Shown: piece after piece, positions 1-64,000 of the stretch
Numbering within the stretch: the first letter of the stretch is position 1
Layout of the letters: each line of letters starts with the position of its first letter
Assembly: GCA_002441285.1 (NCBI GenBank)
Contig: DJVR01000028.1
Coordinates: 2,910-66,909 of the forward strand
Direction of reading: 5' to 3'
Length of the DNA stretch: 64,000 nt
DNA from: Candidatus Atribacteria bacterium UBA6251
Lineage (GTDB): Bacteria; Atribacterota; Phoenicimicrobiia; Phoenicimicrobiales; Phoenicimicrobiaceae
Notes under the pieces: model-generated
Database searches by the model: none
Seen by the model: the letters and a program-made list of their open reading frames with translations, nothing else
Told to the model about the DNA's origin: nothing
Position numbers and translations under genes: made by a program

Positions 1-1
1 G

Positions 2-442
2 CATCGCTTAAGAATGATATTACTCTATTTTTATGCTGAATTAGAGAACAGATTGGTAGTGGGAGCAGCTAATAAAACTGAATATAAGATTGGTTATTTT
101 GTAAAGCAGGGATGTGATCATACCACTGATATTATGCCTCTTTTAAGTCTTTATAAAACTCAGATTTATGAACTTGCCTGTTATCTTAAAATCCCCTCTT
201 TTATAATAAAGAAAGCCCCTTCTCCTGATATTGTTCCCGGTTTAAACGATGAAGAAGTAATTGGGCTTTCTTATGAAAAATTAGATTTAATTTTATGTGC
301 TCTGGATAAAAAGGAGAGCATTCAAGATATTGCTAAGGCATTGGATGTAGATGAAAAGATGATTTTTTATGTAAAAAATTTGATAGAAAAATCAGAACAT
401 ATGCGTAGAATTTTCGTGCCGGAAGAAATTGATTTAAAATGA
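2..442 (+). CDS. nadE: NH3-dependent NAD+ synthetase, C-terminal portion (5' end outside the window)
   Basis: The frame is open from base 2, so the ATG at 14 is internal. Translation GAANKTEYKIGYFVKQGCDHTTDIMPLLSLYKTQIYELACYLKIP...APSPDIVPG..DEEVIGLSYEKLD follows the conserved C-terminal NadE pattern (NKSE..GY.TKYGD...LYKTQV..LA..L.IP...PSA). Confidence 0.8.
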   Translation, partial: HRLRMILLYFYAELENRLVVGAANKTEYKIGYFVKQGCDHTTDIMPLLSLYKTQIYELACYLKIPSFIIKKAPSPDIVPGLNDEEVIGLSYEKLDLILCALDKKESIQDIAKALDVDEKMIFYVKNLIEKSEHMRRIFVPEEIDLK

Positions 443-479
443 AAAATTATGATAAAAATTATTTCATAAGGAGAATAAA

Positions 480-1190
480 ATGTCCAGAAAAGAAAAAGAT
501 TTATTAGAAAAGATTAAAGAATATGATACCCCTTCAGTCACTAATGTAGTAGCTACTTACCCCAAACATCCTTTATGTCTTGGTCTTTACCATCCCTGGA
601 GTCAGAACTGGTATACTGACCAAACTATTCGTTGTATGTTTCCTGAACTGGGAAGAACTGTAGGATATGCCGTAACCTGTGTTTATGGTTTGCCTGATCC
701 TGGTTATACCAGATTGTCCTTTATGGAGGTGATTGAAGCACTGGAACAATCAAAAAAACCAGCCATATTAGTAATTAAACAAAATTTTCCATCAGAAATT
801 TCCGGGAAGGTAGGTCTTTCTGGAGGAAATATGACCGCTGCTTTAAAAGCTATGGGCTGTGTAGGAGTAATTTCCGATGGTCCATCCCGGGATATAGATG
901 AGATAAGACCAATGAAGTTTCAGTATATGCTGACTGGCATTACTCCTGGGCATGGAGATATGGCTATCCATGCTATTAATGTGCCAGTTTCAGTAGCTGG
1001 GATGGATGTTGCACCAGGTGAAATCATTCATATGGATGAAAATGGGGCTTGTAAATTTCCGGTTGAAAAGTTAGAACTAATAGTAAAAAATCTTGAATTG
1101 CTTCGCAAAGAAGAAGAGGCGCGGATGGCTGCTTTGGCTAAAGCCAGCACTGCTGCCCAGATAAAAGAGATATTTACCAAAAAATCTTAA
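480..1190 (+). CDS. RraA family protein (RNase E inhibitor / 4-hydroxy-4-methyl-2-oxoglutarate aldolase-like fold)
   Basis: 236 aa with an AGGAG RBS upstream. The core GGNMTAALKAMGCVGVISDGPSRDIDEIR...GEIIHMDENG resembles the RraA/HMG-aldolase family signature. Confidence 0.65.
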   Translation: MSRKEKDLLEKIKEYDTPSVTNVVATYPKHPLCLGLYHPWSQNWYTDQTIRCMFPELGRTVGYAVTCVYGLPDPGYTRLSFMEVIEALEQSKKPAILVIKQNFPSEISGKVGLSGGNMTAALKAMGCVGVISDGPSRDIDEIRPMKFQYMLTGITPGHGDMAIHAINVPVSVAGMDVAPGEIIHMDENGACKFPVEKLELIVKNLELLRKEEEARMAALAKASTAAQIKEIFTKKS

Positions 1191-1499
1191 GCAGAAAATA
1201 AGTTAGAGGAAAAATTTTCTAATTTAATAAAAAGAGATTAATTTATTAATTTAGCGTAGAAAGCGGAAAAATTAATACCTAAAATTTCTCGAGTTCAATT
1301 AATAATCATTGAGGCAGCTGCTCATTGTCCTATGGAGGCCCCATCCTAAGTTTTTAATCAATATCTTTTAAATTTTTTTAAAAAGAATAATCAAGCTTAT
1401 TGAATTTGTTTAATTTAACATAATGGTTAAAAAATGAAAAAATCTTAAAATTTAGTAAATAAAAGATTAGCCTGAAAAATAAATTTTTAGAGGAAAATA

Positions 1500-1931
1500 A
1501 TGGATAGTAAAAAAGAAAATATCAAAAATGAAATATGGAATTACTTTCAGAATTTTCAGTATGTATTTTTAGCTACTTCAGAAGGAGATCAACCCAGGGT
1601 GAGACCAGTTACCCTGATCCATCTGGCTCAGAGGTTCTGGGTAACTACGGGTACATACGATAAAAAGGTGGCTTAAATAAAAAAGAATCCCCGGATAGAG
1701 TTTTGTCTGCCGATTAAAAAAGGAGAAAAAGAAGGTTATATAAGAGGAACAGGCCGAGTAGAGATTAATGAAAACAGAGAGCAAAGAGAAAAGATTGCTC
1801 AAAATTGTGATTTTTTCTATGAATTCTGGAAAGGTCCTGATGATCCGAAATTTACCTTAATAGAAGTATTTTTAGAGGAGATTGAATGCCTAAAACCTGA
1901 TGAAACTATTGCTTACAGACTTAAATTATAA
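1500..1931 (+). pseudogene. Pyridoxamine 5'-phosphate oxidase (PPOX/general stress protein 26-like) family gene interrupted by one in-frame TAA
   Basis: ATG at 1500 gives MDSKKENIKNEIWNYFQNFQYVFLATSEGDQPRVRPVTLIHLAQRFWVTTGTYDKKVA, then TAA at 1674-1676. The same frame continues IKKNPRIEFCLPIKKGEKEGYIRGTGRVEINENREQREKIAQNCDFFYEFWKGPDDPKFTLIEVFLEEIECLKPDETIAYRLKL to TAA at 1929-1931. Both halves together look like one ~143-aa PPOX-like protein. Neither half is in the ORF track (the first is under 60 aa, the second has no start codon). Confidence 0.6.
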
Positions 1932-2069
1932 TCAGTATTTTTGGGAAAAGTATGGTCAAACTAAAAATATCTAAAAGATAAATTTATTTTTAAGGGATAT
2001 TATTTTAGAGATTATACTATGATTATAAATAGAATAATCAATAAAAGTTTAGATGGGAGGAAATTTTTT

Positions 2070-2873
2070 ATGAAAATATACATCAGTGCGGATCTGGAGG
2101 GAGTTACCGGAGCAACTCATTGGGATGAAACTGATAAGACTAAACCTGATTATCAATTCTTTGCTCAGCAGATGACTAAGGAGGTTAAGGCAGCCTGTGA
2201 AGGAGCAATAAAGGCAGGTGCAAAAGAAATTTGGATAAAAGATGCCCATGATACCGCCAGAAATATCTATGCAGATGAACTACCTACAATAGTAAAATTA
2301 ATTCGGGGATGGAGTGAGCATCCTTTTTCAATGGTTCAGGGATTGGATAAAACTTTTGATGCCTTATTAATGATTGGTTATCATTCTTACGGTAGTTCCG
2401 GGAGCAATCCTTTATCTCATACCTTAAGTTCTAAAAAGATAAATTACCTAAAATTAAATGGAGAAATAGCCAGCGAATTTTTAATTTACAGTTATATTGC
2501 TGCTAGTATGGAAATACCAGTAGTTTTTGTAAGTGGAGATGAAGGAATCTGTCTGGAAGCCAGGAAGCATATCCCAAATATCAGAACAGTAGCGGTTAAT
2601 CAAGGAATTGGTAATTCTACTATTAGTATTCATCCTAAACTTGCTCTAAAAAGAATAGAAGAGGAAGTTAATTCTGTTTTAAAAAGTAATTTCCAAAATT
2701 GTCAAATAAAATTACCAGAGCATTTTAAAGTTGAGCTATCTTTTAAAAAGCATACTCTGGCTTATCGATCGTCTTTTTATCCGGGAATGAAACAGATTTC
2801 CCCTACTGAGTTATGGTTTGAGACCAATAATTATTTTGATGTGTTGAGGATGCTATTATTCGTAATTTTATAA
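2070..2873 (+). CDS. dppA: D-aminopeptidase, peptidase family M55 (DppA-like)
   Basis: MKIYISADLEGVTGATHWDE... is the typical M55/DppA N-terminus. GGGAGG at 2055-2060 precedes the ATG at 2070, so I prefer that start over the listed 2019. Confidence 0.8.
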   Translation: MKIYISADLEGVTGATHWDETDKTKPDYQFFAQQMTKEVKAACEGAIKAGAKEIWIKDAHDTARNIYADELPTIVKLIRGWSEHPFSMVQGLDKTFDALLMIGYHSYGSSGSNPLSHTLSSKKINYLKLNGEIASEFLIYSYIAASMEIPVVFVSGDEGICLEARKHIPNIRTVAVNQGIGNSTISIHPKLALKRIEEEVNSVLKSNFQNCQIKLPEHFKVELSFKKHTLAYRSSFYPGMKQISPTELWFETNNYFDVLRMLLFVIL

Positions 2874-3047
2874 ATAGATTCGAGGATAAAAAATAAAAAA
2901 ATAGGTATTTTTTTGAATAAAAAGTATGTTGTGAACAAAAAATTTTATGTTATAATAAGAAAATTAATTTTTTACCGAATAAAACAATCAACAACCAATA
3001 AAATTAATTTACATAATCAACAAATCAAAATTCTATTTCCGTGAGGA

Positions 3048-3737
3048 TTGATAATGGAAGAAAGTTGGTTAGCTATTTATGAAGCTCTTCCTTATTTACT
3101 CAAAGGTTCTGCAGTAACTATAGGTTTAGTGGCAGGAGCTTTAGCCTTAGGCTTAATTTTGGGGATTCCTATGGCTATAAATCAGGTTTATGGTAATAAA
3201 TATATAAAAATAATCATCTCTTTTTATGTCTGGTTTTTTAGAGGAATCCCAGTTTTAGTCTTGTTATTTCTTTTTTATTTTGGTTTATTTGTTCTTTTAG
3301 GACTTGATTTATCTGCTTTTAAAGCCGGTATCCTGGTGTTGGGTTTAAGAAGCGCTGCTTATCAATCTCAAATCTTCAGGGGAAGTATTCAATCTTTAGG
3401 GGAAGGTCAAATGCTAGCCTCTTTATCTTTAGGGATGAGTAAAATTCAGGCTATCTGGAATATTATTTTACCACAAGCCATAAGAATTTCCTTACCTGGA
3501 TGGTCCAATGAGTATTCTATAATTTTAAAAGATTCTGCAGTTACTTATGCTATTGGTTTAATGGAAATAATGACTAGAGGTAAGTTTATTGCTACTAGAA
3601 CATTTAAACCGATGCCCATCTATCTAATCTGTGCTTTGATCTTTCTTATTTTAACTTACGGAGGAGTAAAATTACTCAGTGAACTGGAAAAAAAGGTTCG
3701 AATTCCTGGTTTTGGAAATAAAGGAGAGGGGAATTAG
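3048..3737 (+). CDS. Polar amino-acid ABC transporter permease (His/Glu/Gln/Arg/opine family)
   Basis: Multi-pass hydrophobic protein with the family EAA-loop region SLGMSKIQAIWNIILPQAIRISLPGWSNE. The start may be TTG 3048 or ATG 3054. Confidence 0.85.
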   Translation: MIMEESWLAIYEALPYLLKGSAVTIGLVAGALALGLILGIPMAINQVYGNKYIKIIISFYVWFFRGIPVLVLLFLFYFGLFVLLGLDLSAFKAGILVLGLRSAAYQSQIFRGSIQSLGEGQMLASLSLGMSKIQAIWNIILPQAIRISLPGWSNEYSIILKDSAVTYAIGLMEIMTRGKFIATRTFKPMPIYLICALIFLILTYGGVKLLSELEKKVRIPGFGNKGEGN

Positions 3738-3742
3738 ATAAA

Positions 3743-4513
3743 ATGCAAGAAGATCAACCTATAGTTTTGAAAATTGAGAATATTCACAAAAGATATGGAG
3801 AAACTGAGGTACTTAAGGGGGTATCTTTTACAGTAAAAAGGGGAGAAACCAAAGTTATTATTGGTCCTTCTGGTAGCGGAAAAAGTACCCTTTTGCGTTG
3901 TATTAATCAATTGACTATTCCTGACCAGGGAAGGGTTTGGTTGGAGGATGAAGAAGTAACTCATATTAAAAAGGATATCAATCTTTTTCGTCAGAAAATT
4001 GGTATGGTTTTTCAAGATTTTAATTTATTTGATCATTTAACGGCTCTTCGTAATGTAGAGATAGGATTGATAAAGGTAAAAGGTATGAATAAAAAACAGG
4101 CTCGGGAAAGGGCATACAATGAGCTCTTACGAGTGGGGTTGAAAGATCAAGCAAATTTATACCCGGCTCAACTTTCAGGGGGTCAAAAACAAAGAGTTTC
4201 TATCGCCCGAGCACTAGCTATGGATCCTAGTGTTATCCTTTTTGATGAACCTACTTCTGCTCTTGATCCAGAATTAATTGGTGAAGTTCTGGAGGTAATA
4301 AAGAATTTAGCTCTTAGTGGAATGACTATGGTAGTAGTAACTCACGAAATGGGATTTGCCCGTTCGGTAGCCAATGAAATAATCTTTATCGAAAATGGGA
4401 TGATCCTTGATCAGGGATCTCCTTATGACTTATTTATTAACCCAAAACATGAAAGAACTAAAAAGTTTCTCTATAAAATTACTGAATTATATGGAAAGTC
4501 AAAGGATGAATAA
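3743..4513 (+). CDS. Polar amino-acid ABC transporter ATP-binding protein (GlnQ/HisP-like)
   Basis: Walker A GPSGSGKST, signature LSGGQKQRVSIARAL, Walker B ILFDEPTSALD. The stop overlaps the next start (TAATG). Confidence 0.9.
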   Translation: MQEDQPIVLKIENIHKRYGETEVLKGVSFTVKRGETKVIIGPSGSGKSTLLRCINQLTIPDQGRVWLEDEEVTHIKKDINLFRQKIGMVFQDFNLFDHLTALRNVEIGLIKVKGMNKKQARERAYNELLRVGLKDQANLYPAQLSGGQKQRVSIARALAMDPSVILFDEPTSALDPELIGEVLEVIKNLALSGMTMVVVTHEMGFARSVANEIIFIENGMILDQGSPYDLFINPKHERTKKFLYKITELYGKSKDE

Positions 4514-5175
4514 TGGATAGTCTTGATTTTATTAAAGATATAGTTTTGCCACCGTTATTTGAAGGAACTCTGGTTACCTTAAAATTATTAGTCTTTTCCA
4601 TTCCTTTAGGTTTAGTCCTGGGGATTTTGATAGGTACTGGAAGGGTTTATGGAAATAGAATAATTTCTTTTTTATGTACAGTTTATACTATTTTTTTCCG
4701 AGGGACACCCTTATTAGTACAGCTTTTTGTAATTTATTATGGACTTCCTAGCTTGGGGATATATTTTTCTCCTTTTACTGCTGCGGTAATCGGTTTTGTG
4801 ATATGCAGCGCAGCTTATCATTCTGAATATATCAGAGGGGCCTTTTTATCGATTAAAAATGGTCAAATGATGGCAGCTCAAGCCTTAGGGATGAGTAGAA
4901 TGCAGGCAATTGTTAATATTATTTTCCCCCAAGCTATCAGAAGAGCTCTGCCTGGTTGTTCTAATGAAATTATTTATTTAGTGAAATATTCTTCTCTGGC
5001 TTTTATGGTTACTTGTGTAGAATTGACTGGGGCTGGCAAGATTGTAGCAACCCGTTATTTTAGATATACTGAAGTCTTTTTAGTAATAGGGGCTTTATAT
5101 TTAATAATGGTAACCATAGTTTCCAATTTACTTAAGGTAATGGAGAGAAGATTAAAAATTCCGGGATTAGGTTAG
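4513..5175 (+). CDS. Polar amino-acid ABC transporter permease (second subunit)
   Basis: Paralogue of 3048-3737 with ALGMSRMQAIVNIIFPQAIRRALPGCSNE. Translationally coupled to the ATPase gene. Confidence 0.85.
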   Translation: MDSLDFIKDIVLPPLFEGTLVTLKLLVFSIPLGLVLGILIGTGRVYGNRIISFLCTVYTIFFRGTPLLVQLFVIYYGLPSLGIYFSPFTAAVIGFVICSAAYHSEYIRGAFLSIKNGQMMAAQALGMSRMQAIVNIIFPQAIRRALPGCSNEIIYLVKYSSLAFMVTCVELTGAGKIVATRYFRYTEVFLVIGALYLIMVTIVSNLLKVMERRLKIPGLG

Positions 5176-5298
5176 TATAATATATGCTATAAAAACCTGA
5201 TCTAAATTGGAGAGGAAGGAAGGTGATGGTTAATTAAGAATTAATCTGGAATAATTTTACACATAAAGATTATACAAAAAAAGAAAGGAGAGAAAAAG

Positions 5299-6069
5299 AT
5301 GACAAAAAATAAAAGTAATTTATTAAAATTCGTGATAACCTTTACTATTATTTTCTTGATGTTGGGGATCATTATTAACCAGGCTCAGGAGAAAAAAGTT
5401 TATATTAATGGTATTGATCCTGATTTTCCACCTTTTGCTTATGTAGATAAGGATGGTAACCCAGCGGGATTTGATGTAGAGGCAGTAAACTGGATTGCTC
5501 AGGAAATGGGTTTTGAAGTTAAACATCAACCTACTGCCTGGGATACTATTATTCCTACTTTGAATGCCAAGAAGATTGATTTTATTGCTTCAGGTCTTTC
5601 GGTTACCGAAGAGAGGGCAAAAGTTATTGCTTATACTATCCCTTATTATGAACATAAATGGTCTTTAGTGGTTCGAGCTGATTCTGATTTGAATATAGTT
5701 ACCGGTCTAAGCCAGGGGCACACTGTTGGTGTTCAGAGAGGAACTACTGGAGCTAACTGGATTGAAGATAATCTGATAAAAAAGGGTGTAGATGTAAAGA
5801 TTAAAGTATATGATACCTTTACTTTAGCAATTGAGGATCTTTTAAATGGCAGAATAGATTCTGCAGTTCAAGATGATACTATGGTAAAAGAAATATTAGC
5901 AGCTAGAACAGGATTAAAGGAAGTAGGAACCTGGGGAACTGGAGAAGAAAAATATGCCTATGGAGTAAGGAAAGATGATACCGAGCTGTTAGAACTTTTA
6001 AATGAAGGCTTAAGAAGGATAATGGCTTCACCAAAGTGGAGCGAACTTAAAGCTAAGTATGGTATATAA
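5299..6069 (+). CDS. Amino-acid ABC transporter substrate-binding protein (family 3 SBP)
   Basis: N-terminal hydrophobic signal/anchor, then GIDPDFPPFAYVDKDGNPAGFDVE...IASGLSVTEERAK, typical of polar amino-acid binding proteins. Confidence 0.85.
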   Translation: MTKNKSNLLKFVITFTIIFLMLGIIINQAQEKKVYINGIDPDFPPFAYVDKDGNPAGFDVEAVNWIAQEMGFEVKHQPTAWDTIIPTLNAKKIDFIASGLSVTEERAKVIAYTIPYYEHKWSLVVRADSDLNIVTGLSQGHTVGVQRGTTGANWIEDNLIKKGVDVKIKVYDTFTLAIEDLLNGRIDSAVQDDTMVKEILAARTGLKEVGTWGTGEEKYAYGVRKDDTELLELLNEGLRRIMASPKWSELKAKYGI

Positions 6070-6095
6070 GTATAAGGTAAAACATTTAAATAATT

Positions 6096-6140
6096 CTGTG
6101 CTAAAGGTAAAGCAGAAGATTAGCTTTACCTTTAGCACAG
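6096..6140 (+). terminator. Strong hairpin after the ABC transporter operon (probable terminator)
   Basis: 18-bp perfect stem, CTGTGCTAAAGGTAAAGC (6096-6113) pairing with GCTTTACCTTTAGCACAG (6123-6140), with a 9-nt loop. No clean T-run follows, hence moderate confidence. Confidence 0.5.
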
Positions 6141-6231
6141 AAAAGTTAATCTATTTTATTAATTATTAGCATTAAAAAATTTATAGCTTGAAAGCATAAG
6201 GTATTTTCTCAAGTAAAGAGAGGAAGAGTCA

Positions 6232-7494
6232 ATGGTAAAAATTTCAATTCCTTATGGTAAAGAAAATATCACTATTTCTATCCCCAGAAAAAATTTATTA
6301 AAAGTCTGCCAATTAAAAGAAGTATCCGGAGTTAAAGATAACTTAAAAACCATTAAAGAAGCCCTACAAAACCCTATTGGTTCTCCCACTATTCCGGAAA
6401 TAGCCAGGGGGGAAAAATCCGCAGTAGTGATTTGTACTGATAATACTAGACCTACTCCTGACCAATATCTTATACCGCCGGTTTTAAATGAACTTAATAA
6501 AGGTGGGATATCTGATAAAGACATTAAAATTATTATTGCCCGAGGTCAGCACAGAAAGATGACTGACCAGGAAATTACCCAAAAAGTTGGATCAGAAATT
6601 CTTAAAAGGGTAAAAGTTGAACAGCATGATCCTGATCATAATCTTCATTACCTTGGTAAATCGAAAAGAGGCAATGAATTGTGGGTAAATAAAGAAGTGG
6701 TTCAGGCAGAAGTAAAGATATCTACCGGAAATATTGTTCCACATAGGTACGCTGGATATGGAGGAGGGGCTAAGAGTATTTTACCGGGCATCTCTTCAAG
6801 AGATACTATTGGATATAATCATCTTTATGTGGAGACTGGAGAGGCTGCCCTGGGCAAAACCGAAGGCAACCCCGTAAGAGAAGAGATGGAAGAGGCAGCA
6901 AAAATGATTGGGCTAGATATGATAGTAAATACCATTATGAATACCAGGGGTGAAATAGTAGAAGTGGTAGCAGGCAATCCACTTTTAGCTCATCAACATG
7001 GGATAAAAATAGTGAATAGCATTTATGGTACTCAAGTTCCAGAAAAAGCAGATATAGTAATAGCCAGTAGTTTTCCTATGGATATAAATTTCCATCAGGC
7101 CTCCAAGACTTTAGAAGCCATTGGTCATATCATTAAAGAAGACAGTATAATTATAATGCTATCTCCTTGTTATGAAGGAATAGGGGGAAAAGATTTTGTT
7201 GATTTCTTGAAAAAAGAAACTCCAGAGGAAATTATTGCTGAAATCAAAGCTCATAAAGAAAAGAATGTAGTATCGGGGATTATTTCATATTTAATAACTA
7301 AATGTAAGGAAAAAGCTAAAATTTATTTAAAGTCTGAAGGAATAAGTGATAAAGATATAAGGGAGATGGGATTTTATCCCATATATTCTGTGCAATCTAC
7401 CTTGGAAGAGAGTTTAAAAAATTATGGTGAAAAAGCTAAAGTTTTAATCTTTCCTACTGCTTCTATTACTCTTCCTTTATTACAAACAAAATAA
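6232..7494 (+). CDS. LarA-family (nickel-pincer cofactor dependent) 2-hydroxyacid racemase/epimerase homologue
   Basis: 420 aa that aligns by eye to Lactobacillus plantarum LarA: NPIGSPTIPEIARGEKSAVVICTDNTRPTP (LarA: NPIGSDKLEELARGKHNIVIISSDHTRPVP). The catalytic/cofactor positions are kept: RGQHRK (His108 region), PHRYAGYGGGAKSILPG (His174 and cofactor-tethering Lys184 region). Confidence 0.8.
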   Translation: MVKISIPYGKENITISIPRKNLLKVCQLKEVSGVKDNLKTIKEALQNPIGSPTIPEIARGEKSAVVICTDNTRPTPDQYLIPPVLNELNKGGISDKDIKIIIARGQHRKMTDQEITQKVGSEILKRVKVEQHDPDHNLHYLGKSKRGNELWVNKEVVQAEVKISTGNIVPHRYAGYGGGAKSILPGISSRDTIGYNHLYVETGEAALGKTEGNPVREEMEEAAKMIGLDMIVNTIMNTRGEIVEVVAGNPLLAHQHGIKIVNSIYGTQVPEKADIVIASSFPMDINFHQASKTLEAIGHIIKEDSIIIMLSPCYEGIGGKDFVDFLKKETPEEIIAEIKAHKEKNVVSGIISYLITKCKEKAKIYLKSEGISDKDIREMGFYPIYSVQSTLEESLKNYGEKAKVLIFPTASITLPLLQTK

Positions 7495-7622
7495 AAAGCA
7501 AAAGAAGTGAAAATTTTAAAATTAATAAATAAGATCGATGAAACCATTATCTTATTACTCATAGAAATTTTGCCTTTTAAGAGATGGAAAGAGACTTTTT
7601 GATTTAAAGGAGAGGTTATTAA

Positions 7623-8060
7623 TTGAAAGGAATTGGTTATTTCACTATTTCCCTGTTGCTATCTTCGGAATCAGAGGAAAAAGATTTAATTAAAAAACTA
7701 AAAGAGTTAGGCTATAAGGTAAGTCAGGGTAAGTCTGGAACTATGGATAGCAAAGAGTTAATTGCAGCTATCGAAACAACCGCTAAAAGAGAAGGAATTT
7801 TCCAGGCAGATTGTTATAGAGATGAACATGTAGTCTATCATACCGCTTTAAGTGCCTTGAGAGGATTTTGTAGAGGAGAAATTGGGATTGGAAACTTTTT
7901 GAGGACGATAGGGGTAAAATTTGTGGTATTAAGAGGTCCCATTGATATAACTCGAAGAAATTTAGGAGAATGGGTAGCGGTAGGTATTTATGGAATGGTA
8001 GGAGCACCAGTAAAAGGATTTGAACATGAAGCCATAGGTTTAGAGATTAATAGTATTTAA
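7623..8060 (+). CDS. hutP: HutP, histidine-responsive RNA-binding antiterminator
   Basis: 145 aa, collinear with B. subtilis HutP. Window: GTMDSKELIAAIETTAKREGI...YRDEHVVYHTALSALRGFCRGE...LRTIGVKFVVLRG...EWVAVGIYGMVGAPVKGFEHEAIGLEINSI. HutP: GSMDAHKVIAAIETASKKSGV...[22 protein letters not shown]...LRTVGLRFAVLRG...DWIAVSLYGTIGAPIKGLEHETFGVGINHI. TTG start with GGAGAGG RBS. Confidence 0.9.
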   Translation: MKGIGYFTISLLLSSESEEKDLIKKLKELGYKVSQGKSGTMDSKELIAAIETTAKREGIFQADCYRDEHVVYHTALSALRGFCRGEIGIGNFLRTIGVKFVVLRGPIDITRRNLGEWVAVGIYGMVGAPVKGFEHEAIGLEINSI

Positions 8061-8116
8061 TTTTTATATTTTTTGAAATAAATTTTGTGATCTATCAGAG
8101 ATAGTTATATAAATAC

Positions 8117-8146
8117 TTGGACTTATTAGTATAATAGTAGTATAAT
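8117..8146 (+). promoter_or_regulatory. Candidate sigma-70 type promoter in the hutP-iorA spacer
   Basis: TTGGAC (8117-8122), an 18-nt spacer, then TATAAT (8141-8146). Sequence match only, in very AT-rich DNA. Confidence 0.3.
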
Positions 8147-8262
8147 TTATTTAAAGATGATAAAAACACTTAAAGTAATTATTCCATAGATTGAATATCT
8201 TTATTTCATTTCAATAGAAATTTTGTTTGAGTAATAAAATAATTAAATATTTTATAAACCCA

Positions 8263-8286
8263 AAGACAATAGATGATAGGGGGTAG
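8263..8286 (+). promoter_or_regulatory. HutP binding site: four NAG triplets with exact 4-nt spacers
   Basis: AAG(8263-65)-acaa-TAG(8270-72)-atga-TAG(8277-79)-gggg-TAG(8284-86). UAG-N4-UAG-N4-UAG is the established HutP recognition pattern. The last two triplets lie in the 5' arm of the terminator stem. Confidence 0.75.
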
Positions 8287-8311
8287 TTAATAATTACCTC
8301 CTATTTTTTTT
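8276..8311 (+). terminator. Intrinsic terminator (HutP-controlled attenuator) upstream of iorA
   Basis: Stem 8276-8285 (ATAGGGGGTA) pairs with 8295-8304 (TACCTCCTAT). It is 10 bp with one G-U pair and a 9-nt loop, followed by a run of 8 T (8304-8311). It lies 45 nt upstream of the iorA start. Confidence 0.8.
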
Positions 8312-8355
8312 ACTATGATTATTTTTTAAAGATTATTTAATAAGGAGGTGTAAAC

Positions 8356-10254
8356 TTGAAGAGGTTACTCACCGGAAATGAAGCAATTGCCGAGGGGGTT
8401 ATTGAATCGGGGGTGGAAGTAATTACTGGTTATCCTGGCACTCCTTCTTCAGAAGTTATTCTTAACTTAAAATCTATGCAAAATAAAGCAGATTTCAGGC
8501 CTCAGCATATTGAATGGAGCATAAATGAAAAAGTGGCTCTTGAGATAGCAGCGGGAGCTGCCTGGGCAGGTAAAAGGGCGTTGGTTACTATGAAGATGTC
8601 GGGATTAAATGTAGCTGCTGATTCTCTGGTTTCTATTGCATATAGTGGATGTAGGGGAGGATTAGTAATTTTTGTGGCCGATGATCCAGGAGCTCATGCT
8701 GGTATGGCAGAACAGGATTCCCGTCATTATGCCAGATTAATGATTATCCCGATGCTGGATTTAGCCTCCCAGCAAGAAGGTCTGGATTATATGAAGTTAG
8801 CCTTTGAATTATCAGAAAAGATTGGTGGACCTATCTTTTTAAGGTCAACCACAGATATTTCCCACGTAGCTTCCGATGTAGAAATAGGGAATAGACTTAA
8901 TTTAGAAAAAAGAGAAATATTTCTGGAAAAAGACATCACTAGGTATACGAAAGCAGCCTCTTCCTGGTGTATAGCTCAACATAAAGACGCAATTAATCGT
9001 TTAAAGCAAGCTTTAGATTACACAGATAATTATCTTTCCGAGCATGGCATAAGGGTAAATGAGATGTCCTTGGATGAGAAGATTAAAGAGGGGGTAATTT
9101 ATTCTGGAGCGGTAGAAGGTAATTTTAAAGAAGCCATCAAAAGATACAATTTAAAACTTTCCTGGTTAAAGATTGGTTTAATACATCCCTTGCCAGAAGA
9201 AAGAATTAAGAGATTTTTGGAAAAAGTTGAACGGGTACTTATCTTAGAAGAGCTGGATCCATTTATTGAAACAGAAGTAAGAAGAATTGCATCTCAAATG
9301 AATAAATCGGTAGATATCTGGGGGAAATTTAATAAAGATTTTTTACCCTGGGTAGGTGGATATTCCTTCCGGGAAATAAAAAAGGGACTGGAAACCTTTT
9401 TGGGAAAAGTGTTTGAATCTGAACAGGATTCCAGGATTAGATTAAAAGCAAAAGAAATAGAAGTAAAACGCACTACCTCTTTTTGTGTCGGCTGTCCTCA
9501 CCGGGGAGCCTATTTTGCCCTCAATAAAGCTATTAAAAAATTAAAATATAAAAAGGATGAAATAATTATTACTGGAGATATTGGATGTACTATTTTAGGA
9601 ATGAATAAACCTTTTGAATCTTGCTGGACAGAGATAGCTATGGGAGCAAGTATAGGTTTGGCTCAAGGGTTTAAGTGGGCGGGCATAGAAAAACCAGTAA
9701 TAGCTACCATTGGAGATTCTACTTTTTTCCATGCTGGTATCCCTCCTTTGATTAACGCAATTTATCAGAAAGTACCCTTAACTGTTATTATTTTAGATAA
9801 TGGTTGGACTGCTATGACTGGTTTTGAAGAAAATCCAGGCACCCTTGCTTTCGACAATAAAGAAGACACCAAAAGAGTAGATATTAGGGAAATTTGCCAG
9901 GGTTGTGGAGTAGAAGATCTAAAAGTAATTGATCCTTATAAACCAGAGGAAGCAATAAATACCATTATAAAGGCGATTAAATATCCAGGTGTTTCTGTGG
10001 TATTATCCCGACAGGAATGTGCCTTACAAGCAAAGAGAAGGAAAGTAAATTTTGCGAAATATAGAGTGGATATAAAAAAGTGTACCGGTTGCCGGGTGTG
10101 CCTAAATTCTGTAGGGTGTCCAGCGATGGTATTTCACCCGGCAGAGGAGAAAGGAAGACCATATATGGAAATTACCATGGATTGTTTTGGTTGTGGAATA
10201 TGTAAATTCGACTGTCCAACTGGGGCAATAGAGGAGATAAAAGATGGAAAATAA
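8356..10254 (+). CDS. iorA: Indolepyruvate:ferredoxin oxidoreductase, alpha subunit (TPP-binding, C-terminal 2x[4Fe-4S])
   Basis: 632 aa. N-terminus LLTGNEAIAEGVIESGVEVITGYPGTPSSEV; TPP region GDIGCT...GDSTFFHAG; C-terminal CTGCRVCLNSVGCP...CFGCGICKFDCP. RBS AAGGAGGTG before the TTG start. Confidence 0.9.
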   Translation: MKRLLTGNEAIAEGVIESGVEVITGYPGTPSSEVILNLKSMQNKADFRPQHIEWSINEKVALEIAAGAAWAGKRALVTMKMSGLNVAADSLVSIAYSGCRGGLVIFVADDPGAHAGMAEQDSRHYARLMIIPMLDLASQQEGLDYMKLAFELSEKIGGPIFLRSTTDISHVASDVEIGNRLNLEKREIFLEKDITRYTKAASSWCIAQHKDAINRLKQALDYTDNYLSEHGIRVNEMSLDEKIKEGVIYSGAVEGNFKEAIKRYNLKLSWLKIGLIHPLPEERIKRFLEKVERVLILEELDPFIETEVRRIASQMNKSVDIWGKFNKDFLPWVGGYSFREIKKGLETFLGKVFESEQDSRIRLKAKEIEVKRTTSFCVGCPHRGAYFALNKAIKKLKYKKDEIIITGDIGCTILGMNKPFESCWTEIAMGASIGLAQGFKWAGIEKPVIATIGDSTFFHAGIPPLINAIYQKVPLTVIILDNGWTAMTGFEENPGTLAFDNKEDTKRVDIREICQGCGVEDLKVIDPYKPEEAINTIIKAIKYPGVSVVLSRQECALQAKRRKVNFAKYRVDIKKCTGCRVCLNSVGCPAMVFHPAEEKGRPYMEITMDCFGCGICKFDCPTGAIEEIKDGK

Positions 10255-10831
10255 TTTTTATATCACTGGAGTAGGGGGACAAGGAGTAGTGCGTTTGGGC
10301 CAAATTCTGGCTCTTTATGGATTAGAAAAGGGTAAAAAGGTCAGATTTTATAAACAGGTAGGAATGGCTCAAAGGGGTGGTCCAGTTCATTGTGAGGTAA
10401 GGATAGGCGAGGTTTTTGGATCGAGAATTCCTCCTCTTTCGGCAGATATAGTTGTAGTTATGGAATTGGCTGAAGGCTTGAAAGCTTTAGAATTTGTAAA
10501 ACCAGGAGGTATGGTGATACTAAACAGAAAAAAGATATATCCACTTGATTTAATGGCTTATCCGGATCAATACCCTCCAGAAGAAGAGATTATCCAATTG
10601 TTTAAAGAAGTTGGAGCTAAGATCTTCTGGATAGAGGCAGATAGAATAACCCAAGAAATTAATCTTCCTTTAGCTGAGAATATTATTATATTGGGAGTCA
10701 TCGCCAATTTTTTATCTTTAGATAAGAGTATTTTATTAAATTTATTAGAAAAAAATGTACTTGGTTCATTTTTAACAAAAAACCTGGAAGCTTTTGAGAG
10801 AGGTTTTCAGTGGGCAGAGGAAATGAAATAA
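10244..10831 (+). CDS. iorB: Indolepyruvate:ferredoxin oxidoreductase, beta subunit
   Basis: 195 aa with ITGVGGQGVV..., typical of the IorB/gamma-type OFOR domain. Overlaps the iorA end by 11 nt. Confidence 0.85.
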   Translation: MENNFYITGVGGQGVVRLGQILALYGLEKGKKVRFYKQVGMAQRGGPVHCEVRIGEVFGSRIPPLSADIVVVMELAEGLKALEFVKPGGMVILNRKKIYPLDLMAYPDQYPPEEEIIQLFKEVGAKIFWIEADRITQEINLPLAENIIILGVIANFLSLDKSILLNLLEKNVLGSFLTKNLEAFERGFQWAEEMK

Positions 10832-10832
10832 T

Positions 10833-12179
10833 ATGAAAGATAGTATTCCTAATTTTTTTAATCCTAAAACAGTAGCTATTTTTGGTTCTATGAAAGAAGG
10901 CAAAACTGGATATGAAATTGTGAGGAATATGTTAGAAGGTGGCTTTAAGGGAGGGATATACCCAATAAGCCAGACTAATGGTAAAATTTTGGGATTAAAA
11001 ACATTTTCAGATTTTAAGAATTTATCTATTGATTTAGCCATTATAGCCATTCCTGGTTCTTTTATTCCTGTTCTTTTAGAAGATTTGGGAAAACAAAATG
11101 TTTCATCAGTGGTAATAATATCAGCAGGATTTTCTGAGGTAGGTAATTTAAAAGAAGAAGAAGAATTACTTACTATTGCCCGAAAATATCAAATCAGAAT
11201 CATTGGGCCAAATTGTGCTGGAATTATGAATACCAGCAATAATCTTTTTGCCAGTATAGAAGTGCGTGCTCTACCCGGTAATACCGCTTTTATTACTCAA
11301 AGTGGAGCCCTGGGGGGTGCAGTTTTAATGATGGCTGAGGAATTAGGTTTTGGTTTTTCTAAATTTGTAAGTTATGGAAATAGATGTGATGTAGATGAAG
11401 CAGATTTAATCGATTATTTACGAGATGATTCAGAAACCAGAGTAATCGCTATCTATATCGAAGCTTTAGCAGAGGGGAAAAAATTTTTATCAAAAATAAA
11501 GACAACGGTATCTAAGAAACCAATTATTGCCATTAAAGCAGGTAAATTTAAAGCTGGGAAAAGAGCTACCTCTTCCCACACCGGTTCTTTAGCGGGAGAA
11601 GATAGAATTTATGAAGCAGCTTTTAGACAATTTGGAATTTTAAGGGTTGAAGATATAGAAGAGATGTTTGATTTGTGTAGAGGTTTAGAATATTATCCCC
11701 GAATTAACGGTAAAAGAATTGCCATAATAACTAATGCGGGGGGTCCTGCAGTAATGACCACGGATAAATTAGAAGAATTAGGTTTAGAAGTACCGGAACC
11801 TTCTGGTTCTTTAATTAAAACTTTGAAAGGTTTACTCCCTCCTAATGTTTCTTTGAAGAATCCTTTTGATCTTTTGGCTTATGGTAGTGCAGATACTTTT
11901 ACTCAAGTAGGAGAGACTATTGCTCCAGAATATGATGCCCTTATAATTATTTTTGTACCTACCGCTTCGATGGATTCGGTGAAAATTGCCCAGGCAGTGG
12001 GAGAAATAAAGAAGAAGATTAATAAACCAATTTTTACCAGTTTTATGGCTGGAAGATTAGTAAAAAAAGGGATTGAAGAATTAAAAAAATATGGTATCCC
12101 TAACTACTCTACGGGAGAAAGGTGTGCTAGGGTCATTCAGAAGATAGTCTGGCATACTTTAAAAAATAATCCAAAATAG
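10833..12179 (+). CDS. acdA: ADP-forming acyl-CoA synthetase (acetate-CoA ligase, ADP-forming), alpha subunit
   Basis: 448 aa. FFNPKTVAIFGSMKEGKTGYEIVRNM (CoA-binding domain), IIGPNCAGIMN, and SHTGSLAG around the phosphohistidine loop. Confidence 0.85.
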   Translation: MKDSIPNFFNPKTVAIFGSMKEGKTGYEIVRNMLEGGFKGGIYPISQTNGKILGLKTFSDFKNLSIDLAIIAIPGSFIPVLLEDLGKQNVSSVVIISAGFSEVGNLKEEEELLTIARKYQIRIIGPNCAGIMNTSNNLFASIEVRALPGNTAFITQSGALGGAVLMMAEELGFGFSKFVSYGNRCDVDEADLIDYLRDDSETRVIAIYIEALAEGKKFLSKIKTTVSKKPIIAIKAGKFKAGKRATSSHTGSLAGEDRIYEAAFRQFGILRVEDIEEMFDLCRGLEYYPRINGKRIAIITNAGGPAVMTTDKLEELGLEVPEPSGSLIKTLKGLLPPNVSLKNPFDLLAYGSADTFTQVGETIAPEYDALIIIFVPTASMDSVKIAQAVGEIKKKINKPIFTSFMAGRLVKKGIEELKKYGIPNYSTGERCARVIQKIVWHTLKNNPK

Positions 12180-12360
12180 GTAAAATGGAATAAATAAAAA
12201 TTAATCTAAATGTAGAATATAATTTATGCTTTTTACCCAGAGGACTTATGTACTGGAGAATGGAAGAGTAGCTAGAATGGTAAAAATTTATAAAAGAGTG
12301 AACATATAAAGAAATATTACCTGGGGTTATAAACTAAATAAAAAAGAACGGAATTTTTAG

Positions 12361-13041
12361 ATGCATAGAATCTTACAAAAAGCAAAAGAAGAAAAAAGAT
12401 CTTTATTAGAAATAGAAGCTAAAGAATTACTAAGAGAATATGGAATTCCTGTACCAAATTATAAATTAGTAAGAAGTAAAGACCAGATTAGAGGGTTAAG
12501 TGAAGAAATACCCTTTCCAATAGTAATGAAAATTGTATCTCCCCAAATTATACACAAATCAGAGTCTGGAGGAGTAAAAATAAACATAAAGGACGAGCAG
12601 GAAGCTAGATTAGCTTATCAAGAAATAATAGAAAATGTCAAAAGATATAATCATCATGCCAGGGTTGCCGGGGTAATAGTATATTCTTTTATTCCAAAAC
12701 AAACTGAAGTTATTATTGGGATGATGAAAGATCCTCATTTTGGACCAGTTATTATGTTTGGATTAGGGGGAATATACGTAGAAGTATTGAAAGATATTTC
12801 TTTTCGTATTATCCCTATCAAAGAAAAAGATGCTCGGGAGATGATTACTGAAATTAAAGGTTTTGAAATTTTAAAAGGAATAAGAGGAGAACCCTCGCGA
12901 GATATCCAGATATTAGAAGATATATTAATAAAAGTTTCTCATTTGGTGGAAGAAAATCCGGAGATTAAAGAGTTAGATTTAAATCCTATTTTTGTTTTTG
13001 AAAAAGGTGCTCAGGTGATCGATGCTCGAATGATTTTATAA
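12361..13041 (+). CDS. acdB: ADP-forming acyl-CoA synthetase, beta subunit (ATP-grasp)
   Basis: 226 aa. LLEIEAKELLREYGIPVPNYKLV...VMKIVSPQIIHKSESGGVKINI...LDLNPIF is the canonical AcdB pattern. The start at 12361 directly follows an in-frame TAG, and the RBS is weak. Confidence 0.8.
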   Translation: MHRILQKAKEEKRSLLEIEAKELLREYGIPVPNYKLVRSKDQIRGLSEEIPFPIVMKIVSPQIIHKSESGGVKINIKDEQEARLAYQEIIENVKRYNHHARVAGVIVYSFIPKQTEVIIGMMKDPHFGPVIMFGLGGIYVEVLKDISFRIIPIKEKDAREMITEIKGFEILKGIRGEPSRDIQILEDILIKVSHLVEENPEIKELDLNPIFVFEKGAQVIDARMIL

Positions 13042-13089
13042 TTTTAAGTCATTTTAATAAATGATTGATGGAAGCTTGGTGGAAAGAAG

Positions 13090-15474
13090 GTGGTTAAATT
13101 GGAGAAAGAACAATATGATTTTATTGGCCAACCTCTAGAAATAAAAAATATCGGTAAGGTTACTGGTAAAGAATTATATTCTTCAGATATAAATATTCCC
13201 GGTCAGTTATATGCAGTCATCTTGAGAAGCCCACATGCTCATGCTGAGATTAAAAAAGTAGATTATAGCGAAGCAGTAAAGGTGGGAGCAGTATGTATTG
13301 GTCCCCAAGATGTGCCTGAGATAATTTATAATGAAAGAATAGTGAGTATTCCTGAGAAGACTTATCGAGACAGAACTGTTCTACCTAAGGAAAAAGTCCG
13401 CCATAAAGGGGAAGCATTGGTAGCTTGTGCTGCTGAAACTGAAGAGAAAGCCTGGGCTGCCTTGCAAAAGATAAAAATAGAATGGGGAAAACAGTGGAAA
13501 CCGCTTCTTACTTTGGAAAAAGCTTTATCAGACGATGCTCCTCCTATCTATGATTGGGTCTATTTAGGTGAAGAAAAATTAAAGGTGAAAAATAATATTG
13601 CCTGCGAGAGAAATATTGAGGTGGGAGATGTGGAGGAAGGTTTTCGAGAAGCAGATATTGTGATAGAAAAAACTTTTCATACTCAAAGAGTCTATCATAT
13701 GCAATTTGAGACCAAATCAGCAGTATGTGTTCCGGAAGCGGATGGAGGAATAACTGTCTGGACTACTTCTCAGGGGATTCATAATGTCCGCATTTTGTTA
13801 GGAAATATTTTTAATCTTCCTTTAAGTAAAATAAATATAAAAAGAATAACTCTGGGAGGCTCCTTTGGCTCAAGCATTCAGATGAATTCTATTACTCCTA
13901 TCTGTGTAGCTTTAGCTTTAAAGGCTAAGAAGCCGGTAAAGTTAGTATCTTCCAGGGAAGATGATTTCTATGACCATGCCAAATACCCCTTAAAAACTAT
14001 TTTAAAAGTGGGGGTTAAAAAGGATGGTACTTTTACCGCTGCTCATTGCCGGGTCTGGGTGGAGATTGGTGGTCATAACATTCAGGCTTATCCTTATTTA
14101 GGATGTGTGGCAGGTTGGTTTGCTTCTCTTTATAAGTGGAAGAATATAAAATATGAAGGTACTGCAGTCTATACCAATAAAGTACCAACCTGTGCTATGC
14201 AAGGGTATGGTAACCCTCAGATTAATTTTGCCGTAGAAAGTATGATTGATATATTAGCAGAAGAATTGAAAATGGACCCCATTAATCTGCGCTTGAAGAA
14301 TTATGTAGGGAAAGGAGACGAATTCTGGGGGCAAGGACCTACCGTTAGATCTATTATCAGAAGTTGTGGAGTTGAAGAGATGCTACTGGAAGGAGCAAAA
14401 CTTGCTCAGTGGGAAAAGAGAGTCCCTCATTACCAGAAAAAAGAAGTTATCAGAAAAGGTATGGGAGTAGCTCGAGGGTTCCATACTTCAGGGACAGGAG
14501 GTCCTAATCCTGGTGAAGTAATTGATTACTCCGGAGCAACTATTAAAATAAATGAAGATGGTTCAGTGGATGTATTAACTGCCCTAATGGATCTTGGAGG
14601 AGGCACCTGGGATGCCTTAGCTAAAATAGTGGCAGAAGTTTTAAAGGTACCTTTTGAAAAGATTGGTATTTATAATGGGATAGATACTCGTTCAACCGTT
14701 TTTGATGTTAATACCCATGCTACACGAGGGGTATATTGTGGAGGAGGAGCAGTAAAGTTTGTTGCTGAGAAGGTCAAGGAGATACTTCTGAATTATGCTG
14801 CCACTTTATTTAAAGATTTACCTGAGAATTTAGTATTATCCTGTAATAAAGAATTGGGGCAAGCTATAATATATCCTCGAGAGATACCAGAAAATTATAA
14901 GACTATAGGGGAGATAGCAGAATATGCTCATACTACCAGCTGGGGTACCTTGGCTTATACTTCTACTCTTCGGCAGAAAAACTGTCCTCCCTGTTTTATT
15001 ACACACTTTGTTGAAGTGGAAGTGAATACCCGGACTGGAGAAGTTAAGATTCCACGAGTGGTGATTATGGGTGATTCGGGAACGATTATTAATCCAAATT
15101 TATGGGAAGGGCAAATCATAGGAGCTTTTAGCAGAGGTCTGGGTTTTGGTCTTTTAGAAGAGACTGATTATCATCCTGAAGATGGGAGTTTAAGATGTAA
15201 AGGATTAGTAACTGATTATAAGATTCCTACTACTTTAGAAATGCCAAAAATAGAAGATATTATAGTACGTTCTGCTCATACTTATGAACCTACTGGTCCT
15301 TTTGGAGCCAAGGGGATAGGAGAAGCAGCTTTAAGTTCGGTAGGACCTGCAATAGCTAATGCTATCTATAATGCTATTGGAATCAGGTTTTATGAATTGC
15401 CTATTACTCCAGAAAAAATCTTAAAATCCCTCCAGGAGAAAGAGGAAAATCTCAGAAAAAGGAGAGGTGAATAG
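13090..15474 (+). CDS. Xanthine dehydrogenase-family molybdopterin-binding large subunit (set 1)
   Basis: 794 aa. N-terminal Ald_Xan_dh-type region (GKELYSSDINIPGQLYAVILRSPHAHAEI), GGSFGS motif, C-terminal GPFGAKGIGEAAL. Start is GTG 13090, or possibly TTG 13099. Confidence 0.85.
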   Translation: MVKLEKEQYDFIGQPLEIKNIGKVTGKELYSSDINIPGQLYAVILRSPHAHAEIKKVDYSEAVKVGAVCIGPQDVPEIIYNERIVSIPEKTYRDRTVLPKEKVRHKGEALVACAAETEEKAWAALQKIKIEWGKQWKPLLTLEKALSDDAPPIYDWVYLGEEKLKVKNNIACERNIEVGDVEEGFREADIVIEKTFHTQRVYHMQFETKSAVCVPEADGGITVWTTSQGIHNVRILLGNIFNLPLSKINIKRITLGGSFGSSIQMNSITPICVALALKAKKPVKLVSSREDDFYDHAKYPLKTILKVGVKKDGTFTAAHCRVWVEIGGHNIQAYPYLGCVAGWFASLYKWKNIKYEGTAVYTNKVPTCAMQGYGNPQINFAVESMIDILAEELKMDPINLRLKNYVGKGDEFWGQGPTVRSIIRSCGVEEMLLEGAKLAQWEKRVPHYQKKEVIRKGMGVARGFHTSGTGGPNPGEVIDYSGATIKINEDGSVDVLTALMDLGGGTWDALAKIVAEVLKVPFEKIGIYNGIDTRSTVFDVNTHATRGVYCGGGAVKFVAEKVKEILLNYAATLFKDLPENLVLSCNKELGQAIIYPREIPENYKTIGEIAEYAHTTSWGTLAYTSTLRQKNCPPCFITHFVEVEVNTRTGEVKIPRVVIMGDSGTIINPNLWEGQIIGAFSRGLGFGLLEETDYHPEDGSLRCKGLVTDYKIPTTLEMPKIEDIIVRSAHTYEPTGPFGAKGIGEAALSSVGPAIANAIYNAIGIRFYELPITPEKILKSLQEKEENLRKRRGE

Positions 15475-15476
15475 CA

Positions 15477-16367
15477 TTGCATAATACCAGATTTTTAACT
15501 CAAGAATTTGAATATTTTGTTCCCCATACTTTATCTGAGGCTTTAGATTTACTCTTTACTTATCAAGATAAAAGGACTAAGATATTAGCAGGAGGAACAG
15601 ATCTACTAGTGAAAATGAAGACCCTGGGGATAGGAGTAGATTATTTAATTAATATTAATGAAATTTCTGAGATAAAGAATGTAGAGTTGGATAAAGGCTT
15701 AAAGATTGGAGCAGCAGTCAAACTTTCTCAATTAGAGAAGATGAAAGCAGTAAAGGAAGAATATCCTGCTTTATATGAGGGAATTACCTCAATGGCAGCA
15801 ATAGCTATCCGAAATATGGCTACTCTGGTTGGCAATATTTGCAATGCTTCTCCAGCTGGGGACACTATTCCTCCCTTAGTGGTATATGGGGCAAAGTTAA
15901 GGATAGTCAGTAAAAAAGGAGAACGAGTTATTCCGCTTGAAGATTTTATTAGCGGGGTTGGAGAGACTATACTTAAAAGAGATGAATTAGTGAGTCAGGT
16001 AATAATTCCTGAACCTTATAAAGATTTGGGAAGTGCATTTTGTAAAAAAGGCAGAGTAAAAGCTGATATTGCCAAAATAAATCTGGCTGTAGGTATAGAA
16101 AGAGATGGTGATATTTGTCGAGACTGCCGGATAGTGCTGGGCTCGGTTTTTAGTAAAACCCTACGAGCATATAAATCAGAAGAAATTCTTAGAGGAAAAG
16201 TGATAAAGGATGATTTAATTATTTCTGCAGCCAAAAGAGCTGCCGAAGAGATTAAGCCTATCGATGATGTACGTTCTACAGCTGAATATAGAAATGAATT
16301 AGCCCGGGTAATGGTGGAAGATACTTTACACATAGCCTGGGAAAGAGCGGGTGGTAAGAGGTGGTAA
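15477..16367 (+). CDS. Xanthine dehydrogenase-family FAD-binding medium subunit (set 1, CoxM/XdhB-like)
   Basis: 296 aa. FEYFVPHTLSEALDLL...ILAGGTDLLVKMK...ATLVGNICNASPAGD, and C-terminal DDVRSTAEYR. Confidence 0.85.
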   Translation: MHNTRFLTQEFEYFVPHTLSEALDLLFTYQDKRTKILAGGTDLLVKMKTLGIGVDYLININEISEIKNVELDKGLKIGAAVKLSQLEKMKAVKEEYPALYEGITSMAAIAIRNMATLVGNICNASPAGDTIPPLVVYGAKLRIVSKKGERVIPLEDFISGVGETILKRDELVSQVIIPEPYKDLGSAFCKKGRVKADIAKINLAVGIERDGDICRDCRIVLGSVFSKTLRAYKSEEILRGKVIKDDLIISAAKRAAEEIKPIDDVRSTAEYRNELARVMVEDTLHIAWERAGGKRW

Positions 16368-16368
16368 G

Positions 16369-16854
16369 ATGAAGAAGATGGAAATAGAATTTATTCTTAA
16401 TGGTAAAAAAAGGAAAATAGAAGTAAAACCAAATGACCTTTTAATTAATATTATTAGAGAAGATTTATACCTTACCGGTACAAAATATGGTTGTGGACTT
16501 GGAGAATGCGGAGTTTGTACAGTTTTATTAAATGGTGAACCAGTTCTCTCCTGTCTAACCCTAGCTATAACTGTTGATGGTAAAGAAATTACTACCATCG
16601 AAGGATTAGCTCAGGGCGATGAATTGCATCCTTTACAGAAAGCATTTTTGAAAAATGGGGCTGTACAATGTGGTTTTTGTACACCGGGAATGATATTGAC
16701 GGCCACTGCATTATTAAGAGAAAATCCTGATGCTACCGAAGATGAGATCAGAAATTATATGAGAGGTAATCTTTGTCGGTGTACTGGATATGTGCAAATT
16801 ATAAAAGCAATCAAAGAATGTACCTCTATAAAAAATAAGGGATTAACAAACTGA
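16369..16854 (+). CDS. Xanthine dehydrogenase-family [2Fe-2S] small subunit (set 1, CoxS-like)
   Basis: GCGLGECGVCTV...CL and QCGFCTPGMI...NLCRCTGY are the two 2Fe-2S cluster motifs. I prefer ATG 16369 (just after the previous stop) over the listed 16351. Confidence 0.85.
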   Translation: MKKMEIEFILNGKKRKIEVKPNDLLINIIREDLYLTGTKYGCGLGECGVCTVLLNGEPVLSCLTLAITVDGKEITTIEGLAQGDELHPLQKAFLKNGAVQCGFCTPGMILTATALLRENPDATEDEIRNYMRGNLCRCTGYVQIIKAIKECTSIKNKGLTN

Positions 16855-16887
16855 AATAATAACTATATGGTAAGGAGGAGAAATTTA

Positions 16888-17739
16888 GTGAAACAGATTA
16901 AATATATCTCTCCCCGAACAAAGGAAGAAGCTTTAGAGGTTTTACAACAAGAGAAAGATCGTGCTTGTATAGTGGCTGGTTGTTCCAATGTTCTTCCTAA
17001 TCTTAAGGATAAAAAGATTGCTCCTCAAATTTTAGTAGATATTACTACTCTAGAATCATTAAAAGGGATTTTTAAAAAAGAAGGTAAAATTTTATTAGGT
17101 CCTTTAACAACTATCAATGAATTAATTTCTTCGAAGATTATCTTAGAGGAATATCCAGTATTAACTCAAGCTGCCCGGGAGTTTGCTGATCCGATAGTAA
17201 GAAATACTGCTACTGTGGGAGGAAATTTAGTTACCGCATCTCCTGCAGCGGATCTTGCTGTCCCGCTGCTTAGTTTAGATGCAATAGTTAAGATAGAGAG
17301 TCTAGGGGACAAGAGAGAGGTTAACTTAATCAATTTTTTTACTGCTCCAGGGGAGACTATCTTAAATAGCCATGAATTAGTAGTGGGAATTGAATTTAAA
17401 CAGAGTGATATCAATAAAAATGGTTGTTTTATGAAGATTGGTCAAAGAAAAGCTATGGCTATTTCTATTGCTACTTTAGCAGTAAATTTAGACTGGAAAG
17501 AAAATACCATCAATCAAATTAGGATTGCTGCGGGTTCAGTAGCACCTACTCCCTTAAGACTTACCGGAGTAGAAGAATTTTTAAAAAATAAAAAACTAAA
17601 TCAGGAATTGATAGAAGAGGCAGTTATTAAAGTAAGTAAAGAAGTTAACCCCATTAGTGATATTCGGGCTTCAGAGGGATATCGGCGGTATATTTCTGGA
17701 ATTTTATTCAAACGAGCTATTGAAAGATTGGCCAATTAG
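16888..17739 (+). CDS. Xanthine dehydrogenase-family FAD-binding medium subunit (set 2)
   Basis: IKYISPRTKEEALEVL...VAGCSNVLPNLK...ATVGGNLVTASPAAD...SDIRASEGYR. AAGGAGG at 16872-16878 sits 9 nt before GTG 16888, so I prefer that over the listed ATG 16867. Confidence 0.8.
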   Translation: MKQIKYISPRTKEEALEVLQQEKDRACIVAGCSNVLPNLKDKKIAPQILVDITTLESLKGIFKKEGKILLGPLTTINELISSKIILEEYPVLTQAAREFADPIVRNTATVGGNLVTASPAADLAVPLLSLDAIVKIESLGDKREVNLINFFTAPGETILNSHELVVGIEFKQSDINKNGCFMKIGQRKAMAISIATLAVNLDWKENTINQIRIAAGSVAPTPLRLTGVEEFLKNKKLNQELIEEAVIKVSKEVNPISDIRASEGYRRYISGILFKRAIERLAN

Positions 17740-18004
17740 ATTAGCTATTAGTGGATAGGGAATAGTCGAAAGGAAAAAAGAAAATATAAAAAGATATAAT
17801 TAGATAATTAATATGGAGAGAAAATGACTATTTAAATTGGTCAATTAGTTAAAAAAGTTTAAGACAATAATTTTGTTCTTAATTATCTTTTATTTTTAGA
17901 TGAGATCACCACGTTTTGTTTTATTAGAGTACCGAAAACTTTTAACTAAACAGCAACTAACTAGATAACCAGCTAACCAAACAACTAAATCAAGGGAGAT
18001 TCAT

Positions 18005-18481
18005 ATGGAAGAATATAAAATTGAGATGAAAATAAATGGAGAGAGATTAGTAGCTACTACCCAAGCTGATGAGTCTTTACTAAAATTTTTGCGTCGTAAT
18101 GGTTTTTTTGAAGTAAAATGTGGCTGTGAAAAGGGTGAATGTGGTACTTGTACAGTAATTTTACAAGGAAAGGCAGTCAAATCCTGTATTACTTTAGCTC
18201 TACAAGCTAATAATAAAGAGGTATGGACAATTAGAGGGATGGAAAAATTCGAACTGGGAAGAAAATTACAGGAAAGTTTTGTACAATACGGGGCGATTCA
18301 GTGTGGTTTTTGTACTCCGGGAATGATTTTAGTGGCCAAAGCTTATTTAGATAAAAATCCAATTCCTGACCGCAAAGAAATCAAAAGAGAAATAGCTGGT
18401 AATTTGTGTAGATGTACCGGATACAAGAAGATCATAGATGCTATTTATGCAGTTGCAGAGGAAAATAAAAAAATGAATTAA
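18005..18481 (+). CDS. Xanthine dehydrogenase-family [2Fe-2S] small subunit (set 2)
   Basis: 158 aa with CGCEKGECGTCTV...C and QCGFCTPGMI...NLCRCTGY. RBS AAGGGAG. Confidence 0.85.
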   Translation: MEEYKIEMKINGERLVATTQADESLLKFLRRNGFFEVKCGCEKGECGTCTVILQGKAVKSCITLALQANNKEVWTIRGMEKFELGRKLQESFVQYGAIQCGFCTPGMILVAKAYLDKNPIPDRKEIKREIAGNLCRCTGYKKIIDAIYAVAEENKKMN

Positions 18482-18620
18482 ATTTAAAGGCAATAAGATT
18501 TACTGCTTCGGTTTTTAAAATGTACCTCAAAAAAAGAGAACAGGTCTCTTTTTATAGATAAAAACAGGTCATTTTTTTATAATAATCTGAACAATAAAGA
18601 TTGATAGGAAGGTGAAGCTT

Positions 18621-20915
18621 ATGTCCCAGTTAAAAATAATTGGTAAACCGATATCTCGGGATGATGCCTGGGCTAAGGCAAAGGGAGAACTTAAATATGC
18701 CGATGATTTTTCTCTTCCAGGAATGTTATATGGCAAAGTTCTTCATAGTAAATATCCAGCTGCAAAAATTATTTCTATTAATACCGAGAAAGCAAAGCAA
18801 TTTTCTGGGGTACGGGCAGTTTTAACCGCTGGCGATGTTCCCCACAATGAAACTGTAACTAGATTTGGACAGAGTTCAGAAGTGGGGAAAGGTTTTGAGG
18901 GTCTATACCGAGTATTAGCAGATAAAAAAGTAAGATTTATGGGAGAAGCAATAGCCTTGTTGGCGGCTGATACCGAAGAGATTGCTGAGGAAGCAATAAA
19001 TCTAATTGAAGTAGAGTATGAACCTCTTCCAGGAGTCTTTGATCCAGTAGAAGCAATGCAGCCCGGTGCTTATTTGGTAGGCGAAGTAGATAGTAATATT
19101 ATTGCTCAATTTGGTTGTGCTCAGGGAGATATTGAGAGAGGATTTAAAGAAGCAGATATAATTATTGAGGATACCTATAAGGTTCCATTTGTTGATCATG
19201 CCTATTTAGAAACAGAAAGCGGTATCGCTTGGATAGATGAAAATAGTGTAATTAATATTCGGGTAGGCTCACAGGTAATTGAACACTTCCGGGATGTTGC
19301 AGATGTTCTAGGTTTACCTCATAATCGGGTTCGTTATCGAGGGACGATGATGGGTGGAGGATTTGGAGGTAAGGAAGATATTACGGTAGAGACTTATTTA
19401 GCTTTACTTACCTGGAAGACTAAAAAACCAGTAAGATTGGTTTATAGTCGAGAAGAATCCATATTGTGTCATAGTAAGAGACATCCTTTTATTATGCATT
19501 ATAAAGTTGGGGCAAAAAAAGATGGGAAACTAGTGGCTTTAGAAGCAGAATTAATTTCTGATGCTGGAGCTTATCCATATTTAAGCCCTTGGGTTAATTT
19601 ATACGCTACAGTAAATGCTGCTGGTCCTTACTGTATTCCTCATATTAAGGTTAATACTTATTGTGTTTTAACTAATAATACTTTTACCAGTGCCAATAGA
19701 GGGTTTGGAGCTCCTCAACCGAATATGGCTTATGAAAGTATAATGGATGAATTAGCTCATCAATTAAGCATAAATCCTTTAGAAATAAGACGAATTAATT
19801 GTCTTACTACCGGGAAAGCCTTATCTACAACTGGTCAGACTTTTAAAACCTATGTTGCCCTTCCTGAGGTAGCAGAAAAGGCTTGGGAAGCACTAGGGAA
19901 TCCCACCAGGATTAAGGACAAGTATAAAAAAGTTGGACAGGGGTTAGCTATCGGTTTGATGAGTTATGGCCGAATGACTTTTCTGCATGATTCTTCTCGT
20001 TGTTACGTTCGATTAGAATCAGATGGTAGTATATTAATCAGATCAGGGATTCCTGATTTAGGCGGTGGTCAGGTCTCCATACTCTGTCAGATTGTAGCAG
20101 AGGAATTAGGAGTACCTATGTCAAAGATAAATATATATTATAGTGATACAGCGCTCACTCCTTTAGCGGGTACTACTACAGCTACACGACAGACTTATAT
20201 GTCCGGTAATGCTGCCCTGAAAGCTGCTCGAGAAATAAAAAAAAGGCTCATCTATAAAGCTGCTCAAATGATGAATGTTCATACTGATAATCTGGATATA
20301 GGGGAAGAAAAGATAATAGTGAAATATAAGCCTTCCCAATATTTACCTTTAATAGAGGCGATTAAGGCCTGTAATGCTGATGGAATTGAATTATTCTGTG
20401 AGGCACAATTCAATGGTCCATTTACCATGACTCCTGATTTATCCAATATTAGGGGTATGATTTTTCCCGATTTTACCTTCGGGGCACAGGCAGTAGAAAT
20501 TGCGGTGGATATAGAAACAGGAGAAGTTGAAGTATTAAAATTAGTTACCTGTTATGATGTAGGTAAGGCAATAAATCCTTTGAGTGTAGAAGGACAAATG
20601 GAAGGCGGTTCGATCTATGGCTTGGGATATGCCCTGATGGAAGAGGTAATCATTAAAGATGGGGTTACCCTTACTCCTTCTTTCTCAGAATATATTATTC
20701 CTACTTCTGCTGATGTACCTGAAGCAAAAGCCATTTTGGTAGAGTCGGGGGGCGGCTTGGGCCCATATGGTGCAAAAGGGATTGGGGAACCAGCCTGCAG
20801 CATTATTGCACCTGCTATTTTAAATGCTATTTATAATGCGGTGGGGGTTAGAATTAAGAGTTTGCCTGCCACTCCGGAAAAAATAATTCGAACCTTAAAA
20901 GGCCAGTTTAATTAA
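18621..20915 (+). CDS. Xanthine dehydrogenase-family molybdopterin-binding large subunit (set 2)
   Basis: About 764 aa. GKPISRDDAWAKAKGELKYADDFSLPGMLYGKVLHSKYPAAKI, GGGFGGKED, C-terminal GPYGAKGIGEPA. ATG 18621 is better placed after AGGAAGG than the listed GTG 18612. Confidence 0.85.
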   Translation: MSQLKIIGKPISRDDAWAKAKGELKYADDFSLPGMLYGKVLHSKYPAAKIISINTEKAKQFSGVRAVLTAGDVPHNETVTRFGQSSEVGKGFEGLYRVLADKKVRFMGEAIALLAADTEEIAEEAINLIEVEYEPLPGVFDPVEAMQPGAYLVGEVDSNIIAQFGCAQGDIERGFKEADIIIEDTYKVPFVDHAYLETESGIAWIDENSVINIRVGSQVIEHFRDVADVLGLPHNRVRYRGTMMGGGFGGKEDITVETYLALLTWKTKKPVRLVYSREESILCHSKRHPFIMHYKVGAKKDGKLVALEAELISDAGAYPYLSPWVNLYATVNAAGPYCIPHIKVNTYCVLTNNTFTSANRGFGAPQPNMAYESIMDELAHQLSINPLEIRRINCLTTGKALSTTGQTFKTYVALPEVAEKAWEALGNPTRIKDKYKKVGQGLAIGLMSYGRMTFLHDSSRCYVRLESDGSILIRSGIPDLGGGQVSILCQIVAEELGVPMSKINIYYSDTALTPLAGTTTATRQTYMSGNAALKAAREIKKRLIYKAAQMMNVHTDNLDIGEEKIIVKYKPSQYLPLIEAIKACNADGIELFCEAQFNGPFTMTPDLSNIRGMIFPDFTFGAQAVEIAVDIETGEVEVLKLVTCYDVGKAINPLSVEGQMEGGSIYGLGYALMEEVIIKDGVTLTPSFSEYIIPTSADVPEAKAILVESGGGLGPYGAKGIGEPACSIIAPAILNAIYNAVGVRIKSLPATPEKIIRTLKGQFN

Positions 20916-20945
20916 AATTGCTTTTTCTTGCTGAGGGGAAAGAAG

Positions 20946-21752
20946 ATGAAAATTTCCAAAGCTTTAGAATTAAAAGAAAGGGCTTTTATCTCCTTAATAG
21001 GTGCAGGAGGGAAAAGTGCTATTTTCCGATCATTAGCAGAAGAATTAATTCAAGAAAATAGTCATATCATTCTTACTACTACTACCAAAATGTATACCTG
21101 GCAATTAGATCCTTTTATAAAAAAGGGAAAATTAATTGAGGGTAATAACAAAGAACCTATGCGACTATCTCTAGAAAAATATTTTTCTTACAGAAGAAAA
21201 GAAGGAAATTTGGCCATAGTAGTAGGAAATAGAGAAAATGATCTGGGTGAAGAGAAGTTTTTTGGATTAGTACCTGACTGGTTAGATTGTTGGTGGGAAA
21301 GAAAGATAGCGGAATATTTTTTAGTAGAAGCAGATGGGGCAAAGGGTAGGTCGATTAAAGCTCCTTCTTCTAATGAACCAGTTATTCCGTCGTCTACTAC
21401 TCATTTAATCGGAGTTATAGGGGTTGATGTGGTAGGTCTTTCTTTGGAGGAGAAAAATGTTTTTCGTTCCCAGCTTTTTTCCCAGTTAATCGGGATTAAA
21501 TTAGGAGAAAAATTGAATCTGGAACATTTATCTCGCTTTATTTGTCATCCCGAGGGCTTATTTAAAATAGTCCCTGAAAATTGTTTAGTCCACCTTTTTA
21601 TCAACAAAGTTGAAGAGGAAAAAGATCTAAAAATTGCCGAAGAATTAGCCTTTGAAGTTTTAAAACTTTGTCCTCAAAAGATTACCAGTATAATTATTGG
21701 AGCTGCCCATCAATCGGAAGTAGTTAAAACATTAATTAAAAGGATAGATTAG
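20946..21752 (+). CDS. yqeC: Selenium-dependent hydroxylase accessory protein YqeC family
   Basis: ISLIGAGGKSAIFRSLAEEL...IILTTTTKMY matches the YqeC P-loop-like signature (E. coli YqeC: VIALVGAGGKTT...VLVTTTTHM). I prefer ATG 20946 after GAGGGGAAAG over the listed TTG 20928. Confidence 0.75.
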   Translation: MKISKALELKERAFISLIGAGGKSAIFRSLAEELIQENSHIILTTTTKMYTWQLDPFIKKGKLIEGNNKEPMRLSLEKYFSYRRKEGNLAIVVGNRENDLGEEKFFGLVPDWLDCWWERKIAEYFLVEADGAKGRSIKAPSSNEPVIPSSTTHLIGVIGVDVVGLSLEEKNVFRSQLFSQLIGIKLGEKLNLEHLSRFICHPEGLFKIVPENCLVHLFINKVEEEKDLKIAEELAFEVLKLCPQKITSIIIGAAHQSEVVKTLIKRID

Positions 21753-21754
21753 GA

Positions 21755-22369
21755 ATGATCTATGGAATAATTTTAGCAGCAGGAGAGGCTAAGAGAATGG
21801 GAGAAGTTAAATTAACTCTTCCTCTGGGAGATAAAAAAATAATTGAATGGGTTTTGCTTGCAGTAAAGTTTGCTCCCTTAGATAAATATTATCTGGTAGT
21901 TCGTCCTACGGATGAGGAAATTATCGAGATAGGTAAGAAATGGGGAGCAAAAATAATAGTTAATCCAGAATATAAAACTGGAATGAGTAGCTCAATTAGA
22001 AAGGCAATAACTAAGATTTCTCCGGAAAATTTAGAAGGTTTTTTTATTATTTTAGCTGATCAGCCTTTTATTAATTCATCATTATTTTATAAGATGCTCA
22101 AGTTATTTACTCCCGGTCAAAGAGAAATAATCGTCCCTTTTTATCAGGAACAACCGAGAAATCCAGTATTTTTTGATGGATATTGGAGAGATGAATTATT
22201 AAAGATTTCAGGTGATGTGGGGGGTAAGACTCTAATTAAGGCTAATCCTGAAAAGATAAAAAGGTTTAAAGTAAATCAAGAATATGTATTCTTTGATATT
22301 GATGTGCAAAAAGATTATGAAGAAGCAAAAGCTATTTTTACCTTTCTTCATAAAAAGGGAAAGATATAA
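21755..22369 (+). CDS. MobA/MocA-like molybdenum cofactor nucleotidyltransferase
   Basis: 204 aa. The N-terminal IILAAGEAKRMG... nucleotidyl-transferase motif and LADQPF are typical of MocA/MobA-like NTP transferases. Confidence 0.8.
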   Translation: MIYGIILAAGEAKRMGEVKLTLPLGDKKIIEWVLLAVKFAPLDKYYLVVRPTDEEIIEIGKKWGAKIIVNPEYKTGMSSSIRKAITKISPENLEGFFIILADQPFINSSLFYKMLKLFTPGQREIIVPFYQEQPRNPVFFDGYWRDELLKISGDVGGKTLIKANPEKIKRFKVNQEYVFFDIDVQKDYEEAKAIFTFLHKKGKI

Positions 22370-23172
22370 TGAAAATCAATAATCTATTAGTGGTTATGCG
22401 GGGCGGAGGAGACTTAGCCACCGGGGTGGCGGAAAGACTTTTTCGAGCAGGATTTGCCATAGTGATTTTGGAGATAGAAAAACCCACTGCCATTCGTCTT
22501 CCGGTTTCTTTTGCCCGAGCGGTTTACGAAGGTAGGGCAATAGTGGAGGGGATAGAAGCAATTTTAGTTCCCTCCTGGGGAAAAGTTAAAGTAATTATTG
22601 AGCAGAAAAAAATCCCAGTTTTAATAGATCCCCAAGCTGTATGTATAGAAAAACTTTCCCCTCAAGTTTTAATAGATGCCATCTTGGCTAAACGTAATTT
22701 GGGCACCAGGATTAACCAGGCTCCTCTGGTAATTGGATTAGGCCCTGGTTTTGTTGCAGGGGAAGATGTAGATGTGGTAATAGAAACTATGCGAGGTCAT
22801 AACTTAGGTAGAGTCTATTATCGTGGACAAGCCATACCTAATACCGGTATCCCTGGAGAGGTAGGAGGGGAATCATTAAGAAGATTATTGCAAGCTCCAG
22901 TAGAGGGAAGAATTATACCTATACGCAAAATTGGAGATTTAGTTAAAGAAGGGGAAGAAGTTGCGAAAGTCGGAGAAACTCCTGTAATTGCTCAGATATC
23001 CGGGGTACTACGGGGGTTAATATATCCTCAGAGTTGGGTAAAGAAAGGAATGAAGGTAGGAGATATTGATCCAAGAGGGGTTAAAGATTATTGTTTTACC
23101 ATTTCAGATAAAGCCCGTTCTATAGGAGGAGGAGTACTGGAAGCAATTTGTGCTTATTTAAATAGTAGATAA
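22369..23172 (+). CDS. yqeB: Selenium-dependent molybdenum hydroxylase system protein, YqeB/EF2563 family
   Basis: 267 aa. LVVMRGGGDLATGVAERLFRAGFAIVILEIEKPTAIR matches my recollection of the YqeB-family N-terminus. Translationally coupled (TAATG) to the previous gene. Confidence 0.7.
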   Translation: MKINNLLVVMRGGGDLATGVAERLFRAGFAIVILEIEKPTAIRLPVSFARAVYEGRAIVEGIEAILVPSWGKVKVIIEQKKIPVLIDPQAVCIEKLSPQVLIDAILAKRNLGTRINQAPLVIGLGPGFVAGEDVDVVIETMRGHNLGRVYYRGQAIPNTGIPGEVGGESLRRLLQAPVEGRIIPIRKIGDLVKEGEEVAKVGETPVIAQISGVLRGLIYPQSWVKKGMKVGDIDPRGVKDYCFTISDKARSIGGGVLEAICAYLNSR

Positions 23173-23369
23173 TTATAGAGTTTTATTTTGAAAAATATAA
23201 AAAAATAAAAAAAGTGTATACTAAATTTGAAGGAAAGAATAAAAAAGAATAAATAAAATTTTAATCTGGGAATTTATTAAATAATCTGCAGGGAATTATT
23301 TTTTTATTACGGGTTATATTAATATTAGAATAACCCTTGAAGATTGTTATTTTTGAGGAGGGTTATGAA

Positions 23370-24149
23370 ATGACAGAGATATTAAAAGAAGCCTTAAAGA
23401 GAATAGAGCAGGGTGAAAATGTTGCCCTGGTTACGATAATTGAAACCAGAGGTTCTACTCCTCGTGAAGCTGGTTCGAAGATATTAGTAGGGAAAGATGG
23501 TTTAATAATGGGCACTATTGGGGGCGGAATAACTGAAGCTAAAGTTATCGAAGAAGCAAAAAAATCTTTACAGGAAAGAAAGAGTAAAATCTTAAACTAT
23601 TCTTTAACCAGGAAAGCTGCTGCTTTAGAAGCAGGAGCTATTTGTGGGGGAGAAATGAAATTGTTTATAGATATTCTTAATCCCAAAGAAAAGATAATTA
23701 TTTTTGGCGCAGGGCATATTTCTATTTTTGTCGCAAAACTCGCTAAGATTTTAGGTTTTAATGTAACTGTAGTGGATGAACGAGAAGAATTTGCCAACCA
23801 GGATAGATTCCCGGGTATAGACTGTATATTAGTTAAAGAAGTACAGGATGCCCTTAAAGATTTAGATATTAATTCTTCTACTTATATTGTTATTATTACT
23901 CGTGGTCATTTAATGGATGAAGAAGTGCTGGGTTCAGTGATAGGAACTGAGGCTAAATATATAGGAATGATTGGCAGTAAAAAGAAGAATCAGACCATCT
24001 TTCAACATTTAAAAGAAAAGGGGATAGCTGAAAAAGAGTTGGAAAAAGTTTATGCACCTATTGGATTAGATATAGGAGCACAGACTCCTGAGGAGATTGC
24101 AGTTAGTATTATGGCAGAAATTATTCAGGTAAGGAGAAAAGAAGTTTAA
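23370..24149 (+). CDS. xdhC: XdhC/CoxI family molybdoenzyme maturation factor
   Basis: ALVTIIETRGSTPREAGSKILV...GTIGGG (XdhC N-domain) and IIIFGAGHISIFVAKLAKILGFNVTVVDER (Rossmann domain). ATG 23370 follows GAGGAGGG. Confidence 0.85.
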   Translation: MTEILKEALKRIEQGENVALVTIIETRGSTPREAGSKILVGKDGLIMGTIGGGITEAKVIEEAKKSLQERKSKILNYSLTRKAAALEAGAICGGEMKLFIDILNPKEKIIIFGAGHISIFVAKLAKILGFNVTVVDEREEFANQDRFPGIDCILVKEVQDALKDLDINSSTYIVIITRGHLMDEEVLGSVIGTEAKYIGMIGSKKKNQTIFQHLKEKGIAEKELEKVYAPIGLDIGAQTPEEIAVSIMAEIIQVRRKEV

Positions 24150-24169
24150 ATACCAAGGAGTGTAAAAGT

Positions 24170-25261
24170 ATGTGGGAAAAATTTTTAAAGTCTAGAAAGC
24201 AGATTATTTTTACCGGGGTTTTTATTGGAGTTTTTGCTGCTCTCTTACAAAGGTGGGGGAATCCACCTAATATGGGAATCTGTGTAGCTTGTATGCTCCG
24301 TGATATTAGCGGTGCTCTGGGTTTGCATAGGGTAGGAGTAGTACAATACCTTCGTCCAGAAATTATAGGTTTCGTCCTGGGATCTTTAATATCTGCCTTA
24401 GCCTATAAGGAGTTTAAGCCTCGGGGAGGTTCTGCCCCAATTATCCGCTTCATTTTGGGTTTTTGGGCTATGGTAGGTGCACTGGTTTTTTTAGGCTGTC
24501 CCTGGAGGACACTGCTTCGTTTAGCTGGTGGAGATGCCAATGCTTTCTTTGGTTTAGCTGGATTAGTAGTAGGAATTTGGATAGGAGTTTTTTTTCTTAA
24601 AGCAGGATATAACCTGGGAAGATATCAAAGAAGTTCCTCTTTCATTGGATGGATAATGCCAGTAATAATGGTGGGAATTTTATTATTACTGATTTTTAAA
24701 CCACATTTACCTTCGGGAGTTGTATTCTTTAGTATTCAAGGACCGGGCTCACAGCATGCTCCAATCTTTCTTGCTTTATTGATAGCTATGGTAATAGGAT
24801 TTTTGGCTCAAAGAACTAGATTTTGTACCGTTGCTGCAGTGCGGGATATAATTATCATTAAAGACACATATCTATTTACCGGGGTAATGAGTCTATTATT
24901 AGCTGCTTTGATTAGTAATCTTATTTTAGGACAATTTAATTTTGGCTTTCAGGACCAGCCTATTGCCCATAATAATCAATTGTGGAATTTTGGGGGGATG
25001 GTTTTGGCAGGTTTAGCCTTTACTTTAGCTGGGGGATGCCCAGGACGTCAGTTGTTTCTTTCTGGTGAAGGTGATGCAGATGCAACTATTTTTGTTATAG
25101 GAATGATTATAGGTGCTGGTTTTGCCCATAATTTTGATTTAACTAGTTCCCCTAATGGTCCAGGAAGATGGGGGCCGGCTGCAGTTATTATCGGATTGAT
25201 TATTTGTATGATTATCGGGTTTAGTATGAGCGACCAGTTTAGAAAAAAGAGGGAGGCATAA
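24170..25261 (+). CDS. yedE: YedE/FdhT family membrane protein (putative selenium/sulfur compound transporter)
   Basis: 363 aa, polytopic. Conserved Cys motifs GICVACMLRD and GGCPGRQL are typical of YedE/YeeE. Confidence 0.8.
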   Translation: MWEKFLKSRKQIIFTGVFIGVFAALLQRWGNPPNMGICVACMLRDISGALGLHRVGVVQYLRPEIIGFVLGSLISALAYKEFKPRGGSAPIIRFILGFWAMVGALVFLGCPWRTLLRLAGGDANAFFGLAGLVVGIWIGVFFLKAGYNLGRYQRSSSFIGWIMPVIMVGILLLLIFKPHLPSGVVFFSIQGPGSQHAPIFLALLIAMVIGFLAQRTRFCTVAAVRDIIIIKDTYLFTGVMSLLLAALISNLILGQFNFGFQDQPIAHNNQLWNFGGMVLAGLAFTLAGGCPGRQLFLSGEGDADATIFVIGMIIGAGFAHNFDLTSSPNGPGRWGPAAVIIGLIICMIIGFSMSDQFRKKREA

Positions 25262-25266
25262 TTTTT

Positions 25267-25503
25267 ATGATCGAAAAAATAGATGTAAGGGGACTCTCTT
25301 GCCCTCTTCCGGTAGTAGAAGTTAGAAAAAGATTATTGGCAGTAAATGAAGGGATGTTTGAAGTTTTAGGAGATTCTGGAACCGCTAAAGATAATCTTGT
25401 TAGGATGGCAACTAATATAGGATGGAAAGTAGAGTATAAAGATTGCGGAGAAGAATTTATTCTCTATATTTCGAAAGAAAGACAAACTAAGGAGAAAATA
25501 TGA
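25267..25503 (+). CDS. yedF: TusA/SirA-like sulfur(selenium)-carrier protein, YedF family
   Basis: 78 aa. The DVRGLSCPLPVVEVRK motif (CPxP) defines the TusA/YedF family. It lies directly after yedE, as in the known yedEF pair. Confidence 0.8.
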   Translation: MIEKIDVRGLSCPLPVVEVRKRLLAVNEGMFEVLGDSGTAKDNLVRMATNIGWKVEYKDCGEEFILYISKERQTKEKI

Positions 25504-26663
25504 TTTATCTGGATAATGCCGCTACTTCTTATCCAAAACCAAAAAGAGTAGAGCAAGCGATGGTTAATTTTATGAATAATATTGGCGCTAGCCCTGGACG
25601 TTCTGCTCATCGACTTTCACAGGAAGCTGGTCGTCTAATTTATCAGACGCGAGAAAATTTAGCACAATTATTTAAGGTAAATGATCCTTTGCGAATTATC
25701 TTTACTTTAAATATTACCGAAGCCTTAAATCTTGCTTTACAGGGAATATTGGTTCCAGGTGACGGGGTAATTACCAGTAGTATGGAGCATAATTCAGTTA
25801 TGCGACCCTTGCGAGATTTAGAGAGAAAAGGGGTAAAGGTTGAAATTATTCCCTGTTCTTCTCGGGGCGAATTTGATCCTGAAAGTATAAAAAAAAGAAT
25901 AAAAAAGAATACTAAACTGATTGTGATAAATCATGGCTCTAATGTTATTGGCAGTATTTTACCAATTTGTCAAATAGGAGAAATAGCTCGGAAGCACGGA
26001 ATTCTTTTTTTGGTAGATACTGCCCAGACCGCTGGTTGTTACCCTTTAGATATGGAAAAAGATAAAATAGATCTTTTAGCATTTACTGGACATAAAGCCT
26101 TATTTGGTCCATCCGGAACAGGGGGATTAATTTTTGGAGAGAGAGTAAATATTAAAAAATTAATTCCTTTAAAAAGGGGAGGAACAGGGAGTTGGTCAGA
26201 ATTTGAAGAACAACCTGATTTTTTACCAGATAAATATGAAAGTGGTACTCTTAATGCAGTTGGTATAGCTGGCTTAAATGAAGGGGTAAAGTTTATTTTA
26301 CAAGAAGGTGTAGATAAGATTCATCGCTATGAACTCCTACTAACCCAGAAGTTGATCGAGGGTTTGAAAAATATTCCTGAAGCTATTGTTTACGGAGCAG
26401 AAAAAAGAGAAGATAGGGTTGCAGTAGTTTCTTTCAATATTCAAAAGAGGCTGCCTTCTGAAATAGGACTGAAATTAGACGAAGAATATGGAATTATGTG
26501 TAGGATTGGTCTTCACTGTTCCCCGGCTAGCCATAAGACCATTGGTACCTTCCCGATGGGGAGTGTTAGATTTAGTTTAAGTTATTTTAATCAGTGGGAA
26601 GAGATTGAACAAGCTCTTGAAGCAGTGAAAAAAATAGCTAAAGAGGGAAGGAAATTAAAATAA
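25500..26663 (+). CDS. Class V aminotransferase: cysteine desulfurase / selenocysteine lyase-like
   Basis: 387 aa. IYLDNAATSYPKP..., FTGHKALFGPSGTGGL (PLP-lysine region), C-terminal RIGLHCSPASH. ATGA overlap with yedF. Confidence 0.8.
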   Translation: MIYLDNAATSYPKPKRVEQAMVNFMNNIGASPGRSAHRLSQEAGRLIYQTRENLAQLFKVNDPLRIIFTLNITEALNLALQGILVPGDGVITSSMEHNSVMRPLRDLERKGVKVEIIPCSSRGEFDPESIKKRIKKNTKLIVINHGSNVIGSILPICQIGEIARKHGILFLVDTAQTAGCYPLDMEKDKIDLLAFTGHKALFGPSGTGGLIFGERVNIKKLIPLKRGGTGSWSEFEEQPDFLPDKYESGTLNAVGIAGLNEGVKFILQEGVDKIHRYELLLTQKLIEGLKNIPEAIVYGAEKREDRVAVVSFNIQKRLPSEIGLKLDEEYGIMCRIGLHCSPASHKTIGTFPMGSVRFSLSYFNQWEEIEQALEAVKKIAKEGRKLK

Positions 26664-26665
26664 AG

Positions 26666-26896
26666 ATGAATAAGAGTGAAGAGTACAGGGTAGTATTATT
26701 TTATTCCACCAGTGCAGCTATAAAAGCGGAGAGTTTAGCTAAAAAAGAGAATCTGGTTGTAAAGCTCATTCCGGTTCCTCGAAATTTAAGCTCTGATTGT
26801 GGTATTTGTTTGCTCTTTCGTAGTCAAGATAAACTTGTTATTGAAGATTTACTAAATAGGGGTAAGATAGAATATGAGAATATTTACCCGATATGA
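26666..26896 (+). CDS. DUF3343-family small protein (putative S/Se carrier)
   Basis: 76 aa. YSTSAAIKAESLAKKENLVVKLIPVPRNLSSDCGICL resembles the DUF3343 pattern, which co-occurs with yedE/yedF-type genes. Confidence 0.6.
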   Translation: MNKSEEYRVVLFYSTSAAIKAESLAKKENLVVKLIPVPRNLSSDCGICLLFRSQDKLVIEDLLNRGKIEYENIYPI

Positions 26897-26938
26897 GTTT
26901 TTTGAGTTTACCATATTTTAGCCTTAAGTAGGAGAGAG

Positions 26939-27280
26939 GTGGTAAATTTGAAGTTACGCTATAAGATCTGGATCGAAAATAATGGGGGGAAAGCCTTTGG
27001 GAATGGACCTCAGGATATCCTCCATCGTATTGAGCGGACCGGCTCATTGAGGCAGGCAGCAAAAGAAATAAAAATGTCTTATTCACAAGCCTGGAATTTG
27101 ATCAGGCTTTTAGAAAAAAGGTTAGGAATTACCCTTTTAAAACGAATCGTGGGAGGGAAGAATGGCGGAGGTTCAGAACTTACCGATGAAGCAAGAGAAT
27201 TGATGAACAGATTTGAAAAATTTCATCAACAAGCCGAGCAAGATTTAAATAATTTGTACCAAAAGATTTTTTTAAAGTAA
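26939..27280 (+). CDS. ModE N-terminal-domain-like winged-helix regulator (no Mop domains)
   Basis: 113 aa. FGNGPQDILHRIERTGSLRQAAKEIKMSYSQAWNLIRLLEKRLGITLL...GGKNGGGSELTDEAREL is the ModE/LysR-type HTH pattern. Confidence 0.7.
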   Translation: MVNLKLRYKIWIENNGGKAFGNGPQDILHRIERTGSLRQAAKEIKMSYSQAWNLIRLLEKRLGITLLKRIVGGKNGGGSELTDEARELMNRFEKFHQQAEQDLNNLYQKIFLK

Positions 27281-27365
27281 TTTTTTCTTGCCTTCGTTAT
27301 ATTAATATAAATATAATGATAAAGATTTCAGGTAAGTAGTTTCGATTGAATAAGAAGGAGGTATT

Positions 27366-28397
27366 ATGAGTATTTCCATAAAAAAAGTTCCAGTAGAAGA
27401 AGCAGTAGGAATGGTCTTGTGTCACGATATTACTCAGATTATTCCAGGTAAATTTAAAGGCAGAATTTTTAAAAAAGGACATATTATTCGGAAAGAAGAT
27501 ATAGAAACTTTATTAAAATTAGGAAAGGAGCAGGTATTTGTTTGGGAACCACAAAAAGGGATAATACATGAAGATGAAGCGGCCATTCGCATAGCTAAAG
27601 CGGTGGCAGGGGATAATATTACTTACGAAGAACCGCGGGAAGGTAAATCTATCTTAAAAGCAACTAAAAAAGGATTGTTAAAAATTAATTCTTCCCTTCT
27701 TTTTGAGATTAATTCCATTAAAGATGTTTCTATTGCAACTTTACCGCAAAATTTTATCCTGGAAGAGGGTCAGTCTTTTGGTGGGATTCGGATTATTCCT
27801 CTCCTTACCGCAGAAGACAATTTGCGAGAAGTGGAAGATTTATGCCAGAAGAGAGGTAAGGTTTTTGGGGTTAAAGAATATAGAAGATTAAAAACTGCCT
27901 TGATAGTTACTGGGAATGAAGTGTTTAAGAAGAGGATTAAAGATAAATTTACTTCGGTGATTAGAAAAAAGTTAAAATATTTTCCTACTAAGTTTTTAGG
28001 AAGAGTTTTTTGCCCCGATAATAAAGAAGAGATTAAAAAGGCAATTTTATATTTTCAACAGCAAGGAGCAGACTTATTAATCTTAACGGGCGGTATGTCG
28101 GTAGATCCGGATGATTTAACTCCAGGTGCCATTATAGAGAGTGGAGCAAAAGTGATAACCTATGGCATTCCAGTTCAGCCAGGTAATATGTTTATGTTTG
28201 CCTCTTTGAAAGATATGACTTTGTTAGGAATACCTGGTTGTGTGATCTATTATCGGACTACTATTTTAGAGGTAATTTTACCCAGAATTTTTATCGGGGA
28301 TCGTTTAACCAAAAGGGATTTCTTAAAAATGGGAGAAGGTGGATTTTGTCTAACTTGTAAAGTCTGCCATTATCCCAATTGTTTTTTCTGTCGTTAG
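27366..28397 (+). CDS. Molybdopterin-binding (MoCF-biosynthesis/MoeA-MogA-like domain) protein
   Basis: 343 aa. ALIVTGNEV...ADLLILTGGMSVDPDDLTPGAI is the MoCF_biosynth-type motif. The C-terminus is Cys-rich (CLTCKVCHYPNCFFC). Confidence 0.6.
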   Translation: MSISIKKVPVEEAVGMVLCHDITQIIPGKFKGRIFKKGHIIRKEDIETLLKLGKEQVFVWEPQKGIIHEDEAAIRIAKAVAGDNITYEEPREGKSILKATKKGLLKINSSLLFEINSIKDVSIATLPQNFILEEGQSFGGIRIIPLLTAEDNLREVEDLCQKRGKVFGVKEYRRLKTALIVTGNEVFKKRIKDKFTSVIRKKLKYFPTKFLGRVFCPDNKEEIKKAILYFQQQGADLLILTGGMSVDPDDLTPGAIIESGAKVITYGIPVQPGNMFMFASLKDMTLLGIPGCVIYYRTTILEVILPRIFIGDRLTKRDFLKMGEGGFCLTCKVCHYPNCFFCR

Positions 28398-28580
28398 TAT
28401 AATTTTAAAGTTAATAGTAAATAAGGAAGGGATAGCAGATTTAAAAGTAATTTTATCGAAGCGATAAAATTATAAATATTTATCTATTTATTTTTTGTTA
28501 AAGGTAATAATCGATCAAATTTATGATGAATTTGGATAAAGTAAGGATAAAAGAAAAAAAAGGAAGGCAGGATTAAGAAT

Positions 28581-29306
28581 TTGAACTTTTATACAGATAT
28601 AAAAGAAAGATTTTTTAATCTAATAAATGAAAAAGATTTAATCTCTTCCAGGGTAGAAGTAGTAAGGGCTCGACCTTTAAATCCCGGGGAAGTAATCGGA
28701 AGACCCGATAGAAATGATTTTCCTTTATTAAAAGGGAAAGAGGTGATGTTGCAAGCAGATTTTAAGGGGAGTTTAGGTCAGGCTTTTACTGATATGCCGG
28801 GAGATTATAGTGGTTCTTTAAAAGAGATTCTTGCTTTACCTCTAGATAATAATTTTAATCGGGCTATTTTTTTCTCTACTTTAAATGCTGTTCTACGATA
28901 CCTCAAAATTATTTCTAAAACAGTTCACTGCAAAGATAAAGAACCGAGAGAGTGTGCCATTTACCTGGTAAATTATATTAAAGGACAATTTGGCAATCCT
29001 CGGATAGCTTTTATTGGGATGCAGCCAGCTATGGTTGAAGCTTTAGCGGATCATTTTAAAATTAGAGTAACCGATTTAGATCCGGATAATATAGGCCAAA
29101 AAAAGAGTGGAGTTTTAATAGAAGATGCATCTCATACCAGAGAAATATTATCCTGGGCAGATTTGATTTTTGCAACCGGGACTACGGTAATAAATAATAC
29201 TATTACTCAGTTATTAATAGGGAAACCATTAATATTTTACGGGGTAACTATTTCCGGGGTGGCTTATCTTAAGGGATATAAGCAATACTGTTTTTGTGGA
29301 CATTAG
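28581..29306 (+). CDS. DUF364/DUF4213-like Rossmann-type protein (putative metal or cofactor chelation)
   Basis: 241 aa with a TTG start. The layout (N-terminal small domain, then RIAFIGMQPAMVEAL...DLIFATGTTVINNT) matches my recollection of the DUF364 family. The assignment is tentative. Confidence 0.45.
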   Translation: MNFYTDIKERFFNLINEKDLISSRVEVVRARPLNPGEVIGRPDRNDFPLLKGKEVMLQADFKGSLGQAFTDMPGDYSGSLKEILALPLDNNFNRAIFFSTLNAVLRYLKIISKTVHCKDKEPRECAIYLVNYIKGQFGNPRIAFIGMQPAMVEALADHFKIRVTDLDPDNIGQKKSGVLIEDASHTREILSWADLIFATGTTVINNTITQLLIGKPLIFYGVTISGVAYLKGYKQYCFCGH

Positions 29307-29386
29307 AAAGAGAAAAGATTATAAGCTAGAACAATGACTTATGGTTAAGAAAATTTAATAATTCCTAAAATAAGGAGCATTAAGTA

Positions 29387-30397
29387 ATGAATAAAATTTC
29401 TATATTATTTTTAGCAATAGGGTTAATTTTCTTATCTTTTATTAAGGTTACATTAACAGAAACAGTCCCCATTGGCATGGCAGTAGAATTTAATGATCAT
29501 GCTGCCTGTGCCTATATTAGCCAAGAGAAAGGATGGTTTAAAGAAGAAGGACTTATTTTAAGTACTTATGAAAGTTATGAAACCGGAATGGCTTTGGCCT
29601 CAGCTTTAGCTCGAGGAGATATTCAAGTAGCTTATCTCTGCTTAGTTCCTGCCTTGAATGTCTATGCTAATGCTCAAGTCCCCCTGAAGATAGTTATGGG
29701 AACGCATAAATATGGCTATGGTCTGGTGGTTAATCCGAAGAGAGTGAAAACGATTCAAGATTTAGAAAAAACAGATAATCGTATAGGATGTGTTCGAGAG
29801 GGAGGGGCGGCTGATATTTTACTACATAAAATTATAGATAAATTCAATTTAAACCAAGATAGAGTATTAGAAAATATTCAGAGAATGAATCCCTCAAAAC
29901 AGTTATTAGCTTTTACTTTAGGGCAATTAGATGCAGTCATTCTTCCTGAGCATTGGGCTACTATGGCAGAGGCTGTTGGTGGTAGCCAAATGTTATTGAC
30001 CAGTCAGGATATCTGGAAGGAGATGCTAGGGAGTGTTTTAGTGGTCAAAGAAGAACTAATTATTAATCATCCAGAAATAGTAGAAAGTTTAGTAAAAATT
30101 TCGCAGAGAGCTACAGATTGGATTAACCAGTATCCTCAGGAAGCTGCAGAGATTATGGCTCAACAATTACAAATAACTGGAAAAAGTTTCTTACCGATAG
30201 AAATAGCGAATGGTAATACTCCCACTAGAATATCTTCGGAGATTTTATTAAAATCAATGAATAGGATTAAGTATACTACAGAGCTTGAAGTTTCAATAAT
30301 TCAAGAAACGATAGATTATATTACTACTCTGGGTTATATTCGAAATAGTTTTAAAGCAGAGAAGATTTTAGATTTTAGTTTTATTACAGAGAAATGA
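29387..30397 (+). CDS. ABC transporter substrate-binding protein, NMT1/THI5-like (NitT/TauT family)
   Basis: 336 aa. N-terminal signal/anchor, then a periplasmic-binding fold resembling nitrate/sulfonate/bicarbonate-type SBPs. It is followed by the cognate permease and ATPase. Confidence 0.7.
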   Translation: MNKISILFLAIGLIFLSFIKVTLTETVPIGMAVEFNDHAACAYISQEKGWFKEEGLILSTYESYETGMALASALARGDIQVAYLCLVPALNVYANAQVPLKIVMGTHKYGYGLVVNPKRVKTIQDLEKTDNRIGCVREGGAADILLHKIIDKFNLNQDRVLENIQRMNPSKQLLAFTLGQLDAVILPEHWATMAEAVGGSQMLLTSQDIWKEMLGSVLVVKEELIINHPEIVESLVKISQRATDWINQYPQEAAEIMAQQLQITGKSFLPIEIANGNTPTRISSEILLKSMNRIKYTTELEVSIIQETIDYITTLGYIRNSFKAEKILDFSFITEK

Positions 30398-31155
30398 AAA
30401 AAAATAAAAACTTTTATTTATTATGGGAAGTAGTTCCCCTATTAATATTTTTTGGATTATGGGAAGTAACATCTAGAATAAATTTATTCCCAGAAAAAAT
30501 ATTTTTTCCTCCTTTTTCCCAGGTAGTAAGGGAATTCTGGTACTTATCTATTTCTGGAGTATTAGGGCCAAATCTATTAAGTAGTTTAATCAGGGTATTA
30601 ATTGGATTTTTTCTGGGTTCTTTTTCTGGATTATTGATAGGAATTATAATGGGGTGGAATGAAAAGATAGATAAAGCCCTGAGTCCGGTAATAAGTTTAC
30701 TTTACCCTATCCCTGCTTTAGGCTGGTTGCCTTTGTTGATGTTGTGGTTTGGTATAGGAGAGATTTTACCAATATTAATAATATTTATTTGTTCCTTCTT
30801 TCCAATTCTTTATAATACTTTAACCGGAATTAAAAATGTGAATAAGAATTATATTTATGCGGCTAAAATTTTAGGTTCCTCTGATATAAGAATTATTTAT
30901 ACCATAGTACTTCCTCTTGCCTTACCTTATATCTTTACTGGTCTAAAATTGGAAGCTGGAATGGCCTGGAGGGTAATTCTGGCTGCAGAAATGGTAGCTA
31001 TTCCTACTGGAATTGGTGCCTTAATGATGAAAGCAGAAAGCCTGTTGAGAATAGATATTATTATAGTCTGTTTAATCATATTAGGGGTGGTCTGTCTTTC
31101 TTTTGAAAAGATTTTTATTCTATTAGAAAACAAATTCACTGCTAAATGGAGATAG
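30394..31155 (+). CDS. ABC transporter permease (NitT/TauT family)
   Basis: 253 aa, six hydrophobic segments, EAA-like loop AAKILGSSDIRIIYTIVLPLALPYIFTGLK. ATGA overlap with the SBP gene. Confidence 0.8.
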   Translation: MKKNKNFYLLWEVVPLLIFFGLWEVTSRINLFPEKIFFPPFSQVVREFWYLSISGVLGPNLLSSLIRVLIGFFLGSFSGLLIGIIMGWNEKIDKALSPVISLLYPIPALGWLPLLMLWFGIGEILPILIIFICSFFPILYNTLTGIKNVNKNYIYAAKILGSSDIRIIYTIVLPLALPYIFTGLKLEAGMAWRVILAAEMVAIPTGIGALMMKAESLLRIDIIIVCLIILGVVCLSFEKIFILLENKFTAKWR

Positions 31156-31156
31156 T

Positions 31157-32200
31157 ATGGCTTCTATCAGATTAGAAAATGTATCTAAATATGTTTGTAA
31201 AAAAGTGAATCTAGAAGTCAGAGATAGAGAATTAATAGTTTTACTAGGACCAAATGGGGCAGGAAAAACTACCTTACTAAATATTATTGCTGGTTTGGTT
31301 GATTACGAAGGTTCCGTGTTTTTTGACCAGAAAAGAATAGATCAATTTTCGCCTCAACAAAGAAGAGTAGGTTATTTATTTCAGGAAATAAATCTGTTTC
31401 CTCATCTAAAAGTAGTAGATAATATTATTTACAGCTTAAGAGCGCAGCACAGACCCGTTAACGAGATTAAAAAAAGGATGGATGAATTAATTTCTATGAT
31501 GAAATTAGAAAATTTGCTCTACCATTATCCCAAAGAATTGAGTGGGGGAGAGAAACAAAGAGTGGCATTAGCTCGCGCCCTGGCAAATCATCCTCAAATT
31601 TTATTATTAGATGAACCAATGAATAATCTAGATTATCAAACCTCAAAACATTTAAGGATTGAGTTTAAAATGATGCAGAAGAAACTTGGAATTACCACCA
31701 TCTACGTTACTCATAATTTTTACGAAGCACAAGAAATGGCTGATCGAATGGTAATAATTAATCAAGGAAAGATTGAACAAATTGGTTCTTATGAAGAGAT
31801 TTTCTTTCATCCTCAGGGAGCAGTGAACAAATTCATCGGTTCACCCAATGTTTTAGAATGTAATGAGTATAGGGATTTAGGTTTAGGAGTGGGAGAAGTA
31901 AAGTGTGGTGATATTTCTTTATTAGTCTTTGGAGAAGGCAAGAGGATAAGTAAAATTTTAATTTTGCCTGAAGATATTTATTTAACTAACTTTCAGCCCC
32001 CCGGTCCAGATATTAATCGGATAAAGGGAAGATTGAAGAAGATTGAAGAATTATCTTCATCTATGATTTGTTGTACGGTAACTACCCGAGAACTTTCTTT
32101 GAAAGCGAGATTATCCAGAGAGGTTTTTAATAGTATGAGGTTAAAATTAGACGATGAAGTTTGGCTAATCTTAGCCCCCCGAAAGTTAAAATTTTATTAA
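31157..32200 (+). CDS. ABC transporter ATP-binding protein with C-terminal TOBE/Mop-like extension
   Basis: Walker A GPNGAGKTT, signature LSGGEKQRVALARAL, Walker B LLLDEPMNNLD. There is a ~110-aa C-terminal extension of the type seen in molybdate/sulfate/sugar importer ATPases. Confidence 0.8.
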   Translation: MASIRLENVSKYVCKKVNLEVRDRELIVLLGPNGAGKTTLLNIIAGLVDYEGSVFFDQKRIDQFSPQQRRVGYLFQEINLFPHLKVVDNIIYSLRAQHRPVNEIKKRMDELISMMKLENLLYHYPKELSGGEKQRVALARALANHPQILLLDEPMNNLDYQTSKHLRIEFKMMQKKLGITTIYVTHNFYEAQEMADRMVIINQGKIEQIGSYEEIFFHPQGAVNKFIGSPNVLECNEYRDLGLGVGEVKCGDISLLVFGEGKRISKILILPEDIYLTNFQPPGPDINRIKGRLKKIEELSSSMICCTVTTRELSLKARLSREVFNSMRLKLDDEVWLILAPRKLKFY

Positions 32201-32213
32201 GGGCAGATACCTA
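32201..32213 (+). repeat. Left arm of the island-bracketing inverted repeat
   Basis: GGGCAGATACCTA, the exact reverse complement of 38924-38936. Confidence 0.8.
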
Positions 32214-32633
32214 GTTATTAATTTTTCTTCTTGAGCTATCTTTTTGATTTTGGTTAAAAATCGTCTTAAGATGTTATTCCTATCTTTTCTTGAAATCTGT
32301 AAATCTTTCTATAGAATCGTTTTTTTATAGAAATCGACTTTTCTAAGCCTTTACTTAATCCTTACCAGGAGTAATAATACTATAGCTGTTCTGATCATAG
32401 ATAGATTATAAGTCTTTTTGAAGCAGGATCGAGAATGAAAAGTAAATGATTATTACTATTTAAACTATAGATTGTAATTATTTAGAATAATTTTTTTTAC
32501 TACTTATAGTAGCGTTTACTTCCCGAATTTGTTAAAATTAAATTAATTATTAATAAAAAAAATCTTTTAATAATATTCTTAATGAATTTATTTGATAGAA
32601 TATAAAAAATTAATTATTTTATTGTGGTTAATT

Positions 32634-35600
32634 ATGACTAAAGAACAAAAATTTTATAAAGCGCTTCAAGATGTTTTCATCGGCGCCAAGATTGAGGGCA
32701 AAGGCGGTTTTGTTAATTTGATGAGGATTAAATCAAATTACTACCGCAAGATTGAAGATATTCTCAAAAATGACATTGAGACGGCTTTGGAAAGTTATCC
32801 CAAATTTAGGGATGAGCTTTTTGACAAACTATACTCATTTTTTAGCCGATACTTTACGAAAAGCGGCTCAATCTATTTCAATTCAACTCCATTTCATAAT
32901 AATATCTATGAAAAAGTCTATACCGATGATAAAGATGTCATTCTCTTTTGGAAAACGCAGATGCTCTACTATGTCAAAACGGATCGGATTTTCAGGAGTT
33001 TGCCAGTTGAATTCCCCTCTGATAGAGGGGTGGGCGCCGAAGGCGGACGGGGTGTTTTAAAATTTTACTTTGACGCTTCAAAGATAGAAAGCAAAAAAGC
33101 CAATGAAAAACGTTCGCTCGTTTTTGAGTTAAACAAAGTCCTTGAGGACGAAACCATTGTTTTTGGCGTTCAATACTCTGAAAGGGGCACAAAAACAAAG
33201 CAAGACGAGATACTAAAAGCCATAAAGAGAAAAGGCATAGCAATTACCGAAGAACAATTGGAACGCGCTTTTAGAGTCTTTGAAAAGCAAAGTGAGGTGG
33301 ATTTCTTTATCAATAAAAATGCCAAAGCATTCTTACAGGAACAATTTAAACTCTGGAGTTATCAGTATTTTTGGGAGGGAGCCAGAGAATGGGGGGCGGA
33401 TAGAGTCAATCAACTGCAAATTCTTAAAGATATTGCTTTCAAGATTATTGATTTCATCTCTCAGTTTGAGGACGAGCTGGTAAAAATCTGGAACAAGCCG
33501 AAGTTTGTTAAAAATTCAAACTATGTAATTACGCTGGGTAGGATTCTTTCTGCACGTCATTCTGAGCGAAGCGAAGAATCTCTTAAGTTAATTGAAAAAA
33601 TTCTAAAACATAAAAATATCACAGAACAAATTAAAGAATGGCAGGAGCTTGGAATTGTAGATAATGAATTTAAGGTAGAGAATGTTTTTGAAAATTCCCC
33701 TTCTATGAAGGGGTGTCAACCGAAGGTTGACGGGGTAGTGAAATGGAATGAATTACCATTCAATGCTGAACTTAAAGAAAGAGCCAAAGAATTGAGAAAA
33801 GCAGGTAATTTATCAGAAGTTTTATTATGGAACCAGGTCAAAAACAGGCAATTGTTGGGATTAGATTTTGATAGGCAAAAAATTATTGGAAATTACATAG
33901 TTGATTTTTATTGTAAAAACTTAGGGGTTGTTGTTGAAATTGATGGAGTAAGTCATGACGGGAAGGTTGAATATGATTTGGAACGAGATGCTTACTTAAG
34001 GGGATTAGGACTGAAAGTTATTCACATTTCCGATCTAGATGTAAAGAAAAATTTAGAAGGTGTAATTGAATTTCTGAAAGATGAATTAAACACCCCGTCT
34101 GCTAACGCAGACACCCCTCTACAAGAGGGGAATAAACACCCCGTCCCTTTGGGACACCCCTCTATAAGAGGGGAATTTAAGCATCTGCCGATTGATACGA
34201 AGTTTTTCAAGGATTTGGAGCTTGAGATTTTATCTCTTTTCGATGACCTTGATAATTCCTTAGATGGTTGGTTGATAAAGAGTGAAAATTATCAGGCGTT
34301 GAATACAATTCTGCCAAAGTTTAAAGAAAAAGTGCAAACGATATACATTGATCCACCGTTTAATACGGGTGATGATTTTCCTTATATTGATAAGTTCCAA
34401 AATTCTACATGGCTTACCTTGATGGAGAATAGATTAAAATTAGGAAAAGATTTTTTATGTTATAATGGTAGTATAAGTTTGCATTTAGATTCAAATGCAG
34501 ATTATTTTGGCAAAATATTATTAGACGAAACATTCGGGCAAGAATGCTTTAGAGTAAAAATTACATGGAAAAGGCACACAGGTCCTAAAATACAATCTCT
34601 ACACTTTCCTAATATATCCGATTTTATTTTAATTTATTCTAAAATAAACGACAATTGGGTATATAATCCTCAATATTTACCGTATAAAGAGGAGTATCTT
34701 AAGAAAATGTATAAGTACGAAGATGAAAAAGGAAAATACAGAATACATGATTTGTATGCTCCTGGGGAAGGGACAGAAAGAATATTCAAAGGGAAAACAA
34801 TAAAACCACCTAAAGGACATCACTGGAGTTATACACAAGAAAAAATTGATGAAATGATTAAAGAAGGAACAATATTTTTTGATAATAGGGGTTTTCCCAA
34901 ATTAAAAGTTTATTTAGGCAAGGGAGAACAAGTAACTAATATTTGGACAGATATAAATGTCATCCAAGGAAGTTCTATCGAATTCTTAAATTTTGCAACT
35001 CAGAAACCAGAAAAATTTTTATCAAGAGTCATACAATCTACATCTAATGTTGGCGACTTGGTTATGGACTTCTTCCTTGGCTCTGGCACAACCACAGCAG
35101 TAGCGCATAAACTCGGCAGGAAATGGATTGGTATTGAAATGGGAGAGCATTTTTATACAGTGGTTTTACCAAGAATGAAAAAGGTTTTGGCTTATGATAA
35201 ATCTGGTATTTCAAAAGAATTAAAAACGCCCCGTCCTTCGGACACCCCTCTACCAGAGGGGAATTCCCCTTCTATGAAGGGGTGGCAACCGCAGGTTGAC
35301 GGGGTAGTTTATCAAGGCGGTGGATTTTTCAAGTATTACGAACTTGAGCAATATGAAGAAGCGCTGGCAAACTGCAAATACGAAGATGGTGATTTGTTTA
35401 ATTCCCCTTTAATAAAGGGGTGGACTGCTGAAGGCAGGACGGGGTATTGGTCGGGCAGAAGTCCATATCAGGAATATGTCTTTATGAAAGACGAAAAAAT
35501 GTTGAAAACATTGGAGATTGATTATGAAAAAGAAAAGGTCAGAGTTGATTTATCAAGACTCTATCTAAACACCCCGTCTGCTAACGCAGACACCCCTCTA

Positions 35601-35756
35601 CAAGAGGGGAATATAGACATTGCCGAAACTCTGTCTAATTTAAAGGGAAAATATATCAAGCGAATTACTCCCGACGAAGTAGAATTTGAAGACGGCGAAA
35701 AAATCAATCTCAAAGATTTAGATTATAAAGTAATTAAACCCTTAATTTGGTGGTAA
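32634..35756 (+). CDS. mod: Type III R-M DNA methyltransferase (Mod; beta-class N6A/N4C MTase) carrying multiple in-frame insertions, including a DUF559 endonuclease domain
   Basis: Catalytic motif IV IYIDPPFNTGDDF comes before AdoMet motif I DFFLGSGTTTAVAHKLGRKWIGIE, the beta-class order typical of type III Mod. It lies 4 nt upstream of a Res-type helicase-nuclease gene. ATG 32634 (MTKEQKFYKAL) is more plausible than the listed TTG 32592. The insertions are listed as separate features. Confidence 0.85.
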   Translation: MTKEQKFYKALQDVFIGAKIEGKGGFVNLMRIKSNYYRKIEDILKNDIETALESYPKFRDELFDKLYSFFSRYFTKSGSIYFNSTPFHNNIYEKVYTDDKDVILFWKTQMLYYVKTDRIFRSLPVEFPSDRGVGAEGGRGVLKFYFDASKIESKKANEKRSLVFELNKVLEDETIVFGVQYSERGTKTKQDEILKAIKRKGIAITEEQLERAFRVFEKQSEVDFFINKNAKAFLQEQFKLWSYQYFWEGAREWGADRVNQLQILKDIAFKIIDFISQFEDELVKIWNKPKFVKNSNYVITLGRILSARHSERSEESLKLIEKILKHKNITEQIKEWQELGIVDNEFKVENVFENSPSMKGCQPKVDGVVKWNELPFNAELKERAKELRKAGNLSEVLLWNQVKNRQLLGLDFDRQKIIGNYIVDFYCKNLGVVVEIDGVSHDGKVEYDLERDAYLRGLGLKVIHISDLDVKKNLEGVIEFLKDELNTPSANADTPLQEGNKHPVPLGHPSIRGEFKHLPIDTKFFKDLELEILSLFDDLDNSLDGWLIKSENYQALNTILPKFKEKVQTIYIDPPFNTGDDFPYIDKFQNSTWLTLMENRLKLGKDFLCYNGSISLHLDSNADYFGKILLDETFGQECFRVKITWKRHTGPKIQSLHFPNISDFILIYSKINDNWVYNPQYLPYKEEYLKKMYKYEDEKGKYRIHDLYAPGEGTERIFKGKTIKPPKGHHWSYTQEKIDEMIKEGTIFFDNRGFPKLKVYLGKGEQVTNIWTDINVIQGSSIEFLNFATQKPEKFLSRVIQSTSNVGDLVMDFFLGSGTTTAVAHKLGRKWIGIEMGEHFYTVVLPRMKKVLAYDKSGISKELKTPRPSDTPLPEGNSPSMKGWQPQVDGVVYQGGGFFKYYELEQYEEALANCKYEDGDLFNSPLIKGWTAEGRTGYWSGRSPYQEYVFMKDEKMLKTLEIDYEKEKVRVDLSRLYLNTPSANADTPLQEGNIDIAETLSNLKGKYIKRITPDEVEFEDGEKINLKDLDYKVIKPLIWW
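33010..33054 (+). repeat. GC-rich double-hairpin element, copy 1 (forward), in frame in mod
   Basis: AATTCCCCTCT GAT AGAGGGG TGGG CGCC GAA GGCG GACGGGGTG, translated as EFPSDRGVGAEGGRGV. Confidence 0.8.
33542..33580 (+). repeat. Second type of small palindromic insert (HSERSEES-encoding) in mod
   Basis: GATTCTT (33542-48) pairs with AAGAATC (33574-80). Between them lies GTCATTCTGAGCGAAGCGAAGAATC, which has internal ATTCT/AGAAT and GC-GAA-GC pairings. Translated as SARHSERSEESL. It is GC-rich relative to its surroundings. Confidence 0.45.
33693..33738 (+). repeat. GC-rich double-hairpin element, copy 2 (forward); left boundary of the DUF559 cassette
   Basis: AATTCCCCTTC TAT GAAGGGG T GTCAACC GAA GGTTGAC GGGGTAG, translated as NSPSMKGCQPKVDGVV. 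Confidence 0.85.
34090..34134 (-). repeat. GC-rich double-hairpin element, copy 3 (inverted); right boundary of the DUF559 cassette
   Basis: ACACCCCGTCTGC TAAC GCAGACACCCCTCT ACA AGAGGGGAATA, translated as NTPSANADTPLQEGN. 34087-34134 is identical to 35566-35613 (48/48). Confidence 0.85.
34136..34177 (-). repeat. GC-rich double-hairpin element, copy 4 (inverted), tandem to copy 3
   Basis: ACACCCCGTCCC TTT GGGACACCCCTCT ATA AGAGGGGAATT, translated as KHPVPLGHPSIRGEF. The reading register differs from copy 3. Confidence 0.8.
35226..35265 (-). repeat. GC-rich double-hairpin element, copy 5 (inverted)
   Basis: ACGCCCCGTCC TTC GGACACCCCTCT ACC AGAGGGGAATT, translated as TPRPSDTPLPEGN (a third register). 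It shares its AATT end with copy 6. Confidence 0.8.
35262..35307 (+). repeat. GC-rich double-hairpin element, copy 6 (forward), abutting copy 5
   Basis: AATTCCCCTTC TAT GAAGGGG TGG CAACC GCA GGTTG ACGGGGTAG, translated as NSPSMKGWQPQVDGVV. The junction with copy 5 forms the 12-bp palindrome GGGGAATTCCCC (35258-35269). Confidence 0.85.
35400..35446 (+). repeat. GC-rich double-hairpin element, copy 7 (forward)
   Basis: AATTCCCCTTT AAT AAAGGGG TGGA CTGC TGAAG GCAG GACGGGGTA, translated as NSPLIKGWTAEGRTGY. Confidence 0.8.
35569..35613 (-). repeat. GC-rich double-hairpin element, copy 8 (inverted), exact duplicate of copy 3
   Basis: ACACCCCGTCTGCTAACGCAGACACCCCTCTACAAGAGGGGAATA, translated as NTPSANADTPLQEGN. 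Confidence 0.85.
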
Positions 35757-35760
35757 TAAT

Positions 35761-38736
35761 ATGGCAAAATTGTATCTTCAAGATATAGTAAATGACATTC
35801 CTTTTGAAAACTTGCCGGCAAAGTGGCAAGGGTTTGATTTTGCGCGGTTTTCAAAAGACAAAACGCTTTTTGATTTTCAAAAACAGGGACTTCAAAACGC
35901 GCTGAAAGGTCTATGGTTTTATTTCAAAGACAAGAACGGAGAAAAGCAAAGTTTGTACAATCACTATTTGGCAAACGACTTTACAGAAAAGTTTGATTAC
36001 GATTTAAAGAAAAAGGCGGAAGGGAAAACAGCAAAATATTTATTGGAATATGATAAAGATTATCCAGTGAAAGGCAATAAGATTTCATTTGCTCACTTTA
36101 TCAATAGAATGAGTTTTTGGATGGCGACCGGTTCAGGAAAAACTCTGATTATAGTTAAGTTGATTGAGCTTTTAGGCAAACTTATTGCCGAAAAAGAATT
36201 GCCGATAGGGGACATTCTTTATTTAGCACACCGCGACGACCTTTTGGACCAGTTTAAAAATCATGTTGAAGAATTTAACAGCTTTCATTTTGACACAAAA
36301 ATTAACCTTAAAAATTTGAGAGATTATGAAAGTGTGAAGCGCGAAAACGCCCTGCCTTTTGCCAAAAACGAAATTACTGTTTTTTATTATCGTTCTGACT
36401 TAATTTCCGATATTCAAAAAGAAAAGATTGTGAATTTCAGAAATTATGACGACAGCGGCAAGTGGTATATTCTTTTGGACGAAGCCCACAAAGGCGACAA
36501 GGAAGACAGTAAACGTCAGATTTTATACTCCATACTTTCAAGGAACGGATTTTTGTTTAATTTTTCCGCTACCTTTACCGATCCAAGGGACTTTGCAACC
36601 TGTGCTTTTAATTTCAATCTTTCAAGGTTTGTTGAAGAAGGATACGGCAAACATATTTATGTGTCTTCTGCCGAGATTAGCGCTTTTCGCGGACGAGGCG
36701 ATTTTTCGCCGATAGAAAAGCAAAAAATCGTTTTGAAAACGCTTTTGCTTTTAACCTATATTAGTAAACACCTTGAAAATATTAGGAGCGTAAATGATAC
36801 CCTATATCACCGTCCATTACTTTTAACTTTAGTTAATACAGTTTATGGCAAGAAAAAAGACGAGGGGGAAATAGAGAAAGAAGCTGATTTGAAATTGTTT
36901 TTCAATGAATTAGAAAAGATTGCCAAGAATGAAATTAGAGCGGATTTGCTCGAAAAAGCAAAACAGGAACTTATCCAAGAGTTTCGCGATGATGCAAAAT
37001 TTGAATTTGAGGAGTTAGAGTGCGCTGTCAACGCAGATTTGGTTTCAAAACTAGATTACAAAGATATTCTGAAATATATTTTGAACGCCGAAACTCCGGG
37101 CAAGATTGAGGTTTTAAAAATTCCCGGCAATAGGCAGGAATTGATTTTTAGGTTGATGACTGCTGAAAAGCCGTTTGCCTTAATCAAAATCGGCGATATT
37201 TCCGGCTGGCTAAAAGATAAACTTGAGGGATATGAAATAAACGAAAGTTTTGAAAATGAAAGTTATTTCCGGCGAATAAGTCGCGATGATTCTGACATAA
37301 ATGTTTTAATGGGTTCGCGCTCTTTTTACGAGGGCTGGGATTCTAACAGGCCAAATCTTATTTTGTTTGTGAATATTGGAGTTGGAAGCGATGCTAAAAA
37401 ATTTGTTCTGCAATCAGTCGGAAGGGGCGTAAGAATAGAGCCACAGAAATATTTAAGAAAGCGTCTTCAAAATTTGTTTAATGCAAAGAAAGTAAAAGAG
37501 CAATTATTTGAGAAAGTTAAGAACCTAATCTTGCCGATTGAGAGCTTGTTTGTTTTTGGGACTAACGCCGAAAACTTGAGAGAAATAATCGCAACACTAA
37601 AAGCGGAAAAGCAAGATAGAAATTTAGGTGAAGCGTTTATTTTAAATCCTGAAGCGCAAAAACATCTTCTTTTGGTGCCGGTTTACAAAAACTCTGAAAG
37701 GATTTTTGCCGAAGAAAAAGACCCGCAGAAATATTCTATCAGTCGCAAAGATTTTGATATAACATCTCAATTTTATGGATTTTTAGGCGATAAAATCGCT
37801 TTAGCCAAATATGATTGCGAAGTGAAGGTTTTAAAGAAAGCAAAAGAAAGTTTTGAAGAAAAAGAACGATACTATGATTTTAGCGAAAGAAATTCGCTTT
37901 TTGAGCCGGAGTTAACCCTTGGCCAGATTTTTGATTATCTCGGAGTTAAAAGCAAGGAGTTTGAAACGTTTAAAGAGTTGGAAAATGAAATTGTGCATTT
38001 CAAAAAGGTTAGATTCAGTGATGGTGGAAAATACCAAAAGATGTTAGAAGCGATTGATAAAGTTAAAAATTATCCACAAAAAAAAATCAAAGAAAAAGAG
38101 GTAGATGAAGAGTTTGATAGAACAAGGAATAAAGAAAAGTATAAACAAGAATTAAAGCAACTTGAGTTAAATTTTCAACGAGAAGTAAGGTATGACAAAT
38201 TAAAAATTAAGTATTTAGCCAACCATTACTATCTTCCGGTTATAGTTTCAGAAACTGAAAAAATTGACTACCTGAACCATATTATTAATGTTGATAGTGA
38301 GGTAAAATTTATTGAAGAATTGGGGGAAAATATTGATAAATTAAAAAATATTTTTGATTGGTGGATGTTTTCAAAACTTGACCAAACACTGGATGAAGTA
38401 TCAATACCTTATTACAATCCGAAAGAAAATAGTATCTCTAATTTCAAACCCGACTTCATTTTTTGGGCACAAAAAGGAAACCGATACTTTATTTTATTTG
38501 TTGACCCTAAGGGAACCGAACATGCAGACGGTTATAGAAAGATTGACGGCTATTCAAGAATATTTGAAATTGAAAAAGATGGACAAAAACAAAGCAAAGA
38601 TTTTTTATACTCTGAATTTACCATAAATGTGAAGCTATTGCTGAAACCAAGGCGAGGAAAAGCTGGAGTTTTGAATAATTACAAAGGATACTGGTTTGAC
38701 AATTTCGAGGATTTTAATAATAAAATAAAAATATAG
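35761..38736 (+). CDS. res: Type III restriction enzyme Res subunit (SF2 helicase-like ATPase with C-terminal PD-(D/E)xK nuclease)
   Basis: 991 aa. Motif I WMATGSGKT, motif II ILLDEAHKG, motif III FNFSATF, motif VI QSVGRGVRI. C-terminal nuclease-like FKPDFIFW...FILFVDPKG. Starts 4 nt after the mod stop. Confidence 0.8.
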   Translation: MAKLYLQDIVNDIPFENLPAKWQGFDFARFSKDKTLFDFQKQGLQNALKGLWFYFKDKNGEKQSLYNHYLANDFTEKFDYDLKKKAEGKTAKYLLEYDKDYPVKGNKISFAHFINRMSFWMATGSGKTLIIVKLIELLGKLIAEKELPIGDILYLAHRDDLLDQFKNHVEEFNSFHFDTKINLKNLRDYESVKRENALPFAKNEITVFYYRSDLISDIQKEKIVNFRNYDDSGKWYILLDEAHKGDKEDSKRQILYSILSRNGFLFNFSATFTDPRDFATCAFNFNLSRFVEEGYGKHIYVSSAEISAFRGRGDFSPIEKQKIVLKTLLLLTYISKHLENIRSVNDTLYHRPLLLTLVNTVYGKKKDEGEIEKEADLKLFFNELEKIAKNEIRADLLEKAKQELIQEFRDDAKFEFEELECAVNADLVSKLDYKDILKYILNAETPGKIEVLKIPGNRQELIFRLMTAEKPFALIKIGDISGWLKDKLEGYEINESFENESYFRRISRDDSDINVLMGSRSFYEGWDSNRPNLILFVNIGVGSDAKKFVLQSVGRGVRIEPQKYLRKRLQNLFNAKKVKEQLFEKVKNLILPIESLFVFGTNAENLREIIATLKAEKQDRNLGEAFILNPEAQKHLLLVPVYKNSERIFAEEKDPQKYSISRKDFDITSQFYGFLGDKIALAKYDCEVKVLKKAKESFEEKERYYDFSERNSLFEPELTLGQIFDYLGVKSKEFETFKELENEIVHFKKVRFSDGGKYQKMLEAIDKVKNYPQKKIKEKEVDEEFDRTRNKEKYKQELKQLELNFQREVRYDKLKIKYLANHYYLPVIVSETEKIDYLNHIINVDSEVKFIEELGENIDKLKNIFDWWMFSKLDQTLDEVSIPYYNPKENSISNFKPDFIFWAQKGNRYFILFVDPKGTEHADGYRKIDGYSRIFEIEKDGQKQSKDFLYSEFTINVKLLLKPRRGKAGVLNNYKGYWFDNFEDFNNKIKI

Positions 38737-38923
38737 TCTATTAAAAATTAATTAAGAAATAGAGGATAATTAATTTAATTTTAAAGTAAATATAAAAGGC
38801 GAGTAAAGATTAAAATCGCACTAAATTTTCTATTTAACCATAGAAATCTTCTGGTACAGCACTATTATTAAGAGAGATAACTGCACTTTTATTTATTTTT
38901 TAAGTAAAGTTAGGGATAGAGAA

Positions 38924-38936
38924 TAGGTATCTGCCC
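38924..38936 (-). repeat. Right arm of the island-bracketing inverted repeat
   Basis: TAGGTATCTGCCC, the exact reverse complement of 32201-32213. Confidence 0.8.
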
Positions 38937-38960
38937 CTATTTACAAGGAGGGTAAAGCTG

Positions 38961-40793
38961 GTGGATAAATTGAATTTAAAGAAATTACAGGATTTGAAGA
39001 ATCGATATGTAGAAAAATTGGTGAAAGAAGCTATTAGCCTTTGTAAGCCAGAAAAGGTTTCCGTTATTACTGATGATGAAGAAGATATTGATTATGTAAG
39101 AGAATTTGCTTTGAAAAGCAAAGAAGAGATGAAATTAAAGATGAGTGGTCATACTATTCATTTTGATGGCTATTATGATCAAGGCAGAGATAAAAAAAAT
39201 ACCAAATATCTTTTATCGGAAAAGGTTGATTGGGGGATAAATATCAACTGGGTTAAAAAAGACGAAGGATTAAAAGAAATATATTCTTATCTAGATGGTA
39301 GTATGAAAGGAAAAGAAATGCTGGTAAGATTTTTTTCTCTTGGTCCTAATAATTCTATATTTTCTTTAAAAGCTCTCCAGATAACCGATTCGCCCTATGT
39401 TGCCCATAGTGAAGATCTACTTTATCGTCCTGGTTATGAGGAATTTAAAAGGCTTAAGAACTCTCCTGATTTTTTCTTTTTTCTTCACTCTGCAGGAAGA
39501 TTAGAGAACAGGGTAAGTGCAGATATAGAAAAACGCAGAGTATATATTGATCTGGAAGAAAATAAGGTTTATTCAGTAAATACTCAATATGCAGGTAACT
39601 CCTTAGGATTAAAGAAGTTAGCTTACAGATTGGCTATTAAGAAGGCTAATGAAGAAGGATGGTTAGCTGAACATATGTTCATAATGGGGGTTCATGGCCC
39701 GGGTGGTAGAATTACTTACTTTACTGGTGCTTTCCCCAGTGCTTGTGGAAAAACCAGTACTGCCATGATTTCTGGTCAGAGCATTGTAGGAGATGATATC
39801 GCTTATCTAAAAAAGATAAATGGAGAAATAAGGGCAGCTAATGTAGAAAATGGAATCTTTGGTATTATCCAGGATGTTAATCCTGATGATGACCCTTTAA
39901 TCTACCGGGCACTTACTACTCCTCGAGAACTTATCTTTTCTAATGTTTTGGTAAAAGATGGAATTCCTTACTGGCAGGGAATGGGAAGAGATATACCAGA
40001 TGAAGGTATTAATCATTCTGGAGAATGGTATAGAGGTAAAAAAGATAAAGAAGGAAAACTGATTGAATGTTCACATAAAAATGCTAGATATACTATTAGG
40101 TTGAATGCTTTAGAAAACTTTGATAGCAAGGCAAATGATCCCGCAGGAGTACCTATTAAGGCAATAATCTACGGTGGTAGGGATTCAGATACCTCTATGC
40201 CGATTGTTGAATCTCTTAGCTGGTCGCATGGAGTCTTTCTGGGAGCTACAGTGGAATCAGAAACTACCGCTGCCACCATTGGGGTTCAGGGATTAAGAGA
40301 ACATAATCCTATGGCTAATTTAGATTTTATTTCTATTCCTTTCAGTCAATATATAGAAAATCACTTACGATTTGCTGATGATGTAAAAGAAGTTCCTAAA
40401 ATTTATACTACTAATTACTTTTTAAAAGATGAACAGGGTAATTATCTAAATAGTAAATTAGATAAGAAGGTATGGATACTGTGGGCAGAAGGAAGAGTAA
40501 ACCATGAATTTGAAGCCATTGAAACTCCAGTAGGTAGAATACCTCACTATCAAGATTTAAAAGATTTATTTAAGAGTGCATTAGATAAAGAATATACTAA
40601 AACTGAATATATACAACAATTTTCTTTACGGTTAAGTAAATATTTAGAAAAGATGGAGAGAATAAAAAAAATCTTTACCCTAATTAAAATGCCAGCAGAA
40701 TTTACTAAAGAATTTCAGTTACAAATAGATAAGCTTAAGACTGCTAAGGAAAGATTTAGAGCAGAGATAATTTCTCCTTTTAAGCTTATCTAA
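38961..40793 (+). CDS. pckG: Phosphoenolpyruvate carboxykinase (GTP)
   Basis: 610 aa. Kinase-1a motif GAFPSACGKTS, plus ...NARYT... and YGGRDSDT regions, characteristic of GTP-dependent PEPCK. GTG start after AAGGAGGG. Confidence 0.9.
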   Translation: MDKLNLKKLQDLKNRYVEKLVKEAISLCKPEKVSVITDDEEDIDYVREFALKSKEEMKLKMSGHTIHFDGYYDQGRDKKNTKYLLSEKVDWGININWVKKDEGLKEIYSYLDGSMKGKEMLVRFFSLGPNNSIFSLKALQITDSPYVAHSEDLLYRPGYEEFKRLKNSPDFFFFLHSAGRLENRVSADIEKRRVYIDLEENKVYSVNTQYAGNSLGLKKLAYRLAIKKANEEGWLAEHMFIMGVHGPGGRITYFTGAFPSACGKTSTAMISGQSIVGDDIAYLKKINGEIRAANVENGIFGIIQDVNPDDDPLIYRALTTPRELIFSNVLVKDGIPYWQGMGRDIPDEGINHSGEWYRGKKDKEGKLIECSHKNARYTIRLNALENFDSKANDPAGVPIKAIIYGGRDSDTSMPIVESLSWSHGVFLGATVESETTAATIGVQGLREHNPMANLDFISIPFSQYIENHLRFADDVKEVPKIYTTNYFLKDEQGNYLNSKLDKKVWILWAEGRVNHEFEAIETPVGRIPHYQDLKDLFKSALDKEYTKTEYIQQFSLRLSKYLEKMERIKKIFTLIKMPAEFTKEFQLQIDKLKTAKERFRAEIISPFKLI

Positions 40794-40915
40794 TTTAAAT
40801 TAAAAGAAAAGGGAATAATTTTAGTTTATAAAAATTTCTTTAACAATAAAAAAATTTTATTAAGAGATTTATTATTTTTTTTGGTTGTGTTATAATAAAA
40901 AATATTGTTAAAACG

Positions 40916-40940
40916 AGACAATGTCTTAATATATAAGACA
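40916..40940 (+). promoter_or_regulatory. Candidate operator: overlapping AGACA/TGTCT inverted repeats upstream of the IclR-family gene
   Basis: AGACA-A-TGTCT (40916-40926) overlaps TGTCTTA-ATATA-TAAGACA (40922-40940). Both lie between an extended -10-like TGTTATAAT (40888-40896) and the ATG at 40965. Confidence 0.35.
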
Positions 40941-40964
40941 GTTATTTTAAATGAGTACCAGGGA

Positions 40965-41753
40965 ATGAGTAAAAAACGTTCAGAATATTACTTAAAATCT
41001 TTAAATAAAGCCATGCAAATCTTAAATGCTCTGGCTCAGGAAAACGTTGAATTAGGGGTTACCGAACTAAGTAAAAAAGTTGGCTGGCATAAAAGTACCG
41101 TTCATCGTATTTTAGTAACCTTGGAAGATGAAAGATTGGTAGCGCAAGATAAGGTTACTCAGAAATATCGGTTGGGGATAAAACTTTTTGAATTAGGCAG
41201 TCTGGTTCAAGAACAGGTAGAAATAAGAAAACTTGCCCTCCCTGCAATGAAAAGACTTGCTCAGGAGACAGAAGAAAGCATCGATCTAAATATTATCTCA
41301 TCTGGTAAAAGAGTAAGTATAGAAAAGATTGAAAGCACTCATGATATTCGGCGAATTATTCAATTGGGGGAGAGATTACCTCTTTATTGTGGCGGTTCGG
41401 GTAAAGCATTATTAGCATTTTTACCTGAGGAAGAAATTGATAAAATTCTTCAACAAGAAAGACTTATCCCTTTTACTTCGCATACTATTACTGATCCTTT
41501 TAAATTAAAGGAGCATTTAAAAGAGATAAAAAAATTAGGTTATGCCACGAGTTTTGAAGAAAGAATACCTGGTTCAGCATCTGTAGCAGCACCAATTTTT
41601 AATTTCAAAGGAAAAGTAGTGGCTTCTTTAAGCATCTCTGGGCCTATTAGTCGTTTTACTCATGAAAAACTTCCCAAGCTGATAGCTCTGGTAAAAGATA
41701 CTACTCGAGATATTTCTTTTTCTCTGGGTGGTCAGGAAAATTTATCAGGTTAA
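40965..41753 (+). CDS. IclR family transcriptional regulator
   Basis: N-terminal wHTH (SLNKAMQILNALAQENVELGVTELSKKVGWHKSTVHRILVTLEDERLV) and a C-terminal IclR effector domain (GYATSFEERIPGSASVAAPIFN). I prefer ATG 40965 over the listed TTG 40905. Confidence 0.85.
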   Translation: MSKKRSEYYLKSLNKAMQILNALAQENVELGVTELSKKVGWHKSTVHRILVTLEDERLVAQDKVTQKYRLGIKLFELGSLVQEQVEIRKLALPAMKRLAQETEESIDLNIISSGKRVSIEKIESTHDIRRIIQLGERLPLYCGGSGKALLAFLPEEEIDKILQQERLIPFTSHTITDPFKLKEHLKEIKKLGYATSFEERIPGSASVAAPIFNFKGKVVASLSISGPISRFTHEKLPKLIALVKDTTRDISFSLGGQENLSG

Positions 41754-41783
41754 ATTTTTTTAAAGGAATAGAAAGGAACAAAA

Positions 41784-41945
41784 ATGAATCAAAAAGAGGA
41801 AAAAGGCAAGGGCTTGACCGAGCTCTCTATATCTAAGCTTTCTCAAGAAGATATATTTTTAATCGATCAAATGGATAAACCCTTTTTAATTGTTTATCTA
41901 TTTATTTTCATTATAGGAATTATTCTTACCATTCTGGGCATATAA
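41784..41945 (+). CDS. Small hypothetical membrane protein preceding the SSS transporter
   Basis: A 53-codon ORF not in the track: MNQKEEKGKGLTELSISKLSQEDIFLIDQMDKPFLIVYLFIFIIGIILTILGI. It has one C-terminal TM segment and ends 18 nt before the transporter start. No family recognised. Confidence 0.35.
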   Translation: MNQKEEKGKGLTELSISKLSQEDIFLIDQMDKPFLIVYLFIFIIGIILTILGI

Positions 41946-41963
41946 GAGAGGAGAATTGAGAAG

Positions 41964-43430
41964 ATGGAGATAACTCCGCAATTAATTATCCTGGTAGTCT
42001 ACTTTGTTTTAATTATTTTTTTGGGTATTTTAGCTATGAAGAAAGTAAAAGGTTCTGAAGATTTACTCGTTGCGGGTAGAAGTTTAGGATTAATGTATGT
42101 CTCCGTTTCTATTGCCGCTGAATATATGGGTGGATTAGGAACTATTGGTACAGCAGAGGTAGCTTTTAATCAAGGGATGGGAGTTATTTGGTATCATATT
42201 GCTTCTGCTTGTGGGTTAATGCTTTTTGGATTTGCGTTTGCCCATTATTATCGAAAATATAATGTGATTACTGTTCCGGAATATTTATATTACCTTTATG
42301 ATGTAAAAAGTTGGAAGGCTGCCTCAATTTTAAATGTGGTAGGTTATTGGTTTTTTACTATTATTCAAATGACTGCTCTGGGCTCCTTGATTGCCAGCGT
42401 TACCGGTTTTGATATAAAGTGGTGTGTTCTGATTAGTGGCTTGGCAATGACTATTTATTTATTAGCTGCCGGGATGTGGTCGGTGGCTTTTACCAGTGTA
42501 GCTTTTATGCTTACCATCGGTAGTGGTATTCCGTTAGCTTTTTGGTGGGTTATGAAACACGAGGTACCCTTACTTATTAACTCCGGAGGAGTAGGAGGGT
42601 TTGCTGGTTTAGCTAATGCGCTCAGTAGTATTGGATTAAATTCTGAACATCTGATGAGTCCCTTTAGTTTAGGTTTTATGGTAATTTTAGGATATTTTTT
42701 GGGAGGAGTGCTGGGTATACCTGCAGCCCAGGCTACGGTTAATTATTCTTTTGGAGCACGTAATTGGAAAGTTGCCAGGTTGGCTCCTGTTCTAGCTGCT
42801 ATTTTAATTCTACCTTTAAGTATCTGGACTGGTTCAATGGGTTTATTTGCCCGAGCTGCGGGGCTTACTACTAATCCCAAGCTTGCTTTAGGAGTTACCC
42901 TGATGAATATAAATCCAATTATTGGAGGGATTGGAATAGCGGGAATATTTGCAGCCTTAATTTCGACAGTGGCTGGAATATTATTTGCCTGTGCTTCCAT
43001 TATGGCCAAAGACATCTGGCAAAGATGGCTTCACCCTGATCAAGATGATAAATATTTGGCTCGCTGGACTAGATTATGGATTTTAATTATCGGGATTAGC
43101 TCTGCCTTTGGAGCAATGACTTTACCTAAGATTTTACAACAAGCTTATTTTGTATATTCTATAAGAAGTGCTTTAATGATCTGCGTAGCTTTTGGCCTCT
43201 GGTGGAAAGCGGCTCACCCCAGAGCAGCCTTCTGGAGTATGATTATAGCTTTAATAGGTGGTACTATGTATCAGTTTAATCTTCCGATTAATTTTCAAGC
43301 ATTTTTTCACTTACATATTGCGGTTTGGTGTGGATTATTGAGTTTTATCTCCTTTATAATTATTAGTCTATTTTCTAAGTGGACTGCTCAAACTGCGAGT
43401 GAGTTACCGCCTATGATTTTAAAGAAATAA
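41964..43430 (+). CDS. Sodium:solute symporter (SSS) family transporter
   Basis: 488 aa, about 13 hydrophobic segments. The N-terminal region ...LLVAGRSLG...SIAAEYMGG...G is typical of SSS (PutP/PanF-like) carriers. Confidence 0.8.
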   Translation: MEITPQLIILVVYFVLIIFLGILAMKKVKGSEDLLVAGRSLGLMYVSVSIAAEYMGGLGTIGTAEVAFNQGMGVIWYHIASACGLMLFGFAFAHYYRKYNVITVPEYLYYLYDVKSWKAASILNVVGYWFFTIIQMTALGSLIASVTGFDIKWCVLISGLAMTIYLLAAGMWSVAFTSVAFMLTIGSGIPLAFWWVMKHEVPLLINSGGVGGFAGLANALSSIGLNSEHLMSPFSLGFMVILGYFLGGVLGIPAAQATVNYSFGARNWKVARLAPVLAAILILPLSIWTGSMGLFARAAGLTTNPKLALGVTLMNINPIIGGIGIAGIFAALISTVAGILFACASIMAKDIWQRWLHPDQDDKYLARWTRLWILIIGISSAFGAMTLPKILQQAYFVYSIRSALMICVAFGLWWKAAHPRAAFWSMIIALIGGTMYQFNLPINFQAFFHLHIAVWCGLLSFISFIIISLFSKWTAQTASELPPMILKK

Positions 43431-43438
43431 GGAGGAAA

Positions 43439-43627
43439 ATGGTGATGTATACTTTTCTTTTTCCATCATTTCTTAAATTAGATTTAATAGTATGGGGGGT
43501 TTTAATAATTATATTTATCCTTTTTACTAATTATATTCATAAATTACCTGCTAATGCTATAGATGATTGTCAGGCTAAGGCCATAGAAAATAAAAAGAGA
43601 TTAGGAATTAAAATCTATAAAATATAA
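43439..43627 (+). CDS. Small hypothetical membrane protein following the SSS transporter
   Basis: 62 aa with one or two hydrophobic segments. GGAGG lies just upstream. No family recognised. Confidence 0.3.
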   Translation: MVMYTFLFPSFLKLDLIVWGVLIIIFILFTNYIHKLPANAIDDCQAKAIENKKRLGIKIYKI

Positions 43628-43734
43628 AATAGGAAAGAAAAAATTAAAAAATATAATAGAAGTTTTTTTAAGTTGTAAAGATATACGGATCAAATTAAAA
43701 TATTTAGCTAAGGATAGAAAAGGAAAATATTCAA

Positions 43735-44856
43735 ATGGAGAAGAATATATCAATCATTTTTACGGTAAATCCAGGAGCTACTTCTACTAAATGTGCTTTA
43801 TATGAGGTTGTCAAGGAAAATTTGAAAGAATTAAGTTCAGATACTATTGATCACCCCAGTGAAATTCTTTCAAAGTTTAAAAATATATCTGCTCAGTTAG
43901 ATTATCGAGAGGAATTGGTTCGTAATTTTATTAAAACCTATCTTCCTATAAAAGGAAAAATAGTAGCTTGTGCTGGTAGAGGTGGGATGCTTACTCCTGT
44001 TCCTAGTGGAGTAATTAAAATAAATGAAGAATTACTTGATTTTTCTTTAAATAGGCCAGTTTATCAACATGCTTCTAATTTAGGTGCTCCCTTGGCTTAT
44101 CGGGTAGCTCAAACTTATAAGGTTGAAGCTTTTATAGTTGATCCAGTTAGCGTGGATGAACTTTCTCCACTGGCCAGAATTTCGGGAAGTCCAGATTTTG
44201 AGAGGTTTAGCTTTGTTCATGCCCTAAATATTCGAGTCACTGTTCGTAAATTGAGCGAAAGATTAAATAAAAACTTTGAAGAAATTAAATGTGTAGTCGC
44301 ACATCTGGGAGCAGGTTTTTCTATTGCTGCTTTTGCAAATGGGAAAATAGTGGATAATGATAATCGTATGGAATCTGCCCCTTTTACTCCGGAGAGGGCT
44401 GGAGGAATTCCACCTATCCCTCTAGTGGAAGCATGTTTTTCTGGTAAATATTCCAAAGAAGAGATATTGAGAAAATTATATGGTGAAGGAGGAATATATG
44501 CCTATTTAAAGACTAAGGATATGAAAGAAGTAGAAAGGCGGGTAAGAGAGGGAGAAGAATATGCTTCCTTAATTTATGAGGCTATGATTTATCAGATTTG
44601 TAAGGAGATTGGAGCCATGGCTTCAGTAATGGATTTTAATTTAGACGGAATTATTCTTACCGGAGGTTTAGCTAAAGGTCAGCTATTAGTAGAAAAGATT
44701 ACCAGAAAAGTTCAAAAGATAGGGAAAATATACCTTTATCCAGGCAGCAATGAGAATGAAGCTCTAGCGCTGGGAGTTTTACGTGTACTTTTAGGCAGGG
44801 AGAAATTTATGGAGTGGCCAATTAAAATGCATAATCATAATATAAAAAAGGGGTGA
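43735..44856 (+). CDS. buk: Butyrate kinase
   Basis: 373 aa. INPGATSTKCALYE (ASKHA phosphate-1 motif), VAHLGAGFSIAA, ILTGGLA. Followed by ptb. Confidence 0.9.
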   Translation: MEKNISIIFTVNPGATSTKCALYEVVKENLKELSSDTIDHPSEILSKFKNISAQLDYREELVRNFIKTYLPIKGKIVACAGRGGMLTPVPSGVIKINEELLDFSLNRPVYQHASNLGAPLAYRVAQTYKVEAFIVDPVSVDELSPLARISGSPDFERFSFVHALNIRVTVRKLSERLNKNFEEIKCVVAHLGAGFSIAAFANGKIVDNDNRMESAPFTPERAGGIPPIPLVEACFSGKYSKEEILRKLYGEGGIYAYLKTKDMKEVERRVREGEEYASLIYEAMIYQICKEIGAMASVMDFNLDGIILTGGLAKGQLLVEKITRKVQKIGKIYLYPGSNENEALALGVLRVLLGREKFMEWPIKMHNHNIKKG

Positions 44857-44866
44857 AAAGAAAAAA

Positions 44867-45799
44867 TTGATTAGAAGTTTTAAAGAATTGAAAGAATTAG
44901 TAATCAGTTTAACTCCTTTAAAAATAGCAGTAGCTGCTGCCGAAGATGAAAAAGTAATTGAAGGGATTAAGTTAGCTCGGGAGTTAGGAATAGTAAAAGA
45001 CCCAATTTTAACCGGAGATAGAAATAGAATAACTGAGATAATTAGATTATTGGGTGAAAATATTACTCATTATGATATTCGAGAAGCTAGAGATGAAGCA
45101 GAAGCTGCTAGAATTGCGGTTAAAGCGATAAGAGATACAGAGGCACAGATTTTAGTTAAAGGAAGATTAGAAACGGTATACTATTTAAAAGCAATTCTAG
45201 ACAAAGAGCAGGGGATAAAGGACTCTGAAGTTCTTTCTAATCTTACTATGTTTGAGATGGATAGTTACCATAAATTTATTGCAGTTACTGATAATGCTAT
45301 TATTCCTGTCCCTACTTTGGAAGAAAAAAAGGCTATCATCGAAAATACCAAACCTCTCTGGAATGCTATCGGCATTGAAAAACCAAAAGTTGCAGTATTA
45401 ACTGCTATTGAATTGGTTAATCCGAAGCTATCTGCTACGGTTGATGCAGCCTGTTTATCTAAAATGGCAGAAAGAGGACAGATAGAAGGATTTGTAATAG
45501 ATGGTCCACTATCTTATGATACTGCAATAAATTTAATCTGTGCCCAGGATAAAGGTTTGTATAGCTCTGGAGTGGCAGGAGACCCTGATCTGTTACTTCT
45601 ACCTAATTTAGAAGCAGCAAATATTTTAGGTAAGAGTTATAAATTTCATGGAAAAGCTAAATCAGGAGGATTAGTACTAGGCGCAAAAGTCCCAGTGGTT
45701 TTAAATTCACGTTCTGATTCATCAGAAAGAAGATTGAATTCTATGTTAATGGCGCGAGCAATTGCTGAAAAGTTGGCATTTGGTTGCCATAAAAGTTAA
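44867..45799 (+). CDS. ptb: Phosphate butyryltransferase
   Basis: 310 aa. IAVAAAEDEKVIEGIKLARELGI...ILVKG...VLNSRSDS is the phosphate acetyl/butyryl transferase pattern. TTG start. Confidence 0.85.
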   Translation: MIRSFKELKELVISLTPLKIAVAAAEDEKVIEGIKLARELGIVKDPILTGDRNRITEIIRLLGENITHYDIREARDEAEAARIAVKAIRDTEAQILVKGRLETVYYLKAILDKEQGIKDSEVLSNLTMFEMDSYHKFIAVTDNAIIPVPTLEEKKAIIENTKPLWNAIGIEKPKVAVLTAIELVNPKLSATVDAACLSKMAERGQIEGFVIDGPLSYDTAINLICAQDKGLYSSGVAGDPDLLLLPNLEAANILGKSYKFHGKAKSGGLVLGAKVPVVLNSRSDSSERRLNSMLMARAIAEKLAFGCHKS

Positions 45800-45822
45800 A
45801 ATGTATCTAAAAGGAATATAAA

Positions 45823-46026
45823 ATGAAAACACCCAAAGTCTTAATAGATTATAAATTATGTAAGAGATGTGGTATATGTAGCCATTTTTGTCCTAAACAG
45901 GTTTTTGTATGTGATGAATTGAATGGTGCTCAGGTAGATAAAGAAGAAGATTGTATAGCTTGTGAAAAATGTGTAATTATGTGCCCGGAAATGGCTATAG
46001 AAATAATTACTCAAAAGGAGGAGTAG
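45823..46026 (+). CDS. 2-oxoacid:ferredoxin oxidoreductase delta subunit (2x[4Fe-4S] ferredoxin)
   Basis: 67 aa with CKRCGICSHFCP and CIACEKCVIMCP. Confidence 0.85.
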   Translation: MKTPKVLIDYKLCKRCGICSHFCPKQVFVCDELNGAQVDKEEDCIACEKCVIMCPEMAIEIITQKEE

Positions 46027-46030
46027 GATA

Positions 46031-47182
46031 GTGCCTGAGGCCAGGTTAGGAAAAAGATTATTTTTGCAGGGAAATATCGCAGTAGGAGAAGGAGCGATTG
46101 CGGCTGGAGCCAGGTTTTTTGCTGGTTATCCGATTACTCCTTCTTCTGAAATTGCGCATCATGCGGCCTATTGTCTACCTAAAGTAGGTGGTATCTATAT
46201 TCAGATGGAGGATGAGATTGGAAGTATTAGTGCAATAATTGGAGCAAGTATGGCGGGAGCAAAGGTATATACTGCTACCAGTGGTCCCGGGATTTCCTTA
46301 ATGAATGAAAATATTGGATTAGCCTGTATGGTTGAAGCTCCTTGTGTTTTGATTAATGTACAGAGAGCAGGTCCAAGTACTGGATTGGCTACTAAACCCG
46401 CGCAAGGAGATTTTTTTCAGATACGCTGGGGAACTCATGGCGATCATTCTATTATTGCATTATCTCCAGCTACAGTTCAAGAATGTTTCGATCTTACGAT
46501 TAAGGCTTTTAACTTTGCGGAGCGATTTAGAACACCAGTTTTTGTCCTAATGGACGAGATAATAGGAAAAATGCACGAAACCATTGTTGTTCCTAATCCT
46601 CAGGATATCGAAATTGAGAATCGTAAGCTGGCTACCTGCTTACCGGAAGAATTTAAGCCTTATGCTTATAATGAAGACTTGGTACCTCTTTTTGCGCCCT
46701 TTGGGGATATTCGCATTAATAAAGCTAATGGCTCAGGTCATGGCCAGGATGGTTTTCCTGATAATAATCCTGATAATTATGATCGATTGGTAAGGCGTTT
46801 AAATGACAAGATTGAAAAAAATAAAAAAAGGATTTGTTTATATAAAACCTTTAATTGTCAGGATGATACAGAAATTTTAATTATTGCCTATGGTTGTAGC
46901 GTCCGTCCTGCTTTAGCGGTAATTGAACAAGCAGCCAGGTACGGATTAAAAATAGGTTTGTTACAGTTACAGACTCTATGGCCTTTTCCTGATGAGATTA
47001 TTCTGAAATATAGTAGAAAGGTGAAAAAAATTATTGTACCTGAATTAAGTTTGGGACAATTAAGATTAGAAATTACTCGTTATATTAAAGATATCCCTAT
47101 AAAAGGGGTAAATAAAGTTGGAGGAATGAGCATTACTCCAGAAGATATTATTAAAGTAATAAAAGCAGGAAATGAAGAATGA
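46031..47182 (+). CDS. 2-oxoacid:ferredoxin oxidoreductase alpha subunit (VorA/KorA-like)
   Basis: 383 aa. GNIAVGEGAIAAGARFFAGYPITPSSEI...TSGPGISLM. GTG start after AAGGAGGAG. Confidence 0.9.
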   Translation: MPEARLGKRLFLQGNIAVGEGAIAAGARFFAGYPITPSSEIAHHAAYCLPKVGGIYIQMEDEIGSISAIIGASMAGAKVYTATSGPGISLMNENIGLACMVEAPCVLINVQRAGPSTGLATKPAQGDFFQIRWGTHGDHSIIALSPATVQECFDLTIKAFNFAERFRTPVFVLMDEIIGKMHETIVVPNPQDIEIENRKLATCLPEEFKPYAYNEDLVPLFAPFGDIRINKANGSGHGQDGFPDNNPDNYDRLVRRLNDKIEKNKKRICLYKTFNCQDDTEILIIAYGCSVRPALAVIEQAARYGLKIGLLQLQTLWPFPDEIILKYSRKVKKIIVPELSLGQLRLEITRYIKDIPIKGVNKVGGMSITPEDIIKVIKAGNEE

Positions 47183-48000
47183 AATACACTGGTAAAAAAT
47201 TTATTAAAAAAGATTCTTTGCCCTTTTTCTGGTGTGCTGGCTGTGGCAATGGAATTATACTAGCCTGTCTAGTCAGAGCAATGGAAGAGAATAATTTTAC
47301 TCAAGAAAATACAGTTATAGTTACTGGTATTGGTTGCTGGGGTAAGGCGGATGATTATTTGAATACTCATACCTTTCATGGAACCCATGGCAGGGCATTA
47401 GCTATTGCTACTGGAATAAAACTGGCTAAACCCTCTTTGGAGGTAATTGTCCTGGTGGGGGATGGTGATGGTGCAACTATTGGAGGAAACCACCTTATTC
47501 ATGCTGCTCGAAGAAATATGGATATTACTGTAATTATGTCTAATAATTTAAATTATGGAATGACAGGTGGTCAATATTCTGGAACTACACCCTATGGATC
47601 GATCACTTCTACCTCTCGTTATGGTCATGGAGAAGACGAATTTAATATTTCAGAATTAGTCAAGGCTGCTGGGGCAGCATATGTAGCTAAAGAAACTATT
47701 GCCAATCCTTTACGGCTACAGAAATTTATTTCCAGGGCTTTAAAAAAGGAAAATGGGTTTCGTTTTGTGGAAGCTATGAGCATCTGTCCTACTCACTATG
47801 GTAAAGAGAATCGATTGGGCAAAGCAGCGGAAATGATTGAAGGGTTAAAGAAAAATAGTCTAAAAATAGATTTAATCAAAGATAGAAGAATAGATGAATT
47901 AACTGCTAAAATAATTGTGGGGGAATATATCGATAGAGAAGTAGATGGATATATAAAACGTTATAGAGAGATTCAGAAGAAAGCCCAAAATAAAAAATAA
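47179..48000 (+). CDS. 2-oxoacid:ferredoxin oxidoreductase beta subunit (TPP-binding)
   Basis: 273 aa. WCAGCGNG...GIGC...GDGDGATIGGNHLIHAARRN...NN..YGMTGGQ. ATGA overlap with the alpha subunit. Confidence 0.9.
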   Translation: MKYTGKKFIKKDSLPFFWCAGCGNGIILACLVRAMEENNFTQENTVIVTGIGCWGKADDYLNTHTFHGTHGRALAIATGIKLAKPSLEVIVLVGDGDGATIGGNHLIHAARRNMDITVIMSNNLNYGMTGGQYSGTTPYGSITSTSRYGHGEDEFNISELVKAAGAAYVAKETIANPLRLQKFISRALKKENGFRFVEAMSICPTHYGKENRLGKAAEMIEGLKKNSLKIDLIKDRRIDELTAKIIVGEYIDREVDGYIKRYREIQKKAQNKK

Positions 48001-48017
48001 TTTTTAAGGAAAAGATT

Positions 48018-48554
48018 ATGATGAAAAATACTTATGAAGTAATAATTAGTGGCATAGGTGGTCAGGGCACGGTAGTTAGTGGAGCGATTTTAGGTGAAGC
48101 AGCTAGTTCTTATGATAACAAATTTGCGGTAATGACTTGCACTTATGGTACGGAAGCAAGAGGCACCTTTGCTAAGTCTGATATTTTAATTAGCGATAAT
48201 TTTATTCCCTATTATGAGGCTTTAAATCCAGATATTATATTAGTTTTATCTGATAAAGCTTACCCCTATATTAAAAATAGAATAGATAAAGAAACTATAG
48301 TAGTAATTAACTCCAATGAAGTAAAGAATTATGAAAAAATTTTGGGAAAAGTTTATGCTTTACCACTTTCTGAAATGGCGGTTAAAGTAGGATCTCTCCA
48401 GGCATTAAATATGATTGCCCTGGGATTTATGGTAGGATTAACTCAGATGATCAGTCGAGAAGCATTAATAAAAACAGTAGAAAATAAATATAAAAATAAA
48501 AGAGATTATCTAATTAATATTAAGGCCATAGAAGAAGGATGGAAGATGATTTAG
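48018..48554 (+). CDS. 2-oxoacid:ferredoxin oxidoreductase gamma subunit
   Basis: 178 aa. ISGIGGQGTVVSGAILGEAA is typical of gamma subunits. Confidence 0.85.
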   Translation: MMKNTYEVIISGIGGQGTVVSGAILGEAASSYDNKFAVMTCTYGTEARGTFAKSDILISDNFIPYYEALNPDIILVLSDKAYPYIKNRIDKETIVVINSNEVKNYEKILGKVYALPLSEMAVKVGSLQALNMIALGFMVGLTQMISREALIKTVENKYKNKRDYLINIKAIEEGWKMI

Positions 48555-48603
48555 AGAAAATATCTAAGAATTTAATAAAGTTAAGGAGATGAAACAGGTA
48601 AAA

Positions 48604-49740
48604 ATGAAAGCAATTGTGTTAGGATGTGGTTTAGTTGGAAGGTTGATAGCTCGAGATTTATCTCAAGATAAAGAATTTGAAGTAACAGTAGCTGATATCC
48701 AGGAAAACAGATTAAAGCAAATACAAAAGGAATTAAATTTAAAAGTTGTAAAAGTAGATTTTTCCATTCCTAGTGATATCCAGAAAATAGTAGCCGATCA
48801 AGATATAGTAATTGGTGCAGTGCCGGGCTTTCTGGGTTTTAAAGTTTTAAACGCAGTGGTTAAAGCAGGGAAAAATATGGTTGATATTTCCTTTATGGCT
48901 GAAGATGCGCTGCAGCTTGATTCTTTAGCTAAAGAAAAAGGAGTAACTGCGGTAGTAGATATGGGAGTAGCCCCAGGAATGAGTCATATGATAACAGGAT
49001 ATGTAGATAGTTTATTAGAAGAAACTGAAAGCGCTACCATTCTGGTAGGGGGACTTCCAGTTACCCGAGAATGGCCTTATGAATATAAAATATCCTGGTC
49101 TCCAATAGACGTGCTAGAAGAGTATATACGGCCTGCCAGGGTGGTGGAAAGTGGAAAAATAATAGAAAAACCGGCACTTTCTGATCTTGAACTGGTTAAT
49201 CTTCCTCCCATTGGAACTTTAGAAGCTTTTAATACTGATGGCCTTCGCAGCCTACTTCATACCTTAAAGATTCCTACCTTGACAGAAAAGACTTTGCGCT
49301 ATCCAGGATATGCAGAGAAAATGAAAATGCTAAGAGAGACGGGATTTTTTAATCAAGAACCAGTAGAAATTGGAAAAGTAAAGATTAGACCTATTGAATT
49401 TACTTCAAAATTGCTTTTTTCGCAATGGGAATTAAAAGAAGGCGAAGAAGAGTTTACGATAATGAGAATAATAGTACAAGGAAAAAAGAGGGAGAAGAGG
49501 TTTATTTACACTTATGATTTGTTAAATTATTACGATAAGAAAGAAAAAACCACCTCTATGTCTCGCACTACTGGCTTTCCTTGTGCAATTATGGCTCGTC
49601 TGGTAGTTCGGGGAGAATATTCAGTTAAAGGTATTTGCCCACCTGAAATTATTGGTAAAAATCACCAGATATTTTTTAAAGTATTAAAAGAGTTAGAAAA
49701 GAGAAATGTTATTTTTAAAGAAAAAATAGTGGAAATATGA
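48604..49740 (+). CDS. Saccharopine dehydrogenase family protein (NAD(P)-binding N-domain plus C-domain)
   Basis: MKAIVLGCGLVGRLIARDL Rossmann start and Sacchrp_dh-like C-terminal half. I prefer ATG 48604 because the AGGAG at 48584-48588 abuts the listed ATG 48589 with no spacer. Confidence 0.7.
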   Translation: MKAIVLGCGLVGRLIARDLSQDKEFEVTVADIQENRLKQIQKELNLKVVKVDFSIPSDIQKIVADQDIVIGAVPGFLGFKVLNAVVKAGKNMVDISFMAEDALQLDSLAKEKGVTAVVDMGVAPGMSHMITGYVDSLLEETESATILVGGLPVTREWPYEYKISWSPIDVLEEYIRPARVVESGKIIEKPALSDLELVNLPPIGTLEAFNTDGLRSLLHTLKIPTLTEKTLRYPGYAEKMKMLRETGFFNQEPVEIGKVKIRPIEFTSKLLFSQWELKEGEEEFTIMRIIVQGKKREKRFIYTYDLLNYYDKKEKTTSMSRTTGFPCAIMARLVVRGEYSVKGICPPEIIGKNHQIFFKVLKELEKRNVIFKEKIVEI

Positions 49741-49860
49741 TCAAAAATAAGTAGAAAGTTTAGAAACGAAATTTTTAATTAGAAAGGAGGATTAGATTAA
49801 AAATTTAATCTACTCATTTATTTGGCAGGTTGAGATTACTTGTATTTAAAATAAATACAA

Positions 49861-50024
49861 GGTAGAGGTGCGGATATTAATGAGTAAAGGCAAAATAAAA
49901 TAATTAGCCTTGAAAGGTATATCCGCCGAAGCAAGAAAGATTATAAAATCTTCTTGCTGGGCTTATAGTGAATAACTATAAGACTGTCATCAAATCTTTC
50001 CCCTGATTTAGATGGAGCGCTACC
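49861..50024 (+). promoter_or_regulatory. Lysine riboswitch (L-box) aptamer
   Basis: All conserved L-box blocks are present in order: GGTAGAGGTGCGG...AATGAGTAAAGG...TGAAAGG...TCCGCCGAAGC...CTGGGC...GACTGTCA...[P5 hairpin CATCAAATC/GATTTAGATG]...TGGAGCGCTACC. P1 is GGTAG (49861-65) pairing with CTACC (50020-24). Confidence 0.85.
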
Positions 50025-50077
50025 TATTTGTCTGGTAGAGGTCTTTATTTAATAATGGGGAAGGGAAGCTTATATTT

Positions 50078-50116
50078 AAGCAATCAATGAAGACTCTATC
50101 ATTGATTGCTTTTTTT
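50078..50116 (+). terminator. Intrinsic terminator of the lysine riboswitch expression platform
   Basis: 13-bp perfect stem, AAGCAATCAATGA (50078-90) pairing with TCATTGATTGCTT (50099-50111), with an 8-nt loop, running into TTTTTTT. It ends ~90 nt before the ATG at 50205. Confidence 0.85.
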
Positions 50117-50204
50117 ATTTATTAGATTCTTTATTCTTAAATATCTTTTTAAAATAATTAACTAATTAACCGACTAACTAAATAACTTAAAAGGAGGAAA
50201 ATAT

Positions 50205-51458
50205 ATGAAGGTATTAATTTTTGGTGGTTCTGGTAAGATGGGTTCTGCAGTTGCCTGGGATTTAGTCAAAAATGATAAGATTGGAGAAGTAGGGATTATT
50301 GGGATTGCCGGAAGAAAAGAAGATAGTTTAGAAAAGGTAAAAAAGTGGATAGGTAGTGAAAAGTTGGTACTACATAATATCGATGTGAACAATCGGAAAG
50401 AAACAATGAATTTAATGGAAAGGTATGATGTAGGAGCAATTGCTTTACCCGATAGAAGAAGTAGTTATAAAGTAGTAGAAATGGCTATTGAAGTGGGTTT
50501 GAATATTGTGGATATTTTGGAAGAGTATCATAGAAGACCAGATAAATATGAGGTAGAGGGGTTAGAAATACCCTCAGGGATGAGCTTAAGAGAATATGGG
50601 GAACTACTTCATCATAAGGCGGTAGAAAAAGGAGTGACTTTTGTCGATGGAGCAGGTTTTGCTCCAGGATTAACTAATATTACTCTAGGCGAAGGTATTA
50701 GAAAATTGGATCAGGCTGATTCTGCTATTGCTAGATGCGGTGGGATTCCGGCAAAAGAGTTTGCTGAACATCATCCTCTAAAATATGTGATAACCTGGGC
50801 TTTTGAACATGTATTACGAGAATATATGATTAAAGTAGAAGTGATAAAAGATGGTAAAATTATGGAAATAGATGCGATGAGTGATTTTGAAGAGTTTAGA
50901 TTTAAGCAACTAGGGAAAGACGAAAAACTGAGCTGCGCAGTTACTCCAGGGATGCCCAGTTTTGTACATACCAGACCATTTCTGAAAGAATTTGCTGAAA
51001 AAACCATTCGCTGGCCTGGTCATTGGGAAGGGGCTAAAGTATTGAAAGAATGTGGAATGTTGGATTCTAGCCCTGTGGAATTTAAGGATACCAAAATTCC
51101 ACCTCGAGAATTTTTATCTTTCGTAATGTTACCTAAGCTTAAACCCCTGCCAGGTGAATATGATATTTGTGTGATGTGGAATACAGTAAAAGGGGAAAAA
51201 GACGGAAAAAAAATCAGGATTGATTATTATATGTGGGAAGAAGCAGACCTTGAACACGGTATTTCTGCTATGGCTAGAGTAACTTCTTTCCCAGAAGCAA
51301 TTACTGCTATAATGATAGGTAAAGGAGAAATTACCGAAAAAGGGGTGATAGCACCTGAAGATGCTATTAAAGGAAGGATATACCAGAATTTTATTGAAGA
51401 ATTAAAGAAGAGGAGAATAAATATCCTGGAAATTTCTAAAATAGAATCTGATGAATAA
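50205..51458 (+). CDS. Saccharopine dehydrogenase family protein (second paralogue)
   Basis: 417 aa. MKVLIFGGSGKMGSAVAWDL Rossmann start, APGLTNI motif, Sacchrp_dh C-terminal-like half. AAGGAGG RBS. Confidence 0.7.
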   Translation: MKVLIFGGSGKMGSAVAWDLVKNDKIGEVGIIGIAGRKEDSLEKVKKWIGSEKLVLHNIDVNNRKETMNLMERYDVGAIALPDRRSSYKVVEMAIEVGLNIVDILEEYHRRPDKYEVEGLEIPSGMSLREYGELLHHKAVEKGVTFVDGAGFAPGLTNITLGEGIRKLDQADSAIARCGGIPAKEFAEHHPLKYVITWAFEHVLREYMIKVEVIKDGKIMEIDAMSDFEEFRFKQLGKDEKLSCAVTPGMPSFVHTRPFLKEFAEKTIRWPGHWEGAKVLKECGMLDSSPVEFKDTKIPPREFLSFVMLPKLKPLPGEYDICVMWNTVKGEKDGKKIRIDYYMWEEADLEHGISAMARVTSFPEAITAIMIGKGEITEKGVIAPEDAIKGRIYQNFIEELKKRRINILEISKIESDE

Positions 51459-51501
51459 TAATTATTATTAAATAGAATAAAAATTCGAGGAGGGAAAACA
51501 A

Positions 51502-52803
51502 ATGAGTAAATCTATCCTTATTAAAACTGATTTGCCTGGACCAAAATCTAAAGAGATTCAACAAAAAAGGGGGGAATATATTGCCAGACCTATGGGGAGT
51601 TCTTTATCACCGTGTTATATTGCTTCTGGGGAAGGTGCTTTAGTAAATGATGTTGATGGTAACCGTTTTATTGATCTTACTGGTGGTTGGGGGTGTTTGG
51701 TGGTAGGGCATTCCCATCCGAGAGTAGTTAAGGCGATTCAGAGGCAAGTAGAGGATTATTTACATACTGATTTTACCGCTGTACCTTATCAACCCTTGAT
51801 TGATTTAGCAGAAAAATTAGTAGAATTAGCACCAGGTAAAGAGCCTAAAACAGCGGCATTTTTTAATTCTGGAGCAGAAGCAGTGGAAAATGCAGTCAAG
51901 ATTGCGCGTGCTTATACCAAGAGACCCGCTATTGTAGTTTTTGAAAATGCTTTTCATGGTAGAACATTGTTGGCTATGACTATGACCCATAAAGCTATGC
52001 CTTATAAATATCACTTTGGACCCTTTGCACCTGAAATTTATCGTCTACCTTTTCCCACTCCTTCCCATCCCTTAGAATATACAATTTGGGAGAAAAAACT
52101 TCTTCAAATAGTAATTCCTGAATCCGTAGCTGCGATAGTGATTGAACCTATTCAGGGGGAAGGAGGTTTTAATGTCCCTCAGGAAGGATTTTTGAAATTT
52201 TTAAGAGAATTAACTAAAAAATATGGGATTTTAATGGTTCTTGATGAAGTACAAAGTGGAGTAGGAAGAACTGGAAAGTTTTATGCTATTGAAAATTGGA
52301 ATGTGGAACCGGATATTATCTGTTTAGGAAAATCTTTAGCTTCTGGATTACCTCTTTCAGCGGTAATAGCTAAAAAAATTATTACCGATAGTCTACCAGA
52401 GGGGTGTATTGGAGGGACTTATGTAGGAAATCCAGTAGCCTGTCGGGTAGCTCTGGAAGTTCTGGCTATAATTCGAGAAGAAAATCTTCTGGAAAGAGCT
52501 ATTCATATAGGAGAAATATTGAAAGAAAGATTTTTGCAAATGAAAGATAAATATTCTATAGTAGGAGATGTACGGGGCATAGGGGCTATGATGGCAATAG
52601 AATTAGTAAAGGATAGAAAGACTAAAGAACCAGCTACGGAAGAAACAGCAAGAATAATCCAGGAATGTGTTCAGCAGGGAGTATTTATTCCCAGTGCTGG
52701 TTTAAATAAGAATGTTTTAAGAATATTAGTTTCTCTATCCATTACCGATGAACAACTAAATGAAGCACTGGATGTATTGGAAGGAGCAATGAGTAGAATT
52801 TAA
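51502..52803 (+). CDS. Class III (omega-) aminotransferase, 4-aminobutyrate/5-aminovalerate aminotransferase-like
   Basis: 433 aa. LPGPKS...D.DGNRFIDLTGGWGCLVVGHSHP, FFNSGAEAVENAVKIAR, FHGRT, DEVQSGVGRTGK and LGKSLASG (PLP-lysine region) follow the GabT-type pattern. Confidence 0.85.
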   Translation: MSKSILIKTDLPGPKSKEIQQKRGEYIARPMGSSLSPCYIASGEGALVNDVDGNRFIDLTGGWGCLVVGHSHPRVVKAIQRQVEDYLHTDFTAVPYQPLIDLAEKLVELAPGKEPKTAAFFNSGAEAVENAVKIARAYTKRPAIVVFENAFHGRTLLAMTMTHKAMPYKYHFGPFAPEIYRLPFPTPSHPLEYTIWEKKLLQIVIPESVAAIVIEPIQGEGGFNVPQEGFLKFLRELTKKYGILMVLDEVQSGVGRTGKFYAIENWNVEPDIICLGKSLASGLPLSAVIAKKIITDSLPEGCIGGTYVGNPVACRVALEVLAIIREENLLERAIHIGEILKERFLQMKDKYSIVGDVRGIGAMMAIELVKDRKTKEPATEETARIIQECVQQGVFIPSAGLNKNVLRILVSLSITDEQLNEALDVLEGAMSRI

Positions 52804-52881
52804 AAAATAAAAAAATAACAAAAAAAGAGGAATATTGAAATTTTTATCGAAAATAAATTAAAATAAAGAGGGGATGTATTT

Positions 52882-54210
52882 ATGATATCTAAGAGAAAAA
52901 TTATTATTATGGGGGCAGCAGGTAGAGATTTTCATAATTTTAACGTCTATTTTAAAAATAATGAAAATTATGAAGTGATTGCTTTTACCGCTACACAAAT
53001 TCCAGATATTGCAGGTAGAGAATATCCGGCTGAACTTTCTGGTCCTTTGTATCCAAAAGGTATTCCTATATATCCAGAAGAAGACTTACCTGCTTTAATT
53101 AAAAAGTATAAAATTGATCAGGTAATTTTAGCTTATAGTGACATTTCATATCAATATGTAATGAACAGAGCTTCTCTGGTATTAGCCAATGGTGCAGATT
53201 TTAGACTAATGGGACCGAAAAATATTATGCTGAAATCAAAACTACCAGTAGTATCGGTATGCGCGGTAAGGACAGGTTGTGGCAAAAGCCAAACTACTCG
53301 CAAAGTAACTGATATTTTAAAAAAGAAAGGTTATAAAATTGCAGTAATCAGGCATCCTATGCCTTATGGTGATCTTAAAGAGCAGATCTGGCAAAGATAC
53401 GAAGATTATTCCGATTTAGATCGTTATAAATGTACTATTGAAGAAAGAGAAGAATATGAGCCACATTTAGATAGAGGGAATATTTTGTATGCCGGTGTGG
53501 ATTACCAAGAAATATTAACCAGAGCAGAAAAGGATGTAGATGTAATTGTTTGGGATGGGGGCAATAATGATCTTCCCTTTTATCAGCCAGATTTACATAT
53601 TGTAGTTACTGATCCTCATCGTGCTGGGCATGAAACAAGTTATTATCCAGGTGAAGCAAATCTTCGAATGGCGGATGTAGTAGTAATTAATAAGATAGAT
53701 ACTGCCGTACCAGAGAAAATAAATTTTTTACGGGAAAACATTTATAAGCTTGCCCCCCAAGCTATTTTGGTTGAAGCTGCTTCTCCTATTATAGTTGAGG
53801 GATATGAGCTGATTAGAGGTAAGAGAGTGCTAGTAGTTGAGGATGGGCCAACCTTAACTCACGGAGAGATGAAGTATGGGGCAGGAATTATTGCTGCCCA
53901 AAAATTTGGAGCCAAAGAAATAGTAGACCCTAGACCTTATGCTGTCGGTAGCATCAGAGAAACTTATCAAAAATATCCAGCAATAGGTACTCTATTGCCA
54001 GCTATGGGGTATGGTAAAAAGCAGATTAAAGAGTTAGAAGTAACCATAAACTCAACTGACTGTGATTTGGTAATTGTAGGTACTCCTATAGATTTAGGAA
54101 GGATAATTCAAATAAATAAAAAACTAATAAGAGTAAAATACGAATTGCAAGAAATTGGAAAGCCTGATCTGGAGGAGGCTATCAGCACCAAGATTGAAGA
54201 TAGGAGGTGA
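52882..54210 (+). CDS. P-loop NTPase of the cyclic 2,3-diphosphoglycerate synthetase-like family (function unknown here)
   Basis: 442 aa. IIIMGAAGRDFHNFNVYF N-terminus and internal P-loop AVRTGCGKSQTT. The family assignment is from memory of similarly annotated bacterial proteins. Confidence 0.45.
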   Translation: MISKRKIIIMGAAGRDFHNFNVYFKNNENYEVIAFTATQIPDIAGREYPAELSGPLYPKGIPIYPEEDLPALIKKYKIDQVILAYSDISYQYVMNRASLVLANGADFRLMGPKNIMLKSKLPVVSVCAVRTGCGKSQTTRKVTDILKKKGYKIAVIRHPMPYGDLKEQIWQRYEDYSDLDRYKCTIEEREEYEPHLDRGNILYAGVDYQEILTRAEKDVDVIVWDGGNNDLPFYQPDLHIVVTDPHRAGHETSYYPGEANLRMADVVVINKIDTAVPEKINFLRENIYKLAPQAILVEAASPIIVEGYELIRGKRVLVVEDGPTLTHGEMKYGAGIIAAQKFGAKEIVDPRPYAVGSIRETYQKYPAIGTLLPAMGYGKKQIKELEVTINSTDCDLVIVGTPIDLGRIIQINKKLIRVKYELQEIGKPDLEEAISTKIEDRR

Positions 54211-54391
54211 GGATTAAAGTTAAAAAACTGAATATTTTTATTATATCGGGTTTTATAAGAAGCTGATATAATATTCGAGGTTAATGGTAGAATTTTAAAA
54301 ACTACCTATATAAGGGGGAAAATTTTTTATACTAAGAAGTAAAATCACAGTATTTGTACTCAAAATAAAGAAAGGAGAGATATTTTAAAAA

Positions 54392-56068
54392 ATGTCTTAT
54401 TATCATCCACATATTAAGAAAATTTTACTCTTTTTGTTTATAGCCATAGTCTTGGTAACTTTTTTTGGGAGTATTTGGGCTCAAGAAGAAGAGCCTAATG
54501 TGAATTATGGTTTTTTATCTCTTTTGCCTCCTTTGGTAGCCATTGTATTGTGTTTTATAACTAAGCAGGTACTAGCTTCTCTTTTTATTGGTATCTGGGT
54601 GGGAGCTACTATTTTATCAGGATGGAATCCTTTGGCTGGTGTCACTACGACGGTAGGTTATATAGTTGATAATGCAGCAGATAGTTGGAATGCTACTATT
54701 TTATTATTCGATTTTGTAGTAGGAGGACTTATTGGTTTAATCTACCTTTCGGGAGGAGCTTATGCTTTTGTAAAAAGTATTACCGATAGAGTAAAGAACG
54801 CAAGAGGTGGACAGTTTACAGCTTGGCTTTTTGGTTTAATTATATTCTTTGATGATTATGCCAATACTGCGGTAGTAGGTAATGCTTTTAGACCGGTAAC
54901 TGATAAGTTGGGCATTTCTCGTGAAAAGTTTTCCTATATTGTCGATTCTACCGCCGCTCCAGTTGCTTCTTTAGCTCTTATTTCTACCTGGATTGGTTAT
55001 GAAGTAGGGCTTATTGGTGATGCTATCGAAGGTTCTTCAGTAACCCTTACTCCTTACACTATCTTCTTGCAATCTATCCCATACCGTTTCTATAGTATTT
55101 TTGCCATCATATTAGTCTTATTTATTGCCTTATCACAGAGGGATTATGGTCCAATGTTAAAAGCAGAGTATAGAACCAGAACTACAGGGAAGGTCTTTGC
55201 TGATGGGGCAACCCCACTCTCTGGAGGTAGCCAATTAAAGGTTTTAGAAGGTGCTCCTCAAAAAACTATAAATATGGTAGTTCCTATTATAGCTTTGGTA
55301 GTAATAAGTATATTTGGAATGTGGTGGACGGGAGGTGGAACCTCTACTGGGTCCTTTACTGAGGCTATTTCCAATGCTGATGCTATGACTGCCCTTCTAT
55401 GGGGAGCAATATTTGCAGTAATTATTGCTGTAATAATGTATAAAACACAGGGGATCGCCACTCTGGCAGATATGATGGATGCCTTTATAGATGGTGCTAA
55501 GATGATGGTATTGGCCAATTTAATCTTACTTTCTGCCTGGTCTATTGGTAGTGTTTGTGATGAGATTGGAACTGCTCCTTACGTAGTAAATGCAGCAAAA
55601 GGAATTATTTCTCCAGTTTTACTACCTATGGTTCTATTTTTAGTCTGTAATATAATTTCATTTTCTACTGGTACTTCTTGGGGTACTATGGCTATAGCTA
55701 TGCCTATTGCTGTTCCATTAGCGCTCGCTCTGGGTGTTCCTTTACCTTTAGGGGTATCTGCAGTATTAACAGGTTCAGTAATGGGTGATCATTGTTCACC
55801 TCTTTCAGACACTACTATTATGTCTTCAATGTTTTCCGGTTCAGATCATATGGATCATGTGAAAACCCAGATTCCTTATTCTTTAACTGCAGATGGAGTG
55901 GCTATATTAGCCTACATTCTAACCGGAAGTGGAATGTCAGTTGCCTTAATATTACCTTTGGGAATAATTTTGGTTGGAATTTTACTCTATCTATTTTCCA
56001 GTATCTCTGCCAAGTCAGCCGGTATTTCATTCCCCTTACCCGAACTTAAGGCAAAAGAAACAAAATAA
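54392..56068 (+). CDS. NhaC-family transporter (Na+/H+ antiporter family; candidate amino-acid carrier)
   Basis: 558 aa and highly hydrophobic. DDYANTAVVGNAFRP and STGTSWGT are characteristic of NhaC-type carriers. Confidence 0.75.
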   Translation: MSYYHPHIKKILLFLFIAIVLVTFFGSIWAQEEEPNVNYGFLSLLPPLVAIVLCFITKQVLASLFIGIWVGATILSGWNPLAGVTTTVGYIVDNAADSWNATILLFDFVVGGLIGLIYLSGGAYAFVKSITDRVKNARGGQFTAWLFGLIIFFDDYANTAVVGNAFRPVTDKLGISREKFSYIVDSTAAPVASLALISTWIGYEVGLIGDAIEGSSVTLTPYTIFLQSIPYRFYSIFAIILVLFIALSQRDYGPMLKAEYRTRTTGKVFADGATPLSGGSQLKVLEGAPQKTINMVVPIIALVVISIFGMWWTGGGTSTGSFTEAISNADAMTALLWGAIFAVIIAVIMYKTQGIATLADMMDAFIDGAKMMVLANLILLSAWSIGSVCDEIGTAPYVVNAAKGIISPVLLPMVLFLVCNIISFSTGTSWGTMAIAMPIAVPLALALGVPLPLGVSAVLTGSVMGDHCSPLSDTTIMSSMFSGSDHMDHVKTQIPYSLTADGVAILAYILTGSGMSVALILPLGIILVGILLYLFSSISAKSAGISFPLPELKAKETK

Positions 56069-56097
56069 ATAAAAAATTATTTTATTGATCTGGGAAA

Positions 56098-56144
56098 AAT
56101 GAAGTCATCTTATCTGGAAAATAAAAAGATAGGATGGCTTCATT
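56098..56144 (+). terminator. Long hairpin after the NhaC-family gene (possible terminator)
   Basis: 17-bp stem, AATGAAGTCATCTTATC (56098-56114) pairing with GATAGGATGGCTTCATT (56128-56144), with two G-U pairs and a 13-nt loop. The downstream T-run is weak. Confidence 0.4.
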
Positions 56145-56231
56145 AAGTTTAATAAAATTATGATTTAAAACTTATTCTCAGATATTTTCTTATAGTGTAA
56201 TGGAAAGGTAATAAAAAGGAGGAAATTTTTT

Positions 56232-58400
56232 ATGACTCAAATCAAACAAGAAGAGAACAATATATTAACAACTTTTAATTTTGAACCAGGTAAGGTGGAC
56301 AAGGGATATACTGATAGACGTTTATATATTAATCTTTCTAAGAATAAGATTGAGGAAAGAAGCATCGAAACTAGAATAAAGGAGACTTTTACTGGTGGTA
56401 GGGGTTACGGAATATGGTATTTATGGCAGGCTATTACACCTAAGACCAAATGGAATGACCCAGAGAATGAAATAATTTTTTGTACCGGACCCATCTGTGG
56501 AGTTACTCAGTACTCTGGAACCGGGAAAACCCATGTAGTATCTCTATCTCCAGAAACTGGAACAGTTAATGATAATAATGTAGGCGGTTATTTTGCCCCT
56601 TTCTTAAAATTTTCTGGTTGGGATTTATTGGAAATTCAGGGCAAAGCAAAAAAAGATGTGATTATTTTCATTGATGGAAATAAAGGAAAAGTTTATATAG
56701 AAGAGGTAGAAGGATTAGATTCTAATACCTATTTTCTAACGGAAAAATTAACTGCAAGATTTGCTGATGATGAGAAAGATAAACGGAATATAAGTGTGGT
56801 TAGTTCAGGAATAGGAGCTGAAAATACCCATTTAGGAATTTTAAATATTAGTTGGTATGATAGTCGAAGAAAACATGTCCGCATCAAGCAGGCTGGTCGA
56901 GGTGGTACCGGAACAGTATTTAGAGACAAAAAGATATTGGCTATAGTAATCAAATATTCCAGGGTTACTGCAAATTCTAATAAAGTGGCTAACCCTGATT
57001 TAATTGCCCAAGCAGGGAAAAGAATAACCAAAGAAATCTTAGAATTGGATCACCTCCAAAACGGAATGCGTGAAACCGGAACCGTGAATCTGATAGATCA
57101 TATGCAGAAATTTAATTGTTTACCAGTACACAATTTTAAGTTTGGTTCACATCCTGAAGCGGACAAAATTGCTAATAAAGTATGGCATCAGCGTATGACT
57201 CAGAATCAGGCGGGTGATTCTTGTTGGATAGGTTGTAATTTACGTTGTTCACATGGGGTAGATAATTTTGAATTAACTACTGGCCCCCTGAAAGGCAAAA
57301 AGGTTTTAGTAGATGGACCAGAATATGAAACTACTGCTGGATTTGGTGGTAATTGTGGATGCTTTAATTCAGATTTTGTATTAGAAGCGAATTTTTACTG
57401 TGATCACTATGGTTTGGATACTATTGGAGTGAGTACTACTATAGCATTTCTAATGGAATGCTATGAAAATAATATCATCGATAAAAACATAACCCAAGGG
57501 TTAGAACTTAATTTTGGAAATACGGCAGCGGCTTTAGAATTGATTCATCAGATGGCAGAAGGAAAAGGCTTTGGCAAAATTGCTGGTTTAGGGATTAGAA
57601 AGATTAAAAAAATTCTGGTGGAAAAGCATGAAGCAGATGAAAAATTCCTACAAGATATCGGGATGGAATGTAAGGGAATGGAGTTTTCCGAATATGTTAC
57701 CAAAGAATCTTTAGCTCAACAAGGAGGATATGGTATAGCTAACAAAGGGCCTCAACACGATGAATCCTGGTTAATTTTTATGGACCAGGTAAATAATCAA
57801 ATTCCTACTTTCGAGGACAAAGCCGAAGCTCTTCATTATTTTCCATTATTTCGAACCTGGTTTTCTATTGTAGGTTTATGTAAATTACCCTGGAACGATA
57901 TTGAACCCAGTGACAATAAGAAAAAATACCATGGTATTGAAGCAGCAAAAGTTCCGGAACATGTAGAGAACTATTGTTGGATTTTTGAAGGGGTAACCGG
58001 CAAAAAAATTACTCCTGAAGAGTTAATTTTACAATCAGAGAGAGTACATAACTTGCAGAGAATATTCAATTTAAGAATGGGCTTTGGTACTAGAGAATAT
58101 GATCAGATTCCCTATCGGGCAATGGGGCCTGTTACCATAGAAGAATACGAATCACGCAAAGATTTTTATGATCAACAACTAAAAGAAATAATGAAATTAG
58201 ATGTTGAAAATAAAACTACTGAAGAAAAGATGAAAATTCTTAGAGTTTATCGAGAAGAACAGTATCAGAAACTTTGTGATGCTGTTTATAAACGGAGAGG
58301 ATGGAGTAATAAAGGTGTTCCCACTCTAGAGACTATAAAGAAATTAAGGATAGATTTTCCAGAAATTCTAGAAGTAGTTACCCAAATTGATCCTGAGTAG
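56232..58400 (+). CDS. Aldehyde:ferredoxin oxidoreductase family (tungsto/molybdopterin) enzyme
   Basis: 722 aa. N-terminal AOR domain (GYTDRRLYINLSK...FTGGRGYGIWYLW) and Cys-containing [4Fe-4S] region (CWIGCNLRCSH). From memory it is longer than the ~600-aa archaeal AOR/FOR prototypes and closer in size to E. coli YdhV-like members. Confidence 0.85.
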   Translation: MTQIKQEENNILTTFNFEPGKVDKGYTDRRLYINLSKNKIEERSIETRIKETFTGGRGYGIWYLWQAITPKTKWNDPENEIIFCTGPICGVTQYSGTGKTHVVSLSPETGTVNDNNVGGYFAPFLKFSGWDLLEIQGKAKKDVIIFIDGNKGKVYIEEVEGLDSNTYFLTEKLTARFADDEKDKRNISVVSSGIGAENTHLGILNISWYDSRRKHVRIKQAGRGGTGTVFRDKKILAIVIKYSRVTANSNKVANPDLIAQAGKRITKEILELDHLQNGMRETGTVNLIDHMQKFNCLPVHNFKFGSHPEADKIANKVWHQRMTQNQAGDSCWIGCNLRCSHGVDNFELTTGPLKGKKVLVDGPEYETTAGFGGNCGCFNSDFVLEANFYCDHYGLDTIGVSTTIAFLMECYENNIIDKNITQGLELNFGNTAAALELIHQMAEGKGFGKIAGLGIRKIKKILVEKHEADEKFLQDIGMECKGMEFSEYVTKESLAQQGGYGIANKGPQHDESWLIFMDQVNNQIPTFEDKAEALHYFPLFRTWFSIVGLCKLPWNDIEPSDNKKKYHGIEAAKVPEHVENYCWIFEGVTGKKITPEELILQSERVHNLQRIFNLRMGFGTREYDQIPYRAMGPVTIEEYESRKDFYDQQLKEIMKLDVENKTTEEKMKILRVYREEQYQKLCDAVYKRRGWSNKGVPTLETIKKLRIDFPEILEVVTQIDPE

Positions 58401-58469
58401 GTCAGGAGAAATACTGGTTTTGTAATAGAAACCGGTGGAATAATGAAAAAATAGTTTAAAAGAAAATTG

Positions 58470-58516
58470 GTAAAGATCAGCGTCAAATAATAATTGGTTC
58501 TGATCTTTACTTTTTT
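58470..58516 (+). terminator. Intrinsic terminator after the AOR gene
   Basis: 11-bp stem, GTAAAGATCAG (58470-80) pairing with CTGATCTTTAC (58500-10), followed by TTTTTT (58511-16). The loop is long (19 nt). Confidence 0.6.
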
Positions 58517-58774
58517 GCTTTAATATTAGATTATTTATGATTTCATAAAATGAATTTTTTTGTTACCTCATTTTTTTATTAGTGGTTTTGTTTCAGGAAA
58601 TTATTAAGATAATTAATTTTTTCAATAAAAAGTATTTTATAATTTTTTAACTTATTGAAAAACAAAACTACAAACCACATACCGGAGAGCAATCAAAAAT
58701 ATAAAGGTTTTTGTATTAATTCTTTAGATGTTTATACCTTGCATTTTTTTAACAGATATGATATTATTAAAATG

Positions 58775-58788
58775 TTAGGAATACCTAA
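58775..58788 (+). promoter_or_regulatory. Palindrome TTAGG-AATA-CCTAA upstream of dtxR-feoAB (candidate DtxR-family operator)
   Basis: Perfect 5-4-5 palindrome ~65 nt upstream of the repressor start. The outer pentamers equal those of the classical DtxR/IdeR operator (TTAGG...CCTAA), but the spacing is shorter (14 bp overall versus 19 bp). Confidence 0.3.
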
Positions 58789-58853
58789 TAAAGATAGGAA
58801 TATGAAAATATTTTCTAATTTCTGTGTTCAATATTACTTAAGGGAGGATTTTG

Positions 58854-59246
58854 ATGGTAACACGAAATGTAGAAGACTATCTAGAAGCTATATGGGATTT
58901 ACAGGATAAAAAAGGTTATATTAGGGCAAAAGATATCGCTCAAAAATTAAAGGTAAGCAGACCCAGTGTATCAGAGATGGTCAGAAAATTATCCGAAGAT
59001 AAATTTATACAATATGAAAGATATGGCGGAATAATTATTACTCCTAAGGGAAAGAGATTAGCCCAGGAGATTAAAAAACGTCATAATTTATTGGTAAACT
59101 TTTTAAGGATTATAGGAGTAGACGAGGATAATGCCCAGAAAGATGCTTGTAAATTAGAGCATGACATATCTCCTGAAACTATGGATTGCTTAATTAAGTT
59201 TGTAGAATATGTTAACTTATTGCCGACTAAAAAGAAGAAAGGATAA
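58854..59246 (+). CDS. DtxR/MntR family metal-dependent repressor (no SH3-like domain)
   Basis: VEDYLEAIWDLQDKKGYIRAKDIAQKLKVSRPSVSEMVRKLSEDKFI...ITPKGKRLAQEIKKRHNLLVNFL...A..DACKLEH. ATG 58854 follows AGGGAGGA. Confidence 0.85.
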   Translation: MVTRNVEDYLEAIWDLQDKKGYIRAKDIAQKLKVSRPSVSEMVRKLSEDKFIQYERYGGIIITPKGKRLAQEIKKRHNLLVNFLRIIGVDEDNAQKDACKLEHDISPETMDCLIKFVEYVNLLPTKKKKG

Positions 59247-59252
59247 GATTCT

Positions 59253-59489
59253 ATGTTTTCTATTTCGCTTGACTCCGTAAAAGAAGGTAAAGTGGTAAAA
59301 GTTTTAGATATTTATGGAGGATGGGGGATAAGACAACGCTTAAGTTGTTTAGGTATTCACCCAGGAGATTTAATTACGGTCAAAAAGAGCGGGATTATAC
59401 ACGGACCTATTTTAATAAGTATTCACGGGAATCATATTGCTTTAGGTAGAGGGATTGCCCGCAAAATATTGGTGGAGGAAGTAGAATGA
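59253..59489 (+). CDS. feoA: FeoA family protein
   Basis: 78 aa. SH3-like FeoA pattern (G..V.V..I.GG.G...RL..LGI.PG..I.V) directly upstream of feoB. Confidence 0.85.
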   Translation: MFSISLDSVKEGKVVKVLDIYGGWGIRQRLSCLGIHPGDLITVKKSGIIHGPILISIHGNHIALGRGIARKILVEEVE

Positions 59490-61396
59490 AGATAGCTCTT
59501 ATGGGACAACCTAATTGTGGGAAAAGTACAATTTTTAATCATGTAGCTGGTTATAAAGCTGTAACTTCTAATTTTCCTGGAAAGACAGTAAAATACACTC
59601 AAACCAAATTCAAACTTTTTGGTGAGACAGTAGAACTAATTGATTTGCCCGGGACTTATTCTTTAACTTCTTTTGATTTAGCTGAACTGGAAGCAAGAAA
59701 TTATCTATTTAGAGAAAAGGTTGATATGGTAATAAATGTACTAGATGCCTCTTTGTTGGGTAGAAGTTTAGAACTTACTCTACAGCTTTTAGAATTAAAA
59801 TTGCCCATGGTATTATGCCTGAATATGATTGACGAAGCTGAACGAAAAGGTATTCGAATTAATATTGAGAAACTATCCAGTATCTTGGGTATCCCTGTGG
59901 TAGCGGTAATCGCCCTAAAAGGGAAGGGGATAGAAAAGCTCTTTACCCAAGCTTATAATACTGCTAAAGATAAGCCTAGGGGCAAAACTCTAAGCTTTAG
60001 TAAAGATATTGAAGAAATTATTAGTCAATTATCAACCGAACTAAAGAATGAAAATGTTGAAATCTACCCTAAGCTTCCTATACGTTTTCTTGCCTTAAAA
60101 TATTTGGAAGAAGACAAATTTTTTATAGAAGATCTAATCAAAAATTATCCAGATTTTTTAAAAAGGGTGAAATATTTTCAGAATGTAATTCAAGAAACAC
60201 GTGGTAGACCTTCCGATGTGGTTATATCTTCTGAACGTCATTATTTATCTATGCATTTATATGAATCTGTAGTAGTAATTACCGATCCTCAAACCAGCCT
60301 GAGGGATAATCTGGATAATATTTTAATGCATCCTCTTTTTGGTTATATTTCTTTAGGTCTAATTTTCTATTTCTTTTTTAATTTAATTTTTGGGGTAGGA
60401 AAAGTAGTTGAAGAACCATTACTGGATTATTTTTATAGGTTAATCTCTTTAATAGAGAAGAGTATTAATCCAGATACTCTATTGTTTTCCATAATTAGTG
60501 GTATTATCCAGGGGTTAGCCGGAGGAGTAGCAATTGTTTTACCCTATCTATTCCCTTTTTTGTTTGGCCTCGCTATTTTAGAAGATTTAGGATACTTACC
60601 TCGTGTAGCCTTTCTTTTAGACGTTTTTTTACATAAGATTGGGTTACATGGTAAAGCAATTATCCCTTTTATATTAGGTTATGGTTGTACTGTGCCCGCT
60701 ATCATGGCTACTCGAATTTTAGAATCAGAAAGAGATCGTTTTATTACCTCAGTACTAGCTACAATGATTCCTTGTGCTGCAAGAATGACAATAATTTTTG
60801 CCTTAGTAGCTTTTTATATTAGTCCCAAAGCTGCTCTGGCTATTTACATATTAAATTTAATCGTGATTATCATCTCTGGGAGGATATTATCTCGTATACT
60901 ACCAGAGATAACACCTGGGATGATCCTGGAGATACCTGCTTATCATATTCCTTCTTTAAAAGTAGTTTTAGCTAAAACCTGGCTTAGGATGAAAGAGTTC
61001 ATCTTTGTTGCCTGGCCTTTGCTTATTCTGGGGAGTTCTTTGTTAAGCTTATTAAATTACTATCAAATAGATGATCTTGTAAACTATATTTTTTCTCCTT
61101 TGACTAGGCTTTTAGGTCTACCTTTGGTAGTAGGAACCACTTTAATTTTTGGAGTATTACGTAAAGAACTATCTATGTTAATGTTATTTCAAGCCCTGGG
61201 GACCACTGAAGTTATTAAGGTAATGTCACCTACTCAAATTATGACTTTTACTATTTTTATTGTTTTTTATATACCTTGTGTAGCAACTATAGCTGTACTA
61301 TGGCGAGAAATAGGTGGGAAGATGACTTTATTCGCCTTAGCCTTTACTTTTATCCTGGCTATTATGTTAGCTACTATTACACGATTTACATATTAG
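59486..61396 (+). CDS. feoB: Ferrous iron transporter FeoB
   Basis: 636 aa. N-terminal G-domain (IALMGQPNCGKSTIFN, DLPGTYSL, NMIDEA) and a polytopic C-terminal gate domain. ATGA overlap with feoA. Confidence 0.9.
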   Translation: MKIALMGQPNCGKSTIFNHVAGYKAVTSNFPGKTVKYTQTKFKLFGETVELIDLPGTYSLTSFDLAELEARNYLFREKVDMVINVLDASLLGRSLELTLQLLELKLPMVLCLNMIDEAERKGIRINIEKLSSILGIPVVAVIALKGKGIEKLFTQAYNTAKDKPRGKTLSFSKDIEEIISQLSTELKNENVEIYPKLPIRFLALKYLEEDKFFIEDLIKNYPDFLKRVKYFQNVIQETRGRPSDVVISSERHYLSMHLYESVVVITDPQTSLRDNLDNILMHPLFGYISLGLIFYFFFNLIFGVGKVVEEPLLDYFYRLISLIEKSINPDTLLFSIISGIIQGLAGGVAIVLPYLFPFLFGLAILEDLGYLPRVAFLLDVFLHKIGLHGKAIIPFILGYGCTVPAIMATRILESERDRFITSVLATMIPCAARMTIIFALVAFYISPKAALAIYILNLIVIIISGRILSRILPEITPGMILEIPAYHIPSLKVVLAKTWLRMKEFIFVAWPLLILGSSLLSLLNYYQIDDLVNYIFSPLTRLLGLPLVVGTTLIFGVLRKELSMLMLFQALGTTEVIKVMSPTQIMTFTIFIVFYIPCVATIAVLWREIGGKMTLFALAFTFILAIMLATITRFTY

Positions 61397-61650
61397 AAAA
61401 AGTATATATAATCGATGCCTAGTTACCTAATTAACCAGTTAATAGATTTCTCTATTCTATTATTTATTCCGTCACCAACTTTCGTGGATGTAAACTGCAA
61501 TAGGAATCTATAAAATGCAATAGCAAGTTCTTATTTATCTGGGCGCGGCAATCTCCTCTAAAAATTATAATTGTAAACAAAAATAAATTTCCTTATCTTA
61601 ACTAGCTGATTAATTTTTTTAAATAATAAGCAATGCAAAATTAAAAATAT

Positions 61651-61679
61651 TTGACAAGAGGTTATTTTTGGGGTAATAT
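61651..61679 (+). promoter_or_regulatory. Candidate sigma-70 promoter of fur
   Basis: TTGACA (61651-56), a 17-nt spacer, then TAATAT (61674-79). The Fur box begins 5 nt downstream. Confidence 0.5.
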
Positions 61680-61684
61680 AATAA

Positions 61685-61699
61685 TGAGAATGATTATCA
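61685..61699 (+). promoter_or_regulatory. Fur box (7-1-7) at the fur promoter
   Basis: TGAGAAT-G-ATTATCA versus the consensus TGATAAT-N-ATTATCA (1 mismatch). It lies between the -10 element and the fur ATG. Confidence 0.65.
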
Positions 61700-61718
61700 A
61701 TAGTAAAGGATTATAATT

Positions 61719-62192
61719 ATGCCAGGAAGATGGGGTAAGGGACCAGCCAGCTGGTGGCATGGTGAATTTAAAGGATGTGGTTACAGAATTACTATCCCCC
61801 GTCAGATTATTCTAAAAGTTTTAGAAGAATCTAGCGGGCACTTAAGTGCAGAAGATATATACTTAAAAGTATATAAAATATATCCAGCTATTGGGTTGGC
61901 TACCGTTTATCGAACTTTAGAGATATTAGTAAATATGGGATTGGTTTCTAAATTTGATTTCGGTGATGGTAGAGCAAGATATGAATTAATTCAAGACATA
62001 AAAGAACCAGTTCATCACCATCATTTGGTGTGTACAAATTGTGGTAGAATTATTGATTATACGGATTTTCTAGAAGAGGAAATAGAACTAATTAAAAAGA
62101 TAGAAAAAAAACTTTCCGCAAAGTATAATTTTGAAATTAAAAATCATACTATTCAATTTAACGGATTGTGTGATAAATGTTCAAATAAATAA
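61719..62192 (+). CDS. fur: Fur family transcriptional regulator (with an unusual Gly/Trp-rich N-terminal extension)
   Basis: R.T.PRQIILKVLEES.GHLSAEDIY...ATVYRTLEIL...HHHHLVCTNCGRI...CDKC are Fur-family DNA-binding and CxxC...CxxC metal-site motifs. The first ~22 aa (MPGRWGKGPASWWHGEFKGCGY) are not typical of Fur. Confidence 0.85.
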   Translation: MPGRWGKGPASWWHGEFKGCGYRITIPRQIILKVLEESSGHLSAEDIYLKVYKIYPAIGLATVYRTLEILVNMGLVSKFDFGDGRARYELIQDIKEPVHHHHLVCTNCGRIIDYTDFLEEEIELIKKIEKKLSAKYNFEIKNHTIQFNGLCDKCSNK

Positions 62193-62222
62193 AAATATAT
62201 CTATTTTTTTGAAAAAATATTT

Positions 62223-62237
62223 TGATAATGATTATTG
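62223..62237 (+). promoter_or_regulatory. Second Fur-box-like site upstream of the DUF5320 gene
   Basis: TGATAAT-G-ATTATTG (2 mismatches to the 7-1-7 consensus), 50 nt upstream of the ATG at 62288. Confidence 0.5.
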
Positions 62238-62287
62238 TTATAGATAATAGATTTTAAAAAAATAAAGATTGAAAGGAGGCGAAAGAT

Positions 62288-62638
62288 ATGCCCAGAGGAG
62301 ATGGAACTGGCCCCTGGGGATTAGGCCCTATGACTGGGAGAGCAGCTGGATATTGTGCTGGTTATCCTGTTCCTGGGTTTATGAACCCCTATATCGGTAG
62401 ATTAGGGTTAGGATTTGGCTGGGGCAGAGGAAGGGGCAGAGGTTTTTGGCGAGCATTCTGGCCAGCATATCCTTACTCTATGATCCCTCCGCTACCATAC
62501 GGAGGTGGATTTTACCAACCACCAGTTGAACCTAAGCAAGAGATAGGTATTCTAAATGAAGAGGCAAAAGCCTTAAAAGAACAACTGGAAGCAATTAATA
62601 AACGGATCTCTGAGTTAGAAGAAGCTGAAAAGAAATAG
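62288..62638 (+). CDS. DUF5320 family protein
   Basis: 116 aa. The MPRGDGTGPWGLGPMTGRAAGYCAG N-terminus and C-terminal coiled-coil (LKEQLEAINKRISELEEAEKK) match the DUF5320 pattern. Confidence 0.75.
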   Translation: MPRGDGTGPWGLGPMTGRAAGYCAGYPVPGFMNPYIGRLGLGFGWGRGRGRGFWRAFWPAYPYSMIPPLPYGGGFYQPPVEPKQEIGILNEEAKALKEQLEAINKRISELEEAEKK

Positions 62639-62657
62639 AATTTTCGAGGTAAATCTT

Positions 62658-62696
62658 GGTAGAAGGGCTTGCTTTCCCTTCTACCAAAAGTTTTTT
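62658..62696 (+). terminator. Terminator-like hairpin after the DUF5320 gene
   Basis: 10-bp stem, GGTAGAAGGG (62658-67) pairing with CCCTTCTACC (62676-85), with an 8-nt loop. It is followed by AAAAG and then TTTTTT (62691-96). Confidence 0.55.
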
Positions 62697-63006
62697 ATTC
62701 AATAAAGAAAAAAAATGAAACTACCAGTTTGTGAACATAAGGATAACAATTGTAATTACAAAGTTGAAAAAAGTAGGGAATATTGGATTATTCTTTAGAA
62801 ATTTGTCCTCTATGCCCAGAAAAGGTAAGAAAGAATTACTTTTCGAAGTTGTTAAGGTAGAGTTATACTTTATCTAGGGGTAAATCTCTGTGGTAAGGGA
62901 TATACTTATTATAACGAAGGGTTTACCTTTTAAAAAATAATCAGGTATAGTTTATATCAATATTTAATTTTTAGAGAATTTTAGTTTTATTCAGGAGGAT
63001 TTAAGA

Positions 63007-63381
63007 ATGAAAATAGCAATTACTTCCGTGGGACCAAAATTGGAGGATAAAGTTGACCCCAGGTTTGGTAGATGTCGTTATTTTATATTATTTGATACTG
63101 ATACTAATAAATTTGAAGCCATAGAAAATACTGGTGCCCAGGGAATGGGAGGAGTAGGAATTCAATCGGGTCAAATAATGGCGGATAGAGGAGCAGAGAT
63201 AGTGTTAACCGGGAGTTGTGGACCTAATGCCTTTCAAACTTTACAGGCAGCAGGTATAAAGGTAATAACCGGAGTAACCGGTACGGTTCAAGAAGCAATC
63301 GATAAATTTAAATCAGGTAATTTTAAAGCAGCTTCACAAGCTAACGTTTCTGCTCATTCAGGTATAAAACAGGGAAAATAG
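63007..63381 (+). CDS. NifB/NifX-family (dinitrogenase FeMo-cofactor-binding-like) domain protein
   Basis: 124 aa. MKIAITS......V...FGRC.YFILFD........IEN, then a ...VITG... pattern typical of stand-alone NifX/NifB C-terminal-like proteins of anaerobes. Confidence 0.8.
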   Translation: MKIAITSVGPKLEDKVDPRFGRCRYFILFDTDTNKFEAIENTGAQGMGGVGIQSGQIMADRGAEIVLTGSCGPNAFQTLQAAGIKVITGVTGTVQEAIDKFKSGNFKAASQANVSAHSGIKQGK

Positions 63382-63403
63382 AAAGAATTGCGGGAGGGGA
63401 AAA

Positions 63404-63802
63404 ATGAAAATTGCAATTTCCACTGATTCAGGTTTTGTATCTGCTCATTTTGGAAGATGTCCTTCTTTTACTATTGCTGAAATTGAAGAGGAAAAAATTT
63501 TAAAGATAGAGGAGATCAATAATCCTGGCCATCAACCTGCATTTTTACCCAATTTTCTAGCAGAACGTGGAGTAAAATATATAATTTGCGGAGGCATGGG
63601 AAATAGAGCACAAATGTTATTTGCAGAAAAAAATATTATTCCAGTAATTGGAGTTACTGGAAAGATTGAGCAGGTAATAGAAAAATTTGTGCAGGGTAAA
63701 TTAGAAGCCGGAGAATCGCTTTGTAAACCTGGGGCAGGGAAAGGTTATGGCTTAGAAAAAGAAGAATGTGACCACTCAGAAGAAGACGCCCATCTAAATT
63801 AA
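63404..63802 (+). CDS. NifB/NifX-family domain protein (second paralogue)
   Basis: 132 aa. MKIAISTDSGFVSAHFGRCPSFTIAEIEE...YIICGGMGNRAQMLF. Same family as the preceding gene. Confidence 0.8.
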   Translation: MKIAISTDSGFVSAHFGRCPSFTIAEIEEEKILKIEEINNPGHQPAFLPNFLAERGVKYIICGGMGNRAQMLFAEKNIIPVIGVTGKIEQVIEKFVQGKLEAGESLCKPGAGKGYGLEKEECDHSEEDAHLN

Positions 63803-64000
63803 AGATATAGAGGTAAAATTAAAAAATATAAAATTGGAAATTAAATATAAATTTTATTTGGTAGCATTAATTTGAATAGGCAAAAAAATATTTTTTAATT
63901 AATTAAAATCTAATCAATAAACTGTATTAATTTCATGATGTGTTTACACATTGCCGTTCTTTCCTATACTAAAGATGATACTATTTATCTCGGTTCCGGT

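Follow-up and report, generated by a model that had tools for sequence, protein, structure and literature searches.

Eight in-frame copies of a triplex-like DNA repeat and a DUF559 nuclease cassette in a Type III mod gene

Intrastrand triplex repeats constitute an already known class of DNA element. The PIT/BoxC/TMECO sequences (Hoyne et al. 2000; Holder et al. 2015, PMC4666352) follow the class II order, in which a pyrimidine arm, a loop, a purine arm and a second loop precede a G/T-rich reverse-Hoogsteen arm. Their coding is perfect (G·G-C and A/T·A-T), and the copies are dispersed, highly conserved, arranged as singlets and inverted pairs, and patchy across species. TMECO forms a triplex in vitro, and no protection was observed by DMS footprinting in vivo (PMC4666352). 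REP/REPIN repeats with their RAYT enzymes (Bertels and Rainey 2011, PMC3116915; PMC3337134) are short and structured, occurring as singlets and inverted doublets, with one enzyme gene between two inverted copies and each enzyme clade paired with its own repeat class. Regarding the EDxHD/Vsr-like homing endonucleases (I-Bth0305I; Dassa 2009, PMC2677866; Taylor and Stoddard 2012, PMC3384342), an invasive Vsr-fold nuclease resides in a host gene and is present or absent among homologues. Here, a GC-rich element of ~47 nt (45-50), eight copies of which lie inside one mod gene, is described that shares the above features of sequence and arrangement with each system and departs from each in other respects. 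The best explanation, which we hold to be fairly probable, is a selfish system of repeat plus DUF559 nuclease that resembles REP/RAYT and is tolerated in frame as loop peptides, and the mobilisation of which we infer.

The window, namely the whole 64-kb stretch of DNA that was analysed, contains a Type III mod gene (32634..35756, forward strand; 1040 aa; Pfam N6_N4_Mtase, E = 1e-36), host of all eight insertions, and a res gene (35761..38736, forward strand; Pfam ResIII). Both genes are intact. A motif check found the Mod catalytic motifs DPPF (aa 573) and FLGSG (aa 814) intact, and the Mod model matched EcoP15I Mod (4zcf) and Mbo45V Mod (7dsu) in Foldseek. The pattern CCCCT-N7-AGGGG has eight matches in the window, all within mod, where 0.05 would be expected by chance. 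A covariance model run with filters off recovered exactly these eight copies (E 1e-12 to 1e-24), with zero copies in res and the next best match in the 64 kb at E ~1. The census given in the initial annotation is borne out, both for the eight places in mod, all coordinates of which are confirmed, and for the lack of copies in res and flanking DNA. As single-stranded DNA, each copy folds into two hairpins, with z-scores of -2.6 to -6.0. GC content is 51.6% for the elements, 34.6% for the genome and 31.5% for the DUF559 core.

Three of the copies form the bounds of a DUF559 cassette. At the left end is a forward copy (33693..33739, forward strand, encoding NSPSMKGCQPKVDGVV) with Y arm CCCCTTC, R arm GAAGGGG and third strand GGGGTAG, while the right end is formed by an inverted copy (34087..34134, reverse strand, encoding NTPSANADTPLQEGN) and a second inverted copy adjoining it (34133..34177, reverse strand, encoding KHPVPLGHPSIRGEF). 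Upstream lies a solo forward element (33010..33056, forward strand, encoding EFPSDRGVGAEGGRGV), composed of Y arm CCCCTCT, R arm AGAGGGG, hairpin B GGCGCC/GGCGG and third strand GGGGTGT. Downstream, a head-to-head doublet consists of an inverted half (35221..35265, reverse strand, encoding KTPRPSDTPLPEGN) and a forward half (35262..35308, forward strand, encoding NSPSMKGWQPQVDGVV), with GAATTC common to both; the forward half is 96% identical to 33693-33739. A solo forward copy with arms of the rare TTT/AAA type follows (35400..35448, forward strand, encoding NSPLIKGWTAEGRTGYW), and then a solo inverted copy (35566..35613, reverse strand, encoding LNTPSANADTPLQEGN). The last was correctly reported as identical to 34087-34134 at 48/48 positions and is a recent duplicate of it.

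The element had been described as a double hairpin of no recognised family. Both hairpins are real, and the covariation proposed for hairpin B holds across many phyla in a set of 127 unique copies, where three pairs display 46-69 compensatory double changes with all four Watson-Crick pair types used. The description was incomplete, however: the third-strand tail was missed, and therefore the triplex architecture was missed too, as was the relationship to PIT/BoxC/TMECO, intrastrand triplex repeats already on record (PMC4666352). A constant 3' end, ACGGGGTA, had been proposed; the end in fact reads GGGG-T-(G/A)-(G/T)-T, and this unpaired tail (GGGG-T-X-Y) covaries with hairpin A, giving a three-way covariation of both arms and tail that is an exact antiparallel purine-motif triplet code (G·G-C, A·A-T, T·A-T). 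With the tail left free in the search pattern, arm type CC went with TGG (96 copies), TC with TAG (24), CT with TGT (21) and TT with TAT (2), an association that in the main family amounts to four haplotypes with counts inflated by relatedness. The third strand is correctly coded in 227 of 250 copies with a canonical hairpin A, and the code is obeyed by 137 of 147 distinct arm/B/tail classes. Thirteen identical hairpin B sequences are common to different arm types, and the tail goes with the arm. The same code is found in unrelated stems (ACCCTCTTT with GGGTGTTTT, CTCCTCT with GAGGTGT, CCCCCTC with GGGGGTG). Within mod, the tail GGGGTAT of copy 35400..35448 matches its TTT/AAA arms, and the tail GGGGCGT of copy 35221..35265 has one mismatch to the code.

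Judged from its sequence, the element is built like a class II intrastrand triplex motif such as PIT/BoxC/TMECO, hairpin B taking the place of the second loop, and what is conserved in the repeat looks like a DNA triple helix. Variants without hairpin B, with linkers of 2-3 nt, exist in the same family, a further likeness to PIT/BoxC/TMECO. Differences from that group should also be noted. The stems are 7 nt rather than 9 nt long and their sequences differ; the second loop is a covarying hairpin of 12-24 nt, whereas published triplex searches capped loops at 6 or 10 nt; and the element lies in frame inside genes and brackets a nuclease gene, whereas TMECO was reported as “always intergenic” and without mobile-element association (PMC4666352).

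Regarding reading frames, the statement that the element stays stop-free in at least five frames was too strong for the element in general. It applies only to copy 33010 (5/6 open), the other seven copies having 2 to 4 open. Forward copies use two registers, as stated, but inverted copies use two rather than three at hairpin A, which gives four in total there; it is at the CCCCGT end alone that the inverted copies show three. Since the copies lie in both orientations and are read in several registers, no peptide or single mRNA structure is conserved. Together with the covariation of hairpin B, this upholds the earlier view that nucleic-acid structure rather than peptide is what is conserved.

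The segments are insertions, not ancestral protein, as had been proposed. In homologues that are 52-87% identical, precisely these peptides are missing, or other copies stand elsewhere; the same segments encoded by diverged DNA were not seen in them. Element peptides occur in 61 of 82 Mod homologues, at no fewer than 13 distinct sites and with up to 11 per protein. At Mod aa 126 at least five different inserts are found, and nested copies are present in homologues P0005, P0127 and P0185. DNA sequences of filled and empty sites are available for comparison. The site of the 33010 copy is empty in P0004 and P0088 (net +36 nt), with other inserts there independently; that of the 35400 copy is empty in P0003, P0004 and P0088, which already read TTTAATTCNCCT there (net +45 nt); and P0004 and P0088 also lack the 35566 copy (net +42 nt). 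At the doublet site, many homologues hold only the inverted copy 35221..35265, or none. A clean target-site duplication was not found at filled/empty junctions, which show only microhomology (AATT, AATTCNCC, xAAAC) and the replacement of some host codons; of near-identical filled/empty pairs there was just one, a complex case. In the Mod model every insert is coil with pLDDT < 50, in agreement with the suggested loop positions, although the low values may in part come from sparse alignment columns at the inserts. Rickettsia palindromic elements reportedly also keep the host ORF open and add a peptide predicted on the protein surface. They are said to be ~100-150 bp long and confined to Rickettsia and relatives, and by this description they are set apart from the present element; to our knowledge, they have neither an associated nuclease gene nor a triplex-coded tail. 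Double-hairpin elements or GC clusters of fungal mitochondria are reportedly short, GC-rich, two-hairpin mobile elements of AT-rich genomes, sometimes in coding regions and beside mobile endonuclease ORFs. Compared by description, they are organellar and unrelated in sequence, and we know of no third-strand code reported for them.

The Mod sequence beside the copies had been taken to be methyltransferase throughout. Instead, 33740-34086 is a nuclease domain, and the cassette bracketed by three of the eight copies had been overlooked. DUF559, a Vsr-like PD-(D/E)XK nuclease domain, occupies Mod aa 380-484 in frame (33771..34085, forward strand; Pfam PF04480, E = 2e-28). Its motifs GNYIVDF and EIDGVSH are intact, it matches PDB 3hrl (E = 3e-12), and it is folded in the AF2 model of Mod (Foldseek: 3hrl, TM 0.86; I-Bth0305I 3r3p, E = 0.017). 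Sequence comparison identifies this stretch as itself an in-frame insertion in mod: it is missing from about half of the Mod homologues and lies at two different sites in the rest, one and the same site may be filled in one homologue and vacant in another, P0045 carries at the cassette position a doublet that lacks DUF559, and insertion coincides with the loss of ~10 host codons. Such polymorphism would also be expected of a homing endonuclease gene spreading among restriction-modification alleles by break repair, with the flanking repeats as a linker or landing pad carried by co-conversion and the solo copies as scars of nuclease deletion. The Vsr-like fold is related to that of the EDxHD homing endonuclease I-Bth0305I (PMC3384342, PMC3424549), a similarity confined to the fold (Foldseek E = 0.017; no sequence match). 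We nevertheless consider homing improbable. The cassette is found in intergenic DNA as well as in numerous unrelated hosts, so that there is no single homing site, and solo copies occupy many sites where DUF559 occurs in no homologue. Moreover, deletion scars would not retain an intact hairpin, connector and coded tail, nor number hundreds of mostly intergenic copies. In contrast to EDxHD enzymes, no intron or intein is involved, the nuclease is translated within the host protein, and the insertion sites are many and unrelated.

Beyond the window the element is abundant, contrary to the possibility, raised in the initial annotation, that no other copy exists anywhere. Only 16 of 116 copies at genome loci lie within long ORFs, the family being mostly intergenic; in-frame residence is therefore a survivable outcome rather than the defining habit of the element. 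Among 80 metagenomic loci picked by the DUF559 core protein alone, 70 carry the motif at most 300 nt from DUF559. A forward copy lies upstream of DUF559 in 53 of 75 independent loci and an inverted copy downstream in 52 of 76, compared with 10 of 114 control windows (9%). About half of the 70 motif-bearing loci are in frame within long ORFs, the hosts including Mod/N6_N4 methyltransferases, HsdS, HsdR, Type ISP/IIG enzymes and fumarase C; by Pfam, 16 of the 19 host ORFs checked are restriction-modification proteins and one is a fumarase. This host bias, the intact mod and res genes, and the link between triplex repeats and local genomic instability in E. coli (PMC4666352) could point to a function kept by the host, with the copies diversifying restriction-modification genes as hot spots of recombination or instability, or serving as flexible protein linkers or in mRNA-level regulation. 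We give this account very little credence. Orthologous copies decay (46.8 bits in L122 vs 64.5 in this mod), homologues manage without copies, the copies do not border the variable target-recognition region of Mod, the family is mostly intergenic, and purine-motif triplexes do not form in RNA (PMC4666352).

Of the 120 best-matching DUF559 proteins, 81 contain element peptides. Distant DUF559 clades carry different triplex motifs of like architecture, the perfect motif being absent from 4 of 9 distant DUF559 loci, and E. coli ycjD adjoins a TMECO. The pairing of nuclease and repeat is general across many bacterial phyla, including E. coli; the copies are insertions, DUF559 is bracketed by them in a preferred orientation, and many host proteins contain the cassette in frame. 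A PD-(D/E)XK nuclease on its own is no transposase, and DUF559 is not known to have strand-transfer chemistry. Ordinary MITE- or REP-like repeats moved by an unrelated transposase encoded elsewhere (e.g. of IS200/IS605 or RAYT type) are a conceivable, though unlikely, alternative, in which DUF559 is a frequent landing site or passenger and the match between tail and arm stems from a few founder haplotypes or from a mirror site bound by protein instead of from a triple helix. DUF559 was absent from 106 of 120 element loci in the 8 kb of sequence examined per locus, the copies occur as singlets and inverted doublets of REP/REPIN appearance, and four arm/tail haplotypes dominate the main family, all in line with such a scheme. 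It fits poorly with the fixed-orientation bracketing of DUF559 in ~70% of independently picked loci against 9% of controls, with different DUF559 clades carrying different motifs of one architecture, and with a mirror code that is common to stems of unrelated sequence and kept across shared hairpin B backgrounds. Furthermore, an incidental, non-systematic look met no transposase gene beside the loci examined. The element also differs from REP/RAYT in that its enzyme is a Vsr-like PD-(D/E)XK nuclease rather than a HUH tyrosine transposase, the GTAG tag is absent, and the third strand is part of the conserved structure; it spans phyla and travels with restriction-modification genes, whereas REP/RAYT is vertically inherited, and its copies are tolerated inside ORFs, unlike REP/REPIN.

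Under the preferred reading of a selfish repeat-plus-nuclease system, the eight segments would be copies of a widespread selfish DNA repeat whose functional form is a folded single strand. The fold would comprise a 7-bp pyrimidine/purine hairpin A (CCCCTYY-NNN-RRAGGGG), one T, the free-sequence connector hairpin B, and a G/T-rich tail able to sit antiparallel in the major groove of hairpin A and so make a class II intrastrand triplex of the purine motif. A DUF559 (Vsr/EDxHD-like) nuclease gene between one forward and one inverted copy would be the autonomous-looking unit, represented in frame by 33693-34177 of mod, and the other five mod copies would be solo or doublet derivatives, by analogy with REP/REPIN around a RAYT. 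The triplex would form while the DNA is single-stranded during replication or repair, DUF559 may recognise or cut the element, and copying would proceed by break- or stall-induced templated repair with microhomology rather than by cut-and-paste. Genic copies would persist only where they add a net multiple of 3 nt, are read in a stop-free frame and place their Pro/Gly/Ser-rich peptide in a loop; a restriction-modification gene, non-essential and horizontally mobile, would be a tolerant host. Solo copies elsewhere in the protein number 1.62 per Mod with DUF559 and 0.73 per Mod without it, uncorrected for kinship.

The open reading frame at 32634-35756 on the forward strand encodes a type III Mod protein, as indicated by Pfam (N6_N4_Mtase, E = 1e-36), the DPPF and FxGxG motifs of a beta-class N6_N4 methyltransferase, a ResIII helicase-nuclease gene lying immediately 3' of mod, and a Foldseek resemblance to EcoP15I Mod and Mbo45V Mod. 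The reading frame is uninterrupted, and an intein was rejected because Pfam gives no Hint domain in Mod. All eight copies of the element were recovered in this gene where the initial annotation had placed them, the forward copies beginning at 33010, 33693, 35262 and 35400 and the inverted copies at 34090, 34136, 35226 and 35569. The core CCCCT-N7-AGGGG occurs eight times in the 64 kb, always within mod, against 0.05 expected. With filters off, a covariance model derived from 127 unique copies returned exactly these eight and nothing else below an E of about 1, which upholds the claim that the window holds no copies outside mod. No Rfam family fits the element (whole window at the gathering threshold, mod at E of at most 1), and a hammerhead-like reading of CUGAUAG in the first copy was discarded since that loop is not conserved among copies. 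The element had further been described as stop-free in at least five reading frames; this holds for the copy at 33010, open in five of six frames, whereas the other seven are open in only two to four. At hairpin A, forward copies use two registers in mod and inverted copies also two. The GC content of the elements is 51.6%, versus 34.6% for the genome, 33.6% for mod without elements and 31.5% for the DUF559 core, which argues that GC-richness is kept by the nucleotide sequence of the repeat and not by the host gene.

Folded as single-stranded DNA, each copy gives two hairpins (z -2.6 to -6.0), which are also all that ViennaRNA displays, and the last 8-10 nt, the tail, are left unpaired. The proposal that hairpin B is kept as a structure only was strengthened, since three of its pairs show 46-69 compensatory double changes and all four Watson-Crick types. 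A feature absent from the initial annotation is that the tail after ACGGGG tracks hairpin A, although the search pattern had left the tail unconstrained. Arms CCCCTCC/GGAGGGG are accompanied by the tail GGGGTGG in 96 unique copies, CCCCTTC/GAAGGGG by GGGGTAG in 24, CCCCTCT/AGAGGGG by GGGGTGT in 21, and CCCCTTT/AAAGGGG by GGGGTAT in two. The tail mirrors the purine arm, G facing G and either A or T facing A, which is the antiparallel purine-motif triplet code. The class II order of pyrimidine arm, purine arm and reverse-Hoogsteen arm on one strand is found in all eight window copies, seven with a perfect third-strand match and the remaining one with a single mismatch. In all DNA examined, a coded tail is present on 227 of 250 canonical hairpins, and the code is followed by 137 of the 147 distinct arm/B/tail classes. 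Where different arm types have a hairpin B in common, as is the case for 13 identical sequences, the tail goes with the arm. The code also holds in stems of unrelated sequence; an Oscillospiraceae MAG has ACCCTCTTT...AAAGAGGGT...GGGTGTTTT, a Bacillota MAG has CTCCTCT...GAGGTGT, and CCCCCTC...GGGGGTG is a third example. A Watson-Crick alternative, in which the tail would pair with the 5' arm, was dismissed by reasoning, as the observed substitutions would break those pairs. Covariation at the sequence level thus includes the putative third strand, and the architecture is the one that Hoyne et al. 2000 and Holder et al. 2015 (PMC4666352) describe for class II intrastrand triplex motifs, the fold itself being predicted. 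Purine-motif triplexes do not form in RNA (PMC4666352). Should the code correspond to an actual fold, the constraint would lie on DNA and not mRNA.

With PIT, BoxC and TMECO repeats the element shares the domain order and the antiparallel G·G-C, A/T·A-T third-strand code. Instead of their short second loop, it possesses a linker of 12-24 nt that is itself a covarying hairpin; nine relatives without hairpin B have linkers of 2-3 nt. The TMECO pattern CCCTCNCCC-N3-6-GGGNGAGGG-N3-GGGNGAGGG is not matched, the stems here being CCCCTYY/RRAGGGG. The second loop is 3 nt in TMECO and was restricted in searches to at most 6 nt (ITxF) or at most 10 nt (Hoyne et al.) (PMC4666352), and the hairpin-B form would therefore escape those published searches. 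In vitro, TMECO/BoxC forms a triplex and PIT elements block polymerases; in E. coli, TMECO/BoxC is always intergenic, with no tie to mobile elements (PMC4666352).

Alignment of Mod with its homologues (18 proteins, later 82, at 52-87% identity) established that the copies are insertions, as had been supposed, for element peptides come and go at exactly these positions. Such peptides are present in 61 of the 82 homologues, in at least 13 neighbourhoods and up to 11 per protein. Independent insertions at residue 126 comprise an unrelated GC-rich hairpin and several forms of the element, namely the full-length one, one lacking hairpin B, a triple tandem and an inverted-plus-forward pair. Nested copies also occur, e.g. 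NSPSPKGWQ[EFPSGRGVDAKGGRGV]SDGVV. At the DNA level, net inserts amount to +36, +42 and +45 nt. The junctions display microhomology only, with GAATT, TTTAATTCNCCT or xAAAC already present in the empty sites. No clean target-site duplication was seen in codon-level filled/empty alignments, and an all-against-all BLAST of about 215 loci provided one usable filled/empty pair, the insertion of which is complex. An orthologous copy in another contig has partly decayed (46.8 bits vs 64.5 in the window). The AlphaFold2 model (mean pLDDT 65.9) places all inserts in coil, where pLDDT is below 50, a value to which sparse alignment columns may contribute; the expectation of loop positions is consistent with this. 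As a rival explanation, the host might keep the elements for a function of its own.

Residues 380-484 of Mod form a DUF559 domain (Pfam E = 2e-28), bounded by the forward copy at 33693-33739 and the inverted copies at 34087-34177. The domain matches PDB 3hrl (E = 3e-12; E = 4e-19 with a profile), a Foldseek comparison recovers 3hrl (TM 0.86) and the homing endonuclease I-Bth0305I (3r3p; E = 0.017), and the GNYIVDF and EIDGVSH catalytic motifs of this Vsr-fold domain are intact. DUF559 is missing in about half of the Mod homologues and occupies two different positions in the rest. As an unbiased test of its link to the repeat, 80 metagenomic loci were picked by DUF559 core peptides alone. A perfect triplex motif lies within 300 nt in 70 of these, against 10 of 114 control windows 800-1100 nt off. 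The bracketing of DUF559 is oriented, the motif being forward upstream in 53 of 75 cases and inverted downstream in 52 of 76, with 18 and 14 in the opposite orientations. The cassette also resides in frame in many hosts, inside ORFs longer than 350 aa at about 38 of the 80 loci. Among 19 host ORFs scanned against Pfam, 16 are restriction-modification (R-M) proteins, comprising N6_N4 methyltransferases with varying cassette position, HsdS, HsdR and Type ISP/IIG enzymes; of the other three, one is fumarase C and two are without a host domain. Among the hosts checked, in-frame copies lie overwhelmingly in R-M genes, which therefore appear to offer a preferred refuge. The fumarase, at 6-2117 of locus L190, is a class II enzyme (Lyase_1 + FumaraseC_C) carrying the whole DUF559 cassette in frame just before HPNDHVN, with junctions ...VEGH/NSPPSEGWHFAQQNDGVV...DUF559...TPPKEGNDHPTATRHPSEGGEC/YIHPNDHV..., and a housekeeping enzyme can therefore host the cassette. 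Element peptides are found in 81 of the closest 120 DUF559 proteins, which belong to CPR bacteria, a DPANN archaeon and cyanobacteria, among others. Solo copies elsewhere in the protein are more numerous in Mods that have DUF559 than in those that lack it, at 1.62 versus 0.73 (p = 0.006, without phylogenetic correction).

Distant DUF559 clades bear other motifs of like architecture, such as the HHFIVDF clade with CCCCCCTT...GGGGGGAT, and differing triplex motifs accompany the domain in S. meliloti, D. proteolyticus, Pseudanabaena and Photobacterium; a perfect motif was lacking at four of nine distant DUF559 loci. In E. coli, the 3' end of ycjD overlaps an inverted BoxC/TMECO, and a degenerate copy and a forward TMECO follow within 200 nt downstream. 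The ycjD stretch (2501-3075 of L214; E. coli NZ_CP141089.1 4784238-4784812; also NZ_CP032515.1 and others) is annotated as a DUF559 domain-containing protein, and at least 80% of it is found in 3333 of 5426 complete E. coli genomes. The TMECO paper leaves ycjD unmentioned (PMC4666352). Several other DUF559 neighbourhoods were also recorded. On a Synechocystis sp. B12 plasmid (L217 831-3354), a stand-alone DUF559 gene has a 175-aa DUF1156 fragment on one side and, downstream, a 'hypothetical protein' on the other, and on a related plasmid of Picosynechococcus PCC 7003 (L220) it lies just upstream of an intact DUF1156 methylase gene. The DUF1156 fragment may come from a gene that the cassette has split; the DUF559 loci of these two plasmids showed no perfect triplex motif. 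A Sphingomonas parapaucimobilis plasmid (L218 1465-1875) has a DUF559 gene that separates sufB from sufC in the operon for Fe-S cluster assembly, and in Photobacterium sp. GJ3 (L224 1919-3359) a DUF559 gene is followed downstream by some 14 triplex motifs, alternately forward and inverted, which are of two sequence types and lie roughly 150 nt apart.

Copies exist well beyond this genome, a pattern scan of one genome per species having located at least 120 loci with at least 153 copies. Among the matches listed, hosts include Verrucomicrobiota, Cyanobacteria, cultured Chryseobacterium species, Patescibacteria, Cloacimonadota, Chlorobiota, Fibrobacterota, Proteobacteria and Firmicutes, and 16 of 116 scorable copies are inside long ORFs, with 83 in no long ORF. 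The family is mainly intergenic, and the eight-copy mod is an extreme case. Clear in-frame hosts among the scan loci are HsdR, HsdS, a type IIG enzyme, a RecJ-like protein and others. Core length is divisible by three in 69 of the 118 unique copies among the listed matches at these loci (58%, versus 33% expected), which could stem from selection where copies are translated, or simply from the prevalence of a 42-nt founder type. Only eight stretches of viral contigs bear the element, so phages are not its main vehicle; the plasmid collection held only distant DUF559 relatives, below 45% identity. In a second contig, the covariance model placed copies only within an R-M/defence island.

The repeat and DUF559 would together constitute a selfish system resembling REP/RAYT. 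The nuclease may recognise the folded or duplex element, and new copies would arise by break- or stall-induced templated repair, a route that would be in keeping with microhomology at the junctions, with hot spots of insertion and with lost host codons. Genic copies would persist where their length is a multiple of three, the used frame is stop-free and the location is in loops. As in REP/REPIN-RAYT systems, inverted repeat copies flank an enzyme gene, and singlets and doublets are dispersed elsewhere. However, the enzyme of those systems is a HUH Y1 transposase, whereas here Pfam gives DUF559 only, with a Vsr-like fold (3hrl), and REP/REPIN sequences are extragenic with a GTAG/CGTC tag, while the element has eight in-frame copies and a 5' flank of (A)ATT. 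A rival explanation is that an unrelated transposase moves the repeats. MITEs are defined by terminal inverted repeats, a target-site duplication and descent from a transposase-encoding IS; cassettes and doublets here have inverted ends, and neither a consistent duplication in filled/empty comparisons nor a transposase was identified. The cassette might alternatively be a pure homing endonuclease, with solo copies as deletion scars. Its Vsr fold, intact catalytic residues and fold-level match to 3r3p resemble EDxHD/Vsr-like homing endonucleases, but genes of that kind ride a spliced intron or intein, and the cassette is in continuous frame.

For the selfish repeat-plus-nuclease system, the closest in-frame parallel is the Rickettsia palindromic elements, which likewise insert into ORFs and leave them open; compared by description only, those are about 100-150 bp in families RPE-1 to RPE-8, and the element is 45-49 nt. 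The triplex-repeat class, in-frame selfish palindromes and Vsr-like homing endonucleases are already known. In the searchable literature, the coverage of which is incomplete so that an earlier description is possible, neither the hairpin-B variant and its in-frame gene colonisation nor the R-M host bias and a general DUF559-triplex association was found. There is a substantial chance that the element marks a new class of nuclease-plus-repeat system. More tentatively, and with somewhat less than even confidence, we suggest that intrastrand-triplex repeats, BoxC/TMECO among them, have their dedicated partner enzymes in the DUF559 nucleases, E. coli YcjD among these; the two would form an unrecognised, prokaryote-wide selfish class in which the recognition element is a folded DNA triple helix and the autonomous unit can live in frame in host proteins, R-M enzymes being preferred. 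To our knowledge, the intrastrand triplex repeats of E. coli, known since the 1990s, have had no function, partner protein or mode of spreading explained, and we know of no role for the very large DUF559/YcjD family of predicted nucleases. Triplex repeats and DUF559 are here linked physically and consistently across phyla, with clade-specific motifs, and because of this link the function of both becomes testable in E. coli. After the Rickettsia palindromic elements, this is also the second instance of selfish DNA in frame within proteins, and by far the more widespread one; it accounts for thousands of odd Pro/Gly-rich segments and 'methylase/Vsr fusion' calls in metagenomic proteins.

Other inserts were seen in the mod family. 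At 33534-33590 of the window, a second GC-richer insert unrelated to the element encodes LSARHSERSEES; it is found in homologues P0001, P0009 and P0056, with a variant in P0016, is missing in most others, and resembles one more small family of mobile repeats. Yet another family of GC-rich inserts, which encode PAYAEASAGRDG or PAFAKASAGK, occurs in P0030, P0045 and P0095 (aa 126) and in P0002 (aa about 165). Its position at or near the same hot spot indicates that several unrelated hairpin repeats colonise the Mod gene family. Although mod and res are adjacent in the window, they are separated at homologous loci by further defence genes, namely SIR2, DUF87 and a ThsB-like TIR (L122 13125-20960) or by DarT (L123 5306-6685); the res region of L122, called as two ORFs, also bears element copies. 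Finally, a lysine riboswitch (Rfam RF00168, 118.6 bits) is located at 49855-50030 on the forward strand of the window.

Follow-up and report, generated by a model that had tools for sequence, protein, structure and literature searches.

A DUF559 nuclease gene bounded by inverted hairpin repeats, nested in frame in a type III-like mod gene, looks like one copy of a REP/RAYT-like selfish element

The window (the whole 64-kb stretch of DNA that was analysed) contains a mod gene whose likely true start is the ATG at 32634, matching the 1040-aa database protein P0001 (100% identical). Its N6_N4_Mtase domain (mod aa 581-856, Pfam E 1e-36) and the ResIII ORF downstream at 35761-38736 are together those of a type III Mod. 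Composition gave no sign of recent horizontal acquisition of mod, whose GC of 0.33-0.39 resembles that of its neighbours. The features of the locus are as follows (CM, covariance model).

32592-35756, forward strand: type III-like mod (N6_N4 DNA methyltransferase), host of all the insertions; open reading frame
33010-33056, forward strand: solo forward repeat copy, in frame, encoding FPSDRGVGAEGGRGV; CM E 1e-16
33558-33580, forward strand: second short repeat CATTCTGAGCGAAGCGAAGAATC, unrelated, outside the DUF559 unit, in frame (..SARHSERSEESL..)
33693-33739, forward strand: left end of the cassette, AATT-hairpin A-TG-hairpin B-GGGGTAGT, translated NSPSMKGCQPKVDGVV; CM E 7e-18
33741-34086, forward strand: DUF559 (Vsr-like PD-(D/E)XK) nuclease domain, the cargo; Pfam E 2e-28
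34089-34134, reverse strand: right end of the cassette, inner reverse copy, translated NTPSANADTPLQEGN; CM E 2e-17; repeat family D2
34135-34177, reverse strand: right end of the cassette, outer tandem reverse copy (KHPVPLGHPSIRGEF); CM E 2.5e-16
35225-35308: tail-to-tail dimer with one shared AATT, in frame, reverse copy 35225-35265 and forward copy 35262-35308; CM E 4e-14 and 2e-17
35400-35448, forward strand: solo forward copy, in frame (NSPLIKGWTAEGRTGY); CM E 3e-13
35568-35613, reverse strand: solo reverse copy, in frame (NTPSANADTPLQEGN); CM E 2e-17
35761-38736, forward strand: res (ResIII helicase), of the same restriction-modification system as mod; Pfam ResIII E 1.5e-18

At 33693-34177, the cassette thus runs from a forward hairpin repeat through a complete DUF559 domain into two reverse repeats without leaving the mod frame. 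The layout proposed in a sequence-only reading of this DNA was reproduced throughout: Pfam places the domain at mod aa 394-498, the whole unit is open, and the covariance model recovers one forward copy on the left and two tandem reverse copies on the right, with the AATT ends pointing outward and the ACGGGGT ends facing DUF559. The left forward and right reverse copies therefore form terminal inverted repeats around the nuclease. The left copy folds as DNA into two hairpins (-12.5 kcal/mol, z -4.8), the inner right copy shares ~96% identity across 53 nt with the one at 35566-35618, and the arrangement of one left and two right repeats recurs in L120 and L166. An intein was rejected at this position, there being no Hint or intein match in Pfam and the junctions (..VFE/NSPS.. 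and ..IRGE/FKHL..) being unsuitable. [quoted passage not shown] Its comparison with a mini-transposon stands for the architecture but not for the chemistry: between the cassette ends there is no DDE, HUH, serine or tyrosine transposase, DUF559 being the sole content, and no transposase-type chemistry is evident.

The DUF559 domain (PF04480) scored 98.8 bits against a Pfam cut-off of 20.6 and covers profile positions 3-107 of 109. It matches PDB entry 3HRL by sequence (E 3e-12), and its AlphaFold2 core (pLDDT 77-93, with the flanking peptides predicted to be disordered) superimposes on the same entry in Foldseek with a TM score of 0.86 at 1.6 Å. The model also matched the homing endonuclease I-Bth0305I (3R3P; E 4e-4, TM 0.70) and Vsr (1CW0/1VSR). 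Residues D58, D71, E82, D84, H88 and D95, which occupy the catalytic-motif columns, are invariant in 22 DUF559 sequences, and a dN/dS of 0.05-0.08, a range that leaves out the misframed L120 comparison, indicates strong purifying selection on the nested domain. More than 2,700 close homologues of this DUF559 clade were found in one search. The literature yielded no DUF559 enzyme that has been characterised, and 3HRL, the sole solved DUF559 structure, is a structural-genomics entry.

The repeat is ~45 nt long and forms two hairpins as single-stranded or cruciform DNA. Hairpin A is a conserved CCCCTCC-nnn-GGAGGGG, while hairpin B has a variable stem and mostly C-GAA-G or C-GCA-G loops (a GNA triloop). 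As single-stranded DNA, the window copies give z scores of -4.8 to -7.5 against shuffles. Paired cells make up 94.8% of the total, compared with 83% in shuffles, six of the seven hairpin B pairs show compensatory changes, and the covariation score of 0.201, against 0.071, was reached by none of 500 shuffles. The repeat is thus under structural constraint at the DNA level. Its consensus end is CGGGGTGGT, with GTAG appearing only in AT-rich variants such as GGGGTAGT.

A covariance-model census of the whole window with filters off found exactly eight copies (E <= 3e-13), all inside mod. They were followed by eight 17-nt reverse-strand echoes of the hairpins (E 0.017-0.035) and then by a next match at E 0.4; res (35761-38736) contains no covariance-model match to the repeat. 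The eight copies span 3.2 of 64 kb, and the chance of the other seven falling in the same gene is ~7e-10. Since no copy lies outside mod in the window, the copies may be old passengers inherited with the gene instead of signs of current activity.

Comparison with orthologous mod genes had been suggested as a check for empty and filled sites, and both were found, for the cassette and for the solo copies. The copy at 33010-33056 is missing from several orthologues; against the empty sites of L003, L054 and L081, 43 nt stand in place of 7 nt after a pre-existing GAATT. The dimer at 35225-35308 is represented among orthologues by neither copy, by the reverse copy alone or by both, and the same dimer, 86 nt long, recurs in L117, L145, L149, L151 and L163. 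The copy at 35400-35448 adds 45 nt to a site that is empty in L054 and L081 and already reads TTTAATTCCCCT / TTTAATGCCCCA there, and the copy at 35568-35613 is a clean insert of 42 nt, CCAAAY and ATAGAC being contiguous in L003, L081 and L082. In all, six Mod insertion sites have empty orthologous alleles at the DNA level, as is seen with RPEs. Filled and empty sites differ by 42-45 nt and the outer AATT is already present in the target, while the inner repeat end, T(A/G)(G/T)T, proves in the same comparison to be an unfaithful duplicate of that outer AATT. Besides the cassette, mod thus contains three solos and a tail-to-tail dimer, which we read as non-autonomous relatives of its two ends, comparable to the REPs or MITEs that accompany a REP-associated transposase gene.

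The second short repeat, CATTCTGAGCGAAGCGAAGAATC, is likewise present in some Mod homologues and missing from others, and has at least 93 exact-pattern copies in IMG/VR. A pairing of this mini-insert (HSERSEES motif) with a GIY-YIG nuclease was considered and rejected, as none of 93 copies had a GIY-YIG-like ORF within 600 nt by motif regular expression. A GIY-YIG domain is nested in the HsdR of L023, where the upstream hairpin differs from this mini-insert.

The association of repeat and nuclease was examined from both directions. The DUF559-first sample comprised 80 loci from ~20 phyla. At least one correctly oriented flanking repeat was found at 73 of these loci, and both flanks at 48, so that the possibility that other DUF559 genes would show no link to the hairpin element did not materialise. 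Within 200 nt upstream of DUF559 there were 89 forward and 27 reverse copies, compared with 68 reverse and 17 forward copies within 200 nt downstream. Repeat density was 6.3 per kb within 200 nt of DUF559 and 0.12 per kb beyond 400 nt, a 54-fold difference. The spacing is also regular: across ~20 phyla, the repeat ends 13-25 nt before the DUF559 gene and starts -4 to +40 nt after it. The odd Pro/Gly-rich termini that the sequence-only reading mentioned for stand-alone DUF559 ORFs are accounted for by two peptides encoded by the element, NSPxLxGWQAKPDGVV and TPxLRxTPLQEGN.

In the repeat-first samples most copies were solo and extragenic. DUF559 was present at 12 of 80 metagenomic loci, in canonical order at 11, and at one of 30 viral loci, again in canonical order; 84% of the copies lay far from any DUF559. 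The association therefore holds in both search directions. The suggestion that short copies are MITE-like was also borne out, mostly by solos but in addition by a recurrent, internally deleted 75-nt form, made of a left copy and a right copy cut short in its second stem. The idea that head-to-head doublets are unoccupied homing sites found no support: cargo-less abutted inner ends are rare, the DUF559-first sample having seven with gaps of 29-56 nt, and the P0045/L082 doublet is derived by deletion, is truncated inside stem B at a TTC microhomology, and recurs as a 75-nt unit. Phages were rejected as the main carriers, with 30 matches to the repeat core in 2.9 million IMG/VR contigs, one of them with DUF559, and a plasmid collection held only distant DUF559s (<45% identity).

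The many copies far from DUF559 raise the question of whether the repeat is mobilised by another agent, such as a single-strand transposase of the RAYT/IS200 type or the replication and repair machinery of the host, with DUF559 as a passenger or preferred landing site. IS200/IS605 (HUH single-strand) elements are marked by a fixed short target motif, the lack of a duplication and subterminal DNA hairpins, and insertion here, beside a fixed short motif with subterminal hairpins and no demonstrable duplication, bears that signature. PD-(D/E)XK enzymes, moreover, lack strand-transfer chemistry, and some REP classes have been described that have no transposase of their own (PMC3733652). Nevertheless, we regard such a mobiliser as unlikely, given the 54-fold enrichment at DUF559 with consistent inward orientation and fixed spacing in ~20 phyla, the co-conservation of repeat and nuclease across those phyla, the movement of the nuclease between sites together with both ends, and the absence of a recurrent transposase neighbour in the flanks examined.

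DUF559 is nested in frame within a host protein at 35 of the 80 loci. Pfam was run on 25 nested-host ORFs and identified 21 as restriction-modification genes, the hosts being HsdR, type ISP/IIG methyltransferases, HsdS and Mod. The nested copies in L001, L003 and L054 also lie in mod genes, as does that in L002, which is cut by the contig end. Among stand-alone copies, seven of 15 are inside type I restriction-modification operons and half lie between unrelated housekeeping genes. Altogether, ~60% of the sampled copies are in restriction-modification genes or operons, although the sample was drawn from the closest relatives of a Mod-nested copy, which may inflate this bias. The element strongly prefers restriction-modification genes, a preference that the sequence-only reading had not mentioned.

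Usefulness of the domain to its host would also account for the strong purifying selection on DUF559 and for its recurrence in restriction-modification enzymes. In the simplest form of this idea, a conventional domain fusion, DUF559 is an accessory nuclease domain of these enzymes and its flanks are flexible linkers. The predicted disorder of the flanks is linker-like, the domain occupies conserved positions in HsdR, type ISP/IIG methyltransferases, HsdS and Mod, full-length Mod+DUF559 proteins are found in many phyla, and the low dN/dS speaks for it too. Among Mod homologues, however, the distribution is that of a homing gene, with presence or absence at a defined host site and a cargo phylogeny incongruent with that of the host. 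Presence varies among Mods that are 75-90% identical: the cassette is missing in P0004, P0009, P0019, P0016 and P0088, and these cassette-less orthologues retain all the conserved methyltransferase blocks. Six homologues carry it at site 2 and five at site 1, and window-type DUF559 (70-80% identical) is seen at site 1 too. At one site, hosts that are 89-90% identical hold DUF559s only 58-59% or 38% identical, representing three diverged lineages. An unflanked DUF559 at one orthologous position would have pointed to a fusion, but wherever Mod homologues from other phyla carry the domain it is repeat-flanked, and at two positions. Furthermore, compensatory changes show the supposed linkers to be under constraint as DNA hairpins; the same sequences occur on their own, mostly outside genes, and also flank stand-alone DUF559 genes between housekeeping genes. 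A conventional fusion is thus quite improbable. The cassette and the solo copies are mobile.

A second form of host benefit is a domesticated module that aids the exchange of specificity domains through DNA breaks, or acts in Vsr-type repair; this would be compatible with a selfish origin. The high share of sampled copies in restriction-modification genes and operons is in its favour, as is the position of the cassette in HsdS and type ISP enzymes, where it adjoins or sits within specificity domains. Mod alleles diverge in their central specificity region and are conserved in the flanks that bear the repeats. In the window Mod, however, the variable region has no repeat copy immediately next to it, and no evidence of repeat-bounded domain swaps was obtained. 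The stand-alone copies between unrelated housekeeping genes, and the repeat-first samples, which are mostly extragenic and unassociated with restriction-modification genes, make this a slim prospect.

In our view, 33693-34177 is probably one representative of a selfish element that is widespread, resembles REP/RAYT systems and is driven by a Vsr-like nuclease. With REP/RAYT systems (REPtrons and REPINs), the unit shares a small enzyme gene between inverted, GC-rich hairpin repeats and a repeat with covarying stems that is found in many further copies as solos and, commonly, dimers, most of them outside genes (PMC3733652; PMC3116915). It differs in its enzyme, a Vsr-like PD-(D/E)XK nuclease in place of an HUH tyrosine transposase (Pfam found no match to the IS200-like HUH Y1 family Y1_Tnp in any cassette), in a repeat of two hairpins without the GTAG tag as a consensus feature, in crossing phyla at 55-80% protein identity, and in being often nested in frame in restriction-modification genes. 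The intragenic copies recall RPEs and other intragenic REPs, in which in-frame palindromic repeats add peptides missing in orthologues (PMC3733652); RPEs are ~100-150 nt long, however, whereas the copies described here are 42-47 nt, occur in many phyla and are tied to a specific nuclease gene.

Other known systems share parts of this picture. EDxHD/Vsr-like homing endonucleases (I-Bth0305I; ‘fractured genes’) have the same nuclease fold and are also selfish nuclease genes within host genes with presence/absence polymorphism (PMC3239194; PMC2677866). Those enzymes reside in group I introns, inteins or between split-intein halves, and have NUMOD DNA-binding modules, whereas the present unit is unspliced at the RNA and protein level, has no extra DNA-binding domain and is bounded by hairpins. 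Homing genes are carried by an intron or intein or are free-standing; this copy is translated within its host, while others are free-standing. MITEs and their autonomous parents similarly have terminal inverted repeats around a cargo and short deleted derivatives that keep both ends, as the 75-nt form does; here, in contrast, a DDE or other transposase is lacking, no target-site duplication can be demonstrated, and single ends propagate alone. In the available portions of their description, CGTC-tagged REPs are a REP superfamily reported without a dedicated transposase, sometimes intragenic, from Bacteroidetes, Spirochaetes and Thermotogae (Di Nocera et al. 2013). Hairpin B in reverse reads CCCGTC-stem-loop-stem-CCA, which recalls that tag and is offered as a lead. 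The stems of CGTC-tagged REPs, as given in those portions, are 8-9 bp starting with AT, with loops of 4-5 nt, unlike the consensus here. Identity with the published families was accordingly rejected, on these text descriptions alone. No prior description of the DUF559-plus-hairpin unit was found, and, in its spread over ~20 bacterial phyla, it looks like an apparently undescribed selfish DNA element.

How the unit moves can be outlined in conditional terms, for which we infer DUF559 as the mobilising enzyme, the positions of cleavage and the pathway of copying. DUF559, supplied from Mod or from stand-alone copies, would recognise the hairpin-defined ends and may nick or cut at the AATT/CCCC and GGGGT/RKT boundaries. 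PD-(D/E)XK nucleases cut DNA and do not join it, so a second activity would be needed from the host, whose replication or repair machinery could copy or paste the unit beside AATT-like targets, leaving no long duplication of the target. In Mod, selection would retain an insertion only if it is in frame, free of stops and placed in a tolerant surface linker, with the repeats presumably translated into disordered Pro/Gly/Ser-rich linkers and DUF559 folding as an independent nested domain. Recombination between repeats could swap or delete the nuclease cargo. The spread across phyla would be explained by residence in restriction-modification genes, which are often transferred and hard to lose.

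A broader reading, which we put forward tentatively as possible but somewhat short of probable, is that DUF559 proteins are the dedicated nucleases of a new class of REP-like hairpin elements, a second, non-HUH ‘REPtron’, spread across bacterial (and some archaeal) phyla largely by in-frame nesting in restriction-modification genes and expressed unspliced. If this is true, it would give a function to the very large DUF559 family, might identify the enzyme that REP classes without a RAYT are missing, and would extend selfish elements made of a nuclease gene plus hairpin repeats beyond the HUH transposases. A concrete candidate function is that of a nuclease that acts on DNA structure and has a defined 45-nt substrate. 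The element accounts for the Pro/Gly-rich peptides at the termini of many annotated short ORFs, and for ‘extra domains’ in the annotation of HsdR, Mod, HsdS and type ISP enzymes. It also indicates that a complete nuclease gene can persist unspliced inside other enzymes, and reveals an unsuspected tie between a mobile repeat family and restriction-modification genes that bears on how these genes move and diversify.

The DUF559 nuclease domain is nested in frame in a type III-like mod gene and is flanked by copies of a repeat of about 45 nt that comprises two hairpins, A and B. A covariance model of this repeat, built from 48 copies, was used to scan the whole window without filters, and together with the ORF and Pfam results it gave the following features:

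32592-35756, + strand: mod, type III-like ORF, with Pfam N6_N4_Mtase at aa 581-856
33010-33056, + strand: repeat copy
33693-33739, + strand: repeat copy left of DUF559
33741-34086 (aa 394-498 of Mod): complete DUF559 domain, Pfam E 2e-28
34089-34134, - strand: repeat copy right of DUF559, inner
34135-34177, - strand: repeat copy right of DUF559, outer
35225-35265, - strand: repeat copy
35262-35308, + strand: repeat copy
35400-35448, + strand: repeat copy
35568-35613, - strand: repeat copy
35761-38736: res, directly 3' of mod

Exactly eight full copies were recovered (E 3e-13 to 7e-18), every one within mod, and the probability of the other seven all falling in the same 3.2-kb gene is approximately 7e-10. 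Below them, the window contained eight 17-nt reverse-strand echoes of the same hairpins (E 0.017-0.035), after which the best E was 0.4. The sequence-only reading had described DUF559 as bracketed by inverted repeat copies, with AATT ends outward and ACGGGGT ends facing the nuclease, in a cassette that keeps the mod reading frame. On the covariance-model, ORF and Pfam results, its coordinates, orientations and frame statement are all correct; as it had also stated, no sign of an intein or intron was found at the cassette. Within mod, two pairs of copies are 96-100% identical (34090-34134 with 35569-35613, and 33693-33739 with 35262-35308), and in one near-identical pair the identity extends to five flanking bases (TAAAC). 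Such similarity is higher than old, independently acquired copies would be expected to show, and suggests that gene conversion or recent copying has taken place inside mod.

The repeat consensus is (A)ATT-CCCCTCC-nnn-GGAGGGG-T-G[stem B]C-GGGGT(G/A)(G/T)T. The stem of hairpin A is 7 bp long, and its final two pairs toggle jointly between C-G and T-A. Hairpin B differs among copies in both sequence and length (3-10 bp) but keeps its complementarity, and both-sided changes occur in six of its seven modelled pairs. Paired cells amount to 94.8% overall, versus 83% when shuffled and 46-58% with partners slid, and the covariation score of 0.201 (versus 0.071) was reached by none of 500 shuffles. Single-stranded DNA folding of the window copies gives the two hairpins (z = -4.8 to -7.5). 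Most stem-B loops are C-GAA-G or C-GCA-G; because GNA triloops are unusually stable in DNA, their predominance hints that the hairpins act as DNA. No Rfam family matched the repeat.

A search with the 161-aa cassette found more than 2,700 homologues, and stand-alone DUF559 ORFs (55-78% identical) with the same repeat-encoded termini occur in Parcubacteria, Aenigmarchaeota, Bacteroidota, Gallionella, cyanobacteria and others. The proposed check, whether other DUF559 ORFs carry the same flanking element, came out positive in a sample of 80 genomic loci from about 20 phyla, drawn from at least 545 found: a correctly oriented flank was present on at least one side in 73 of the 80 and on both sides in 48. 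Within 200 nt upstream of DUF559 there were 89 forward versus 27 reverse copies, and within 200 nt downstream 68 reverse versus 17 forward. Repeat density fell 54-fold, from 6.3 per kb near DUF559 to 0.12 per kb at distances above 400 nt. Left copies typically stop 13-25 nt 5' of the domain, and right copies start between 4 nt inside it and 40 nt past it. Among the nearest flanking copies in these loci, a long stem B (GGCAGGCGAAGCCTGAC type), which carries a conserved G·A mismatch close to the base, was found in 47% of left versus 20% of right copies, the copy downstream of DUF559 being mostly of the short GCCCGAAGGGC type.

Searches that began from the repeat itself gave 30 loci with about 60 copies in IMG/VR viral contigs, where only L112 contains DUF559, canonically ordered as forward-DUF559-reverse. 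Of 46 testable copies, just 10 lay in open frames, versus 58% of random positions, so the repeat is mainly extragenic there. A metagenome scan for an AT-rich variant yielded 176 copies in 80 loci (492 kb); DUF559 was found in 12 of these loci, 11 of them in canonical order. The association of DUF559 with the repeat is general, whichever is searched first. Two derivative forms recurred:

75-nt unit, a full left copy plus a right copy cut short in stem B (..GACGGGGTAGTTCGCAGACACCCC..): L186:2089-2163 and 2173-2248 (the one tandem pair); L157:4412-4485; L121:6105-6178; L082, site 2 of mod
86-nt tail-to-tail dimer on unrelated contigs, a right-type reverse plus a left-type forward copy sharing one AATT: window 35225-35308; L117:459-544; L145:1817-1902; L149:178-263; L151; L163

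The former has the look of an internally deleted DUF559 element that propagates. The latter is the form expected where outer ends of the composite element meet, for example at the junction of a circle or of a tandem.

Mod homologues 52-86% identical to the window protein were found in Ignavibacteriota, Hydrogenedentes, Marinimicrobia, Leptospirae and others. The sequence-only reading had suggested looking for filled and empty sites in orthologous mod genes, and both exist: the cassette is missing from P0004, P0009, P0019, P0016 and P0088 in the Mod alignment. It occupies site 2, after ..IVDxxFKxxxVFE, in the window and five homologues, and site 1, directly after VITLDRI and about 40 residues upstream, in P0026, P0027, P0030, P0039 and P0041. 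Most carriers show clear element-encoded peptides as flanks (left NSPSxKGWQxKPDGVV, right TPSANADTPLQEGN-like); they have diverged in P0041 and P0081. Identities to the window were as follows:

P0002, P0003 (site 2): host N-terminus 90-91%, DUF559 82-83%
P0005, P0013 (site 2): host N-terminus 89-90%, DUF559 58-59%
P0081 (site 2): host N-terminus 84%, DUF559 38%
Site-1 carriers: host N-terminus 78-87%, DUF559 70-80%

The histories of host and cargo are thus in conflict; at least three DUF559 lineages have therefore occupied site 2, and one lineage occupies both sites. A plain domain fusion, in which the flanks are ordinary linkers, is contradicted by the presence/absence polymorphism, the two sites and the three DUF559 lineages, and by the covariation of these 'linkers' at the DNA level. 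The left repeat, DUF559 and right repeat form a unit that changes site and can be exchanged for another without its host gene following. Separately, a central region of Mod (alignment columns ~745-1000; window aa ~600-800) is wholly different between homologues otherwise 80-90% identical. Type III mod alleles usually differ in this way, and the blocks are alternative target-recognition domains, which no repeat copy borders directly.

At the DNA level, comparison of the window with L002, L003, L054, L081 (encoding P0004) and L082 (encoding P0045) revealed solo repeat copies as discrete insertions of 42 nt (flanked by CCAAAY and ATAGAC), 45 nt (following TTTAATT, with AATTCCCCT or AATGCCCCA already present in the empty allele) and 43 nt (in place of 7 nt, following GAATT). 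A dimer insertion measured 81 nt. The outer AATT pre-exists in the empty target in all three forward-copy cases, and the target of the 42-nt site has only TATT; no faithful target duplication was visible in these alleles. Single repeats thus insert alone, adjoining AATT. The doublet without cargo in P0045 was rejected as an unoccupied site: its left copy runs into a right copy that breaks off inside stem B, and it is a deletion derivative with its junction at a TTC microhomology.

Other inserts were also seen in mod. At the position of the first insertion (window 33010-33056), some homologues (L082:~800-880, P0030) have another hairpin-like insert, CCCGCCTCCGCTGAAGCTTCGGCGGGCAGGGACGGA, encoding PASAEASAGRDG, in place of the double-hairpin repeat, which makes this linker a hot spot for inserts of differing kinds. 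Mod also has, in frame at 33558-33580 (insert roughly 33547-33582), an unrelated second short repeat, tGTCATTCTGAGCGAAGCGAAGAATCtc, that encodes ..SARHSERSEESL..; P0009 and P0016 carry it at the same position, and other Mod homologues lack it. Its pattern of 21 specified bases has at least 93 copies in IMG/VR contigs, with no GIY-YIG-like ORF within 600 nt of any of the 93.

With nesting defined by a DUF559 core inside an open frame of 330 aa or more, 35 of the 80 DUF559-first loci qualified (e.g., L012:2068-5727, L008:313-3975, L007:2320-4176). The 25 hosts scanned included eight type I HsdR proteins, all with the cassette at one site between the HSDR_N and helicase domains, eight type ISP/IIG methyltransferases, two N6_N4 methyltransferases, three HsdS, three without assignment and one radical SAM protein (L015), the only clearly non-restriction-modification host. 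L001, L003 and L054 are further nested mod loci; L002 (truncated by the contig end) and L068, also mod, bring the number to five. Seven of 15 stand-alone copies lay inside type I operons (HsdS|DUF559|HsdM or HsdR|DUF559|HsdS), the remainder between housekeeping genes. Overall, cassettes of this clade lie overwhelmingly within restriction-modification genes or among the genes of type I operons; this bias is far above the genome share of restriction-modification genes, in a sample made up of the closest relatives of a Mod-nested copy. One HsdR (L023:1558-5964) has a nested GIY-YIG nuclease domain (aa 275-343) besides its DUF559, and a different hairpin, CCTGTCTGCGTGCAACGCACAGGCAG, lies just upstream of the GIY-YIG domain; this suggests that restriction-modification genes gather several kinds of in-frame nuclease insertions.

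In the AlphaFold model of the cassette, the core is well defined (pLDDT 77-93) and the repeat-encoded flanks are disordered (below 50). The top Foldseek match of the DUF559 model was the Neisseria DUF559 structure 3HRL, with the I-Bth0305I catalytic domain, from a homing endonuclease, second (E 4e-4, TM 0.70) and Vsr and the PvuRts1I/AbaSI nuclease domains after it. In the alignment, the DUF559 acidic and His columns are invariant. Nested copies evolve under purifying selection (dN/dS 0.05-0.08), which argues that the nuclease has probably been kept functional and not merely tolerated. The repeat, in turn, is constrained at the level of DNA structure. It seems to us rather improbable that some other enzyme mobilises the repeats and that DUF559 is a passenger. 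With DUF559 as the mobilising enzyme, it would recognise the hairpin ends and nick at the AATT|CCCC and GGGGT|RKT boundaries, and host replication or repair would finish the copying; repeat-repeat recombination could exchange or delete the nuclease cargo. Survival in frame in Mod would be due to selection, the repeat being stop-free in the frames used and encoding flexible linkers.

Insertion beside a short motif without evident duplication, and subterminal DNA hairpins, recall the single-strand logic of IS200/IS605 and REP/RAYT, but DUF559 belongs to a different enzyme class. The architecture is like that of a REPtron (REP plus RAYT), although the element lacks the defining REPtron enzyme and tag. 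In their behaviour the solo copies resemble Rickettsia palindromic elements. Homing endonucleases provide a precedent for the nuclease fold (PMC3239194, PMC2677866), although the DUF559 cassette has no intron or intein. REP superfamilies without a dedicated transposase (Di Nocera et al., PMC3733652) are a lead only, with no match to the DUF559 repeat established. Full-text literature searches found no description of a DUF559-hairpin element.

It is possible that the element benefits its host through restriction-modification diversification. More distant DUF559 genes (35-37% identical) are likewise edged by G-rich hairpins of related grammar, e.g., CCCTCTGGGGAGAGGGTTAGGGTGAGGGG and CCCTCCCC..GGGGGAGGGTTAGGGTGGGGGC, in an E. 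coli record (L236, NZ_OL790696.1, 733-950) and in Azospirillum (L234, 315-435 and 795-815), where the gene has the terminus ..CGGAGGGGAATT. The association of DUF559 with hairpins may therefore span the whole DUF559 family.

Follow-up and report, generated by a model that had tools for sequence, protein, structure and literature searches.

The leader analysed here combines a lysine aptamer, an intrinsic terminator and two competing long-range helices, and most probably works as a transcriptional riboswitch through which lysine turns an operon on (on the folding and conservation described below, at a probability of roughly 0.8). The control would run through a relay of four RNA segments, A, B, C and D, which follow one another along the transcript. 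The window is the whole stretch of 64,000 nt that was analysed, from Candidatus Atribacteria bacterium UBA6251 (GCA_002441285.1, contig DJVR01000028.1, positions 2,910-66,909 of the forward strand); coordinates count from its first letter. An earlier sequence-only reading, which covered 49861-50116, had already suggested ON logic from pairings visible by eye.

In the absence of lysine, segment B would invade the unlocked aptamer, beginning at a CUACC/GGUAG hairpin, and zip with segment A into a 24-bp anti-antiterminator. Segment C would be left free, the C:D terminator would form and transcription would stop at the T-run (OFF). When lysine is bound, the aptamer would be locked and B would remain single-stranded, capturing the emerging segment C in a 16-bp antiterminator before D exists. 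The B:C helix would then keep the terminator hairpin from nucleating, and RNA polymerase would read through (ON).

Aptamer, terminator and flanking elements

The aptamer is a lysine riboswitch (L-box) of canonical form, as the sequence-only reading had it. A scan with RF00168 (Lysine) gives a match on the + strand of 118.6 bits (E 4e-31; gathering score 30), covering model positions 1-182 of 182. P1 is formed by 49860-65 with 50020-25, and the five-helix junction and the core motifs AGAGGNGC, GCCGAAG, CUGUCA and GGAGNGCUAC are all seen in the cmscan alignment of the window. The sites named in the earlier reading were also placed correctly, namely GGTAGAGGTGC at 49861-71, CTTTCCCC at 49996-50003, CTACC at 50020-24, GGTAGAGGTC at 50034-43, GGGGAAGG at 50057-64 and GACTCTATC at 50092-50100.

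The leader was found by nhmmer in 49 loci of Atribacterota genomes and metagenomes, giving 42 distinct sequences, and the pair counts for A:B, B:C and the terminator were made on the alignment of these 42. All 42 leaders precede the same saccharopine-dehydrogenase-family gene (SDH2) and share segments A, B, C and D; in all 49 nhmmer matches SDH2 shares at least 67% identity with that of the window. The aptamer core motifs are invariant or nearly so among the 42, and P2, P3 and P4 covary. Every Atribacterota genome locus with sufficient upstream DNA has the aptamer upstream of the orthologous gene, and Rfam places it at the equivalent position in genome loci L001-L009, the relatives scoring 98-120 bits. 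Among six loci of SDH2 orthologues outside Atribacterota scanned with Rfam, none had a riboswitch upstream.

Immediately 5' of P1 is a hairpin (P0), which is kept in the main clade through the compensatory variants CUUGUAU/AUACAAG, CUUACAC/GUGUGAG and CUUACAU/AUGUAAG and is missing from the L009 and L112 clades. P0 is probably the 5' end of the leader or close to it. A small leader open reading frame behind a Shine-Dalgarno-like motif upstream of the aptamer was considered and rejected, as no reading frame is conserved by eye.

The terminator stem is followed by TTTTTATTTA, with a T-run at 50112-50121. In the relatives 98.2% of its cells are paired and six pairs show two-sided compensatory changes; L120 and L121, in which the terminator is degenerate, are the exception among the leaders. 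The sequence-only reading saw no classical antiterminator between the 3' half of the aptamer and the 5' arm of the terminator, and that judgement stands: the best duplex between them (-4.6 kcal/mol) is at chance level, being equalled by 70% of shuffles, and is absent from the minimum free energy (MFE) structures.

The ribosome-binding site is outside the switch. Its distance from the terminator is highly variable, the spacing from terminator to start ranging among relatives from < 50 nt (L087, L101) to about 260 nt, and in two relatives about 190 nt is inserted between the two elements. This spacing argues against translational control, which was rejected also because the ribosome-binding site takes part in no conserved pairing.

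Table 1. Positions of the elements of the leader and of the neighbouring genes in the window
Feature	Position	Strand	Description
Upstream cluster	43735..49740	+	Butyrate kinase, phosphate butyryltransferase, four-subunit 2-oxoacid:ferredoxin oxidoreductase, SDH1
SDH1	48589-49740	+	Closer L-lysine-6-dehydrogenase homologue than SDH2; 3ABI match E 3.5e-70
P0 hairpin, immediately 5' of P1	49839..49861	+	CUUGUAUUUA / UAAAUACAAG; predicted -7.4 kcal/mol
Lysine riboswitch aptamer (L-box)	49855..50030	+	Rfam RF00168, full model
Segment A	49996..50024	+	P5 loop 49996-50003; P5 3' arm with junction 50008-50018; P1 3' strand 50020-24
Segment B, switching strand	50033..50064	+	Mimic of P1 5' strand (GGTAGAGG), then TCTTTATTTAA, G-run
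Intrinsic terminator hairpin	50078..50111	+	AAGCAATCAATGA / TCATTGATTGCTT; 13-bp stem, 8-nt loop
Segment C	50086..50101	+	Top 5 nt of terminator 5' arm, 8-nt loop, first 3 nt of 3' arm
Segment D	50099-50111	+	Terminator 3' arm
Ribosome-binding site and ATG of first regulated gene	50190..50207	+	AAAGGAGGAA; about 80 nt past terminator
SDH2, first regulated gene	50205..51458	+	Saccharopine-dehydrogenase-family oxidoreductase, 417 aa; Pfam Sacchrp_dh_NADP and Sacchrp_dh_C
Likely rest of regulated operon	51502..58400	+	Four genes after SDH2
Class-III aminotransferase	51502-52803	+	
P-loop protein	52882-54210	+	442 aa; NCBI name 'cyclic 2,3-diphosphoglycerate synthase' or GTPase
NhaC-family transporter	54392-56068	+	
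Aldehyde:ferredoxin oxidoreductase (AOR)	56232-58400	+	

Two predicted competing helices of the switching strand

Segment B is predicted to pair alternatively with A, forming the anti-antiterminator, or through 50033-50049 with C, forming the antiterminator. The nucleotides of A are common to the aptamer and the anti-antiterminator. In the window A:B is a 24-bp helix (duplex energy -30.5 kcal/mol, z = -4.0), whose pairs in the unconstrained MFE are 49996-50003 with 50057-64, 50008-18 with 50041-52 and 50020-24 with 50034-38. It replaces P1 and P5 in the free-state MFE of the window and is mutually exclusive with the closed aptamer. The pairing of the P1 3' strand CTACC with 50034-38, proposed by eye, is thus present in a helix that runs far beyond CTACC/GGTAG, and the complementarity of the P5 loop to GGGGAAGG, recorded separately at the time, is the outer part of the same helix.

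Across the 42 leaders eight pairs of A:B show two-sided changes, in 24 cells, a result exceeded by none of 500 shuffles, and RNAalifold independently returns the central helix of A:B together with the terminator as the consensus. Conservation is 94-96% in the paired columns of B and 62% in its 2-nt internal loop. Sequestration is incomplete in the L009 clade, where A:B leaves the first half of B (AATAAAG) free.

The B:C helix joins 50033-50049 to 50086-50101 in 16 bp, with one bulged G and two G-U pairs. Its duplex energy is -17.3 kcal/mol (z = -3.3), which 0.8% of dinucleotide shuffles of B equal, and only one of 2370 tiled 27-nt windows matches it, that one being B:C itself. The complementarity of 50034-43 to 50092-100 put forward in the sequence-only reading thus exceeds chance; the 9 bp with one G-U pair given for it fall short of its extent, and its target includes, besides the terminator loop, the top of the stem, five nucleotides into the 5' arm.

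Relatives, to which that reading had looked for covariation, conserve B:C, which is paired in 98.4% of 546 cells across the 42 leaders, compared with 31-59% when the partner is slid. The columns of C, mostly hairpin-loop positions, are 97-98% conserved, and conservation of the terminator loop equals that of the aptamer core. Conservation falls to 50-62% at the nucleotides within B and C predicted to be unpaired, and to 71% in the linker; the variable sites of the helix are one nucleotide of C and two of B, those predicted to be unpaired. In a divergent clade (L009, L113 and L114) GGTAGAG/CTCTATC has become AATAAAG/CTTTATT, so that both strands are altered, and in L081 the register is shifted on both the B and the C strand. 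Two-sided changes are confined to one pair (three cells, in a single clade), with some G-U/A-U exchanges in addition. As this covariation is thin, the support for B:C consists largely of sequence conservation. Segment B is constrained in any case by its pairing with the conserved aptamer.

Each sequence was folded separately under constraints rather than by scoring fixed consensus structures on it, since the energies of the latter were erratic owing to small alignment shifts that broke helices. The free full-length MFE holds A:B and the terminator in 41 of 42 sequences, in computational agreement with the earlier proposal that, without lysine, the P1 3' strand holds the mimic and the terminator forms. 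When the aptamer was taken out and the transcript ended before D, the MFE had 12-14 bp of B:C in 42 of 42. A length scan of the window gave the events in the order predicted by the relay model and, when P1 was forced, B:C was the MFE at transcript ends 50098-50104, ahead of full D. The other half of the early proposal, in which closure of P1 frees the mimic to invade the terminator, thus has its architecture conserved in 42 leaders and reproduced computationally by folding them one by one. At full length with the aptamer sequestered, the terminator is more stable than B:C by 0-14.5 kcal/mol (3.6 in the window). Because the terminator is the stronger structure, read-through would depend on kinetic trapping of B:C.

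Comparison with known switches and alternative explanations

The OFF L-box of Bacillus subtilis lysC has the same aptamer, an intrinsic terminator and a downstream segment that competes for the aptamer 3' strand. That rival of P1 is, in lysC, the 5' arm of the terminator itself, so the opened aptamer antiterminates. In the window leader, by contrast, an antiterminator of the lysC type is not present, and the competing segment, B, precedes the terminator, to whose top and loop it is complementary. This extra inversion step would therefore flip the logic to ON. In the adenine riboswitch of pbuE and the glycine riboswitch of gcvT, which are direct-overlap ON switches, the 3' strand of the aptamer overlaps the 5' arm of the terminator and two structures compete. 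Ligand-dependent read-through of the intrinsic terminator is under kinetic control in switches of this type, and the terminator is stronger than the ON structure; both of these properties are predicted for the window leader. It differs from them in that aptamer and terminator share no nucleotides and are linked through B, so that four segments can form three mutually exclusive helices. Closest in platform logic is the FMN-variant (subtype 2) riboswitch of norM from Clostridium sp. ASF356, an ON switch that works through terminator, antiterminator and anti-antiterminator and whose read-through was seen in a transcription assay (PMC6298564). There, too, as long as no ligand is bound, the antiterminator strand is paired to part of the aptamer and the terminator can form, whereas ligand frees the antiterminator. 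The aptamer class and ligand are unrelated, and the contested part is the right shoulder of P2, as against the 3' arm of P5 and the 3' strand of P1 in the window.

The weak covariation of B:C could also mean that this helix is a non-functional by-product. The terminator would then be constitutive, leaky or under some other control (a protein, Rho or RNA decay), any effect of lysine would be on mRNA stability, and the resemblance of C to A would have arisen because both must complement B, or by an old duplication. Independent covariation of B:C is indeed almost nil and the helix is weaker than the terminator. However, nothing in a terminator loop as such calls for conservation, yet conservation reaches 97-98% at the loop positions pairing with B, unlike in the stem, which carries six compensatory pairs, and in the linker, which varies. 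Moreover, the nucleotides that do vary are precisely the one in C and two in B predicted to be unpaired, the divergent clade changes both strands together and L081 shifts its register on both. Without B:C, the conserved and covarying A:B would lack an output, and we consider the by-product explanation unlikely.

A conventional OFF switch, in which lysine promotes termination as in B. subtilis lysC and represses the genes, for example those of a biosynthetic route of the aminoadipate type, has precedent on its side, as PMC11477304 describes the lysine riboswitches characterized by experiment (B. subtilis, E. coli) as OFF switches. NhaC-family genes also lie behind L-boxes elsewhere, with no ON logic known there, and even with a closed aptamer B:C is thermodynamically less favourable than the terminator. 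Such a switch needs an antiterminator formed by the open aptamer, but the only pairing of the aptamer 3' half with the terminator 5' arm is the chance-level one described above. In 41 of 42 free-state MFEs the terminator stands intact beside A:B, the helix that does compete with the aptamer, so that the state without ligand is the one that terminates. Butyrate kinase, phosphate butyryltransferase, 2-oxoacid:ferredoxin oxidoreductase and AOR fit fermentation and not biosynthesis. Repression by lysine is thus very improbable. We give the least credence to an ON switch whose target is translation, or a transcript reading through from the upstream operon, the riboswitch serving mainly as an internal operon divider. 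The riboswitch is only about 115 nt past the upstream gene on the same strand, and no clear promoter was located, both of which suit a divider; against control of translation stand the variable distance of the ribosome-binding site past the terminator (< 50 to about 260 nt), the two insertions of about 190 nt and the lack of conserved pairing, and an internal position would alter only the start of the transcript, not the terminator-based ON logic.

Regulated genes and a putative lysine fermentation route

The ON relay remains the preferred reading, and the genes behind it look catabolic, as had been noted from their translations. Both saccharopine-dehydrogenase-family genes flanking the riboswitch have 3ABI as their nearest match in the PDB (E 8e-30 for SDH2), which is the L-lysine 6-dehydrogenase of P. 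horikoshii (PMC10413350); by homology SDH2 appears to be a divergent relative of that enzyme. The aminotransferase scores below every NCBIfam equivalog cut-off, and a catabolic role is therefore something that we infer. A sequence search with the 442-aa P-loop protein found no match among solved structures, and its database names give no explanation of its role. The order SDH1-[riboswitch]-SDH2-aminotransferase-P-loop protein-NhaC-AOR is conserved in the Atribacterota loci. The upstream cluster is probably part of the same pathway, though not behind this riboswitch.

Lysine riboswitches ahead of catabolic genes are predicted in PMC5584792, with reference to an earlier study, to be positively regulated, and predicted lysine-activated L-boxes precede kal, kce and kamA in Clostridium sticklandii, Fusobacterium nucleatum and Thermoanaerobacter. 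This agrees with the remark in the sequence-only reading that such L-boxes had been proposed before lysine-fermentation operons. The predicted ON L-boxes, whose hosts are strict anaerobes, share with the window a lysine aptamer before lysine catabolic genes and predicted positive control, and share with the L120 relative a lysine 2,3-aminomutase in the regulated unit, the kamA-like gene of L120 lying immediately after the first gene. In this comparison of genes and hosts, the window differs in its phylum, Atribacterota, and in what is regulated: the 3,5-diaminohexanoate pathway is replaced by a lysine-6-dehydrogenase-like enzyme, an aminotransferase, NhaC and AOR, and none of the genes kamA, kamDE, kdd, kce and kal of that pathway occurs among the five genes downstream.

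Judging by gene content, the operon and the upstream genes could serve to ferment lysine to glutarate by way of 2-aminoadipate and 2-oxoadipate, with a gain of ATP. Lysine would be converted to 2-aminoadipate semialdehyde by the lysine-6-dehydrogenase-like enzyme, and this to 2-aminoadipate by the tungsten-type AOR. The class-III aminotransferase would yield 2-oxoadipate, the 2-oxoacid:ferredoxin oxidoreductase glutaryl-CoA, and phosphate butyryltransferase with butyrate kinase glutarate and ATP, the NhaC-family protein being a putative lysine importer. No description of this ferredoxin-linked route, and nothing relevant on lysine metabolism in Atribacterota, was found in the literature searched. 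Only tentatively, then, might the riboswitch be the lysine-inducible gate of a ferredoxin-linked lysine fermentation route widespread in Atribacterota, with NhaC as the importer of lysine, and the first ON lysine riboswitch that can be demonstrated, built on a relay platform.

The ON lysine riboswitches in the literature searched are sequence-based predictions, and ON logic could be tested cleanly on this leader, which has phylogenetic support. An unchanged aptamer would here be re-wired to the opposite output by one inserted inverter segment, which may be useful in riboswitch engineering. To our knowledge, Atribacterota are abundant subsurface fermenters with nearly no genetics. A lysine-induced operon would hint at the substrate of a gene cluster that is otherwise unannotated. 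Induction by lysine would also provide a functional lead for a saccharopine-dehydrogenase-family enzyme found at 58-67% identity in many uncultured anaerobic phyla.

The lysine aptamer and its distribution

The aptamer belongs to RF00168 and is ordinary for that family. The sequence-only reading had called it canonical and proposed a scan with the Rfam lysine model, which matched over its full length (118.6 bits against a gathering score of 30, E = 4e-31) and was the sole Rfam family above threshold within the 64-kb window. The sequences and coordinates in that reading were all correct when the window was re-read.

SDH2 (417 aa), the saccharopine-dehydrogenase-family protein encoded downstream of the riboswitch, has hundreds of relatives at 75 to 89% identity, the named ones being from Atribacterota (Caldatribacteriota) metagenome bins. 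A genome scan (one genome per species) gave 80 loci and a metagenome scan 80 further loci. With Rfam, the aptamer was found upstream of the SDH2 orthologue in all nine Atribacterota loci whose upstream DNA was long enough (L008, one of these, is cut at a contig end) and in none of six loci belonging to other phyla. The same leader was detected in 49 loci by an nhmmer profile covering aptamer and platform; these gave 42 distinct full-length sequences, window included, whose alignment (A2) is the basis of the pair counts.

The spacer between the riboswitch and the upstream paralogue, SDH1, contains a strongly conserved Shine-Dalgarno-like AAGGAGGTG (window 49783-49791, AAAGGAGGA), which most relatives have at the same position, about 70 to 95 nt upstream of the aptamer; no conserved reading frame lies downstream of it in this spacer. 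AT-rich inverted or direct repeats follow (49794-49814, TAGATTAAA..TTTAATCTA), and no clear promoter of the leader was located. A hairpin, P0 (CUUGUAUUUA / UAAAUACAAG), abuts the P1 5' strand, overlapping its first two nucleotides. It is maintained in the main clade via compensatory variants and missing from the L009/L113 and L112 clades, and could serve as a 5'-terminal stabiliser or stack on P1.

Features of the leader and of the neighbouring genes (window positions)
Feature	Position	Remarks
P0 hairpin	49839-49861	
Lysine aptamer (Rfam)	49855-50030	+ strand
A:B blocks	49996-50003/50057-64; 50008-18/50041-52; 50020-24/50034-38	unconstrained MFE
B:C	50033-50049/50086-50101	16 bp, one bulged G, two G-U pairs
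Terminator-like hairpin	50078-50111	13-bp stem AAGCAATCAATGA / TCATTGATTGCTT, loop AGACTCTA, then TTTTTATTTA
Ribosome-binding site	50190-99	strong; precedes first downstream ORF, start 50205
SDH2	50205-51458	saccharopine-dehydrogenase-family enzyme
Class-III aminotransferase	51502-52803	downstream
P-loop protein	52882-54210	NCBI name 'cyclic 2,3-diphosphoglycerate synthase' or GTPase
NhaC-family transporter	54392-56068	downstream
Aldehyde:ferredoxin oxidoreductase (AOR)	56232-58400	downstream
Butyrate kinase		upstream, same strand; above NCBIfam cut-offs
Phosphate butyryltransferase		upstream, same strand
2-Oxoacid:ferredoxin oxidoreductase		upstream, same strand; four subunits
SDH1		upstream, same strand; second saccharopine-dehydrogenase-family gene

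Alternative partners of the switching strand

A switching strand that mimics the P1 5' strand (segment B) starts a few nucleotides past the P1 3' strand, with the consensus GGTAGAG-TA-CTTCAT-CTAAA and then a G-run in the relatives. It has two alternative partners: the aptamer 3' part (segment A: P5 loop, P5 3' arm and P1 3' strand) and, inside the terminator, segment C, a stretch that takes in five nucleotides at the top of the 5' arm, spans the loop and extends three nucleotides into the 3' arm. In the unconstrained minimum free energy (MFE) structure of the window, A:B forms 24 bp and displaces P1 and P5; a complementarity between the P5 loop and 50057-64, previously listed as additional, is one block of this helix. 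The pairing earlier seen between the mimic and the terminator loop is real, but it extends over 16 pairs rather than the nine noted. From its geometry, B:C appears mutually exclusive with the terminator, because it crosses the lower terminator stem with zero spacer nucleotides and both cannot coexist.

In the window, B:C (-17.3 kcal/mol, z = -3.3) was equalled by 0.8% of dinucleotide shuffles, and only one of 2370 tiled 27-nt windows was as good, namely itself; A:B reached -30.5 kcal/mol (z = -4.0). Across the 42 leaders, 98.4% of 546 B:C cells are standard pairs, as against 31 to 59% with the partner slid by one to three columns. Covariation of the 50034-43/50092-100 helix had been suggested as a check: the pairing is conserved, but two-sided changes occur in one pair of B:C, together with G-U/A-U exchanges. 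For A:B, 82% of cells are standard pairs and eight pairs have two-sided changes (24 cells, a count that none of 500 shuffles exceeded), and for the terminator the values are 98.2% and six pairs.

Terminator loop and stem-top positions that pair with B are 97 to 98% conserved, equal to the aptamer core, while the predicted-unpaired positions inside B:C (one nucleotide of C and two of B) are only 50 to 62% conserved and the linker from B to the terminator 71%. This pattern is the strongest single argument for B:C, since nothing about a terminator loop as such calls for conservation. A divergent clade (L009, L113, L114 and partial L008) has AATAAAG/CTTTATT for GGTAGAG/CTCTATC and YTTTATC/GATGAAG for CTTCAT/ATGAAG, and in L081 both strands are altered and a shifted register pairs; these changes fit co-evolution of the B and C strands.

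Directly 3' of the P1 3' strand (A2 columns 181-189, window 50024-50025 region) is a C-run of varying length, with two Cs in many relatives and up to about ten in L085, and also long in L090, L146, L089 and L005. It is located in the loop that separates A from B, is able to pair with the G-run after B and may be a slippage-prone homopolymer tuning the switch. Many relatives have a conserved TTTGGTAGATTTTTTATTAGCAAATATCATCTTAAAACT 3' of the T-run, 5 to 45 nt past the terminator (for example, L002 about 505-545), in which the P1-like GGTAGA occurs for a third time; at this place (50117-50135) ATTAGATTC stands in the window instead.

When each of the 42 sequences was folded unconstrained at full length, A:B (16 to 27 bp) and the terminator occurred together in the MFE of 41, and B:C in none. 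With the aptamer excluded and the transcript cut off directly past C, 12 to 14 bp of B:C were present in all 42 MFEs. An RNAalifold consensus, with the model not supplied, gave A:B and the terminator with P2-P4. In a length scan of the window as free RNA, P1 and P5 held to transcript end 50038, B began taking P1 from 50044, A:B was complete (24 bp) from 50062 (50068 in the scan) and the terminator appeared from 50110; with P1 forced, B:C was present at 50098-50104 and the terminator was again the MFE from 50110. This sequence of states is the order of events expected from the model.

Regulatory output

The closed, lysine-bound aptamer would leave B free to form the B:C antiterminator, allowing read-through. 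An open aptamer would instead be captured by B, and this A:B anti-antiterminator would free C to pair with the terminator 3' arm (segment D), so that transcription terminates and the operon is off. On comparative and folding grounds, a lysine-ON transcriptional switch operating through this relay is likely (probability about 0.8); the ON logic proposed by eye is supported by both kinds of evidence, with two of its helices needing extension.

Lysine riboswitches characterised experimentally have been described as OFF switches (PMC11477304). Such an output, with termination increased by lysine, is poorly supported here since the antiterminator it requires is lacking: the best lysC-type duplex between the aptamer 3' half and the terminator 5' arm of the window is -4.6 kcal/mol, equalled by 70% of shuffles, in line with the earlier failure to find one by eye. 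Translational control through the ribosome-binding site is also poorly supported, as the distance from this site to the terminator varies among relatives from < 50 nt to about 260 nt, the site has no conserved pairing in them, and two (L001, about 5850-5950, and L004, about 2310-2470) have a ~190-nt insertion in between. The insertion contains a GC-rich hairpin (…GGTCGGATAAATCCGACC…), is missing from the window and most other leaders, and resembles a small repeat or mobile element.

The weak point of the ON model is the predicted energy balance at full length. Closing the aptamer still leaves B:C less stable than the terminator by 0 to 14.5 kcal/mol (3.6 in the window), so read-through would need B:C to last until polymerase clears the T-run. 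B:C is complete before the terminator 3' arm exists, and direct-overlap ON switches, pbuE among them, are understood to rely on such kinetic holding against a stronger terminator. The FMN-variant norM riboswitch has a relay platform with experimental support (PMC6298564) like that of the window leader, but belongs to a different riboswitch class. The novelty lies in the phylum, in the set of regulated genes and in the coupling of a lysine aptamer to a conserved, well-resolved relay platform; the class itself is not new.

Regulated genes and a putative lysine fermentation pathway

The gene order SDH1-riboswitch-SDH2-aminotransferase-P-loop-NhaC-AOR is conserved in Atribacterota. Both paralogues have as best PDB match 3ABI (E = 3.5e-70 for SDH1 and 8e-30 for SDH2), the L-lysine 6-dehydrogenase of Pyrococcus horikoshii (PMC10413350). 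The aminotransferase is below every NCBIfam equivalog cut-off, the nearest being GABA and 2-aminoadipate transaminases. A self-consistent putative pathway, drawn from gene content, would run from lysine through aminoadipate semialdehyde, 2-aminoadipate, 2-oxoadipate and glutaryl-CoA to glutarate and ATP, and would employ every enzyme in the cluster. The same-strand genes upstream (40905-49740), where an IclR-family regulator and a sodium:solute symporter lie beside the butyrate kinase-to-SDH1 genes, may form one half of the same pathway, either constitutive or under its own regulation.

The P-loop protein (442 aa) is kept inside the operon, near the tungsten-type AOR gene, and in Atribacterota loci its identity to the window protein is 81 to 87%; apart from a marginal match to CobW it belongs to no Pfam family, and it has no sequence relative in the PDB. 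In L120 a kamA-like lysine 2,3-aminomutase gene (L120 3842-5107) comes after the riboswitch-SDH2 unit. The variant leaders of L120 and L121 (L120 2191-2490), with SDH2 and the aminomutase as regulated unit and an MmgE/PrpD-family gene upstream, have a degenerate form of the usual terminator and then a different AT-rich hairpin, AAACTATTT…AAATAGTTT.

Many other uncultured anaerobic phyla have SDH2 orthologues, 58 to 67% identical, that are accompanied by neither the riboswitch nor this cluster. The protein is unusually conserved (Zixibacteria, WOR-3, Anaerolineae, Sumerlaeota, Ignavibacteria, Acidobacteriota, Aminicenantes and others; L010-L080, L115-L160), and its neighbourhoods outside Atribacterota vary, with adjoining peptidases in some.

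Inferred separately, the ON logic of the RNA and the fermentative gene content are in agreement. For experiments on an ON lysine riboswitch the leader is a good test case, and it offers a functional lead on amino-acid fermentation in Atribacterota.
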